Notes under the pieces: model-generated
What the model was told of the DNA's origin: nothing
Database searches by the model: none
Seen by the model: only the letters and a program-made list of their open reading frames with translations
Assembly: GCA_963931495.1 (NCBI GenBank)
Contig: OZ007020.1
Coordinates: 1-32,000, forward strand
Direction of reading: 5' to 3'
Length of the DNA stretch: 32,000 nt
DNA from: an uncultured Alphaproteobacteria bacterium
GTDB lineage: Bacteria; Pseudomonadota; Alphaproteobacteria; Rs-D84
Program-made: the position numbers and the translations under genes
Shown: one piece after another, positions 1 to 32,000 of the stretch
Position numbering within the stretch: position 1 is the stretch's first letter
Layout: every line of letters begins with the position of its first letter

Positions 1-1282
1 CAAAATGTCAATCAGTGATATAAAAAATAAATTTCCAAATTTTGACTGGGATGCATACTTGGCCGCACGTGGCGCCCAGGCCGCAACAGAAATAAACATC
101 AATCAACCCGAAGCCATTGCAGAATCAATCGCAATTATGAATGATACAGATATTAAACAAATTCGTGACTATCTGAAATATCGTGTTATTTGTTCTGCGG
201 ACGGACTGTTGGATGACACAACATACGACATTGCATTTGATTTTTATAATCGCACAATGGCCGGACAAATAGATAAAAAACCACGCTGGAAACGTGCGGT
301 TGCATTACTGGATGATTCACTGGGTGAAGAAATTGGTCGCATGTATGTTGAAAAATATTTTTCACCGGCCGCCAAAGAACGCATGCAAGAAATGGTAAAA
401 AATCTGCAACGTGCATTGGGAATGCGGATTGAAAAATTGGAATGGATGTCAGACGAAACAAAATCCAGCGCAATGAAAAAACTGAACTCATTCACGGCAA
501 AAATTGGGTATCCAGATAAATGGCGCGATTATTCCGAACTGAACATACGTGCAGATGAATCACTGTGGGAAAACATGGTGCGCGTATCACAATTTGAAGA
601 CGCGTTTTGGATTGCAAAAATTGGTCAACGCAAAGATTCAACAATCTGGTACATGAACGCCCATGAAATCAATGCGTACTATGACCCATCAACAAACGAG
701 ATTTGTTTCCCAGCGGGCATTTTACAATATCCTTTTTTTGATATGAATGCCGATGACGCGTTTAACTATGGCGCAATTGGGTCAATTATCGGACATGAAA
801 TGACGCATGGTTTTGATGATTCTGGGCGCCATTTTGATGCGGATGGAAATATGCGCGACTGGTGGACCGCCACAGATGCCGATAATTTTATTGCACGTGC
901 AAATGTAATGCGTGATTTCTTTAACAACATAGAAATTGCCCCCGGCGTACATGCAAACGGTGAATTCACATTGGGCGAAAACCTGGCTGATTATGGCGGA
1001 ATAACGGTTGCATATACGGCGTATAAAAATTTTGGTGTGCACACCGGCCGCGTCCAAGGATTGACAGACGACATGCGTTTCTTTATCGCCCAGGCCGGCG
1101 TGTGGGCGCAAAATATTCGTGATGCCGATGCGTTACGCCTGACCAAGACAGACGAACATTCTTTGGCCCGTTGGCGCGTTAATGGAATATTGCCGCACAT
1201 TGATGCGTGGTATGACGCGTTCAGTGTGACCGATACTGATAAACTGTATCTGGCCCCGGAAAAGCGCGTCAAATTGTGGTAA
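1..1282 (+). CDS. M13 family zinc metallopeptidase (neprilysin/PepO-like), C-terminal ~425 aa; 5' end lies upstream of the window
   Basis: The frame is open from the window edge. The translation contains HEMTHGFD (HExxH zinc site), GENLADYGG (ENxADxGG motif) and a C-terminal ...RVKLW, all typical of M13 peptidases. A terminator hairpin follows. Confidence 0.9.
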   Translation, partial: KMSISDIKNKFPNFDWDAYLAARGAQAATEININQPEAIAESIAIMNDTDIKQIRDYLKYRVICSADGLLDDTTYDIAFDFYNRTMAGQIDKKPRWKRAVALLDDSLGEEIGRMYVEKYFSPAAKERMQEMVKNLQRALGMRIEKLEWMSDETKSSAMKKLNSFTAKIGYPDKWRDYSELNIRADESLWENMVRVSQFEDAFWIAKIGQRKDSTIWYMNAHEINAYYDPSTNEICFPAGILQYPFFDMNADDAFNYGAIGSIIGHEMTHGFDDSGRHFDADGNMRDWWTATDADNFIARANVMRDFFNNIEIAPGVHANGEFTLGENLADYGGITVAYTAYKNFGVHTGRVQGLTDDMRFFIAQAGVWAQNIRDADALRLTKTDEHSLARWRVNGILPHIDAWYDAFSVTDTDKLYLAPEKRVKLW

Positions 1283-1285
1283 ATT

Positions 1286-1314
1286 AAAATCCTGTGGCGA
1301 CCACAGGATTTTTT
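1286..1314 (+). terminator. Rho-independent terminator after the M13 peptidase gene
   Basis: A 9-bp stem atcctgtgg/ccacaggat (1289-1297 / 1301-1309) with loop cga, followed by a T-run at 1310-1314. Confidence 0.7.
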
Positions 1315-1388
1315 ATGGGAATACCGTCGTATTGATATTTTGTGCATTTTTGATGAACCTGGGGATATAAAAACAAAGGACATAAAAA

Positions 1389-4097
1389 ATGCGCAAAATT
1401 ATCGTATCGTCTGTAATTGTAATATCCTGTATCATCCCGGCATTTGCCACAGATGCACCAGATTTTAATACTTTTTATGCGTTATATAAAACAGCATCCC
1501 AAGAAAATGATATAACCATCACAGGCGATATCGTATCCACACGGCTTATCAGTGCACCTGGGGCAACAACGACCCGCATAAATGGCGGTCAATTTGATTT
1601 CAATGGCAACAGTATGATTGGATTTATTTTGTCATCAGGTAATAATCTGGATATATCAAATGTCGGCACATTCACAACAGATGGCAATCAAGTCAATATC
1701 ACAAAATCTTTCAACACATTTTCTAATTCATCCGAAGGGGGTGTTATATCAAATCTGGGCGGGAATGTAACAATTAACAATTCAGCATTCAGTAATAATT
1801 CATCTGTACTGGGGGGCGGGGTTATTTATTTGAACAACAACGCAACTGTAACCGCAACGGACAGCGTATTCAGTAACAATCACGCAACGCGTGGCGATGG
1901 CGGCGTTATTTATAATGAATATGAAACCGTATCTACATTTAGCAATGCGCAATTTACATCAAATTCTGCCAGCGATATGGGCGGCGTCGCATTTAACGAC
2001 GGCGAAATAAACATCAATAATTCTGTTTTTACATCAAATACCGCGACCAGTGGCGGTGCATTATATAACTCTAATATCATCAACATAGATGGCGCGACAT
2101 TTACATCTAATACATCCGACGATATCGGTGGCGCAATCTATACCACCGGTACACTGAATTTAACCAACGCAACATTTGAAAACAACACCAGTGATACCGG
2201 CGGCGGCATTGGTAACTATGGCATCAGTGGCGATACACTGTATGCTGTTGTGCGCAATTCTGAATTTAATAACAACCGGGCAACATACGGTGGCGCAATC
2301 TATAACTGGGACGACATGTATGTCATAGACAGTAATTTTATCAATAATTCTGCCACAGACAGTGGCGGCGCAATAATGAACATGTATGAATTGTACTTGA
2401 TTGCAAATAACGATGATATGTTGTTTTCTGGCAATACATCAGGCGGAAAATCAAATGCAATTCAGTCCAGTGGAACAATCGGTATGAATGCTGCCGAAAA
2501 CCGTACAATAACATTTGATGACAATATTGCTGGTGATGGCGAAATAATTATTAATCGGCAATTTATTTTTAATGAATCAAATGTGCCGACCGGTGGGACA
2601 ATTGTATTAAATAATGATATGACCGGATTTACCGGGAACGTAACAATGTACAACGGAAACGTTAATGTTACAACAAACGGAAAATTTTTTCATGCAAATC
2701 GTCTGGATGTGATTGGCGGCACATTAAACCTGGGGACAACATCAGCAAATGTAACCAGTGCGAACTTTGCCACTGGGGCCACATTGGGAATAACAATCGC
2801 GAATGAAAATACGTATGGAAATTTAACGGCACGCGATTGGAATATTTCTGATGGTGCACGCATGAATGTTATTTTAGAACCGAATGCACTGGGCACAAAC
2901 AGCAGTATGCGCGTTCAAATACTGCGTGGCAATGCCGTCCAAGACAACTTTGTCCCAGACATAAATAATAACATATATTCATTCATCGGACTGGGGGATG
3001 GGTGGTACGAAATCGCACAGTACAGCGACTTTAACAATATTATACGAGAATATGGGGGTACAGCAAATAACCTGAATACCGCATCTGCGTGGCAAAATGA
3101 ACCAGATACCAACGGTATGGAACGCGTTATATACACGCGCATGAACGAACTGTTACAAACAAATGCAATTGAATATATACATGCGTTAACCGCACTGGCA
3201 CCGGTAACTGCACCAATTATGCAGATTATCGGGACAACACTGAATGACCGATTTGATTTACTGACCAACAATGTCGCAACACGCAACACCATCAAAGATT
3301 CATACAATGGCACATTGTGGATGTCTGGGTTCACAGGTGGTGGACAACTGGACGCAACGATGCACTATGCCGAATTTAATATCAACGGATATGGCGGTGC
3401 AATTGGTGCAGAATATCAAAATCATGATTTGACACTGGGGATTGCATATACATATCAAAACGATGATTTATCCAGTTGGTCGCGCACAATAAATGCCCCA
3501 ACGCATGGTGGCGGAATATATGCCACATACAATCATGGGGGAATTACATTGCGCGCCAAGGCAACAGGATTTTATTCAGATGCATCCGAAGTAAAACATG
3601 TCGCAGGATTAAATATATATAACGAAATCCCGTTATACACGTTTGGCGCATGGATGGATGCCGGATATTCTTTTGACACCAGTGGCATATCAATAACACC
3701 ACGTGCCGGGGCGCGTTACGTAAAAATACATCGTCAATCATCAACCGATACAGCAACCCAGTTAATATCATCTGGGAATATGGATTTTGTAACCGCATAT
3801 GGCGATATAACATTTCGCATAAAAAACATCAACATATTCGGAACGGCAATTATACCAGAATTCATTATCGGCACTGCATATGATTTACACGGTAATTCTG
3901 ACAATGTAAATGTTAAAATAAACGATACAGAATATAATATCACATCCGCCCAGTTGCCACGTTGGCAAACAAAAATTGGCGCGGTTGTCCGGGTATTATT
4001 TACACCAAACACTGAAATACAAATTGGATGCGATGGTGAATTTCGCGAAGGATATTATGATTATACCGTCGGCGCACGTGGAATATTAAAATTCTGA
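1389..4097 (+). CDS. Autotransporter outer-membrane protein with a Pmp-type (polymorphic membrane protein) repeat passenger domain
   Basis: 902 aa with signal peptide MRKIIVSSVIVISCIIPAFA. About 10 tandem units of FxxN-(x4-6)-GG[AVG][IVL] (e.g. FSNNSSVLGGGVIY, FTSNTATSGGALYN, FNNNRATYGGAIYN) span aa ~110-360. The C-terminal ~280 aa has beta-strand-like alternating aromatic/Gly sequence and ends ...GILKF (terminal Phe). Confidence 0.85.
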   Translation: MRKIIVSSVIVISCIIPAFATDAPDFNTFYALYKTASQENDITITGDIVSTRLISAPGATTTRINGGQFDFNGNSMIGFILSSGNNLDISNVGTFTTDGNQVNITKSFNTFSNSSEGGVISNLGGNVTINNSAFSNNSSVLGGGVIYLNNNATVTATDSVFSNNHATRGDGGVIYNEYETVSTFSNAQFTSNSASDMGGVAFNDGEININNSVFTSNTATSGGALYNSNIINIDGATFTSNTSDDIGGAIYTTGTLNLTNATFENNTSDTGGGIGNYGISGDTLYAVVRNSEFNNNRATYGGAIYNWDDMYVIDSNFINNSATDSGGAIMNMYELYLIANNDDMLFSGNTSGGKSNAIQSSGTIGMNAAENRTITFDDNIAGDGEIIINRQFIFNESNVPTGGTIVLNNDMTGFTGNVTMYNGNVNVTTNGKFFHANRLDVIGGTLNLGTTSANVTSANFATGATLGITIANENTYGNLTARDWNISDGARMNVILEPNALGTNSSMRVQILRGNAVQDNFVPDINNNIYSFIGLGDGWYEIAQYSDFNNIIREYGGTANNLNTASAWQNEPDTNGMERVIYTRMNELLQTNAIEYIHALTALAPVTAPIMQIIGTTLNDRFDLLTNNVATRNTIKDSYNGTLWMSGFTGGGQLDATMHYAEFNINGYGGAIGAEYQNHDLTLGIAYTYQNDDLSSWSRTINAPTHGGGIYATYNHGGITLRAKATGFYSDASEVKHVAGLNIYNEIPLYTFGAWMDAGYSFDTSGISITPRAGARYVKIHRQSSTDTATQLISSGNMDFVTAYGDITFRIKNINIFGTAIIPEFIIGTAYDLHGNSDNVNVKINDTEYNITSAQLPRWQTKIGAVVRVLFTPNTEIQIGCDGEFREGYYDYTVGARGILKF

Positions 4098-4103
4098 TAA
4101 AAA

Positions 4104-4129
4104 ATCACCACCAATTGCTTGGTGGTGAT
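4104..4129. terminator. Bidirectional terminator between the convergent autotransporter gene and the 4193-4528 gene
   Basis: A perfect 11-bp stem atcaccaccaa/ttggtggtgat with loop ttgc. An A-run lies upstream and TT downstream. Confidence 0.65.
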
Positions 4130-4192
4130 TTCTCCCCTCCTTCTGGTTACCCAGAAACTGTGGCACCCAATAACCGCGCAAAAGGGCGCACC

Positions 4193-4528
4193 TTATGCGG
4201 CACGGGCAACATGTTGCGTCACATTCGTATCGGCAACATCCATAATCTTTTTTGCTTCGGCAAATACCATTTCTTTGACACGCAGTGCCAAATCCTTGGT
4301 TTCCAATGATTCTGCGGCAACATCAAAATTATCTGTACGAATTTGCAAAGACACATATGCACCAACCAGTGACGGCCGCGATAAATCTTCAATAGAACGC
4401 GGGGCATTATTATGACCAATTTGCAATTCATCCGCCAATGATATAATTTGGCGATCTTCATTTACCCAAACAGTTGTTGTTAAAACTTTGTTTAATGCAA
4501 TCATTATTTCTTTGATAGACTTTGACAT
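4193..4528 (-). CDS. Hypothetical protein, 111 aa, family not recognised
   Basis: The ORF-track entry 4193..4609 was trimmed to the internal ATG (MSKSIKEIM...), which is preceded by AAGGAGGG about 10 nt upstream. Amino-acid composition is protein-like. No motif was recognised. Confidence 0.5.
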   Translation of the reverse strand: MSKSIKEIMIALNKVLTTTVWVNEDRQIISLADELQIGHNNAPRSIEDLSRPSLVGAYVSLQIRTDNFDVAAESLETKDLALRVKEMVFAEAKKIMDVADTNVTQHVARAA

Positions 4529-4633
4529 GGCGCGGTTCCCTCCTTTTCCGGGTGTTGATAAAAAAACTAAACAGATTCTTGTATGTACACGGGTATTTAC
4601 AAAAATCAACTTTTAATTTTTTATTGTTTTTTA

Positions 4634-4669
4634 TTTTTCCCAGATTTCCGGTTTTTCCCAGATTTCTGG
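4634..4669. repeat. Two tandem 18-nt direct repeats, TTTTTCCCAGATTTC[C/T]GG
   Basis: Copies at 4634-4651 and 4652-4669 differ at one position. The second copy contains the palindrome CCCAGA-TT-TCTGGG (4657-4670). Confidence 0.9.
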
Positions 4670-4790
4670 GGGTTATAAATCTTTTCTCCTTGTCTATACA
4701 AACATCTTAGAACAAAAACGAATCGCAGGTCAAGCATAAAATACAAATATTTTTATTTTACTTAAATTTTTTCTGATTTTACTTACAAAA

Positions 4791-4839
4791 CCATAAAATC
4801 CCATAAAATAACATTAAATTGTCATTGACAACCATAAAA
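4791..4839. promoter_or_regulatory. Three CCATAAAA boxes bracketing the mraZ promoter (candidate operator)
   Basis: CCATAAAA occurs at 4791-4798, 4801-4808 (10-nt phasing) and 4832-4839 (inside the promoter spacer). A further 10-nt repeat ATTTTACTTA occurs at 4755-4764 and 4776-4785. Confidence 0.35.
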
Positions 4840-4853
4840 CACCATGCTAAATT
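4825..4853 (+). promoter_or_regulatory. Sigma70-type promoter for mraZ
   Basis: TTGACA (4825-4830), a 17-nt spacer, then TAAATT (4848-4853) preceded by TGC (extended -10). It lies ~58 nt upstream of the mraZ ATG. Confidence 0.45.
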
Positions 4854-4910
4854 ACCCTTGAAGCCAAGGAAAGGGAAACGGCACGGATGCCACCAATATA
4901 AGAAGCGAAA

Positions 4911-5357
4911 ATGTCATTGTTTCTCTCATCTTATGAAAATCGTTTGGATACCAAGGGGCGGATATCTGTACCGGCCTCTTTCCGGGCTTCGGTTGCATCT
5001 GACAAGTTCGCCGGTGTTGTACTGTATCGGTCATTCACCCATAATTGCATAGAAGGTTTGTCCATGTCGCGCATGGAACAACTGGCAAACGCAACAGATA
5101 AAATGGGCGTGTTTGACAGTGAATTGGACGACTTGTCAGCGATGTTGTTTGCAGATGCGCGTCCATTGGCATTTGATGTGACGGGGCGCATTGTTATTCC
5201 ACCTGAATTATTAAAACACGCGGGAATTACCGATCGCGCGGTATTTGTTGGTCGCGGAACCAGTTTTCAAATCTGGAATCCAGATGCATTTCGCGCGGCC
5301 CAGGAAAAATCATTAAACAACCTGCGCGGGGCACGTCCAAATTTAATAATTTCATAA
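4911..5357 (+). CDS. mraZ: Transcriptional regulator MraZ
   Basis: 148 aa. The N-terminus MSLFLSSYENRLDTKGRISVPASFR matches the MraZ signature (xxDxKGRxxxPxxxR). A second half-repeat, DVTGRIVIPPELLKHAG, is present. No rsmH or fts genes follow. Confidence 0.85.
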   Translation: MSLFLSSYENRLDTKGRISVPASFRASVASDKFAGVVLYRSFTHNCIEGLSMSRMEQLANATDKMGVFDSELDDLSAMLFADARPLAFDVTGRIVIPPELLKHAGITDRAVFVGRGTSFQIWNPDAFRAAQEKSLNNLRGARPNLIIS

Positions 5358-5371
5358 AAATATGCAACGGC

Positions 5372-5400
5372 AAAAAAAACGTGGCATTTCGCCACGCTTT
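5372..5400. terminator. Terminator between convergent mraZ and the Cys-rich protein gene
   Basis: Stem cgtggc/gccacg (5380-5385 / 5391-5396). The A8 run upstream gives a U8 tail on the minus-strand transcript, and CTTT follows on the plus strand. Confidence 0.6.
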
Positions 5401-5402
5401 CA

Positions 5403-7517
5403 TTACTTATTGAATATACTTTGTATCCATCCCTCATAATCCATTGCTTCGCCGGCGTCAACCGTACCACCAACGCCATTTGTGCTGACACACGTCACTA
5501 TCATTGAATTACATGCACGAAGTGCCACGCCATTTATACCCTCTGTTCCGCCGGTTGTGGCATTATAACCGTTGCTGACCAGACATGATATAACATCGTC
5601 AATGCATCGTTCGGCATGATCGGCAAGAATCGTATCTTGCTGGGCCTTGATGGTTGTTAATGTACGCAACAAGTATTCTTTGATAACAACATTGTCCGGA
5701 TCATACGCACCGTCTGAACCAGTATATGTCAAATCTTGACACATATTTAATACAGACATGCACATACCAGAATTCTTGCCATCTTGATTAGTGCCAATTT
5801 TGTCCTTTAAGAATTTCACAATGTTTGTATCATCTTGGTCAATAAACTCTGACATATTGCCGGTCTTCCAGGCAGACTTGCCATCGTACAGCCAAGTTGC
5901 ATAAACGCCGGCTGATTTATCCATATCTTCACCGACCTGGCCCGGCGTACTGCCCACGACAACATCACCATTTACGATATACTTACCGGTTGGGTCCAGA
6001 CAGTATTCATACTTACGACCACATGCAAATTCGTCTTGCATACATGAATCCAGTTCGGTCACACATTCACGTAAATCATACGCATTCTTTTGTTCCGCAA
6101 CCATTAATCGCGCACGCTGCAGTAACGATGTCGCATTGCGAACCGTCGCAGACATCTGGTCGTTCGCATCCGTCAGTGACCGTTCATATGCAATACACGC
6201 CTTGTCTATTTCCAAATCATACGAATTCGTTATCACTGATATATCAACACCCTGGGATTGACAACTGTTCAATACAGACGCCTTGCAACGCGCAGCCGCC
6301 GTTTCATACAAATCTTCACCACGCTGGTTGCTGATACTGCTGGTGTCAACACCAGAATTACCAAACAAATTCGCTAAATCAAATCCAGAACTGTCCAAAG
6401 AAAAGTCCAACAGACCACTTAAATCAAAACTTAATCCACTGGATGCATTTGAACGCGCACGACCAGATTCAACATCTATTATCATGTCACGTATGGATTC
6501 CAGACTGTTCATGAATTGACTGTTATCCGTTGACCCAGATAATTCTGTTTCGGCCGCTGTTTCGGTAAACAGTGATTCAACCTGGTCCGCCGTCAGTCCA
6601 ATGTATTGAATTTGTTGCGCAACGTCTTGCAGACGTTCCGTGGCTTCTTTTAACGCTGCCTCAGTCTCGGCATAATTGCTTAAATTCGCACTGCAACTGC
6701 AACGACCCTGGTTGTCATCCAAAACATTACAGAAATTATCCATACATGCCGTATATTGCGCCTTGCAAAAATCGGTCAATTGCGCCAATTCATCCATAGA
6801 TGTTACAGATGACGTAGTGGTTGCCGCCGTCGTTGTGGTGGTTGCCGCACTGGACGTCGCGCGAATCGTTGGAACACGCGCACTGACTGTATTTGTACTG
6901 GCCACGCCAACACGACTGGTTACATATAATGGTTTATTAACTGTATCTGTTTGAACCAACGTGGCACGCGCCGTATTCGCATTATTATTCTGTGATGCGC
7001 GACGGGTTGTTACCCCCGGTGTTGTTGTTGCCGACGTCGTTGTCGCACGAACAGTTGTGGTTGGACGACTGGATACCGTATTTGTTGCCGTTGCACGCGA
7101 TGTACGTGACGACGCGTTCGCGGTTGCACCACGTGTTGTTGCCGCACGTGTTGCATTTACACGCGACACAGTTGTCGGTGTTGTCGCCGTACGAACCGTT
7201 ACATTGCGCGATGGCGTTGCATTATTACGTGTTGAAACATTACGCGATGACGTTGTGCCACCCGTGGCAACCGCACGCGACGCAGATGCGCGCCCCGATG
7301 TATTGCGCGGACTGGCCGTGGTGGGAACAACCGGCTGTTTTGCAACCGGGACCGTTGGTTGTTGCGTTTCATCCGCAACCGGTTCCGCAATTTCGGATTC
7401 CACCGGCATATCGTCAGAATACTGCATCAGCATATCTTGATAGAAATATTCTGGTGCAACCTCTGCAAATGCAGGTAAACTCAACACCCCAACAAGCACA
7501 GTGATAAAGCGTTTCAT
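5403..7517 (-). CDS. Secreted protein of unknown function: signal peptide, ~195-aa Thr/Arg/Ser/Ala-rich low-complexity region, then a ~460-aa Cys-rich domain
   Basis: The ORF-track entry was trimmed to MKRFITVLVGVLSLPAFA|EV (ATG at 7517, AGAGGG RBS upstream). 704 aa. Recurrent C-x6-7-C pairs run through the C-terminal domain. No family was recognised. Confidence 0.75.
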   Translation of the reverse strand: MKRFITVLVGVLSLPAFAEVAPEYFYQDMLMQYSDDMPVESEIAEPVADETQQPTVPVAKQPVVPTTASPRNTSGRASASRAVATGGTTSSRNVSTRNNATPSRNVTVRTATTPTTVSRVNATRAATTRGATANASSRTSRATATNTVSSRPTTTVRATTTSATTTPGVTTRRASQNNNANTARATLVQTDTVNKPLYVTSRVGVASTNTVSARVPTIRATSSAATTTTTAATTTSSVTSMDELAQLTDFCKAQYTACMDNFCNVLDDNQGRCSCSANLSNYAETEAALKEATERLQDVAQQIQYIGLTADQVESLFTETAAETELSGSTDNSQFMNSLESIRDMIIDVESGRARSNASSGLSFDLSGLLDFSLDSSGFDLANLFGNSGVDTSSISNQRGEDLYETAAARCKASVLNSCQSQGVDISVITNSYDLEIDKACIAYERSLTDANDQMSATVRNATSLLQRARLMVAEQKNAYDLRECVTELDSCMQDEFACGRKYEYCLDPTGKYIVNGDVVVGSTPGQVGEDMDKSAGVYATWLYDGKSAWKTGNMSEFIDQDDTNIVKFLKDKIGTNQDGKNSGMCMSVLNMCQDLTYTGSDGAYDPDNVVIKEYLLRTLTTIKAQQDTILADHAERCIDDVISCLVSNGYNATTGGTEGINGVALRACNSMIVTCVSTNGVGGTVDAGEAMDYEGWIQSIFNK

Positions 7518-7543
7518 TTGAAAAGTACCCTCTTTTATCAAAG

Positions 7544-7572
7544 ATTTTACCACATTATGCAAATTTATACAA
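7544..7572 (-). promoter_or_regulatory. Candidate promoter for the Cys-rich secreted protein gene
   Basis: Minus strand reads TTGTAT, a 17-nt spacer, then TAAAAT. The predicted TSS is ~20 nt upstream of the ATG. Confidence 0.35.
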
Positions 7573-7651
7573 ACAAAAAATACGTTATAAAACAAAAATT
7601 TATATATAGACGGGTGAATGAATTCCTGATTTATTAAAAAATTTAATGAAT

Positions 7652-7681
7652 TTGACATTTGCTGTAATTAACATATATAAT
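7652..7681 (+). promoter_or_regulatory. Candidate promoter for the phospholipase D-family gene
   Basis: TTGACA (7652-7657), an 18-nt spacer, then TATAAT (7676-7681). Confidence 0.45.
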
Positions 7682-7712
7682 ACACTGGATTAACGTAACA
7701 CCAGGTGACACA

Positions 7713-9302
7713 TTGGGACAATTGAAAAAATTTTCTATGTTTTTATTAACACTGCCGTTGATGGGCTGCACAACTGTGCCAACATCAACCACAGACAAGC
7801 GCCTGGAAAACTATACACCAAAAATTACAGCATCTGACTTTCAATACGACCCGATGCAGACGCCAATTGCCAAATGCTATGCCCGGGAACTGAATTCCCG
7901 CGATGGAATCAGTGGCGCAACATTGATTGAAGATGGACTGTCGGCATTCGTTATCCGTGCCGCATTCGCGCGCATGGCAACCAAGACAATTGATTTACAA
8001 ACATATATTTACAGTAATGACTTTTCGTCCAAGGTTTTAATCGCTGAACTGAAACGCGCCGCTGACCGTGGGGTCAAGGTGCGCATATTGCTGGATGATT
8101 ATGGAACAAAATCCGATATCGTGGATGTAATGCTGTTGAATCAGCACCCGAATATTGAGGTAAAAGTTTTTAATCCGGTTGCAAATCGTTCACGACTGTT
8201 ATATTACCCACAGTTCTTGATGGACTTTAATCGTCTGAATTCACGGATGCACAACAAACTGTTCATTGTTGATAATATCGCATATATCACCGGCGGCCGT
8301 AATGTTGGCAGTAATTATTTCTATCCAGAAACCGCGGCAAATTTTTCTGATACAGACGTATTATTCATTGGTGACATGACAAAATATGCAACCGCCAGTT
8401 TTGATGAATATTGGAACTATCACCTGTCTGTGCCGGCCGCAGTGTTCCCCAAGGCAAAATCAAAAAAAGATTTACGCAAGTTGGAAAAAAAGCTTGAAAA
8501 CGCCGAACAAGAACGCGCCAGCGCAGCAATGGAATATAACAAAATTATAACACTGGCACAAAACGAATATAAAAAGAAAAAATTTGATTTCAGTTGGGGA
8601 TATGGGAAATTCTTGGCCGATCCGCCGTCCAAGGTTGAAATGTCAATGAACGAAAAAGAAAAATATCGCGGTGATATAATTCGTGCATTGCAAACACTGT
8701 GGTCGGACACCAAGGATTCTGTATACATGTCGGCGGCATATTTTGTCCCGGGCCAAGGCGGTTTGGAACATATGCTGAACGAAGAAAAATCTGGGGTACA
8801 CATCACAATTGTAACAAATTCACTGGCATCAACAAATGCGCCAACTGTGTATGCAAAATGGGAAAAGTACAGAAAAGATTTAATTAAATCAGGGGCTGAT
8901 GTTTACGAATTCATGTTGTCCGCAGAAAATCTGCGCGGCAAAGAACACGACCGCGAACGCAAACAGTCCAGTTTTTCTGTGTTGCACAGCAAAACAATTG
9001 TGTTTGATGACGATATTTCTTGGATTGGCAGTTTTAATCTGGACCCGCGCAGCGCATATTACAACACAGAAAACGTCGCAATATTTGAAAGTCGCGAATT
9101 CGCCGACAAACTGCGCCAGATGATTATAAATGACACCAAAACATCATGGCGGGTCACCCTGGATGAAAATGATGACACCATATGGACCGGCAGTCGCCCC
9201 GGCGACAAACAGCCACGTGTATATCACCACAGCCCAGACACATCAGTATTCCGCCGGTTTTGGAAAATACTGACCAATCTGGTCCCAGAAAAATTTGTGT
9301 AA
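7713..9302 (+). CDS. Phospholipase D / cardiolipin-synthase superfamily lipoprotein (two HKD motifs)
   Basis: Two HxKxxxxD motifs are present: MHNKLFIVDNIAYITGGRNVGSNY and LHSKTIVFDDDISWIGSFNLDPRS. The N-terminus MGQLKKFSMFLLTLPLMGC has a lipobox LMGC. The TTG start at 7713 is supported by AGGTGA 4 nt upstream; an alternative ATG at 7737 has no RBS. Confidence 0.85.
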   Translation: MGQLKKFSMFLLTLPLMGCTTVPTSTTDKRLENYTPKITASDFQYDPMQTPIAKCYARELNSRDGISGATLIEDGLSAFVIRAAFARMATKTIDLQTYIYSNDFSSKVLIAELKRAADRGVKVRILLDDYGTKSDIVDVMLLNQHPNIEVKVFNPVANRSRLLYYPQFLMDFNRLNSRMHNKLFIVDNIAYITGGRNVGSNYFYPETAANFSDTDVLFIGDMTKYATASFDEYWNYHLSVPAAVFPKAKSKKDLRKLEKKLENAEQERASAAMEYNKIITLAQNEYKKKKFDFSWGYGKFLADPPSKVEMSMNEKEKYRGDIIRALQTLWSDTKDSVYMSAAYFVPGQGGLEHMLNEEKSGVHITIVTNSLASTNAPTVYAKWEKYRKDLIKSGADVYEFMLSAENLRGKEHDRERKQSSFSVLHSKTIVFDDDISWIGSFNLDPRSAYYNTENVAIFESREFADKLRQMIINDTKTSWRVTLDENDDTIWTGSRPGDKQPRVYHHSPDTSVFRRFWKILTNLVPEKFV

Positions 9303-9501
9303 AGCATGTTTTGCCTGGTAAATTAAACAGCATACGCATCAGCCGTCGCACAGAACGACAAAAATAATCTTTATTTATGCCACTGGATAAATAATGCGAC
9401 GGGTACGTATTCCGAAAAAATAGATTCTGTACCAGTTAATATAGAACCCTGTTATACACACAAATAATACAACCAAGGCACGTCAGCGAATACCAGCATC
9501 T

Positions 9502-9831
9502 TTAATGATGCGACATCAAATGTAAAATTATGCTGATTACAAACAATGCGGTCACAACCCCCAGTATTATTTTTTGGGTACGATGACTGTGCGCGCCATG
9601 ACAATCATCACATGTGCAATGACAATCACGAATAACTAAATACCACGAAAATGCCAACATTGCCCCAGAAAATACAAACAACCATGGTTCAACCCAGTGC
9701 GGAATAAATTCTGCGTGCGCGATTTCTGGGGCAAACAATCCGATGACCGACAACGTTATCGGTAATACACAACAAAACAAGTGTGGCAAAATACTGGCAA
9801 TAATTCCGATTTTAATGGCTTTGTTTTTCAT
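9502..9831 (-). CDS. Small three-TM membrane protein with Cys/His-rich motifs (MerC-like, tentative)
   Basis: 109 aa. TM1 carries PHLFCCVLP. A loop CHCTCDDCHGAHSH lies between TM2 and TM3. The C-terminus is HLMSHH. Confidence 0.55.
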   Translation of the reverse strand: MKNKAIKIGIIASILPHLFCCVLPITLSVIGLFAPEIAHAEFIPHWVEPWLFVFSGAMLAFSWYLVIRDCHCTCDDCHGAHSHRTQKIILGVVTALFVISIILHLMSHH

Positions 9832-9847
9832 TATAAATCCCCCAAAG

Positions 9848-9923
9848 TGGTATCCCCAACAGGACTTGAACCTGTATCAAGGGTTTAGGAAACCCTTGTT
9901 CTATCCAGTTGAACTATGGGGAC
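9848..9923 (-). tRNA. tRNA-Arg (anticodon CCU)
   Basis: The reverse complement folds as a 76-nt cloverleaf. Acceptor GTCCCCA/TGGGGAT, D arm GTTC/GAAC, anticodon stem AGGGT/ACCCT with loop TTCCTAA, T arm ACAGG-TTCAAGT-CCTGT, and an encoded CCA. Confidence 0.85.
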
Positions 9924-9955
9924 ATTGCACTATATTTTATTCACAGATTTTAATA

Positions 9956-9984
9956 TTGCAAGTTCTATTCACGGCTTGTATAAT
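9956..9984 (+). promoter_or_regulatory. Candidate promoter for fabH-ihfA
   Basis: TTGCAA (9956-9961), a 17-nt spacer, then TATAAT (9979-9984). A GGAAGG RBS precedes the ATG at 10011. Confidence 0.5.
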
Positions 9985-10010
9985 ACCACGGCAAAAAAAA
10001 GGAAGGTTTA

Positions 10011-10949
10011 ATGGGAAGCAGACTGATTGGATATGGTTCTTATCTGCCTGAACGGGTTATGACCAATCATGATTTTGAAAAAATTATGGATACGTCTGAT
10101 GAATGGATTGTACAACGTACAGGGATGCGTGAACGGCACTTTGCGCGCGATGACGAAACAGTTGTTGATATGGCAACCATTGCCGCACAACGCGCATTAA
10201 AAAATGCCAACATAACAATTAATGATATTGATATGCTGATTGTTGCAACAACAACACCGGAACTGGATTTTCCATCTGTCGGGGTCCAGATTCTGGGGCG
10301 TTTGGGCGCAACAAACAATGCACCGGCATTTGATGTTCGTGGTGCATGTACCGGATATATATATGCACTGCATTGTGCACGTGCGTTTTTTACCGCGGGC
10401 ATCCATCGGCGCATCATGCTGGTTGGTGCAGAAAAAATGTCACGATTTATTGACTGGAACGATCGCAGCACCGCCGTACTGTTCGGCGATGGTGCCGGCG
10501 CATTGATTTTTGAACATTCTGGGTCCAGTTATTCAGGAATTATTGATACCGTCGTTATGTCTGATGGTTCAGAATTTGATATGTTACACGGTTCCCCTGA
10601 TCATCACATTATCATGAATGGGCCGGAAACATATAAAAAGGCTGTGACATTGATGCCTGATGCCGCCAGTTATATTATGGACCACGCCGGCATCACGGCC
10701 GAAAATGTTGATTGGATTGTCCCGCACCAGGCAAATCTGCGCATTATACACAGCGGGGCCCAGCGTTTAGGATTTCCATTGGAAAAAATTCTGGTGACAG
10801 TTGACAAACATGCAAATACCAGCGGGGCATCTGGGGTGCTTGCATTATCATACGCATTTGATAATAATATAATCAAGAAAGGACAACTTGTTCTGTATCC
10901 TGCGTTCGGCAGTGGACTGACATGGGGTGCGGCATTAATCAGGGTGTAA
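10011..10949 (+). CDS. fabH: 3-oxoacyl-ACP synthase III (FabH)
   Basis: 312 aa. The N-terminus GYGSYLPERVMTNHDFEKIMDTSDEWIVQRTGMRERH is typical. The catalytic Cys lies in GACTGYIYAL, His in VPHQANLRI and Asn in HANTSGAS. Confidence 0.95.
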   Translation: MGSRLIGYGSYLPERVMTNHDFEKIMDTSDEWIVQRTGMRERHFARDDETVVDMATIAAQRALKNANITINDIDMLIVATTTPELDFPSVGVQILGRLGATNNAPAFDVRGACTGYIYALHCARAFFTAGIHRRIMLVGAEKMSRFIDWNDRSTAVLFGDGAGALIFEHSGSSYSGIIDTVVMSDGSEFDMLHGSPDHHIIMNGPETYKKAVTLMPDAASYIMDHAGITAENVDWIVPHQANLRIIHSGAQRLGFPLEKILVTVDKHANTSGASGVLALSYAFDNNIIKKGQLVLYPAFGSGLTWGAALIRV

Positions 10950-10953
10950 AAAA

Positions 10954-11241
10954 ATGGCAACGATAACAAGAAACGATTTTGCAAACAGATTACGCGAACG
11001 CTTTGGATTAACAACAGCCGATGCGTACAAGTTAATTGATATTATATTTGAAGAAATCAGTGAATCTTTGATTCATGGCGAAGATGTTAAATTTGCTGGG
11101 TTCGGTACGTTCAAAATTTTGAATAAAAATCAACGTTTGGGACGCAACCCGAAAACAGGCGAACCGGCAATAATCACTGCACGGCGTGTGGCGTCTTTTC
11201 GCCCCAGCAATGAATTCCGCCAACGGGTCGCAAAACAGTAA
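10954..11241 (+). CDS. ihfA: Integration host factor subunit alpha (HU/IHF family)
   Basis: 95 aa. GFGTFKILNKNQRLGRNPKTGEPAIITARRVASFRPS matches the IHF-alpha DNA-binding arm. Its position just after fabH matches alphaproteobacterial gene order. Confidence 0.85.
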   Translation: MATITRNDFANRLRERFGLTTADAYKLIDIIFEEISESLIHGEDVKFAGFGTFKILNKNQRLGRNPKTGEPAIITARRVASFRPSNEFRQRVAKQ

Positions 11242-11247
11242 AAAAAC

Positions 11248-11270
11248 ACCGGCAAATGCCGGTATTTTTT
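11248..11270 (+). terminator. Rho-independent terminator after ihfA
   Basis: Stem accggc/gccggt with loop aaat, followed by A then T6. Confidence 0.65.
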
Positions 11271-11382
11271 ATGTAATAAAATAACTGTGGGAAATCTGTC
11301 TTGTTTATTATGTTGTGATGCTTGATTAAAATTTCTGGGGTACCTGATTACATATGTCAACAACAAAAAAAGGAGAGAGAAT

Positions 11383-13155
11383 ATGTATCACAGCAATGGA
11401 AATTATGAAGCATTCGCCAATCCGTTACCCCCCGCAGATGCAAATAAAAAATCTGCATATATTGTTGGTGGTGGGCTGGCCGGATTGGCCGCAGCGGTTT
11501 TTATGATCCGCGATGGTAAAATGCGTGGTAATAAAATTCATATTTTTGAAGAACTGCCCATCGCCGGGGGCAGTATGGACGGCATAAAAAATCCACAACG
11601 TGGCTTTATCATTCGTGGCGGACGCGAAATGGAGGCACATTTTGAAACACTGTGGGATTTGTTCCGTTCAATCCCATCATTGGAAAATCCAGATATATCT
11701 GTGCTGGATGAATTTTATTGGCTGAATAAATCAGACCCCAGTTTTTCGCACTGTCGCGCAATTGAACGCCGCGGGCACCGCATGAAAGACGACGGAAAAT
11801 TAACCCTGGGGCCAACCGCAATTCGCGAACTGATTGATCTGGCACTGACCCCCGAAGAAAAATTACAAGATGTCAAAATAAACCAAGTTTTTGGTGACGA
11901 ATTTTTTGAATCTAATTTCTGGCTGTATTGGGCAACAATGTTCGCATTTGAAAAATGGTCCAGCGCAATGGAAATGCGACGCTATATCTTGCGTTTTATT
12001 CATCATGTTGGAAAACTGGCCGATATGTCTGCATTAAAATTTACTAAATATAACCAATATGAATCATTAATAACCCCGCTGGTACGATGGCTGGAATCAC
12101 ATGGGGTGAAATTTCATTTTGATACAACCGTAACAAATGTTCGCGTCAGTTGCCGTCAAAATAAAAAAATTGCGCAAAAAATAGAAATGATAAAGTCTGG
12201 TCGTAAACGTGAAATTAAACTGACCCAGGACGATATGGTGTTTATAACAAATGGTTCTATTACCGAAAGCACGACATATGGCGATAACGATACCCCAGCA
12301 GATACCACGCATGAACTGGGCGCGTCATGGCAATTGTGGAAAAATATGGCGGCACAATGCGACGAATTCGGCCATCCTGAAAAATTCTGTGAAAATATTC
12401 CAGATGCTAATTGGGTAATATCTGCGACGATTACGTTAACAGACGATACCGTTGTGCCGTATATTGAAAAAATATGCAAAAAAAATCCACACAGTGGTTC
12501 TATTGTCAGCAGTGGCCCTGTTACAATCAAAGACTCTAATTGGTTATACGGATTCAGTATTTCGCGCCAACCACATTTTCGTGCACAAAAACCAAACGAA
12601 ATTGTTGTCTGGACATATGGATTACTGTCCGATACAGATGGTAACTATGTCAAAAAGAAAATCACAGAATGCACAGGCGCAGAACTGTGCGCAGAATGGC
12701 TGTATCATATCGGGGTGCCAGAATCACAAATAGAAGATATCGCACACAATCGTTCCAGCACTGTCCCATCACATATGCCGTATATAACAACATACTTTAT
12801 GCCACGCGCAAATGGCGACAGACCGTTGGTTGTGCCGAAAAATTCTGTGAATTTAGCCTTTATCGGTAATTACGCAGAAACAGAACGTGATACTGTGTTC
12901 ACCACGGAATATTCTGTACGTACCGCAATGGAAGCCGTTTATACTTTACTGAATCTGGACCGCGGCGTACCCGAAGTCTTTGATTCTTGTTTTGATATAC
13001 GTATGCTGTTACAAAGTGTGTATTATCTGAACGATTGTAAAAAATTGAATCAAATTGATGTGCCGTGGGTGTTAAAATTGCTGGAAAAGCAAGGTATGAA
13101 GCATGTCACCGGCACGTATTTGGAACAATTATTACGTGATGCAAAATTGATATAA
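11383..13155 (+). CDS. ohyA: Oleate hydratase (MCRA / myosin-cross-reactive-antigen family, FAD-dependent)
   Basis: 590 aa. The N-terminus MYHSNGNYEAFANP...KKSAYIVGGGLAGLAAAVFMIRDGKMRGNKIHIFEELPIAGGSMDG is characteristic of MCRA-family oleate hydratases and includes the GxGxxG FAD motif. A strong AAGGAGAGAG RBS is present. Confidence 0.9.
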   Translation: MYHSNGNYEAFANPLPPADANKKSAYIVGGGLAGLAAAVFMIRDGKMRGNKIHIFEELPIAGGSMDGIKNPQRGFIIRGGREMEAHFETLWDLFRSIPSLENPDISVLDEFYWLNKSDPSFSHCRAIERRGHRMKDDGKLTLGPTAIRELIDLALTPEEKLQDVKINQVFGDEFFESNFWLYWATMFAFEKWSSAMEMRRYILRFIHHVGKLADMSALKFTKYNQYESLITPLVRWLESHGVKFHFDTTVTNVRVSCRQNKKIAQKIEMIKSGRKREIKLTQDDMVFITNGSITESTTYGDNDTPADTTHELGASWQLWKNMAAQCDEFGHPEKFCENIPDANWVISATITLTDDTVVPYIEKICKKNPHSGSIVSSGPVTIKDSNWLYGFSISRQPHFRAQKPNEIVVWTYGLLSDTDGNYVKKKITECTGAELCAEWLYHIGVPESQIEDIAHNRSSTVPSHMPYITTYFMPRANGDRPLVVPKNSVNLAFIGNYAETERDTVFTTEYSVRTAMEAVYTLLNLDRGVPEVFDSCFDIRMLLQSVYYLNDCKKLNQIDVPWVLKLLEKQGMKHVTGTYLEQLLRDAKLI

Positions 13156-13180
13156 AAAACGGGGCAATGCCCCGTTTTTA
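13154..13180. terminator. Bidirectional terminator shared by convergent ohyA and plsX
   Basis: A 7-bp stem acggggc/gccccgt (13159-13175) with loop aat, flanked by A6 upstream and T4 downstream. Confidence 0.7.
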
Positions 13181-14245
13181 TTCATCATTCATTCCAATTT
13201 GTGCGCGAATTTTCGCCACAGATTGGGCACGCGCCGCAATTACATCATTCAAATTCGCACCCGTTAAATCAGACGCGTATTTTATTGAATTCGCAAATGC
13301 CAATGCATCACTGTTACCATGGGTTTTTACGGCAAATCCCTTTAATCCCAAGAATGTTGCACCGGCATACGAACGTGGGTCAATCTTGTTCTTTAACCGT
13401 TTGAATACATGAACCAAGAAAAACGCGCCAATTATCGCCAAGACCGACTTTTTCAAATTATCAACCAAAACGCGCTTGATTAATTTCGCGGTGCCTTCAA
13501 CCGTCTTTAATACAATATTACCGGTAAAGCCGTCTGTCACAACAACCTGGACATTACCACCGCCGATATCATTACCTTCTACGAATCCGATGTAATCATA
13601 TGGCAATTCATCTTTGTGCGCCATCAGCAATTTATTTAATTTTTGCAGTGTTTCGTTACCTTTTGTGGCTTCTTCCCCGATGTTCAAAACACCAACCTTT
13701 GGCCGGGGCATATGGCCAATAATTTCGGCATACACACTGCCCAAAATGGCAAAATCAAATAAATCACCTTCGTCACAGTGGACATTGGCCCCCAAATCTA
13801 AAACCACCACGCGTGAATCACCACCCCCAGACGGCAGCATCGTTGTTATCGCCGGACGCGAAATCCCGTCAATCGTTTTCAGTGCCAGTTTTGACAGCGA
13901 CATTAAAATCCCAGTATTACCAGCACTGACCACCGCAGCCGCATTACCGTCGCGCACATCTTTGATTGCCATGTACATGGATGTATCTTGGGCATGGCGA
14001 ATTACTTCACGAATTTTATCGGTACCCTTTATCACATTCGGTGCATCAATAACTTCGCAATTACGGGCAACACGCGGATATTTAATCAGCATTTCGCGCA
14101 ATGTTTTTTCCGGTCCAAACAGACGAAAAAACACACGATCTTCGCCATTTTGGTACAAGAACTGGTTCATTCCACCCAGAACAGCATTTGGGCCTTTATC
14201 GCCCCCCATTGCGTCAATTGCTATGATTTTTTTTGTTTTTGACAT
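13178..14245 (-). CDS. plsX: Phosphate acyltransferase PlsX
   Basis: 355 aa. IAIDAMGGDKGPNAVLGG at the N-terminus plus GNTGILM and DGFTGNIVLKT are typical PlsX motifs. The gene lies downstream of rpmF. Confidence 0.95.
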   Translation of the reverse strand: MSKTKKIIAIDAMGGDKGPNAVLGGMNQFLYQNGEDRVFFRLFGPEKTLREMLIKYPRVARNCEVIDAPNVIKGTDKIREVIRHAQDTSMYMAIKDVRDGNAAAVVSAGNTGILMSLSKLALKTIDGISRPAITTMLPSGGGDSRVVVLDLGANVHCDEGDLFDFAILGSVYAEIIGHMPRPKVGVLNIGEEATKGNETLQKLNKLLMAHKDELPYDYIGFVEGNDIGGGNVQVVVTDGFTGNIVLKTVEGTAKLIKRVLVDNLKKSVLAIIGAFFLVHVFKRLKNKIDPRSYAGATFLGLKGFAVKTHGNSDALAFANSIKYASDLTGANLNDVIAARAQSVAKIRAQIGMNDE

Positions 14246-14258
14246 TTTGCAGTAAAAA

Positions 14259-14297
14259 GGCAGAATGGCACCAAGATTTTACGTGCCTGATTCTGCC
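14259..14297 (-). terminator. Intercistronic hairpin plus U-run between rpmF and plsX (possible attenuator or partial terminator)
   Basis: Minus strand reads ggcagaat-ca-ggcac [loop] gtgcc-attctgcc, followed by TTTTT, which ends 8 nt upstream of the plsX ATG. Confidence 0.4.
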
Positions 14298-14316
14298 ATT
14301 TATCCTTTGCGTTATA

Positions 14317-14466
14317 TTATTTTGCGCCGCACGCCGGGCATACGTGATGCGGACGTTTCTTTTCACCGCACTTTTTGCATACTGTGCACGGCATTACTGC
14401 CAACGCATCGTGTGAACGACGTTGGGCCGAACGTGCCTTACTTGTTTTACTTTTTGGCGTTGCCAT
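14317..14466 (-). CDS. rpmF: 50S ribosomal protein L32, zinc-ribbon (CxxC...CxxC) form, 49 aa
   Basis: Below the ORF-track cutoff, so translated by hand: MATPKSKTSKARSAQRRSHDALAVMPCTVCKKCGEKKRPHHVCPACGAK*. The N-terminal KxKxSKxRxxxRRSH and RPHHVCxxCG motifs are L32 signatures. It lies upstream of plsX, as is usual. Confidence 0.85.
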   Translation of the reverse strand: MATPKSKTSKARSAQRRSHDALAVMPCTVCKKCGEKKRPHHVCPACGAK

Positions 14467-14495
14467 TTTACAATCCTTTTTATTTACAATTTGCT

Positions 14496-14523
14496 ATTTT
14501 ATTAAAATATTGTGCATTTGCAA
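14496..14523 (-). promoter_or_regulatory. Candidate promoter for rpmF-plsX
   Basis: Minus strand reads TTGCAA (14523-14518), a 16-nt spacer, then TAAAAT (14501-14496). Confidence 0.35.
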
Positions 14524-14552
14524 GGAAAACTTTAATTCCCAATTTCCGAACA

Positions 14553-14590
14553 TATGCCCAGTGGAAAGTAAAACTGTCACACTGGGCATA
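14553..14590 (-). other. 11-bp stem-loop downstream of rpoC (no U-tract)
   Basis: tatgcccagtg (14553-14563) pairs with cactgggcata (14580-14590) around a 16-nt loop. It is the only strong structure between the rpoC stop and rpmF. Confidence 0.35.
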
Positions 14591-14615
14591 CGGTTATTTT
14601 GGCCATCGGTTCATA

Positions 14616-17600
14616 TTATATATCCAACAATTGCTGTTGGGTTGCACCATCGCGTGCCAGTTTTTCCGCCTTTTCTTCTTCTTTGGCGATTTCACGAACG
14701 CGACGTACATATGCACCAGTTCCCACAGGTATCAAACGACCAACAATCAAGTTTTCGTTTATACCAACCAGTTTATCGGTTGCGCCACTGATTGCGGCAT
14801 CAACCAACACTTTGGTTGTCTGTTGGAACGACGCATTAGATATGAACGAACGTGACGTCAATGATGCACGCGTCAATCCAACCAATACCTGGGACGATAC
14901 CGCCGGACGACCACCATCACGTGTTACACGGGCATTTTCTTCTTCAAAATCAACACGGTCAACAACCTGGCCCATCAAGAATCCTGTATCACCCGGATTC
15001 GTGATTTCAACACGACGGGTCATTTCACGTATCAAGATTTCAATATGCTTGTCATTGATTGACACGCCCTGTAAACGATAAACCTGTTGAATTTGTTCAA
15101 CCATAAATGTTGCCAATGCCTTTTGTCCCAATATACGCAAAATATCTTGGGGTACCGGGTCACCGTCAACCAATTTATCAGCCTTTCTAACAACGTCACC
15201 ACTGCGCACCAGCAAATTTGTACCCTTTGGCACAACATATTCAACCGGCGCCGTACCATCATCTGGGACAATGCGTATCATAATCTTGGATTTTGCATCT
15301 TCCAGTTCAACTGTACCATCAATTTCGGCCAATAATGCCGGATTTGCCGGACGGCGCACTTCCAGTAATTCATTAACACGTGGCAGACCACCGGTAATAT
15401 CCCCTGTGCGCTTTGCCTGGACTGGAATACGCGCCAGAACATCGCCCGCCGCCACCGTTGCACCATTTGCCACATTCAACACAGAATATGTCGGCAACAA
15501 GTATTCCGCAACCTTTTTGCCACCCAGTGATATAACCTGGCCCTGGTCATCAACCAAGACAATCGCCGGATTCAGTGCCTTTTTGGTATTTGCGTTCCAA
15601 TTTATAACCTTGCGTGAAACGATACCAGTCATTGAATCTACTTCTTCTTGGTATGAAACATTTTCAATCAAGTCTTGGAACTGAACAGTACCGTCTTTTT
15701 CGGCGATTATTGTATTGGAATACGGATCCCATTCTGCGACCTTGGCGCCTTTTTCCACCCGGTCACCATCGTTGACAATCATCATCGCCGCATACGGAAT
15801 CTTGGTAGAGAACAGGTTTTCACCATTATCATCAACAACCGCCAATTCACCGTTACGCGACAACACAACAATACGTCCCGCAGAATTCTTGATAGTATTA
15901 ACATTTGTCAGTTTAATTGTACCGGCGACCGGAACTTCTATGAAATGGCTTTCTGCGCCCCCAGATGCAACACCACCGATGTGGAATGTACGCAACGTTA
16001 ACTGGGTTCCTGGTTCACCAATGGACTGACCAGCGATAACACCAACCGCTTCGCCAACATGAACCAGCGCATTGCGCGACAAATCCATACCATAGCATTT
16101 TGCACACAGACCGTCACTCTGACATGTCAGAACACTGCGCACATCAACAGACGGCAATCCAGATTCATTAATCTGGCGTGCAGCCACCTTGGTAATCAGT
16201 TCACCAGCAGGCACAATTACTTCCTTGGTAATCGGGTGCACAATATCATGCGCCGCCGTACGGCCCAAAACAACATCACCCAATGGCACCGCCAAAGAAC
16301 TGCCCTGGTATACCGGCTTTGCCGTGATAAATTCTGTTGTACCACAGTCATGTTCAGTAATAACTGTATTTTGCGCCAATTCAACCAAACGACGGGTCAA
16401 ATAACCTGCGTCCGCCGTTTTCAACGCCGTGTCCGACATACCCTTGCGCGCACCGTGGGTTGACGTAAAGTATTCCGACATGGTCAAACCTTCTTTGAAG
16501 TTTGAAATAATCGGAACTTCAATAATGGAACCATCGGGCTTCTGCATCATGCCACGCATACCGGCAACCTGTTGAATCTGGCGTTTAGAACCACGGGCCC
16601 CAGATTTAGCCATCATCCACACAGAATTCCAGTTGTCACCAGTATTTTTTTCTAGTGCAGTATATGCCAGATCACCAATTTTATCGGTTGTTTTCTGCCA
16701 CAGGTCAATCAATTTATTATGCCGTTCACCACTGGACAACAAACCGTTTTGATATTGCTGTTCAATTTCTTCGGCTTCTTTTTCCGTATCGGCAATAATA
16801 TCTTTCTTTTCATCTGGAACGACAATATCTTCATATCCGATGGAAATACCACTGCGCGCGGCCTGTTCAAAACCGGTATCTTTCAGTGCGTCTGCCAATA
16901 AAATCGTTGCCTTGTCGCCACAACGTTCATATGTCGTTGCCAACAGTGCCTTGATTTCACCAACCGGCATAACCTTGTTCACCAAATCAAATGGCATATT
17001 GTCAGATTTTGGTAACAATTCGCCCAGAATCATACGACCGGCGGTTGTTTTGTAAATCTTGCCATTAATACGCGCGACAATTGGTGTGTGCAATGTGATG
17101 GATTTGTTTTCCAACGCCATTTTCACTTCGTCCATATTGGCAAAGCGCGGTGATTTATCAGTATGTTCACCATTAATCAGCGAAATATAGTACACGCCCA
17201 ATACCATGTCTTGGGATGGCACAATCATCGGTTCACCATTTGCCGGCGATAAAATATTGTTTGACGACAGCATTAACGTACGCGCCTCCAGTTGCGCTTC
17301 CAATGAAATCGGAACGTGTACTGCCATCTGGTCACCGTCAAAGTCCGCATTAAATCCCTTACATACCAATGGATGCAGACGAATTGCCTTGCCTTCAATC
17401 AACACCGGTTCAAATGCCAACATTGACAATCTGTGCAACGATGGTTGACGATTTAACAATACAGGATGCTGGTAAATAACCTTTTCCAGGATTTCCCACA
17501 CAACATCTTCGCCATTTTCAACCATTTTACGTGCCGTTTTCAATGTATTTGCATAATCACCCGCCAACAAGCGTGCATAAACAAACGGCTTGAATAAATC

Positions 17601-18725
17601 CAGTGCCATTGTTTTCGGCAACCCAACCTGGTGCAATTTTAATGACGGACCAGACACAATCACACTGCGCCCAGAATAATCCACACGTTTACCCAACAGG
17701 TTCATACGGAAACGCCCCGCTTTGCCCCGTAATGAATCAGACAATGACTTTAACGGACGGCGATTTTGCGATACCATCGGGCGCGCCTTGTGCCCATTAT
17801 CAAACAGTGAATCAACGGCTTCTTGTAACATGCGTTTTTCATTGCGAACAATAATTTCAGGCGCATGCATTTCAATAAATCTTTTCAGACGATTGTTACG
17901 AATAATAACACGACGATACAGGTCATTCAAATCAGACGCCGCAACGTGCCCCGCATCCAATGTTACCAACGGACGCATATCTGGCGGAATAACCGGGATA
18001 ATATCCGGCAACATCCATGCCGGTTCTGTTTTAGAATCCAAGAAAGATTCCACCAATTTTAATTGTTTAATTAATCCTTTGCGCTTTGATTCAGACTTGG
18101 TTTCCGCCAGTTCTGCACGCAGACGTGTGCGTTCATCGCCCATATCCAGATTTGCGATAATGCTGCGTACACCTTCGGCACCGATACCGACATGAAATGC
18201 ATCTGCGCCAAATTCTTCAACCGCATTTTGATATTCATCTTCGCTGATTACATCATATTGTTTCAGGTTTGTTAACCCTGGTTCAATAACAATATATGCA
18301 TCGTACGAGATGACTTGTTCCAGTTTCTTTTGTGGCAAATTGTTTAACAATGTTGCAATTTTGCCTTCGCGCAGGAACCACGTATGCGCAACCGGCATCG
18401 CCAGTTTGATGTGCCCCATCCGTTCACGACGAACAGATTTTGAACCAACTTCTACGCCACAGCGTTCACAAACGACACCACGGAACTTTATTCGTTTATA
18501 TTTACCACACGCACATTCATAGTCCTTGACCGGACCAAAAATCTGCTGGCAAAACAGTCCCTCGGGCTCTGGTTTCAAAGAATGATAGTTTATCGTTTCT
18601 GGTTTTTTTACTTCGCCATGGGACCAAGACAGAATTTCTTCTGGGGACGCAATTGTGATGCGCAGCGCGTCAAACTGTTCCTTGGTTTCAATTTGTCCGA
18701 ATATTTTTTGCAACATATTGGTCAT
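14616..18725 (-). CDS. rpoC: DNA-directed RNA polymerase subunit beta'
   Basis: 1369 aa. It contains the zinc-binding CxCGKY...CxxCGVE motif, the catalytic NADFDGDQM, and RpoC-like sequence along the whole length. AAAGGAG RBS. Confidence 0.98.
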   Translation of the reverse strand: MTNMLQKIFGQIETKEQFDALRITIASPEEILSWSHGEVKKPETINYHSLKPEPEGLFCQQIFGPVKDYECACGKYKRIKFRGVVCERCGVEVGSKSVRRERMGHIKLAMPVAHTWFLREGKIATLLNNLPQKKLEQVISYDAYIVIEPGLTNLKQYDVISEDEYQNAVEEFGADAFHVGIGAEGVRSIIANLDMGDERTRLRAELAETKSESKRKGLIKQLKLVESFLDSKTEPAWMLPDIIPVIPPDMRPLVTLDAGHVAASDLNDLYRRVIIRNNRLKRFIEMHAPEIIVRNEKRMLQEAVDSLFDNGHKARPMVSQNRRPLKSLSDSLRGKAGRFRMNLLGKRVDYSGRSVIVSGPSLKLHQVGLPKTMALDLFKPFVYARLLAGDYANTLKTARKMVENGEDVVWEILEKVIYQHPVLLNRQPSLHRLSMLAFEPVLIEGKAIRLHPLVCKGFNADFDGDQMAVHVPISLEAQLEARTLMLSSNNILSPANGEPMIVPSQDMVLGVYYISLINGEHTDKSPRFANMDEVKMALENKSITLHTPIVARINGKIYKTTAGRMILGELLPKSDNMPFDLVNKVMPVGEIKALLATTYERCGDKATILLADALKDTGFEQAARSGISIGYEDIVVPDEKKDIIADTEKEAEEIEQQYQNGLLSSGERHNKLIDLWQKTTDKIGDLAYTALEKNTGDNWNSVWMMAKSGARGSKRQIQQVAGMRGMMQKPDGSIIEVPIISNFKEGLTMSEYFTSTHGARKGMSDTALKTADAGYLTRRLVELAQNTVITEHDCGTTEFITAKPVYQGSSLAVPLGDVVLGRTAAHDIVHPITKEVIVPAGELITKVAARQINESGLPSVDVRSVLTCQSDGLCAKCYGMDLSRNALVHVGEAVGVIAGQSIGEPGTQLTLRTFHIGGVASGGAESHFIEVPVAGTIKLTNVNTIKNSAGRIVVLSRNGELAVVDDNGENLFSTKIPYAAMMIVNDGDRVEKGAKVAEWDPYSNTIIAEKDGTVQFQDLIENVSYQEEVDSMTGIVSRKVINWNANTKKALNPAIVLVDDQGQVISLGGKKVAEYLLPTYSVLNVANGATVAAGDVLARIPVQAKRTGDITGGLPRVNELLEVRRPANPALLAEIDGTVELEDAKSKIMIRIVPDDGTAPVEYVVPKGTNLLVRSGDVVRKADKLVDGDPVPQDILRILGQKALATFMVEQIQQVYRLQGVSINDKHIEILIREMTRRVEITNPGDTGFLMGQVVDRVDFEEENARVTRDGGRPAVSSQVLVGLTRASLTSRSFISNASFQQTTKVLVDAAISGATDKLVGINENLIVGRLIPVGTGAYVRRVREIAKEEEKAEKLARDGATQQQLLDI

Positions 18726-18764
18726 ATATTTTGCTCCTTTCAGTCGCTATAGAACCCATCATCG

Positions 18765-18788
18765 TCCGGCGTTTTTGCAAACGCCGGA
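18765..18788 (-). other. 10-bp stem-loop in the rpoB-rpoC spacer
   Basis: tccggcgttt/aaacgccgga with a 4-nt loop and no U-tract, so probably an mRNA structure or processing element rather than a terminator. Confidence 0.4.
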
Positions 18789-18796
18789 ACAATGAA

Positions 18797-21700
18797 TTAA
18801 TCTAACTTCTTTGGTGTCAGCGCCAACCCCAATCCACGCAGTTCACGAACGAACACGTTGAATGCTTCGGGCGTGCCGGTTTGGAAATCGTTACTGCCCG
18901 ATATGATTGATTCATACATTTTTGTACGCCCAACAATATCGTCTGATTTCACTGTCAACATTTCACGTAACAGATGCGCGGCACCATGTGCTTCTATGGC
19001 CCACACTTCCATTTCGCCCAAACGCTGACCACCCATATGCGCCTTGCCTGACAACGGCTGTTGCGTTACCAAAGAATAGTTTCCAATAGAACGTGCATGT
19101 ATCTTGTCATCAACCAAATGATGCAACTTTAACATGTACATTACGCCAACCGTTACTGGACGTGCGAACTTTTCACCCGTCATACCATCATACAGAGTGA
19201 ATTGCCCAGATTCTGGTAACTTGGCCAATTTCAGCATATGCTTAATATCTTCGGACGTGGCACCGTCAAATGTCGGTGTTGCCATTGGCACACCATCACG
19301 CAACAATGTCGCTTCGGCCCGAACGTCCGTATCTGTCATTTTTTCCAACTTTTCAGATACTTCTTTGCCATAAATCTTGCCAATCGCAGAACGCAAATCA
19401 TCTGTTACAGCACGTTTCTGTTTGACTTCTTCCAGAACCGCATCAATTTGCTTGCCCAAACTGCGCGCCGCCATACCAAGATGCGTTTCCAGAATCTGGC
19501 CAATATTCATACGTGACGGCACACCCAACGGATTTAATACCAAATCAACCGGGGTTCCATCTTCCATATATGGCATATCTTCAATTGGGACAATTTTTGA
19601 TACGATACCCTTGTTACCATGGCGTCCGGCCATCTTGTCCCCTGGTTGCAATTTCATTTTGTGCGCGATGTATACTTTTACTTCCTTTAACACCCCAGCA
19701 CCCAAAGAATTGCTTTCTGTAACCTTGGCAATTTCAGCATCGGCCTTTTCGTTCAGTGCCTTTAATTTCTGAACATGTTGTTCACGCACTTCATCAATTT
19801 TTGCCTGGGCTTCTTTATTACGTACGACCATTTTTTTAACATCAGCCGGACGGATGCCTTCAAATACTTCTTGGGTCAGTTTTTTACCAACAAATGGTTT
19901 CAAACTGCCTGTGCCAGAATCAATAACCATGCCTTCGGCGATTTGGAATATCTGGTCTGCGAATCCGCGTTCCATGATTTCCGTTTCTTCTTCGCGGTCA
20001 CGATTTATTTTTTCTATTTTTTGCAGTTCAATCATCTGGGTGCGTTCGTCTTTTTTAACACCATGACGTGTTAAAACATTCACGCCGATAACAGTCCCTT
20101 CTTCGTTCGGGCCAACACGCAGCGACGTGTCTTTGACGTTCAACGCCTTTTCACCAAAGATGTTACGTAACAGTGCTTCTTCGGGGGTCAGTAATGTTTC
20201 AGATTTTGGTGAAACACGACCAACCAAAATATCACCCTGTTTTACACGCGCACCAACGTATATAATCCCAGATTCATCCAAGTTCTTTAACGCTTCTTCG
20301 CCAACATTTGGAATGTCACGTGTCAAACTTTCTGGCCCCAGTTGCGTATCACGAACCTTGAATTCTTTTTCAACAATCTTGACCGATGTAAATACGTCAT
20401 CACGTGAAATACGTTCAGAAATAACAATTGAATCTTCATAGTTATATCCGCGCCATGGCACAAACGCAACCAATACATTGCGCCCCAATGCCAATTCGCC
20501 GTAATTCATTGATGAACCGTCTGCGATAATGTCACCCGCAGAAATACGATCGCCAACCTTTACCAATGGTTTTTGATGAATCAATGTTTCGCTGTTGCTG
20601 CGTTCAAATTTTTCCAGATTGTAAATATCAACCCCGGTCACAACATTGCGACTGTTCATACATTTAACCACAATACGATTTGCGTCCACAGATTCCACAA
20701 CACCGCTGTGTTTTGCCACCTTGCCTGTACGGGAATCACGCGCAACTTCGCGTTCAATACCGGTGCCGACCAATGGGGCCTGGACCCGCAATAACGGCAC
20801 AGCCTGGCGTTGCATGTTTGAACCCATTAATGCACGGTTCGCGTCATCATTTTCAACGAACGGTATTAACCCGGTTGCAATGGACACAACCTGGCGCGGG
20901 GCAACGTCAATCAAATCAATTTCTTCTTTTGGCACCATCGCAAATTCACCATCTACGCGTGCGGTTACCAAATCTTCGGATAAAACACCCGCCGCTGTTG
21001 TCGGTGTATTGCCCTGGGCAATTTTGTGACCCAGTTCTTCATCCGCGGTCAGATATACCATCTTGTCTGTAACTTTGCTGTTTTCAACAACATAGTACGG
21101 CGTTTCAATAAATCCATATGGGTTTACGCGCGCATATGTTGCCAGATGGTTAATCAGACCGATATTTGCACCTTCGGGTGTGTTAATTGGGCATAAACGA
21201 CCATAGTGTGTCGGATGCACGTCACGGACGTCAATGCCGGCGCGTTCACGATTTAACCCGCCCGGCCCCAACGCAGAAATACGGCGTTTGTGTTCCAATT
21301 CGGACAACGGATTATATGCATCCATAAACTGTGACAACTGTGATGTACCCAAGAATTCTGATATCAATGACATTAATGGCTTTACATTAATAACATCTTG
21401 GGGTTGCATATTCGCAATGTTCGGCGATGACAAACTTTCGCGCACCAGGCGTTCAATACGGACCATACCTGTGCGGAAATTTTGTTCCAGTAATTCACCA
21501 ACCGTACGAACACGACGATTAGACAAATTATCAATATCATCAACCGTGTCTTTGTGGTCAATAATATTTGTTAATGTTTTTAACACCGCCAAGAAATCAG
21601 ATTTAGACAGCAATCTGTCATCTTCTGGTTTTTTGCCAGAATCAATCTTTAACCGCTTGTTCATCTTGAAACGACCAACCGCCGACAAATCATAGTATGC

Positions 21701-22936
21701 CGGATCAAATCCTTGGCGCATAAACAGATTTATGGCCGCTTCCAGTGTTGGGCGTTCACCCGGACGAATGATGTTGTATATTTCAATCAACGCTTCTTCG
21801 CGGTTAACGGTCTTGTCTGCAATCAGCGTATTGCGCATATGTGCCGAAATTGTTGTATTATCAATCGCAATCAATGATATTTCACGGACATTCATTTTTT
21901 CCAAATCAGATAACACTTCGTCCGTTATTTCTGTCCCAGCACGATAAACAACATTTCCCGCATCATCCATAATTGGGTCAAATAAATATTCACCAATCAA
22001 ACTTTCTGGTAACATACCGTATTCTTTGGATGCGGCCACGACCTTGGCCAGACGCTTGGCATTCATACGATCGCCCTTGGATGCCAATGGCTTTTTATCG
22101 CGTGGATTGATTAAATCATAATTCAAACGGTATTTTTCCAGTCCATCAAATACAGACGTTTGGCCGATCCACATATTTCCATCAAACTTTAACGGCATGC
22201 GTTTGTAAAAAGCGGACAAAATTTCTGTATCATCCATGCCACGGATTGTTGCCTTGCGCGGTTCTGCGGCCCACTTTTTTTCGTCTTCGGCGGCCGGCAA
22301 GCAACGCAATAAAACTGTTGCCGGGATTTTACGACGCCGATCAATGCGAACATATATGACACCCTTGGATTCTTCAAAATCAATCCAAGAACCATGTTCT
22401 GGGATTATGCGTGCCGTGTATGTGATTGGATTCCCAGCAATTTTTGCTTCTTTGGTTGTTGCAAACACAACGCCTTGGGCGCGGTGCATTTGTGAAACGA
22501 TGACGCGTTCAACACCGGCGGCAATAAAACTGCCCCGTTCTGTCATCAATGGCACATCACCCATAAATATTTCTTGTTCTTTGATATCACGCAGTGTTTT
22601 TTTGCCGTCTTCTGCGACATCCCACAATATCAAGCGCAATTTTAATTTTAACTTGCTGGAATACGTTAAATTACGCATCATGCATTCTTTAACATTATAT
22701 ACCGGCTTGTCCAAACTGTATTCAACAAATTCCAAATCCGCAACGCCAGCATAATCCTTGATTGGAAACATTGACGCAAAAACATTTTGTAATCCAATAT
22801 TTTTTCTGTTTTGCGGCGCGACATCAGCCTGCAAAAAATCTTTGTAAGAATTATATTGAATTTCAACCAAGTCTGGAAGTGGGGTTTGCAAAAAACTTTT
22901 TCCAAAAGATTTTCTGAATTTCTGGATAACTGCCAT
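18797..22936 (-). CDS. rpoB: DNA-directed RNA polymerase subunit beta
   Basis: 1379 aa counted from the ATG at 22936 (MAVIQKFRKSFGK...), which has an AAGGA RBS 8-9 nt upstream; the ORF-track TTG at 22945 is less likely. RpoB-like sequence runs throughout (e.g. GRHGNKGIVSKI). Confidence 0.98.
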   Translation of the reverse strand: MAVIQKFRKSFGKSFLQTPLPDLVEIQYNSYKDFLQADVAPQNRKNIGLQNVFASMFPIKDYAGVADLEFVEYSLDKPVYNVKECMMRNLTYSSKLKLKLRLILWDVAEDGKKTLRDIKEQEIFMGDVPLMTERGSFIAAGVERVIVSQMHRAQGVVFATTKEAKIAGNPITYTARIIPEHGSWIDFEESKGVIYVRIDRRRKIPATVLLRCLPAAEDEKKWAAEPRKATIRGMDDTEILSAFYKRMPLKFDGNMWIGQTSVFDGLEKYRLNYDLINPRDKKPLASKGDRMNAKRLAKVVAASKEYGMLPESLIGEYLFDPIMDDAGNVVYRAGTEITDEVLSDLEKMNVREISLIAIDNTTISAHMRNTLIADKTVNREEALIEIYNIIRPGERPTLEAAINLFMRQGFDPAYYDLSAVGRFKMNKRLKIDSGKKPEDDRLLSKSDFLAVLKTLTNIIDHKDTVDDIDNLSNRRVRTVGELLEQNFRTGMVRIERLVRESLSSPNIANMQPQDVINVKPLMSLISEFLGTSQLSQFMDAYNPLSELEHKRRISALGPGGLNRERAGIDVRDVHPTHYGRLCPINTPEGANIGLINHLATYARVNPYGFIETPYYVVENSKVTDKMVYLTADEELGHKIAQGNTPTTAAGVLSEDLVTARVDGEFAMVPKEEIDLIDVAPRQVVSIATGLIPFVENDDANRALMGSNMQRQAVPLLRVQAPLVGTGIEREVARDSRTGKVAKHSGVVESVDANRIVVKCMNSRNVVTGVDIYNLEKFERSNSETLIHQKPLVKVGDRISAGDIIADGSSMNYGELALGRNVLVAFVPWRGYNYEDSIVISERISRDDVFTSVKIVEKEFKVRDTQLGPESLTRDIPNVGEEALKNLDESGIIYVGARVKQGDILVGRVSPKSETLLTPEEALLRNIFGEKALNVKDTSLRVGPNEEGTVIGVNVLTRHGVKKDERTQMIELQKIEKINRDREEETEIMERGFADQIFQIAEGMVIDSGTGSLKPFVGKKLTQEVFEGIRPADVKKMVVRNKEAQAKIDEVREQHVQKLKALNEKADAEIAKVTESNSLGAGVLKEVKVYIAHKMKLQPGDKMAGRHGNKGIVSKIVPIEDMPYMEDGTPVDLVLNPLGVPSRMNIGQILETHLGMAARSLGKQIDAVLEEVKQKRAVTDDLRSAIGKIYGKEVSEKLEKMTDTDVRAEATLLRDGVPMATPTFDGATSEDIKHMLKLAKLPESGQFTLYDGMTGEKFARPVTVGVMYMLKLHHLVDDKIHARSIGNYSLVTQQPLSGKAHMGGQRLGEMEVWAIEAHGAAHLLREMLTVKSDDIVGRTKMYESIISGSNDFQTGTPEAFNVFVRELRGLGLALTPKKLD

Positions 22937-23100
22937 GGGTATCAATCCTTTTTTTTCGTGCGTTTTGCAAACAAAACAAATTACATGTATTCTTTACGCC
23001 TTTGTGCCCACCCAGGATTTTTTTACCCCAGGTGGGCGATTGGCGGCGCGACAAGTGCCGCGGCTTTTTTTATTTTTGTGAACCGTGCGGTTCGGGTGAA

Positions 23101-23466
23101 TTATTTCAATTCAACCTTGGCACCGGCTGCTTCTAATGTCGCCTTCATTTTTTCGGCTTCATCTTTGGCAACGGCTTCTTTCACAGTCTTTGGTGCAGAT
23201 TCAACCAACGCTTTGGCTTCGCCCAATCCCAAACCTGTGATGTCTTTTACAGCCTTGATAACCGCCAATTTGTTTGCACCGGCATCAGCCAACACAACAT
23301 CAAATTCCGATTTTTCTTCGGCCGCGGCCGCCGCAGGACCAGCAGCAGCAGCAACCGCCGCAGCGGCGCTGACGCCCCAAGTTTCTTCCAATGCCTTGGA
23401 CAATTCAACCGCTTCCATAACGGTCAATTTTGACAATTCTTCAACTAATTTTTGAATGTCTGCCAT
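23101..23466 (-). CDS. rplL: 50S ribosomal protein L7/L12
   Basis: 121 aa with an Ala-rich hinge [19 protein letters not shown] and a C-terminal domain ...[36 protein letters not shown]. Confidence 0.97.
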
Positions 23467-23509
23467 TTTTTTGCTCCTATGTAATCAGAATATTACATTC
23501 TGGTTTGTT

Positions 23510-23986
23510 TTAATTCTTTTTTCCATACTCTGCAGAAACGCGGGCCAAGCGCGATGCTGGTTCAACCAATATACGCGCAATTTTGCCACGAATTTCCAAC
23601 AGGGACGGCAGTTTGGATAATTGCAAAATATCGTCCACACCCAAAACATCCGCGTCCATTTTACCACCAATGATTGTCAAGTTTGGATGTTCATCTGCGA
23701 ACTTGGCCAATACTTTGGTAACCGCCAAACCATCTGTTGCAACAGCAACCGCGGTTGGGCGCTTTAACATATCGGATATGGGTTCAAAGTCGGTATCTTT
23801 TAATGCCAACTTCATCAAACGGTTTTTGACAACTTTGAATGTTGAAACCAATGGGCGCAATTCATTACGCAATGTTTCAAATTCCTTTACGGTCAAACCA
23901 TGATTTTCAATAACGAAAACACCGTTTGCTTCTTTCAAGGACGATTGCAACGCTGAAATCAAATCTGATTTTTCTTCGCGTCTCAT
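23510..23986 (-). CDS. rplJ: 50S ribosomal protein L10
   Basis: 158 aa. L10-like sequence lying immediately upstream of rplL. AAGGG RBS. Confidence 0.93.
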   Translation of the reverse strand: MRREEKSDLISALQSSLKEANGVFVIENHGLTVKEFETLRNELRPLVSTFKVVKNRLMKLALKDTDFEPISDMLKRPTAVAVATDGLAVTKVLAKFADEHPNLTIIGGKMDADVLGVDDILQLSKLPSLLEIRGKIARILVEPASRLARVSAEYGKKN

Positions 23987-24201
23987 ATCTTTACCCTTAT
24001 CTGCAAGATTTTGAAATAGATTTCAAAACCCCTGTTCTTGTTAAACTTTCCATCCGATGTTGCCATCGGGTGGGGCCTGTGCTTCCTGCCCCAAAGAAAT
24101 TTTCTTTGTCTATGATGGCAATTAAGTCCGGCGCACCGGGCACCATCAGTCTTGGACAGAAATCTGTGTGTGCGCCGAAAAACTGGTCCGACGCACGTTT
24201 A
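23987..24201 (-). promoter_or_regulatory. Long (215-nt) rplA-rplJ spacer, probable rplJL leader or promoter region
   Basis: The position corresponds to the L10(L12)4-autoregulated leader of other bacteria. No specific fold was verified here. Confidence 0.3.
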
Positions 24202-24876
24202 TTATTTTGCATCAACTTTCAGCCCAGGGCCTTGGGTTGTTGCAACCGCAACCGCCAAGATATACTGTCCCTTGGCCGATGCCGGTTTAACCTTTTTCAA
24301 TTGGTCAATCAATGCATTTACATTTTCAACCAATTTTTCTGTTGGGAATGACATTTTTCCAACAGCGGCATGAATGATGCCATTCTTTTCTGCGCGGTAT
24401 TCAATCTGGCCCGCCTTGGCTGTTGCAACAGCATCTGCAACATTATTTGTAACCGTACCCAATTTTGGATTCGGCATCAGTCCCTTGGGCCCCAACACAC
24501 GTGCAATTTTTGACATTTTAGGCATCATATCCGGTGTTGCAATAACGCGATCAAAATTAATTTCACCACCGGCAACACGATCAATCAAATCTTCGCCACC
24601 AACAACGTCGGCCCCAGCCTTTTTGGCTTCATCCGCGCTGTTTACCGTGAACACAGCAACGCGTACAGTTTTACCCGTGCCGTTCGGCAAAGACAACATG
24701 CCACGAATATTTTGATCCGCCTTGGTAATATCAATACCCAAACGAACCGCAACTTCCAGACTTTCGTCAAACTTTTTGGACGAATATTCACGCAATGCAT
24801 CAATGGCATCCGCCACAGAATAAACTTTATTGCGGTCCAGATTTGCCCATGTTTTTTGTCTTTTTGTAATTTTCAT
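24202..24876 (-). CDS. rplA: 50S ribosomal protein L1
   Basis: 224 aa. L1-like sequence (FDESLEVAVRLGID..., GPRGLMPNPK-type motif as VLGPKGLMPNPKLGTV). A GGAGGA RBS is present. The start lies 3 nt after the rplK stop. Confidence 0.97.
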   Translation of the reverse strand: MKITKRQKTWANLDRNKVYSVADAIDALREYSSKKFDESLEVAVRLGIDITKADQNIRGMLSLPNGTGKTVRVAVFTVNSADEAKKAGADVVGGEDLIDRVAGGEINFDRVIATPDMMPKMSKIARVLGPKGLMPNPKLGTVTNNVADAVATAKAGQIEYRAEKNGIIHAAVGKMSFPTEKLVENVNALIDQLKKVKPASAKGQYILAVAVATTQGPGLKVDAK

Positions 24877-24879
24877 GTC

Positions 24880-25314
24880 TTAATCCTCCACCTTTACGCC
24901 CATTGAACGGCACTGACCTGCAACAATATTCATCGCAGATTCAATGGTAGAGCAATTTAAGTCCGGCATTTTATTTTCCGCGATTTCACGAATTTGATCT
25001 TTGGTAATCTTGCCAACAAAATCACGGCCCGGCTTATGAGAGCCGATTTTCAGTTTTAATGCCTTTTTGATATAGTACGACACAGGTGGCAGTTTCATTA
25101 TGAATTCAAAACTGCGGTCTGTATAAACGGTAATTATGCATGGAATCGGCATACCCGGTTCTTTATCAGCCGTTTTGTCATTAAACTGTTTGCAGAATTC
25201 TGCAATATTAACACCAGCCGCACCCAACGCCGGCCCAATTGGTGGCGCAGGATTCGCCTGTTTCGCGGGGACGACCAATTTTACAATCCCCTTGACTTCT
25301 TTTTTTGCTGCCAT
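24880..25314 (-). CDS. rplK: 50S ribosomal protein L11
   Basis: 144 aa counted from the ATG at 25314 ([13 protein letters not shown]...), which has GGAG 8 nt upstream. [16 protein letters not shown] is the L11 signature. Confidence 0.95.
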
Positions 25315-25412
25315 TTTATTCACTCCATTTTTTGGTTAGTGTTCGTGGTACGATGTGGCGCATCTACCACGGGCGGATTTTTTATTGGCACATGCCACAA
25401 AAAATCCAAAAC

Positions 25413-25595
25413 TTATTTTTGCCGGTCATTTATTCCAGACATAATTCTGTTAATAAATTCGCGACGTTCGGCATTTAATCTGGCAACCAATTGTTTTGTT
25501 TCGGGTTTTTCGCGCCATTTTTGCAATAAATCCATCAATTCATCACGCGATATTGTTACCCGAATTTCGCCAGTTAAATCCCTGTACACATTCAA
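25413..25595 (-). CDS. Small hypothetical protein (60 codons, TTG start) between nusG and rplK
   Basis: The TTG start lies 2 nt after the nusG TAA. GAGAGGG sits ~7 nt upstream, inside the nusG 3' end, so translational coupling is possible. The translation MNVYRDLTGEIRVTISRDELMDLLQKWREKPETKQLVARLNAERREFINRIMSGINDRQK is charged and helical-looking. No family was recognised. Confidence 0.4.
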   Translation of the reverse strand: MNVYRDLTGEIRVTISRDELMDLLQKWREKPETKQLVARLNAERREFINRIMSGINDRQK

Positions 25596-25597
25596 TC

Positions 25598-26131
25598 TTA
25601 TACCCTCTCTACCTGGGTAAAATCCAGTTCAACACTGGTTTCCCGGCCAAACACCAAAATTGTTACCGTCATCTTCTGTTTCAAATTATCAACTTCGGCA
25701 ATAACACCATTGAACCCGGAAAAAGGCCCGTCAATAACATGGACTTCTTGCCCAACTTCGTATGTAATATCATCGGCGACAACACTGCCTTCTTCAACCT
25801 GTTTCAACAGACGACGTGCTTCTTCTTCGCTGACGGCGATTGGCTTATTTTTTGCCCCCAAGAACATTACAACCTGGGGCATTAATTTGACCAGTGAAAA
25901 CGTTTCATTATTCAAAACCATTTGAACAACGATATATCCAGGAAAAAACTTTTTTTCAGACTTTACACGCTTGCCCGCCTTGATTTCTGTAACTTCACGC
26001 GTTGGAACCAAAATTTCGCCAAAATACGCATTCAAACGACGTTTGTCAATCTGTTCGCGTAAATTACGCGCAACCTTGTCTTCACAGCCGGTATGAACAT
26101 TAACAACGAACCATTGCATTTTTTCATCCAT
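25598..26131 (-). CDS. nusG: Transcription termination/antitermination factor NusG
   Basis: The ORF-track entry was trimmed to MDEKMQWFVVNVHTGCEDKV... (ATG at 26131, AAGGGG RBS), giving 177 aa with an NGN domain and a C-terminal KOW domain (VHVIDGPFSGFNGVIAEV). Confidence 0.95.
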   Translation of the reverse strand: MDEKMQWFVVNVHTGCEDKVARNLREQIDKRRLNAYFGEILVPTREVTEIKAGKRVKSEKKFFPGYIVVQMVLNNETFSLVKLMPQVVMFLGAKNKPIAVSEEEARRLLKQVEEGSVVADDITYEVGQEVHVIDGPFSGFNGVIAEVDNLKQKMTVTILVFGRETSVELDFTQVERV

Positions 26132-26157
26132 GACAAATACCCCTTGCCCGTATTTTT

Positions 26158-26337
26158 TTAGAAAATCCAACCAACCAGCGCGTTCAAACCACTGTCTACC
26201 ACAAAAAAGAACAACGCCGCCAACCCAGAAAATATTAAAATCATTATCGTTGCACGAATAACCGCATCGCGCGACGGCCACACAATCTTGAACCATTCAC
26301 TGCGCACAGATTTAATATAATCCAGTATTTTTTTCAT
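26158..26337 (-). CDS. secE: Preprotein translocase subunit SecE
   Basis: The ORF-track entry was trimmed to MKKILDYIKSVRSEWFKIVWPSRDAVIRATIMILIFSGLAALFFFVVDSGLNALVGWIF (59 aa). It has a single TM and the E-x-x-KV-x-WP-type motif, and lies upstream of nusG. Confidence 0.9.
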   Translation of the reverse strand: MKKILDYIKSVRSEWFKIVWPSRDAVIRATIMILIFSGLAALFFFVVDSGLNALVGWIF

Positions 26338-26397
26338 ACAAACACATCCCAAATATTTCGCGTCCATCCACCATTGCCAAACGCAGCAGCAGACATC

Positions 26398-26456
26398 AAA
26401 TTCCCCAAAATATGACAAGCATATTTTGGCGAATTTTCTGGCAGGGGCAGAAGGAA
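26398..26456. repeat. Copy A of a perfect 59-bp direct repeat (tRNA-Trp 3' fragment plus downstream hairpin)
   Basis: Identical to 26579-26637: aaattccccaaaatatgacaagcatattttggcgaattttctggcaggggcagaaggaa. It contains a 10-bp hairpin ccaaaatatg/catattttgg (26405-26429). Confidence 0.95.
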
Positions 26457-26578
26457 AGTTCGGCGTCACCTCACCACTCGTACGGATTTCGCCGCGCTGC
26501 GCTTGCAAAATCCAACTCGTATGCGAACCCAGCATTTTATGTATTCGGGTTCGCTTCCTTTACCCACACCACGACTTA

Positions 26579-26637
26579 AAATTCCCCAAAATATGACAAG
26601 CATATTTTGGCGAATTTTCTGGCAGGGGCAGAAGGAA
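26579..26637. repeat. Copy B of the 59-bp direct repeat, overlapping the 3' 18 nt of the intact tRNA-Trp gene
   Basis: Identical to 26398-26456. Positions 26620-26637 are the complement of the tRNA-Trp 3' end (TTCCTTCTGCCCCTGCCA). Confidence 0.95.
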
Positions 26638-26693
26638 TCGAACCCTCATCCGCGGTTTTGGAGACCGATATTCTACCGTTGAACTATGCCCCT
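26620..26693 (-). tRNA. tRNA-Trp (anticodon CCA)
   Basis: The reverse complement is AGGGGCATAGTTCAACGGTAGAATATCGGTCTCCAAAACCGCGGATGAGGGTTCGATTCCTTCTGCCCCTGCCA. It folds as a cloverleaf with acceptor AGGGGCA/TGCCCCT, T arm GAGGG-TTCGATT-CCTTC and anticodon loop CTCCAAA. It occupies the canonical position upstream of secE. Confidence 0.9.
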
Positions 26694-26926
26694 GAAAACT
26701 GCACTTTTATCCGTCTTGCCGCACCGTTTTACCCCAACAGTCTGCGACAAGATAGCACATACGTACAGAAAATCAAGCGGAAATATTATAATTTTTTAAT
26801 CACCGCAGCGCAAGTAAAAAGTTATTATTATCAAAAACATCGCGAAAATATGTGAACAAAGTTTGAACACGATATACCAAACACAAACTGGCGTTTCCCA
26901 GACGCACAAAAACATAACTTTTTTAC

Positions 26927-26956
26927 TTGCGTATATGTCTGATTTTTTTCTACAAT
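26927..26956 (+). promoter_or_regulatory. Candidate promoter for the virB8/9/10-like operon
   Basis: TTGCGT (26927-26932), an 18-nt spacer, then TACAAT (26951-26956), about 28 nt upstream of the start codon. Confidence 0.3.
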
Positions 26957-26983
26957 CTGGTTAATAAGAAGGAGAGAAATCAG

Positions 26984-27658
26984 TTGCAAAACCGCATAGA
27001 ACCGCCGATTTTGTTGTCCAGGCTGATGCTGTTTGTTTTTACAACGATGCTGGTCGTGCTGGTTGTGATGCTGGTTGCGGTGTATAATATGTATCCATTA
27101 AATCGGCCCCAGGTGTTCTTTTTAATGACCGCCCCCCAGGATAATTTGACCGTTGTATTACGGGAATTGGTGCCGGTTGATGAAAATCTTGATAATTTTA
27201 AGCGCACATTTATTCGCGAATACATTCGGGCACGGAATGAAATTGTACCAAATGCCGCCGAAATGCGCGAAAAATGGAATAATGCTGATAACGGTGTCGT
27301 GTACGAATGGTCAACCCAAGATGTATACAACGCCTTTACCCAAACAAATATGTGGAATGCATGGATGGGTGGGGTTCCGGATTTTGAATTTTCTTGTTCT
27401 GTGGAATTTGACAATGGGGCGATTTCGCCACGCGGAAATGATGTTTATTCTGTAAAATTTCGTTATTTCTGTTCAGATAGTAATAGACAGATGGATAAAA
27501 AAGATTATACAATACAATTGAAATTGGAAATGGAAGATAACGCAACGATAAAATGGGACGAACGACTGGATAATCCATTGGGCATTCGGGTTTCTGAATA
27601 CACAATTGAATCTGGTAACGGCGATCCGTTGGATACAGGTTATCTGGCAAGTAATTAA
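26984..27658 (+). CDS. virB8: VirB8-like type IV secretion system inner-membrane protein
   Basis: The TTG start at 26984 lies 9 nt after AAGGAG (26969-26974); the ORF-track start at 26927 has no RBS. The ~224-aa protein has a short N-terminus, one TM (LMLFVFTTMLVVLVVMLVAVY) and a periplasmic domain. That domain carries FIREYIRARNEI and the C-terminal NPLGIRVSEY, which matches the conserved NPxG motif of VirB8 proteins. Confidence 0.75.
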   Translation: MQNRIEPPILLSRLMLFVFTTMLVVLVVMLVAVYNMYPLNRPQVFFLMTAPQDNLTVVLRELVPVDENLDNFKRTFIREYIRARNEIVPNAAEMREKWNNADNGVVYEWSTQDVYNAFTQTNMWNAWMGGVPDFEFSCSVEFDNGAISPRGNDVYSVKFRYFCSDSNRQMDKKDYTIQLKLEMEDNATIKWDERLDNPLGIRVSEYTIESGNGDPLDTGYLASN

Positions 27659-27687
27659 AGTGTGACACGAAACGTAAGGGAAAGGTT

Positions 27688-29211
27688 ATGACATTTTCAA
27701 AGGCGCTTAAATTAAATGTATCTGTATTATGCCTGGTGTTGTTGTGCGGGGGCGCGATGGCTGCTGGAACGAACTATGGCGTGCAATCGGCATGGGATAA
27801 TCCAACGGCAAACATGGCCGCCGGCAGTGTCAAGCCTGGATACGCACAATTGACCTGGTCCAAGGGCAGTGTTTTACCCGTAAAATTGCGTAACGGAATG
27901 ACAACATTGATTGCACTGCCAAACGGCGAAAAAATTGCAGATGCCGTTATCGGAAATGATGGGCTGTTTTCAATTGATGCAACCCAAGGGGGCAGCACGA
28001 TGTTCATCACCCCGGTATCCAGCAACCAGGGTTCGGATACTAATTTGATTGTGTCGGGTGAATCTGGGAACGTGTACACATTTTATCTGCGCAGCGAACC
28101 ATCTAATTCCAGTGAAATCACATATTCCCAGGTTGATGTCGTATTGGATGGTAATGCACCAGTGTCAACCGCATCTGGCGCAACAAATGCCGCCGGCGGA
28201 TCGTCGTCTATATTCAAAAAGCAAAATGCCGCCGCCAGTACGATTGGGGTTGATGGCGAAGATTACGGATGGATTAAATCAATGAAAATTGATCCGTCTG
28301 AATTCCGATTTGACTTGGATATATTCGTTCCAAATCCAGACGATTATGTTATTGCACCTGAACGCGTATGGCGCGATCGGATATTTACGTATATTGACTT
28401 TGGGGACAAGGTTATTTCCATGACCCAGCGCCCGGTTGTATCTTTATTAATAGAAGGCGGTGAATCACCGGTCGGATTCCGCACGGATGGCGAAGATGGC
28501 CGTCTGTTAATCGTTGAAGCGGTTGGTGACATGGTTCTGCGCAGTGGGCAACGCATTGTTTGTATCAAAAAGCGCGAAAAACCGTTCTTGATTGCGGATA
28601 CGGCATCGGTTATGGCGTTGGCCGAAGCGAACGTTGCGCAATCCATTATGTCTGGCCAATCGTTAAATAATATCGCGTACAGCGCGGACCAGGCGGCGAT
28701 TAACGCATCTGTAAATGGTTATACAACGTCACCAATTATGGTTGGTAATATGCCGGCGGGCACAACCAGTGGATATTACGCACCGGCGGGGTACGCCATG
28801 CCGGCCGTCACCAGTGGCGGGGCAACCACAACCGCAATGGTGCCCACAGAACGGTTAACGGCGGGTTCGTTCTTGCCACAGTCAAACATTCCATTGATAA
28901 CCAGTAATCAAACCGGTGTCGCGGTTGAATTGAAATCCGACACATCGGTCAAGGCGTTGGATGATTATTGGGCAAATCTGTTGGCGAAATTCAGTGGCGA
29001 TGACGGTCAAGGTATATTAACCCCATACAAAGACATGGTGTTCTTTGCGGTGGACGAACAAGGGGTCGGTGATTTGGGGGCGGATTCTTCGGCTGCGCGT
29101 CTGTATCGGTTGCGCATTGGGCCGCTGTCTGATGTAAATACGGCCCAACAATTATGCAACCAGTTACTGGAATTCAGTGGAACCAGTTGCAGTGTCGTGC
29201 GCGTACAATAA
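27688..29211 (+). CDS. virB9: VirB9/TrbG/CagX-like T4SS outer-membrane core protein with a C-terminal SPOR-like domain
   Basis: 507 aa with a signal peptide. The N-domain (aa ~45-140) reads LPVKLRNGMTTLIALPNGEKIADAVIGNDGLFSID...STMFITPV...DTNLIVSGESGNVYTFYL. The C-domain (aa ~195-300) reads IAPERVWRDRIFTYIDFGD...PVVSLLIEGGESPVGFRTDGEDGRLLIVEAVGDMVLRSGQRIVCI. A low-complexity linker is followed by aa ~409-507, ending LYRLRIGPLSDVNTAQQLCNQLLEFSGTSCSVVRVQ (SPOR-like). Confidence 0.8.
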   Translation: MTFSKALKLNVSVLCLVLLCGGAMAAGTNYGVQSAWDNPTANMAAGSVKPGYAQLTWSKGSVLPVKLRNGMTTLIALPNGEKIADAVIGNDGLFSIDATQGGSTMFITPVSSNQGSDTNLIVSGESGNVYTFYLRSEPSNSSEITYSQVDVVLDGNAPVSTASGATNAAGGSSSIFKKQNAAASTIGVDGEDYGWIKSMKIDPSEFRFDLDIFVPNPDDYVIAPERVWRDRIFTYIDFGDKVISMTQRPVVSLLIEGGESPVGFRTDGEDGRLLIVEAVGDMVLRSGQRIVCIKKREKPFLIADTASVMALAEANVAQSIMSGQSLNNIAYSADQAAINASVNGYTTSPIMVGNMPAGTTSGYYAPAGYAMPAVTSGGATTTAMVPTERLTAGSFLPQSNIPLITSNQTGVAVELKSDTSVKALDDYWANLLAKFSGDDGQGILTPYKDMVFFAVDEQGVGDLGADSSAARLYRLRIGPLSDVNTAQQLCNQLLEFSGTSCSVVRVQ

Positions 29212-29232
29212 TTGTCAGAATCTGTGGGTAAA

Positions 29233-31695
29233 ATGAATATAAAAAAACAATTTTCAGAAATGCGCAAAAATACGCCAAAGCATATACAATGGCTGTTGTT
29301 GGCGGCGGCGTTTGTTGTCGTAATTATACTGTTAACACTGTTGTTAACAAACCACGAAGAAGAAGTACTGGAAAGCAACGGCGATGTCGCCATTACATTG
29401 GGAATTGTGCCAGATACAATTGAATGGCCAGATGTGTCTGTTGGTGATACAAAAACCGAAACAATAAAGGTTACGGCCAGTGCACCAATAAAAATTGTCG
29501 GGCTTAACCTGGAACACGATATTCCGGGATTAAAGCAACCAATACAGCAAACATGCACATCAATGGGGCAAATTGATGCAGATAATGCATGCACAATTGT
29601 TTTGGAATACAGTCCGATTGCGGCATCTGATGTAACAACCACCGAATTGTACATTGAATGGCATGATGCAAACGCATCTGAAAGCATGAAAAATACTGGG
29701 CGTGCCATTTTGGTTGTTGGTGCCAACGACCCAGCGCCGGTTGTTGAACCAGAACCAATTATTGAACCAGAACCGCTTGTAATCCCAGATCCAGAACCGA
29801 TTATTGAACCAGAACCCGTGGTTGCGCCTGAACCGGTTGTTGCGCCAACCCCAACAATCAAACAAGAAATAAAATCTGAATTGGCAGAAATTATACCAAC
29901 AAATGATTTTGTGTTTGATGATGAACCAACTGTCACCACAATGACAGATACCGGCGCAAATACAACGGCCCCTGTACCGTCTGAGGCATGTTCTGACTTT
30001 GCCATGCCGGGTTACAACTTGTCAGGGGTGCAGAGTGGATGGATTCGCCCCAGCGGTGGCGCATATTATTTCCATCCGTTTTCTGATACAGAGTGCAAAA
30101 ATCCAACCGGAACGTATAATCCAGACAACGGTATTATCACAGATATAAATAATCCGGCACAAAAAATTGGTACAGATGCCGAACATATCGGATATACAAC
30201 AATAACAAATGGAACATTACCACAACTGTCTAATCCGGCAACAACACGCAATGAAAATAAAGCGGTACAATTAACCGCGGCGGAAATAAACGCACTGCCA
30301 CAATTATCGTCAGCGGGTCAAATGAAGCATGTTGAATTAAAGGCCGCACCCAAAGCACAAGTTATTGTCGGAACCAGTGGTTCGGCAACATATTCGTCAG
30401 ACCCATATGACAGAAGTTTTGTTCTGCGCCAGTATAAACCAATTCCTGCAACAATTGTGTCCGAGGTTCGCGCCGACCCAACAATTTATGAATCTGGTCA
30501 TGCACTGCCGGTCCAGGCAACTGTTGACAGAAATGTTTATTCTGATGATGGACGCACGATTGTAATTCCAACTGGCACACTAATGTTGGGATATGTTAAT
30601 GGTGAATTGCCGGGACCGTATAAGTCAATTGGACGCATGAATATTAATTGGTATCAATTTATATTGCCAAATGGGGTTGAATTCAATTTCACCGGCGACC
30701 CAAACCAGGATCCTTTTTCGGCGGATTCCCAGGGTCGTGTCGGTGTTCCTGGACACGGCAGTACAGATTATGTTGAACAATTGGTTATGCCAATGCTGAC
30801 CGCGATTGTGCCAGCGGCGGTTAATATGATTGCACCAATATCAGACGCATTTATAAACCAAATTGATCTGGATAATAATACCGTTGTGCAAAGCGGAACA
30901 ATTCGTTCATCCGAATTGGCCAAAAATGAAATTATTACCGCATGGAACCAGGTTGCACAAAAGTTACTGGTTGATGCCATGGATAATACCATTCCGCCAT
31001 TTTCTATTGCGGCCGGTACACGTATAACCGTATATTCACCGACTGATTTGGTTATAACATGTGGTCACGACGCAGATAAAATCTGTTCTGTTGAAAATCT
31101 GTACCAGGAGACACAATTGCGTCCTAATTGGCGCCACAATGTCACCGTTAATCCGAATGATGGTTCATGGACAGGCCAAGTACGTTCATTTAATCTGGAA
31201 CAATATTGCACAACGGACAGTGATGGCATTTGGGATATTAAGCCTGGCGTAGAAGGTGAAATTATAAATTCTGGATACGATTACAGAACTGTGTTGGCGT
31301 ATTGTCAATCATTGAATTACCAGGCGATTAATAATGCACGCCAAGATGCGGTATACCAAAATCAACAACAGCAATTCCAGAACAGTTACAGTGTTCAATC
31401 ATCGGGGGCATCAAATACAATCAGTGGCCTGAGTGGTATAACCGGCAGCCAGGCGTATAACGAAGATATCTTGGGGTTGACATATGATGACAGTGGCGCG
31501 ATTCAAAATCCATTCGTTGAATCAGACGCATTGACAGATGTCACAGAAACCACAGAAACAGTCATAACATGCGATGGCGGGGTGGCACCTGATGAATACG
31601 GTTGCTGTCCGGGTGAAATATATACCGATATGGGCGAACAAGGATTCAATTGCTGTCCGGAAACAGGGGGCGATTGTTTCCCGCCGATATTGTAA
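29233..31695 (+). CDS. virB10: Enlarged VirB10/TrbI-like T4SS protein (Ig-like module, Pro-rich region, VirB10 core, Cys-rich C-terminal extension)
   Basis: An ATG at 29233 gives 820 aa; an in-frame TTG at 29212 abuts the upstream stop. Numbering from 29212, the TM is WLLLAAAFVVVIILLTLLLT. A beta-rich module covers aa 57-172. The Pro-rich region PAPVVEPEPIIEPEPLVIPDPEPIIEPEPVVAPEPVVAPTPT covers aa 173-215. The VirB10/TrbI-like core covers aa ~395-615 (IPATIVSEV...VIPTGTLMLGYVNG...GRMNINWYQFILPNGVEF...DSQGRVGVPGH...AAGTRITVYSPTDLVI). A ~210-aa extension ends CDGGVAPDEYGCCPGEIYTDMGEQGFNCCPETGGDCFPPIL. Confidence 0.8.
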   Translation: MNIKKQFSEMRKNTPKHIQWLLLAAAFVVVIILLTLLLTNHEEEVLESNGDVAITLGIVPDTIEWPDVSVGDTKTETIKVTASAPIKIVGLNLEHDIPGLKQPIQQTCTSMGQIDADNACTIVLEYSPIAASDVTTTELYIEWHDANASESMKNTGRAILVVGANDPAPVVEPEPIIEPEPLVIPDPEPIIEPEPVVAPEPVVAPTPTIKQEIKSELAEIIPTNDFVFDDEPTVTTMTDTGANTTAPVPSEACSDFAMPGYNLSGVQSGWIRPSGGAYYFHPFSDTECKNPTGTYNPDNGIITDINNPAQKIGTDAEHIGYTTITNGTLPQLSNPATTRNENKAVQLTAAEINALPQLSSAGQMKHVELKAAPKAQVIVGTSGSATYSSDPYDRSFVLRQYKPIPATIVSEVRADPTIYESGHALPVQATVDRNVYSDDGRTIVIPTGTLMLGYVNGELPGPYKSIGRMNINWYQFILPNGVEFNFTGDPNQDPFSADSQGRVGVPGHGSTDYVEQLVMPMLTAIVPAAVNMIAPISDAFINQIDLDNNTVVQSGTIRSSELAKNEIITAWNQVAQKLLVDAMDNTIPPFSIAAGTRITVYSPTDLVITCGHDADKICSVENLYQETQLRPNWRHNVTVNPNDGSWTGQVRSFNLEQYCTTDSDGIWDIKPGVEGEIINSGYDYRTVLAYCQSLNYQAINNARQDAVYQNQQQQFQNSYSVQSSGASNTISGLSGITGSQAYNEDILGLTYDDSGAIQNPFVESDALTDVTETTETVITCDGGVAPDEYGCCPGEIYTDMGEQGFNCCPETGGDCFPPIL

Positions 31696-31699
31696 ATAA

Positions 31700-31724
31700 C
31701 GGCCTGCCATTGGCGGGCTGTTTT
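31700..31724 (+). terminator. Rho-independent terminator ending the virB8/9/10-like operon
   Basis: A 9-bp stem cggcctgcc/ggcgggctg (two G-U pairs) with loop att, followed by TTTT. It starts 5 nt after the stop codon. Confidence 0.7.
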
Positions 31725-31733
31725 AATAACAGA

Positions 31734-31762
31734 TTGAAAAACCAAGGGAGTTATGCTATAAT
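31734..31762 (+). promoter_or_regulatory. Near-consensus sigma70 promoter with an extended -10
   Basis: TTGAAA (31734-31739), a 17-nt spacer, then TGC-TATAAT (31754-31762). Confidence 0.55.
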
Positions 31763-31767
31763 GCAAG

Positions 31768-31818
31768 TCTGAAAATATCTGATATTATATTGCGCGCGCG
31801 ATTTGCGCGTTTTTTTTA
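31768..31818 (+). ncRNA. Candidate ~50-nt small RNA or attenuated leader, defined by the promoter at 31734 and the terminator at 31795
   Basis: The predicted TSS is near 31769. The transcript would contain a small hairpin aatat-ctg-atatt and then the GC hairpin plus U8 terminator. It holds no plausible ORF. Confidence 0.3.
31795..31818 (+). terminator. Rho-independent terminator (GC hairpin plus T8)
   Basis: Stem cgcgc/gcgcg (31795-31799 / 31805-31809) with loop gattt, followed by TTTTTTTT (31810-31817). Confidence 0.65.
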
Positions 31819-31991
31819 TTTTATACACATAATAATCGCACCAATTACGATTCGTGCGCATGTGTATAAATCGCATAAACGAATCGGTTTTCCGATTCAC
31901 AAATCAACCAACGGTTGTACTGTTTTACATAATACAACCAATGGTATATACATCCAATCATAACCAAACAACATAAAAGGAGAAAAAATAC

Positions 31992-32000
31992 ATGACATCG
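31992..32000 (+). CDS. Probable start of an unidentified CDS running off the window (MTS...)
   Basis: The ATG at 31992 is preceded by AAGGAG 9 nt upstream. Only 3 codons are visible, so the product is unknown. Confidence 0.3.

Follow-up and report, generated by a model that had tools for sequence, protein, structure and literature searches.

Three adjacent genes of Candidatus Enterousia, an uncultured gut alphaproteobacterium of the order Rs-D84 with a genome of ~0.9 Mb, probably specify the core structure of a P-type (VirB-like) type IV secretion system (T4SS) that is chromosomal and inherited vertically. The operon is conserved and its VirB9 and VirB10 are oddly decorated; a three-gene, envelope-spanning T4SS core has been kept in a tiny genome. 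The reduced genome of Ca. Enterousia lacks a respiratory chain and standard nutrient transporters, and a partner-dependent lifestyle has been suggested (PMC12306168). The available published Enterousia genome descriptions do not mention a T4SS.

The trio and the elements around it were located in the window, the 32,000-nt stretch of DNA that was analysed, as follows.

26620-26693, minus strand: tRNA-Trp, upstream of the trio, with secE and nusG
26927-26956, plus strand: trio promoter; -35 TTGCGT (26927-26932), 18-nt T-rich spacer, -10 TACAAT (26951-26956)
26984-27658, plus strand: virB8-like gene, 224 aa (gene callers)
27688-29211, plus strand: virB9-like gene, 507 aa
28885-29208, plus strand: SPOR-like C-terminal domain of VirB9, aa 400-507
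29233-31695, plus strand: virB10-like gene, 820 aa
30766-30987, plus strand: candidate outer-membrane "antenna" of VirB10, aa 512-585, two helices and the intervening loop
31063-31692, plus strand: lineage-specific, Cys-rich C-terminal extension of VirB10, aa 611-820, ending in CCPGEIYTDMGEQGFNCCPETGGDCFPPIL
31698-31724, plus strand: intrinsic terminator, 11-bp stem (31698-31722) followed by a U run
31734-31762, plus strand: promoter of the next gene, outside the operon; TTGAAA-17-TATAAT with TG, 11/12 matches
from 31993, running off the window, plus strand: 115-aa gene, 297 nt past the virB10 stop

The trio is a self-contained transcription unit

The trio forms a single, self-contained transcription unit whose promoter, start codon and terminator are phylogenetically conserved. 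The open reading frames, all on the plus strand, span 26927/26984-27658, 27688-29211 and 29212/29233-31695, and their coordinates confirm the three co-oriented genes with gaps of 29 nt (27659-27687) and 21 nt (29212-29232) described in an earlier, sequence-only reading of this DNA. The trio promoter is too weak a match to have been found by a consensus promoter scan; its two hexamers, the T run upstream and the length of the spacer are nevertheless kept in 26 species, unlike the sequence around them. Position 26927 was rejected as a start codon, since the -35 hexamer begins there; virB8 instead starts with a TTG at 26984, preceded by AAGGAGAG. The start and ribosome-binding site are conserved in 26 species, with TTG or GTG as the start codon.

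At the other end of the operon, the terminator folds with a dG of -18.1 kcal/mol (z -4.84), and none of the shuffled sequences folded as well. In 21 of 24 species this site holds a GC-rich hairpin with a U run, although the hairpin sequence differs. The single promoter and strong terminator that the sequence-only reading had placed around the trio are thus both conserved across species. An ATTGAAA element recurs 3' of the terminator in most species, and in each of the 24 loci long enough to include it, the 115-aa gene comes after VirB10; a family search with its product gave no match. The start of this gene and its own promoter agree with the earlier description of a next gene about 300 nt on, separately transcribed.

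The locus is fixed among housekeeping genes

We compared gene order in 105 assemblies, comprising 25 species genomes and 80 metagenome contigs. The order nusG-secE-tRNA-Trp, virB8-virB9-virB10, 115-aa gene, yidC-lspA is fixed, and the trio occupies the identical site in 105/105 assemblies over a VirB10 identity range of 51-98%, adjoining ribosomal-protein, Sec and YidC genes. The GC content of the trio equals that of its flanks. Purifying selection on the trio is strong: dN/dS is 0.065 for VirB9, 0.127 for VirB8 and 0.165 for VirB10, compared to 0.048 for rplA, and VirB9 retains 72-90% identity to the window protein, with lower values for YidC and LspA of the same loci. The uniform synteny, together with this selection, indicates a vertically inherited core locus rather than a mobile element.

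An ordinary VirB8 and decorated VirB9 and VirB10

The assignment of the three products to the VirB8, VirB9 and VirB10 families was borne out, since all three score above the curated Pfam cutoffs and VirB9 is also recognized by its predicted fold; all three fall far under the NCBIfam equivalog cutoffs. The suggestion that all three proteins are atypical holds for VirB9 and VirB10, which are decorated, but not for VirB8, which is ordinary. VirB8 matches its Pfam family at 55.9 bits (cutoff 23.2; E 6.8e-15) over 202 of 213 profile positions. Its expected hallmarks are in place: a single N-terminal transmembrane helix (about aa 14-34) precedes the periplasmic VirB8 domain, and the motif NPLGIRVSEY lies at aa 197-206 (27572-27601).

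VirB9 matches Pfam CagX (VirB9) at 76.7 bits (cutoff 34.2; E 2.8e-21). A signal peptide (aa 1-25) is followed by an N-terminal beta-sandwich (aa 30-155), an Ala/Gly/Ser linker, a C-terminal beta-sandwich (aa 200-300), helices (aa 305-339), a disordered linker and the SPOR-like domain. The AlphaFold model shows three domains at pLDDT > 90, and its best Foldseek matches are Xanthomonas VirB9, R388 TrwF, DotH and CagX; by sequence, VirB9 found no match in the PDB. Residues 201-325 are 97-100% conserved in 26 species. Matches to VirB9 at E values up to 1e-3 occur in only 18 of 72,556 plasmids. The SPOR-like domain has a predicted beta-alpha-beta-beta-alpha-beta topology (pLDDT about 90) and two invariant cysteines, C490 and C501. 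Against Pfam SPOR, the window protein scores 18.6 bits, under the 21-bit cutoff; 15 of 49 VirB9 family members match at E values up to 0.01 (best 3.5e-6). A family profile found no match in the PDB by sequence. The resemblance suggests peptidoglycan binding.

VirB10 homologues align over their full length at 51-98% identity. Pfam TrbI (VirB10) is matched at 56.2 bits (cutoff 35; E 5.2e-15) over aa 399-606. The barrel defined by this match is preceded by a cytoplasmic tail (aa 1-18), a transmembrane helix (aa 19-40), an Ig-like beta-sandwich (aa 56-165), a Pro-rich region that is TonB_N-like by Pfam (aa 166-247) and a conserved Cys-containing segment (aa 250-335), in agreement with the earlier description of a TrbI core behind a transmembrane helix and a Pro-rich stretch. 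The AlphaFold model is poor (pLDDT 41), with moderate confidence only at aa 56-165. NCBIfam gives 53.8 bits for the VirB10 model and 44.7 for ComB10, both far under cutoff, and the best PDB match of the family profile is ComB10, a weak one (E 0.007). Within the barrel are two long helices (aa 512-546 and 560-585), predicted at low confidence, which may form the antenna, judging from its position in known VirB10 structures; aa 512-585 are 91-96% conserved among 24 species, the highest level in the protein.

The C-terminal extension has no family match in Pfam or NCBIfam. It is lacking from VirB10 of L034 and L042, while VirB10 of the nearest outgroup, L039, has ~115 nonaligning residues instead; the last 40 residues of the Enterousia protein are 89-93% conserved. 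At the other end, the cytoplasmic tail (~18-20 residues) and transmembrane helix are ~90% conserved, compared to only 55-66% for the adjacent periplasmic domain, a sequence pattern that suggests a conserved inner-membrane or cytoplasmic partner.

Partners missing from the locus

The sequence-only reading had noted that no other T4SS gene is adjacent, and this extends to the surroundings: a VirB7-like lipoprotein, VirB2-6, VirB11 and VirD4 are absent from the window and from 10 kb on either side. Around the locus, ~70 kb of Enterousia sequence (~8% of the genome) yielded no VirB4, VirB11, VirD4, VirB6/TrbL, pilin or relaxase, and the same partner set was not found within 10 kb of the trio in any of the 105 assemblies. 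Both the VirB7-like lipoprotein and VirB11 are likewise missing from the locus in L039. With the VirB11 of relatives as the query, matches came only from the relatives' own clade, a result that is neutral as to Enterousia. Relatives outside the genus carry the VirB7-like lipoprotein, VirB11 and TrbL/VirB6 by the module, which implies that Enterousia moved or lost them. From the ~70 kb surveyed around the locus, we infer a putative split T4SS whose ATPases would be encoded elsewhere in the genome.

Comparison with known systems

The trio is a variant of the known VirB-type core, unusual in the SPOR-like end of VirB9, the additions to VirB10 and the missing flanking lipoprotein and VirB11. It shares with P-type systems (VirB/D4, Trw, pKM101 Tra) the B8-B9-B10 gene order, all three Pfam families, a VirB10 with an N-terminal transmembrane helix, Pro-rich region and TrbI barrel, and a VirB9 whose two beta-sandwiches align structurally with TrwF, TraO and Xanthomonas VirB9 (per-domain TM-scores 0.6-0.8). 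However, the P-type core comprises VirB7-VirB9-VirB10 plus VirB8, whereas the Enterousia locus has no VirB7 lipoprotein gene and no nearby VirB1-6, VirB11 or VirD4. Unlike in P-type systems, VirB9 has 507 aa with a SPOR-like C-terminal domain, and VirB10, at 820 aa, carries an Ig-like domain in its N-terminal part and a Cys-rich tail of 210 aa; the sequences are very distant, and the chromosomal locus is fixed, with conservation at the housekeeping level.

Relatives are found in T4SS clusters of uncultured gut and environmental Alphaproteobacteria (L035, L036, L045-48). These clusters are also chromosomal and have the VirB8-VirB9-VirB10 order; their VirB9 is likewise long, carries the SPOR-like end and shares 37-41% identity with that of Enterousia from end to end. 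A conserved lipoprotein with a lipobox and an SPCAC motif precedes VirB8, VirB11 lies downstream, and one clade has a large TrbL/VirB6 nearby, all absent at the Enterousia locus; their VirB10, of about 1500 aa with beta-flower repeats, is unlike that of Enterousia. That relatives of the same VirB9 subfamily lie in fuller T4SS clusters counts for reading the trio as a T4SS core. The closest annotated VirB9 in the plasmid collection, on Sphingosinicella sp. BN140058 plasmid p1 (NZ_CP035502.1), is 38.5% identical over aa 32-296 and is likewise encoded in the order B8-B9-B10. Whereas the Enterousia trio stands alone, this mobilizable megaplasmid has a full conjugative set (VirB2-like, VirB4, B8-B11, VirD4, MobA relaxase, topoisomerase, primase); its VirB9 has 430 aa and matches Pfam CagX only, with no SPOR match, and its VirB10, at 548 aa, is shorter than that of Enterousia.

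Two further systems could serve as analogies, which we treat as leads only. The Rickettsiales rvh T4SS also belongs to reduced-genome Alphaproteobacteria, has its genes spread over housekeeping regions of the chromosome instead of gathered in a single operon and keeps B8-B9-B10 together, but its module runs on into virB11-virD4, neither of which is present at the Enterousia locus. Hallmarks of rvh are duplicated VirB4, VirB8 and VirB9 and multiple copies of VirB6 (PMC11077975), whereas VirB8, VirB9 and VirB10 are single copy at the Enterousia locus. Helicobacter pylori ComB (comB6-10 plus comB2-4) is similar in that its operon ends at the B10 homologue without B11/D4 and ComEC is encoded in the genome; however, Enterousia has no ComB6/ComB7 genes and no ComB4 was located in the sequence surveyed, and its VirB10 is no closer to ComB10 than to VirB10 by NCBIfam scores.

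Proposed working and alternatives

Apart from the VirB9 fold match established here, the mechanism that we propose draws on the solved VirB/Trw/pKM101 complexes. The N-terminal helix of VirB10 would hold the protein in the inner membrane, its Ig-like domain and Pro-rich rod would span the periplasm, and the TrbI barrel with its two-helix antenna would, by analogy, form the outer-membrane pore. VirB9, exported via its signal peptide, would supply the inner and outer ring layers around VirB10 with its two beta-sandwich domains; its SPOR-like domain would tether the ring to peptidoglycan and may replace the stabilizing role of the VirB7 lipoprotein absent at the locus. VirB8, as a bitopic inner-membrane protein, would couple the ring to an inner-membrane platform that, with an ATPase (at least a VirB4 homologue), is assumed to be encoded elsewhere in the ~0.9-Mb genome. 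The operon's own conserved promoter and terminator and an evolutionary rate like that of housekeeping envelope genes point to a constitutively needed conduit. Its role, as we read it, would be exchange through contact with a host or partner cell, and protein or nucleoprotein export is our guess for the cargo, DNA uptake as in Helicobacter ComB being the main alternative.

We give a modest chance to such an uptake system, in which the trio would be the outer-membrane/periplasmic conduit, ComEC would cross the inner membrane as in H. pylori, a VirB4-type ATPase alone would be required rather than VirB11/VirD4, and imported DNA might double as a nucleotide source, biosynthesis being scant. The operon stops at VirB10, the same end point as comB6-10, and Enterousia retains ComEC, which in L049 lies about 11 kb and in L028 4.4 kb downstream, with more than 100 clusters 56-61% identical to the L028 protein. 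This nearness, however, reflects the housekeeping synteny of a small genome, with ten unrelated genes between, and ComEC is common among bacteria without known competence. Although the cluster of the relative L035 sits between comM and gltX-comEC, a related abundant clade lacks comM/comEC flanking. The weak ComB10 match in the PDB is offset by the higher NCBIfam score for VirB10 than for ComB10, and ComB6, ComB7 and ComB4 were not found in the sequence surveyed. Type IV pili, whose restriction counts in favor of uptake, are reported for another lineage only (PMC12306168).

We consider it improbable that the trio is an autonomous remnant which, its ATPases, VirB6 and pilus lost, spans the envelope as a complex anchored to peptidoglycan, needs no ATPase and has a housekeeping role, e.g., as an outer-membrane channel or envelope tether. 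The absence of other T4SS genes from ~70 kb and from the vicinity of 105 loci, the relatives' lipoprotein and VirB11 gone from the locus, the low dN/dS of VirB9 at a site among ribosomal, Sec and YidC genes, and the added SPOR-like and Cys-rich domains would all fit. Yet we know of no precedent for VirB8/9/10 operating without VirB4, the survey covered about 8% of the genome, and the conservation of the VirB10 cytoplasmic tail suggests a partner in the cytoplasm. Reduced-genome Rickettsiales, moreover, disperse their T4SS genes but retain the ATPases (PMC11077975). As compared to a T4SS core, it is very unlikely that the trio derives from a conjugative or integrative element or a recent island, by chance beside tRNA-Trp. 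The closest annotated plasmid VirB9 does come from a conjugative set that includes a MobA relaxase, but the trio is not the tail of such an element: no integrase, relaxase or replication gene was found near it, its flanks are housekeeping genes that match it in GC content, its position is identical throughout the 105 assemblies despite VirB10 divergence, and it is under strong purifying selection. A 65-nt repeat nearby includes the tRNA-Trp 3' end; the trio, however, is located 5' of the tRNA, and the repeat lies on the opposite side and spans only 181 nt.

A three-gene operon for VirB8, VirB9 and VirB10

The plus strand from 26927 to 31695 is filled by three co-oriented open reading frames (ORFs; the trio), and a further gene begins just before the end of the window:

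26984-27658 (+): VirB8, 224 aa
27688-29211 (+): VirB9, 507 aa
29233-31695 (+): VirB10, 820 aa
31993-32000 onward (+): start of a 115-aa gene

A sequence-only reading of this DNA had described three co-oriented genes, separated by 29 nt and 21 nt and forming a self-contained operon with a promoter, a terminator and a separate promoter for the next gene. The spacing is as described and the operon is borne out, its boundaries being backed by cross-species conservation. Only the start of the first gene had to be moved: the -35 hexamer begins at position 26927, and VirB8 starts with a TTG codon at 26984, behind AAGGAGAG. When the region upstream of VirB8 was aligned for 26 species, a T-rich run, TTGCGT, an 18-nt spacer, TACAAT, a ribosome-binding site and a TTG or GTG start were kept while the surroundings drifted, and the promoter looks constitutive. 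Past the VirB10 stop codon, the terminator consists of an 11-bp hairpin (dG -18.1 kcal/mol, z -4.8) and a U run; a GC-rich hairpin of different sequence lies at the same place in 21 of 24 species. The 115-aa gene starts 297 nt past the VirB10 stop codon and has its own near-consensus promoter at 31734-31762.

The profile searches proposed in that reading, with the VirB8, CagX/VirB9/TrbG and TrbI/VirB10 families, placed all three products above the curated Pfam cut-offs. VirB8 matched PF04335 with 55.9 bits (cut-off 23.2; E = 6.8e-15) over profile positions 9-210 of 213; its sequence, with one hydrophobic stretch (about aa 14-34) ahead of the VirB8 domain, indicates a bitopic protein, and with NPLGIRVSEY near its end VirB8 is ordinary in make-up. 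VirB9 matched PF03524 (CagX/TrbG) with 76.7 bits (cut-off 34.2; E = 2.8e-21). For VirB10, the match to PF03743 (TrbI) scored 56.2 bits (cut-off 35; E = 5.2e-15), covering profile positions 3-186 of 188 at aa 399-606, and is preceded by a transmembrane segment (TM) at aa 19-40 and a TonB_N-like Pro-rich match at aa 166-247. The NCBIfam equivalog cut-offs were not reached by VirB9 (TIGR02781, 50.5 vs 217.7 bits) or by VirB10 (NF038091 for VirB10, 53.8 vs 220 bits; NF038092 for ComB10, 44.7 vs 300 bits), and scores so far under these cut-offs indicate members of the families rather than close equivalents of the canonical proteins. The family assignment itself is not new, since a relative (P0123) is already publicly annotated as "TrbG/VirB9 family."

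A fixed chromosomal position under strong constraint

The exact VirB9 protein of the window is present on many gut-metagenome contigs of up to 968,759 bp, and full-length VirB10 homologues with 51-68% identity are encoded in 25 GTDB species genomes, several of them named Candidatus Enterousia and the others uncultured Alphaproteobacteria. As far as each contig extends, the gene order is the same in 25/25 species loci and 80/80 metagenome loci: rpoC-rpoB-rplL-rplJ-rplA-rplK-nusG-secE-tRNA-Trp on the minus strand, VirB8-VirB9-VirB10-115-aa gene on the plus strand and yidC-lspA on the minus strand. The sole difference in the window species is a 729-aa gene and pagL inserted after the 115-aa gene. 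A metagenome scan with a narrower VirB9 alignment returned Enterousia-like loci only, with no intermediate gene orders, and the case for fixed synteny of the trio is strengthened by the metagenome loci.

Conservation across species (gene product; mean pairwise identity; median dN/dS)
VirB9; 0.82; 0.065
VirB8; 0.70; 0.127
VirB10; 0.64; 0.165
RplA; 0.90; 0.048
NusG; dN/dS only; 0.029

Conservation of VirB9 also exceeds that of YidC and LspA from these loci, and the trio evolves little faster than ribosomal protein L1. The GC content of the trio is 0.44-0.49, compared with 0.42-0.46 in the flanks. The trio is thus a vertically inherited, strongly constrained core locus. The sequence-only reading had allowed for the trio being simply the tail of an ordinary conjugative element. 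This is not so: no relaxase or integrase was found near the trio, its GC content matches that of the flanks, and synteny is fixed in all assemblies, which likewise rules out an island, including a tRNA-linked one.

Next to the tRNA gene, we noted a 65-nt direct repeat whose copies (26392-26456 and 26573-26637) are 97% identical and 181 nt apart. The second copy holds the last 18 nt of tRNA-Trp (its 3' end, minus strand) and a downstream hairpin (26578-26618); the first is a partial duplicate between tRNA-Trp and secE. The repeat may have arisen by tandem duplication, or it may be an old att-like scar.

VirB9 carries a SPOR-like domain

The model of VirB9, built on a 49-sequence alignment, has pLDDT values above 90 in three domains. 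The first two are modeled as beta-sandwiches matching solved VirB9 structures: Foldseek aligned them with Xanthomonas VirB9, R388 TrwF, Legionella DotH, CagX and pKM101 TraO at per-domain TM-scores of 0.6-0.8, the best matches being 6gyb_B, 8rt6_B, 7muc (DotH), 7o3t_B, 3jqo_B and 2ofq (E = 5e-17 to 3e-5). Residues 201-325 are 97-100% conserved across species.

The third domain (aa 400-507; pLDDT ~90) has a predicted beta-alpha-beta-beta-alpha-beta topology, a YRLRIGP...A..LC..L motif and two invariant cysteines. Pfam SPOR (PF05036) scores 18.6 bits in the window protein, slightly below the 21-bit cut-off, and is matched at E <=0.01 in 15 of 49 VirB9 family members (best, 3.5e-6); a sequence profile of aa 400-507 found no match in the PDB. 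We term this domain SPOR-like and infer that it would bind peptidoglycan. An exhaustive HMMER search with VirB9 returned only 506 representatives at E <=1e-3, which marks a narrow subfamily, and several of its members, at 36-45% identity, have a SPOR-like end. No paper in our literature search mentioned VirB9 and a SPOR domain together. About 8 kb downstream of the trio, a D-Ala-D-Ala carboxypeptidase (Peptidase_S11) also ends in a SPOR domain (23.5 bits; 18967-20181, minus strand, in the Enterousia locus L016 and 5324-6469, minus strand, in L049); in this small genome, more than one envelope protein therefore makes use of SPOR domains.

VirB10 has an Ig-like domain and a long C-terminal extension

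Parts of VirB10 (820 aa), from the N terminus
Conserved 18-residue cytoplasmic tail, followed by the TM
aa 56-165: Ig-like beta-sandwich, the sole confidently modeled part
aa 166-247: Pro-rich rod
aa 250-335: conserved Cys-containing segment
aa 399-606: TrbI region, with two long predicted helices (aa 512-546 and 560-585)
Last 210 residues: C-terminal extension ending in a Cys-rich motif

The AlphaFold model of VirB10 rests on a shallow alignment of 13 sequences (pLDDT 41) and is usable at aa 56-165 only. The helix-loop-helix within the TrbI region, its helices predicted in that model, is 91-96% conserved, the highest in the protein, and is taken for a candidate outer-membrane antenna. The C-terminal extension is missing in two relatives (L034 and L042), and the nearest outgroup, L039, has about 115 nonaligning residues instead.

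VirB10 is broken into two or three ORFs in the long-read assemblies L001, L003 and L004; the window and three short-read (k87) assemblies of this strain have it as one unbroken ORF of 820 aa. The split ORFs are most likely long-read indel errors and not pseudogenes.

Partners missing from the locus and their presence in relatives

The sequence-only reading had noted that no VirB7-like, virB2-B6, virB11 or virD4 gene adjoins the trio, and the wider searches agreed with it for VirB7-like, VirB4, VirB6, VirB11 and VirD4 genes around the locus. We found no VirB4, VirB11, VirD4, TrbL/VirB6, pilin, relaxase or integrase in the window, 10 kb of upstream sequence or ~28 kb of downstream sequence (the latter in a sister species). 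No VirB4-family ATPase was detected in the ~70 kb surrounding the locus, nor at a distance of up to 10 kb from it in 105 assemblies, and no ORF or motif of a VirB7-type lipoprotein (lipobox, SPCAC) in the window or any Enterousia locus. tblastn with VirB4, VirB11, VirD4, TrbL and MobA from two related systems (L051 and L045) yielded nothing in two sets of Enterousia loci totaling 701 kb and 881 kb (1.58 Mb together). With the VirB11 of the relatives as query, the matches listed in a protein search came from their own clade, at 65-70% identity. The ATPases would presumably be encoded elsewhere in the ~0.9-Mb genome.

Fuller clusters are found among the relatives. Two of them (L035 and L036) have the order lipoprotein-VirB8-VirB9-VirB10-VirB11, with a VirB10 of ~1500 aa bearing beta-flower repeats, and an abundant gut clade with a ~1.85-Mb genome also has a large TrbL/VirB6 gene 7 kb off. 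The closest annotated plasmid system, Sphingosinicella p1, has a VirB9 38.5% identical to ours and differs in holding a complete conjugative set (VirB2, VirB4, VirB8-11, VirD4 and MobA). In L034, L039 and L042, VirB8/9/10 or VirB9/10 lie amid housekeeping genes, with no ATPase in the contig stretch covered; VirB9 of L039, the nearest outgroup, is 47% identical. Given these contexts, the Enterousia trio descends from ordinary alphaproteobacterial P-type T4SSs, the lipoprotein and VirB11 having since been lost or moved away.

In relatives, the small proteins upstream of VirB8 are lipoproteins homologous to one another, marked by a lipobox and an SPCAC motif. In four related lineages such a protein, matching no Pfam family, lies directly upstream of VirB8 and has a lipobox followed by PVGIG...SPCAC(L/I)Q; it is likely a VirB7 analogue.

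Lipoprotein upstream of VirB8 in relatives
L035: 9028-9219
L036: 1022-1237
L042: 4026-4190
L041: 1-186

VirB10 of related gut alphaproteobacteria measures ~1500-1630 aa and has as many as ten beta-flower (PF21785) repeats. L036 and L045 encode a further protein of ~1000-1140 aa between VirB9 and VirB10; it has beta-flower repeats in L036, and the L045 counterpart is a 28%-identical homologue. We found no description of beta-flower decoration of a T4SS.

Long-VirB10 regions in relatives
L035: 11563-16086
L036: 3622-11535
L045: 1973-9986

Proposed function and alternatives

Solved core complex structures of the VirB, Trw and pKM101 systems form the basis of the proposed working. By analogy, VirB10 would bridge the inner and outer membranes and make the pore, VirB9 would form a periplasmic ring around it, and VirB8 would connect this ring with a platform in the inner membrane that is powered by at least one VirB4 ATPase encoded elsewhere. 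The SPOR-like domain of VirB9 would tie the ring to peptidoglycan and may replace VirB7. That the trio is a functional T4SS core is very probable, and that it works in the proposed manner with ATPases encoded elsewhere is a reasonably favored reading. High conservation, a constitutive-looking promoter and the partner dependence of these organisms suggest that the trio serves routinely as a conduit for contact-dependent exchange, and as to its cargo we lean toward export of proteins or nucleoprotein.

The main alternative is DNA uptake of the ComB type. The ComB system comprises a comB6-7-8-9-10 operon and comB2-3-4, acting with ComEC. Like comB6-10, the trio operon stops at B10, and ComEC is retained in Enterousia; the trio locus has homologues of B8-B10 only, and ComB4, ComB6 and ComB7 were not found there. 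A ComEC/ComM link looked suggestive in L035 and the Enterousia locus L028, yet in a typical Enterousia genome ten housekeeping genes separate ComEC from the trio, and the comM/comEC flanking of L035 is not general, being missing in the related abundant clade. We therefore downgraded this link to a weak clue and regard ComB-like uptake as unlikely. It is quite improbable that the T4SS has been stripped to VirB8-VirB9-VirB10, leaving an essential, ATPase-free, peptidoglycan-anchored trans-envelope channel or tether. If this were true, a minimal diderm genome would have put the T4SS core complex to a new, ATPase-independent use, which, should the ATPases prove absent, would be the first known autonomous one. 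As for the rvh system, its hallmarks are duplicated VirB8, VirB9 and VirB4, multiple VirB6 and no VirB5 (PMC11077975); the trio locus has one VirB8 and one VirB9.

Candidatus Enterousia and its order, Rs-D84, are widespread in the guts of humans and livestock. Enterousia genomes measure 0.75-1.0 Mb and are without a TCA cycle, a respiratory chain and standard uptake transporters, and glycolysis is incomplete; the describing authors suggest dependence on partner cells and name no machinery (PMC12306168). A T4SS core that all species examined keep fixed next to ribosomal and Sec genes offers a concrete candidate for such machinery. The searched literature did not mention a T4SS in Enterousia or Rs-D84, or describe the trio locus. 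The kind of system is known; what is new is its housekeeping-like fixed chromosomal position in a minimal genome, the fusion of VirB9 to a SPOR-like domain, the Ig-like domain and Cys-rich tail of VirB10, and a locus that has no VirB7 or VirB11. For the T4SS field, the interest lies in the SPOR-like VirB9 fusion, the apparent replacement of the VirB7 lipoprotein and the unusually invariant candidate "antenna" region of VirB10.

Neighboring genes

The 115-aa gene (L002, an Enterousia locus, 14305-14652) adjoins VirB10 in each of the 24 Enterousia loci long enough to include it. Its product is cytoplasmic looking, with 60-76% identity and a dN/dS of 0.157. We rejected it as a core part of the trio, since it has its own promoter past the terminator, its product has no Pfam or other family match and none in the PDB, and the gene that follows VirB10 in the nearest outgroup (L039) is small and unrelated to it.

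Between the trio and this gene, the region 31734-31830 holds a TTGAAA-17-TATAAT promoter with a TG element and, ~30 nt on, a GC hairpin and eight-T run (31792-31818). The hairpin lies ~170 nt before the start at 31993, and its stability is no better than that of shuffled sequences (z -0.37). The region has no Rfam match; it could be a leader, an attenuator or a tiny transcript.

The species-specific insertion past the window end, between the 115-aa gene and yidC (L002, 15073-18026), encodes the 729-aa protein, which has no family match, and the lipid A deacylase PagL; the insertion is missing in the other 24 species. Two large proteins are encoded near the opposite end of the window:

1389-4097 (+): 902-aa protein with Chlamydia PMP-type repeats, adhesin/autotransporter-like
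5403-7658 (-): 751-aa protein, no family match

A role at the cell surface or in interactions is conceivable for both in this partner-dependent organism.

What the first reader, a model, noticed from the sequence alone, without database searches (positions are those of the whole stretch)
28912..29208. VirB9-like protein fused to a C-terminal SPOR-like peptidoglycan-binding domain
Seen: after complete VirB9 N- and C-domains (aa ~45-300) comes a ~105-aa low-complexity linker rich in G, A, T, S, Y and P. Next is a ~100-aa module: GVAVELKSDTSVKALDDYWANLLAKF...LYRLRIGPLSDVNTAQQLCNQLLEFSGTSCSVVRVQ. Established knowledge: this matches the SPOR pattern. That pattern has two beta-alpha-beta halves, with a 'Y-R-[LV]-x-[IV]-G-P-[FL]-x-x-x-x-x-A-x-x-x-C-x-x-L' second half. 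SPOR domains bind denuded glycan strands in peptidoglycan. Canonical VirB9 proteins end after the C-domain and rely on the VirB7 lipoprotein. Inference: here the outer-membrane core may be tethered directly to the cell wall, possibly replacing a missing VirB7 or targeting the machine to septal or remodelled peptidoglycan. I am not aware of this fusion being described, but I cannot verify that without a database search.
Basis: partly seen in the sequence, partly recalled or inferred. Interest (0 to 1): 0.7.

Follow-up and report, generated by a model that had tools for sequence, protein, structure and literature searches.

The report
VirB9 with atypical SPOR-like tail
A secretion-machine outer-membrane subunit (VirB9) in tiny-genome gut bacteria carries a tethered cell-wall-binding-type (SPOR) domain. 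The fusion is real, widespread and undescribed, but the domain's key sugar-binding residue is changed, so its ligand is uncertain.

Summary
ORF 27688..29211 (507 aa) lies between virB8 and virB10. It has a VirB9 core (Pfam CagX 2.8e-21; best fold matches TrwF/VirB9), a partly variable linker, and a C-terminal module exactly at 28912..29208.

That module is a SPOR-family domain:
- Pfam SPOR is marginal for this copy, but hits 30/30 relatives (best 4.8e-9).
- hhalign against canonical SPOR domains gives 97.7% probability, E 1.7e-12.
- The AF2 model is beta-alpha-beta-beta-alpha-beta, and its top PDB hits are the RlpA and DedD SPOR domains.

The fusion is conserved in Candidatus Enterousia (order Rs-D84, genomes under 1 Mb) and at least two deeper alphaproteobacterial clades. 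All 254 sequences checked carry it. dN/dS is about 0.06. It was not found on plasmids or in the literature searched.

- The signature SPOR glutamine (FtsN Q251, RlpA Q270) is Glu in 253/254 sequences. FtsN Q251E is a known binding-defective mutation. The Arg patch is kept. Canonical denuded-glycan binding therefore cannot be assumed.
- A sister clade keeps a VirB7-like lipoprotein gene next to the fusion, so "VirB7 replacement" is unsupported.

Verdict: a new variant of a known kind, of moderate interest.

The parts
26927..27658 (+). virB8 homolog (243-aa ORF from a TTG; the true start is uncertain)
   Evidence: Pfam VirB8 PF04335, E 6.8e-15. The same gene sits upstream of virB9 in L001, L081, L082 and L083.
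27688..29211 (+). virB9-SPOR fusion gene (507 aa plus stop)
   Evidence: ORF. CagX and SPOR hits. More than 240 full-length relatives have the same architecture.
27688..27765 (+). Predicted Sec signal peptide, aa 1-26 (...GGAMA|AG); no lipobox
   Evidence: Read directly from the sequence. Inference only; no signal-peptide predictor was available.
27820..28587 (+). VirB9 core: N-terminal domain about aa 45-160, C-terminal domain about aa 196-300
   Evidence: PF03524 covers aa 54-295. The AF2 N-terminal domain has pLDDT 72-81. Foldseek matches TrwF/VirB9 (8rt6_B, E 1.3e-11), Xanthomonas VirB9 (6gyb_B, E 1.5e-11) and the TrwF N-terminal domain (TM 0.80-0.83). The C-terminal domain has dN/dS about 0.008 but modelled poorly as a monomer.
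28588..28692 (+). Conserved post-VirB9 segment, aa 301-335, with a predicted helix at aa 306-319
   Evidence: Column conservation falls from 0.97 to 0.83 across the segment. dN/dS is 0.05. Helix from the AF2 model.
28693..28842 (+). Variable low-complexity tether, aa 336-385 (rich in A, T, G, S, Y, P, M)
   Evidence: Lowest conservation in the protein, about 0.6. Highest dN/dS, 0.30. pLDDT below 40. Composition. The tether is longer in the sister clade, whose proteins are 520-617 aa.
28843..28911 (+). Conserved pre-SPOR segment, aa 386-408 (PTERLTAGSFLPQSNIPLITSNQ); a [YF]LPxxx[IV]P[LF][IV]-like motif is shared across clades
   Evidence: dN/dS 0.031. The motif is visible in alignment A2. A short strand is predicted at aa 402-404.
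28912..29208 (+). SPOR-family domain, Glu-variant, aa 409-507. Topology beta1 (410-418), alpha1, beta2, insertion loop, beta3 (472-480), alpha2, beta4 (502-506)
   Evidence: Pfam SPOR. hhalign 97.7%. AF2 model at pLDDT 72 with RlpA and DedD SPOR domains as top PDB hits. dN/dS 0.055.
28927..28929 (+). Glu414 codon (GAA), at the position of the signature SPOR Gln (FtsN Q251 / RlpA Q270 / Pfam model position 8)
   Evidence: Transitive alignments. Glu in 253 and Asp in 1 of 254 sequences. Role of the Gln from PMC6895207. Q251E phenotype.
29107..29115 (+). Arg474-Leu475-Arg476 of YRLRIGP, equivalent to the basic patch (FtsN R285; RlpA R309/R311)
   Evidence: R474 in 253/254 and R476 in 254/254 sequences. 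Mapping.
29155..29190 (+). Invariant Cys490 (alpha2) and Cys501 (before beta4); probable periplasmic disulfide
   Evidence: Both Cys are present in 254/254 sequences and in the canonical alphaproteobacterial SPOR domains of A3. The disulfide itself is inference.
29212..31695 (+). virB10 homolog (827 aa), starting right after the virB9 stop codon
   Evidence: Pfam TrbI PF03743, E 5.3e-15, aa 406-613. NCBIfam VirB10 and ComB10 hits. Junction sequence.

Best explanation
This is the VirB9 outer-membrane core subunit of a chromosomal type IV secretion system (T4SS).

Context:
- The organism is a genome-reduced gut alphaproteobacterium of the Candidatus Enterousia / Rs-D84 group.
- In a sister clade, the gene order matches the Rickettsiales rvh system.

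Anatomy after the normal VirB9 domains:
- a conserved helix;
- a flexible tether of about 50 aa, variable in sequence and length;
- a conserved pre-domain segment;
- a C-terminal SPOR-family domain, in the periplasm.

Proposed mechanism (inferred):
- Each VirB9 copy in the ring dangles one SPOR-like domain at the level of the sacculus. Solved core complexes have about 14 copies (established knowledge).
- The domain holds on to peptidoglycan glycan strands around the channel. This anchors or positions the outer-membrane core complex, and possibly directs where it is installed.
- Most of the canonical glycan-binding face is kept: Ser/Ala417, Leu472, Arg474 and Arg476. The signature Gln is an invariant Glu.
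- I therefore expect glycan binding with altered specificity or affinity, not canonical denuded-glycan recognition.

Shown: the architecture, SPOR homology and fold, the Glu substitution, conservation, and distribution.
Inferred: periplasmic location, peptidoglycan binding, and the anchoring role.
For: - VirB9 identity and virB8-virB9-virB10 synteny.
- SPOR homology: Pfam hits in 30/30 relatives; hhalign 97.7%, E 1.7e-12, over the whole domain; canonical SPOR proteins recovered by phmmer.
- Fold: beta-alpha-beta-beta-alpha-beta, with RlpA and DedD SPOR domains as top PDB matches.
- Ligand-face residues equivalent to FtsN S254 and R285, and to RlpA L307, R309 and R311, are conserved. The Arg pair is invariant in 253-254 of 254 sequences.
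- These exposed residues, Glu414 included, are invariant across clades whose whole proteins are only about 35% identical (domain identity 25-40%). That argues for a working binding site rather than a decayed one.
- Purifying selection on the domain (dN/dS about 0.055) contrasts with the tether (0.30).
- Two invariant Cys fit an oxidising periplasmic location.
- Precedents for envelope machines carrying peptidoglycan-binding domains: PilQ AMIN domains (PMC5285504) and Dot/Icm DotK and Dis1 OmpA-like domains (PMC9302130).
Against: - Glu replaces the only highly conserved ligand-contacting side chain of SPOR domains. FtsN Q251E reduces denuded-glycan binding and septal localisation.
- The first half of the domain scores poorly against canonical SPOR profiles, about 4 bits.
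- No binding data exist.
- The SPOR model has only moderate confidence (pLDDT 72, Foldseek E about 1e-2).
- No virB4, virB11, virD4 or virB7 lies within 10 kb of virB9 in the Enterousia loci. That this trio belongs to a complete working T4SS is therefore assumed, not shown.
Confidence: 0.5

Rival explanations
1. The SPOR fold has been repurposed. The domain no longer binds peptidoglycan and instead mediates protein-protein contacts inside the machine. Partners could be the unusually large periplasmic VirB10 of these lineages, VirB8, or neighbouring VirB9 tails. Alternatively it binds a non-peptidoglycan ligand.
For: - The Gln-to-Glu change matches a known binding-defective mutation.
- Glu414 lies next to the invariant Arg474/Arg476 by homology with RlpA Q270/R309/R311. 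It could close the carboxylate pocket with an internal salt bridge.
- The Glu-variant was seen only as a VirB9 C-terminus: every short hit whose contig was inspected (P0174) was a VirB9 C-terminus cut off at the contig end, and most of the other short hits sit on contigs of about 1 kb. The free-standing SPOR proteins checked have Gln.
- Partner VirB10 proteins are expanded, at 827 to 2354 aa.
Against: - The rest of the canonical glycan-contact face is retained.
- A long, variable, disordered tether suits reaching a distant layer better than forming a fixed subunit interface.
- No partner was identified and no co-folding test was possible.
Confidence: 0.25
2. One reading: a canonical SPOR domain binds amidase-denuded septal glycans. 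It targets or pre-installs the T4SS at division sites and new poles, as AMIN domains do for the PilQ secretin.
For: - SPOR homology and fold.
- Retained basic patch.
- Precedent from PilQ AMIN domains, which recruit the type IVa pilus machine to future division sites (PMC5285504).
- Rs-D84 genomes encode RodA, MreB and MrdA, and so make peptidoglycan (PMC12306168).
Against: - The signature Gln is never present in 254 sequences.
- FtsN Q251E lowers denuded-glycan binding and septal localisation.
- The first half of the domain diverges from the SPOR model.
Confidence: 0.15
3. The SPOR tail substitutes for a lost VirB7 lipoprotein in stabilising or anchoring the core complex.
For: No VirB7-like gene or lipobox ORF lies within 10 kb of virB9 in the window or in about 80 Enterousia loci.
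Against: - In the sister clade (L081, L082) the same VirB9-SPOR fusion sits beside a 58-aa lipoprotein gene between two virB8 paralogs. That is the position of rvhB7 in Rickettsia typhi (PMC4676284).
- The VirB9 C-terminal domain, which binds VirB7 in known systems, is the most constrained part of the protein, at dN/dS 0.008.
- VirB7 genes are tiny, and one may lie elsewhere in the genome.
Confidence: 0.05
4. Artefact: a chance motif match, an assembly chimera, or a decaying pseudogene remnant.
For: For this single sequence, the Pfam SPOR score is below the cutoff on the full-length protein.
Against: - The uninterrupted fusion is found in 254 sequences from many independent assemblies and hosts.
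- The domain is under strong purifying selection.
- Profile-profile and fold evidence supports SPOR homology.
Confidence: 0.02

Closest known systems
VirB9 / TrbG / CagX outer-membrane core subunits of type IV secretion systems (e.g. TrwF of R388, Xanthomonas citri VirB9, pKM101 TraO)
   Same: - Pfam CagX above its cutoff.
- N-terminal domain fold: TM 0.80-0.83 to the TrwF N-terminal domain.
- Full-length alignment to TrwF and Xanthomonas VirB9.
- Gene lies between virB8 and virB10.
   Different: - About 200 extra C-terminal residues: helix, tether and SPOR-like domain.
- Very divergent core: NCBIfam VirB9 equivalog scores 50.5 bits against a cutoff of 217.7, and phmmer finds no PDB sequence.
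- Chromosomal, next to rpoBC and ribosomal-protein genes. The tail is not found on plasmids.
SPOR domains of FtsN, DamX, DedD, RlpA and CwlC (Pfam PF05036)
   Same: - RNP-like beta-alpha-beta-beta-alpha-beta fold.
- C-terminal position after a disordered linker.
- YR[LV]R.GP strand with the basic patch.
- Ser/Ala and Leu ligand-face positions.
- The two Cys shared with alphaproteobacterial SPOR domains.
   Different: - The signature Gln is an invariant Glu.
- There is an insertion of about 12 residues between beta2 and beta3.
- The first half matches the profile weakly.
- It is attached to a secretion-machine subunit, not to a division protein or peptidoglycan hydrolase.
Rickettsiales vir homolog (rvh) T4SS
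   Same: - Chromosomal T4SS genes sit in small islets among housekeeping genes of a reduced alphaproteobacterial genome.
- Sister-clade order is virB8 - small lipoprotein - virB8 - virB9 - virB10 - virB11. This mirrors R. typhi rvhB8-II / rvhB7-rvhB8-I-rvhB9-II-rvhB10-rvhB11.
   Different: - No SPOR tail on RvhB9 is mentioned in the rvh literature searched.
- In Rickettsiaceae, the paralog in this position (RvhB9-II) lacks the C-terminal domain. Here that domain is the most conserved part.
- The Enterousia islet holds only virB8-9-10.
PilQ secretin AMIN domains (type IVa pilus machine)
   Same: The outer-membrane channel subunit itself carries a peptidoglycan-binding domain on its periplasmic side. 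There it anchors the machine and recruits it to future division sites (PMC5285504). This is the closest functional analogy.
   Different: - A different fold (AMIN) and a different machine.
- The domains are N-terminal.
- Peptidoglycan binding is shown experimentally for PilQ and not for this protein.
Dot/Icm T4BSS outer-membrane-cap components DotK and Dis1 (OmpA-like peptidoglycan-binding domains)
   Same: A T4SS outer-membrane complex that includes peptidoglycan-binding-type domains (PMC9302130).
   Different: These are separate accessory proteins with OmpA-like domains. They are not a SPOR domain fused to the VirB9-equivalent core subunit.

Membership tests
VirB9/TrbG/CagX (Pfam PF03524) | Profile match above the curated cutoff, spanning both VirB9 domains | tested here: met
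   76.7 bits against a cutoff of 34.2; aa 54-295 match model positions 5-197 of 198.
VirB9/TrbG/CagX (Pfam PF03524) | VirB9 beta-sandwich fold | tested here: met
   Top PDB matches of the full-length model are TrwF/VirB9 (8rt6_B, E 1.3e-11) and Xanthomonas VirB9 (6gyb_B, E 1.5e-11). The N-terminal domain matches the TrwF N-terminal domain at TM 0.80-0.83, rmsd about 2 A. The C-terminal domain itself modelled poorly, at pLDDT 30-47.
VirB9/TrbG/CagX (Pfam PF03524) | Encoded between virB8 and virB10 | tested here: met
   VirB8 is upstream and TrbI/VirB10 downstream in the window and in L001, L081, L082 and L083.
NCBIfam TIGR02781 'P-type conjugative transfer protein VirB9' (equivalog) | Score above the equivalog cutoff | tested here: not met
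   50.5 bits against a cutoff of 217.7. This is a divergent VirB9-family protein, not an equivalog of plasmid VirB9.
SPOR domain (Pfam PF05036) | Profile match above the curated cutoff | tested here: inconclusive
   - Whole protein: 18.6 bits, below the cutoff of 21.
- Isolated domain: 21.8-22.2 bits, just above it, but only model positions 38-75 match.
- Relatives: 30/30 hit, best E 4.8e-9.
- Precomputed PF05036 is recorded in 16/120 and 37/120 listed homologs.
- hhalign against canonical SPOR domains: 97.7%, E 1.7e-12.
SPOR domain (Pfam PF05036) | RNP-like beta-alpha-beta-beta-alpha-beta fold | tested here: met
   AF2 secondary-structure order is E-H-(H)-E-E-H-E, at pLDDT 72. The top three PDB hits are SPOR domains: RlpA 6i09 and 6i05 (probability 1.0, TM-target 0.74) and DedD 6ztg. 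RlpA SPOR is found again with the full-length model. E-values are modest, about 1e-2.
SPOR domain (Pfam PF05036) | Conserved Gln in beta1 that contacts the glycan (RlpA Q270, FtsN Q251, DamX Q351; Pfam model position 8) | tested here: not met
   The position is Glu414 here. It is Glu in 253 and Asp in 1 of 254 VirB9-SPOR sequences. The canonical SPOR domains aligned alongside all have Gln. Its role is described in PMC6895207.
SPOR domain (Pfam PF05036) | Basic patch on the sheet face (RlpA R309/R311, FtsN R285) | tested here: met
   Arg474 and Arg476 of YRLRIGP are conserved in 253/254 and 254/254 sequences.
SPOR domain (Pfam PF05036) | Binds denuded peptidoglycan glycan strands and localises to septa | not testable with these tools
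   This needs a sacculus pull-down, ITC with defined glycans, or localisation experiments.
Rickettsiales vir homolog (rvh)-type T4SS | Scattered chromosomal islets with duplicated VirB8/VirB9/VirB4 and an rvhB7 lipoprotein between virB8 paralogs | tested here: inconclusive
   - The sister clade (L081, L082) shows virB8 - 58-aa lipoprotein - virB8 - virB9 - virB10 - virB11. This matches the R. typhi order.
- The window and L083 have only virB8-9-10.
- The rest of the genomes could not be searched.

The most novel reading that the evidence does not exclude
The VirB9 tail defines a previously unrecognised 'Glu-variant' SPOR subfamily. So far it is seen only on VirB9. The Gln-to-Glu switch re-tunes the ligand, with the Arg patch and the rest of the glycan face retained. 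The new ligand could be glycan carrying a cationic or hydrogen-donor group, such as de-N-acetylated GlcN, or otherwise modified strands. The core complex of an rvh-like T4SS would then carry its own cell-wall address label, deciding where the machine is built in these host-dependent gut bacteria.
Probability: 0.25. Interest if true: 0.65.

Novelty: new variant of a known kind. Interest (0 to 1): 0.5.

Why it matters
How type IV secretion systems cross the cell wall, and are positioned in it, is poorly understood.
- Known T4SS core subunits carry no cell-wall-binding domain of their own.
- Here a SPOR-type domain has been fused to the core subunit VirB9 and kept under strong selection.
- The fusion spans hundreds of species of abundant but uncultured, genome-reduced gut Alphaproteobacteria.

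The invariant Gln-to-Glu change is a natural experiment on SPOR ligand recognition. It is the same substitution used in the laboratory to weaken FtsN binding.

Both questions can be tested directly with a small recombinant domain. The result also shows that current annotation ("TrbG/VirB9 family protein") mostly misses the extra domain.

Tried and rejected
- PDB sequence searches with the domain alone and with its profile gave only spurious antibody hits at E above 0.1. A full-length phmmer search against PDB found nothing.
- A word-indexed search with the divergent C-terminal profile A2 returned only 15 short proteins, most on contigs under 2 kb. One was checked and is a VirB9 C-terminus cut by a contig end.
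- I searched the window and about 80 Enterousia loci for a VirB7-like gene, by tblastn with the sister-clade 58-aa lipoprotein and by a lipobox ORF scan. Nothing was found.
- I searched the same loci for virB11 and for the seven upstream secreted proteins of L081. Nothing was found.
- I scanned all held loci with a canonical SPOR HMM to find a Gln-type SPOR protein from the same organisms. Only the VirB9 genes hit.
- tblastn of the tail against 72,556 plasmids gave no match.
- Five literature searches on the fusion found no description of it: VirB9 + SPOR domain; SPOR domain + type IV secretion; VirB9 + peptidoglycan-binding; Rs-D84 + secretion system; rvh + SPOR. One Enterousia paper could not be retrieved.
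- Rejected: the 332-aa minus-strand ORF 29007..30005 that overlaps the domain. It is Gly/Ser-rich and mirrors the Pro-rich VirB10 coding region, so it is probably not a gene.
- Rejected: assembly chimera or chance motif (see rival explanations).
Full report
**1. Observation**

The window contains a 507-aa ORF at 27688..29211 on the + strand.
- A VirB8 homolog lies upstream at 26927..27658 (PF04335, E 6.8e-15).
- An 827-aa VirB10/TrbI homolog follows at 29212..31695 (PF03743, E 5.3e-15) and starts right after the virB9 stop codon.
- Upstream on the other strand are tRNA-Trp, secE, nusG, ribosomal-protein genes and rpoB/rpoC. These were assigned from ORF order and lengths and from the tRNA scan, not from a profile search. 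Other housekeeping genes further upstream were confirmed by Pfam. The cluster is therefore chromosomal.

**2. The protein is a VirB9**

- Pfam CagX/VirB9 covers aa 54-295 at 76.7 bits against a cutoff of 34.2.
- A full-length AlphaFold2 model is poor overall (pLDDT 51), but the N-terminal domain is confident (pLDDT 72-81).
- Its best PDB matches are T4SS core subunits: TrwF/VirB9 of R388 (8rt6_B, E 1.3e-11), Xanthomonas VirB9 (6gyb_B, E 1.5e-11), and the TrwF N-terminal domain (TM 0.80-0.83). Further matches come from the Dot/Icm, F-plasmid and Cag (CagX) core complexes.
- It is a divergent member. The NCBIfam VirB9 equivalog scores 50.5 bits against a cutoff of 217.7, and phmmer finds no PDB sequence.

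**3. The tail is a SPOR-family domain**

For this single sequence the Pfam SPOR hit is marginal.
- It scores 18.6 bits on the whole protein and 21.8-22.2 bits on the isolated domain, against a cutoff of 21.
- Only the second half of the model matches.

At family level the case is strong.
- All 30 diverse relatives' tails hit SPOR, best E 4.8e-9.
- phmmer of aa 385-507 against 1.84 billion representative proteins gives 30 hits at E up to 1e-3. These include bona fide multi-SPOR proteins with Pfam SPOR scores of 74-118 bits.
- hhalign of the tail profile against ten canonical SPOR domains taken from those proteins gives 97.7% probability, E 1.7e-12, over 86 columns spanning the whole domain. There is an insertion of about 12 residues between beta2 and beta3.
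- An AlphaFold2 model of aa 385-507 (pLDDT 72) has the beta-alpha-beta-beta-alpha-beta order. Its three best PDB matches are SPOR domains: RlpA 6i09 and 6i05 (probability 1.0, TM-target 0.74) and DedD 6ztg. The E-values are modest, about 1e-2.

**4. It is not a canonical SPOR domain**

Transitive alignments, read against the RlpA-glycan structure paper (PMC6895207), give this mapping:

| This protein | FtsN | RlpA |
|---|---|---|
| Glu414 | Q251 | Q270 |
| Ser417 | S254 | A273 |
| Leu472 | W283 | L307 |
| Arg474 | R285 | R309 |
| Arg476 | - | R311 |

- That Gln is the only highly conserved ligand-contacting side chain in SPOR domains. It donates hydrogen bonds to the MurNAc lactyl carboxylate and to the GlcNAc N-acetyl oxygen.
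- In 254 VirB9-SPOR sequences the position is Glu in 253, Asp in 1, and never Gln. The canonical domains aligned with them have Gln.
- FtsN Q251E is reported to reduce septal localisation and denuded-glycan binding (bioRxiv 10.1101/2024.05.13.594014).
- Arg474 (253/254), Arg476 (254/254) and two Cys (254/254) are kept, and all the proteins end in Gln.
- The binding face therefore looks functional but re-tuned, not decayed.

**5. Architecture between the domains**

The '105-aa linker' has three parts:
- aa 301-335: conserved, with a predicted helix (dN/dS 0.05);
- aa 336-385: a truly variable A/T/G/S/Y/P/M-rich tether (conservation about 0.6, dN/dS 0.30, pLDDT below 40);
- aa 386-408: a conserved pre-domain segment (dN/dS 0.031).

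The SPOR part has dN/dS 0.055 and the VirB9 C-terminal domain 0.008. Synonymous divergence is about 1, so these ratios are rough.

**6. Who has it**

- The closest genomes are Candidatus Enterousia and unnamed gut Alphaproteobacteria MAGs from human, chicken, horse, deer, sheep and mouse guts.
- 235 GTDB species genomes encode a relative. The best 80 all cover residues 1-507 or 3-507.
- Enterousia belongs to order Rs-D84, with genomes mostly under 1 Mb and genes for peptidoglycan synthesis (PMC12306168). That paper never uses the word 'secretion' and mentions type IV only in connection with pili.
- The 120 best protein clusters (74-100% identity) all carry the tail.
- A second large clade (520-617 aa, about 35% identical) also carries it in all 120 listed clusters.
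- Further divergent clusters exist, including P0130, P0134, P0136 and P0248.
- Databases name these proteins only 'TrbG/VirB9 family P-type conjugative transfer protein'. Precomputed Pfam annotation flags SPOR in only 16/120 and 37/120.
- The tail has no match in 72,556 plasmids.

**7. Genomic context**

- In Enterousia (L001) and in a third clade (L083), the islet is only virB8-virB9-virB10, among housekeeping genes.
- In the second clade (L081, L082) the order is: seven unknown signal-peptide proteins, virB8, a 58-aa lipoprotein with a lipobox (VirB7-like), virB8, virB9-SPOR, a 2274-2354-aa VirB10, then virB11.
- That order matches R. typhi rvhB8-II / rvhB7-rvhB8-I-rvhB9-II-rvhB10-rvhB11 (PMC4676284). 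These systems therefore look rvh-like.
- The SPOR tail coexists with a VirB7 candidate in that clade.
- No VirB7-like gene or virB11 lies within 10 kb in the Enterousia loci. Whether they exist elsewhere could not be tested.

**8. Mechanism**

My best-supported reading has confidence about 0.5. The VirB9 ring of the outer-membrane core complex dangles SPOR-like domains on flexible tethers at the level of the sacculus. There they hold glycan strands and anchor or position the machine. The Gln-to-Glu change alters specificity or affinity.

Rivals:
- a repurposed protein-interaction domain (0.25);
- VirB7 replacement (0.05);
- artefact (0.02).

The closest functional precedents are:
- the peptidoglycan-binding AMIN domains of the PilQ secretin, which recruit the type IVa pilus machine to future division sites (PMC5285504);
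- the OmpA-like DotK and Dis1 proteins in the Dot/Icm outer-membrane cap (PMC9302130).

**9. Novelty and limits**

- No paper in the held library contains both 'VirB9' and 'SPOR domain', or pairs rvh with the SPOR domain. Searches on SPOR + type IV secretion and on VirB9 + peptidoglycan-binding returned nothing relevant.
- I rate this a new variant of a known kind: a known core subunit plus a known domain family, in an undescribed combination with an unusual active-site variant.
- Peptidoglycan binding, localisation, and completeness of the T4SS in Enterousia are all untested.
- The SPOR model has only moderate confidence.
- Two structure libraries were unavailable.

Noticed in passing
window 29212..31695: The VirB10 homolog is 827 aa, but its TrbI domain covers only aa 406-613. 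It has Pro-rich PEPxxEPEP repeats (aa about 173-214). After the TrbI domain comes an extension of about 210 aa ending in a Cys-rich tail (CDGGVAPDEYGCCPGEIYTDMGEQGFNCCPETGGDCFPPIL). In sister clades the VirB10 next to VirB9-SPOR is 2191-2354 aa, with Bflower_2 Pfam hits.
   Followed up: partly
L081 323..8229 (sister clade): Seven consecutive genes lie directly upstream of virB8 - virB7-like - virB8 - virB9-SPOR. They encode signal-peptide proteins of 212-492 aa with no Pfam hit. They are absent from the Enterousia loci. They may be T4SS-associated surface proteins or substrates.
   Followed up: partly
L081 8976..9152; L082 1395..1571: A 58-aa lipoprotein (MNKYLFLFGIVAILSVAAC...PELPEWFS) is encoded between two virB8 paralogs. 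This is the position of rvhB7 in Rickettsia, making it a candidate VirB7.
   Followed up: partly
window 29206..29208 and all relatives: Nearly all of the 254 VirB9-SPOR proteins end with a C-terminal Gln (...VVR[VI]Q-COOH). Arg505 and Gln507 are near-invariant at 90% or more. The reason is unknown. One possibility is partial compensation for the missing beta1 Gln.
   Followed up: no
window 29007..30005 (-): A 332-aa Gly/Ser-rich ORF lies antisense to the virB9 3' end and the virB10 5' end. It mirrors the Pro-rich coding region and is probably not a gene.
   Followed up: no
window 1389..4097 (+) and 5403..7658 (-): A 902-aa protein carries Chlamydia polymorphic-membrane-protein repeats and may be an adhesin or autotransporter. 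A 751-aa ORF has no Pfam or NCBIfam hit. Both are large for a genome under 1 Mb.
   Followed up: partly
window 11383..13155 (+): An MCRA-family protein (PF06100, E 9e-218) is encoded near the fatty-acid synthesis genes plsX and fabH, in a metabolically reduced genome.
   Followed up: no
window 28288..28587 (VirB9 C-terminal domain, aa about 201-300): The VirB9 C-terminal domain is almost invariant across Enterousia species (column identity 0.96-0.99, dN/dS about 0.008). It nevertheless modelled very poorly as a monomer (pLDDT 30-47). This would fit folding that depends on partners.
   Followed up: no
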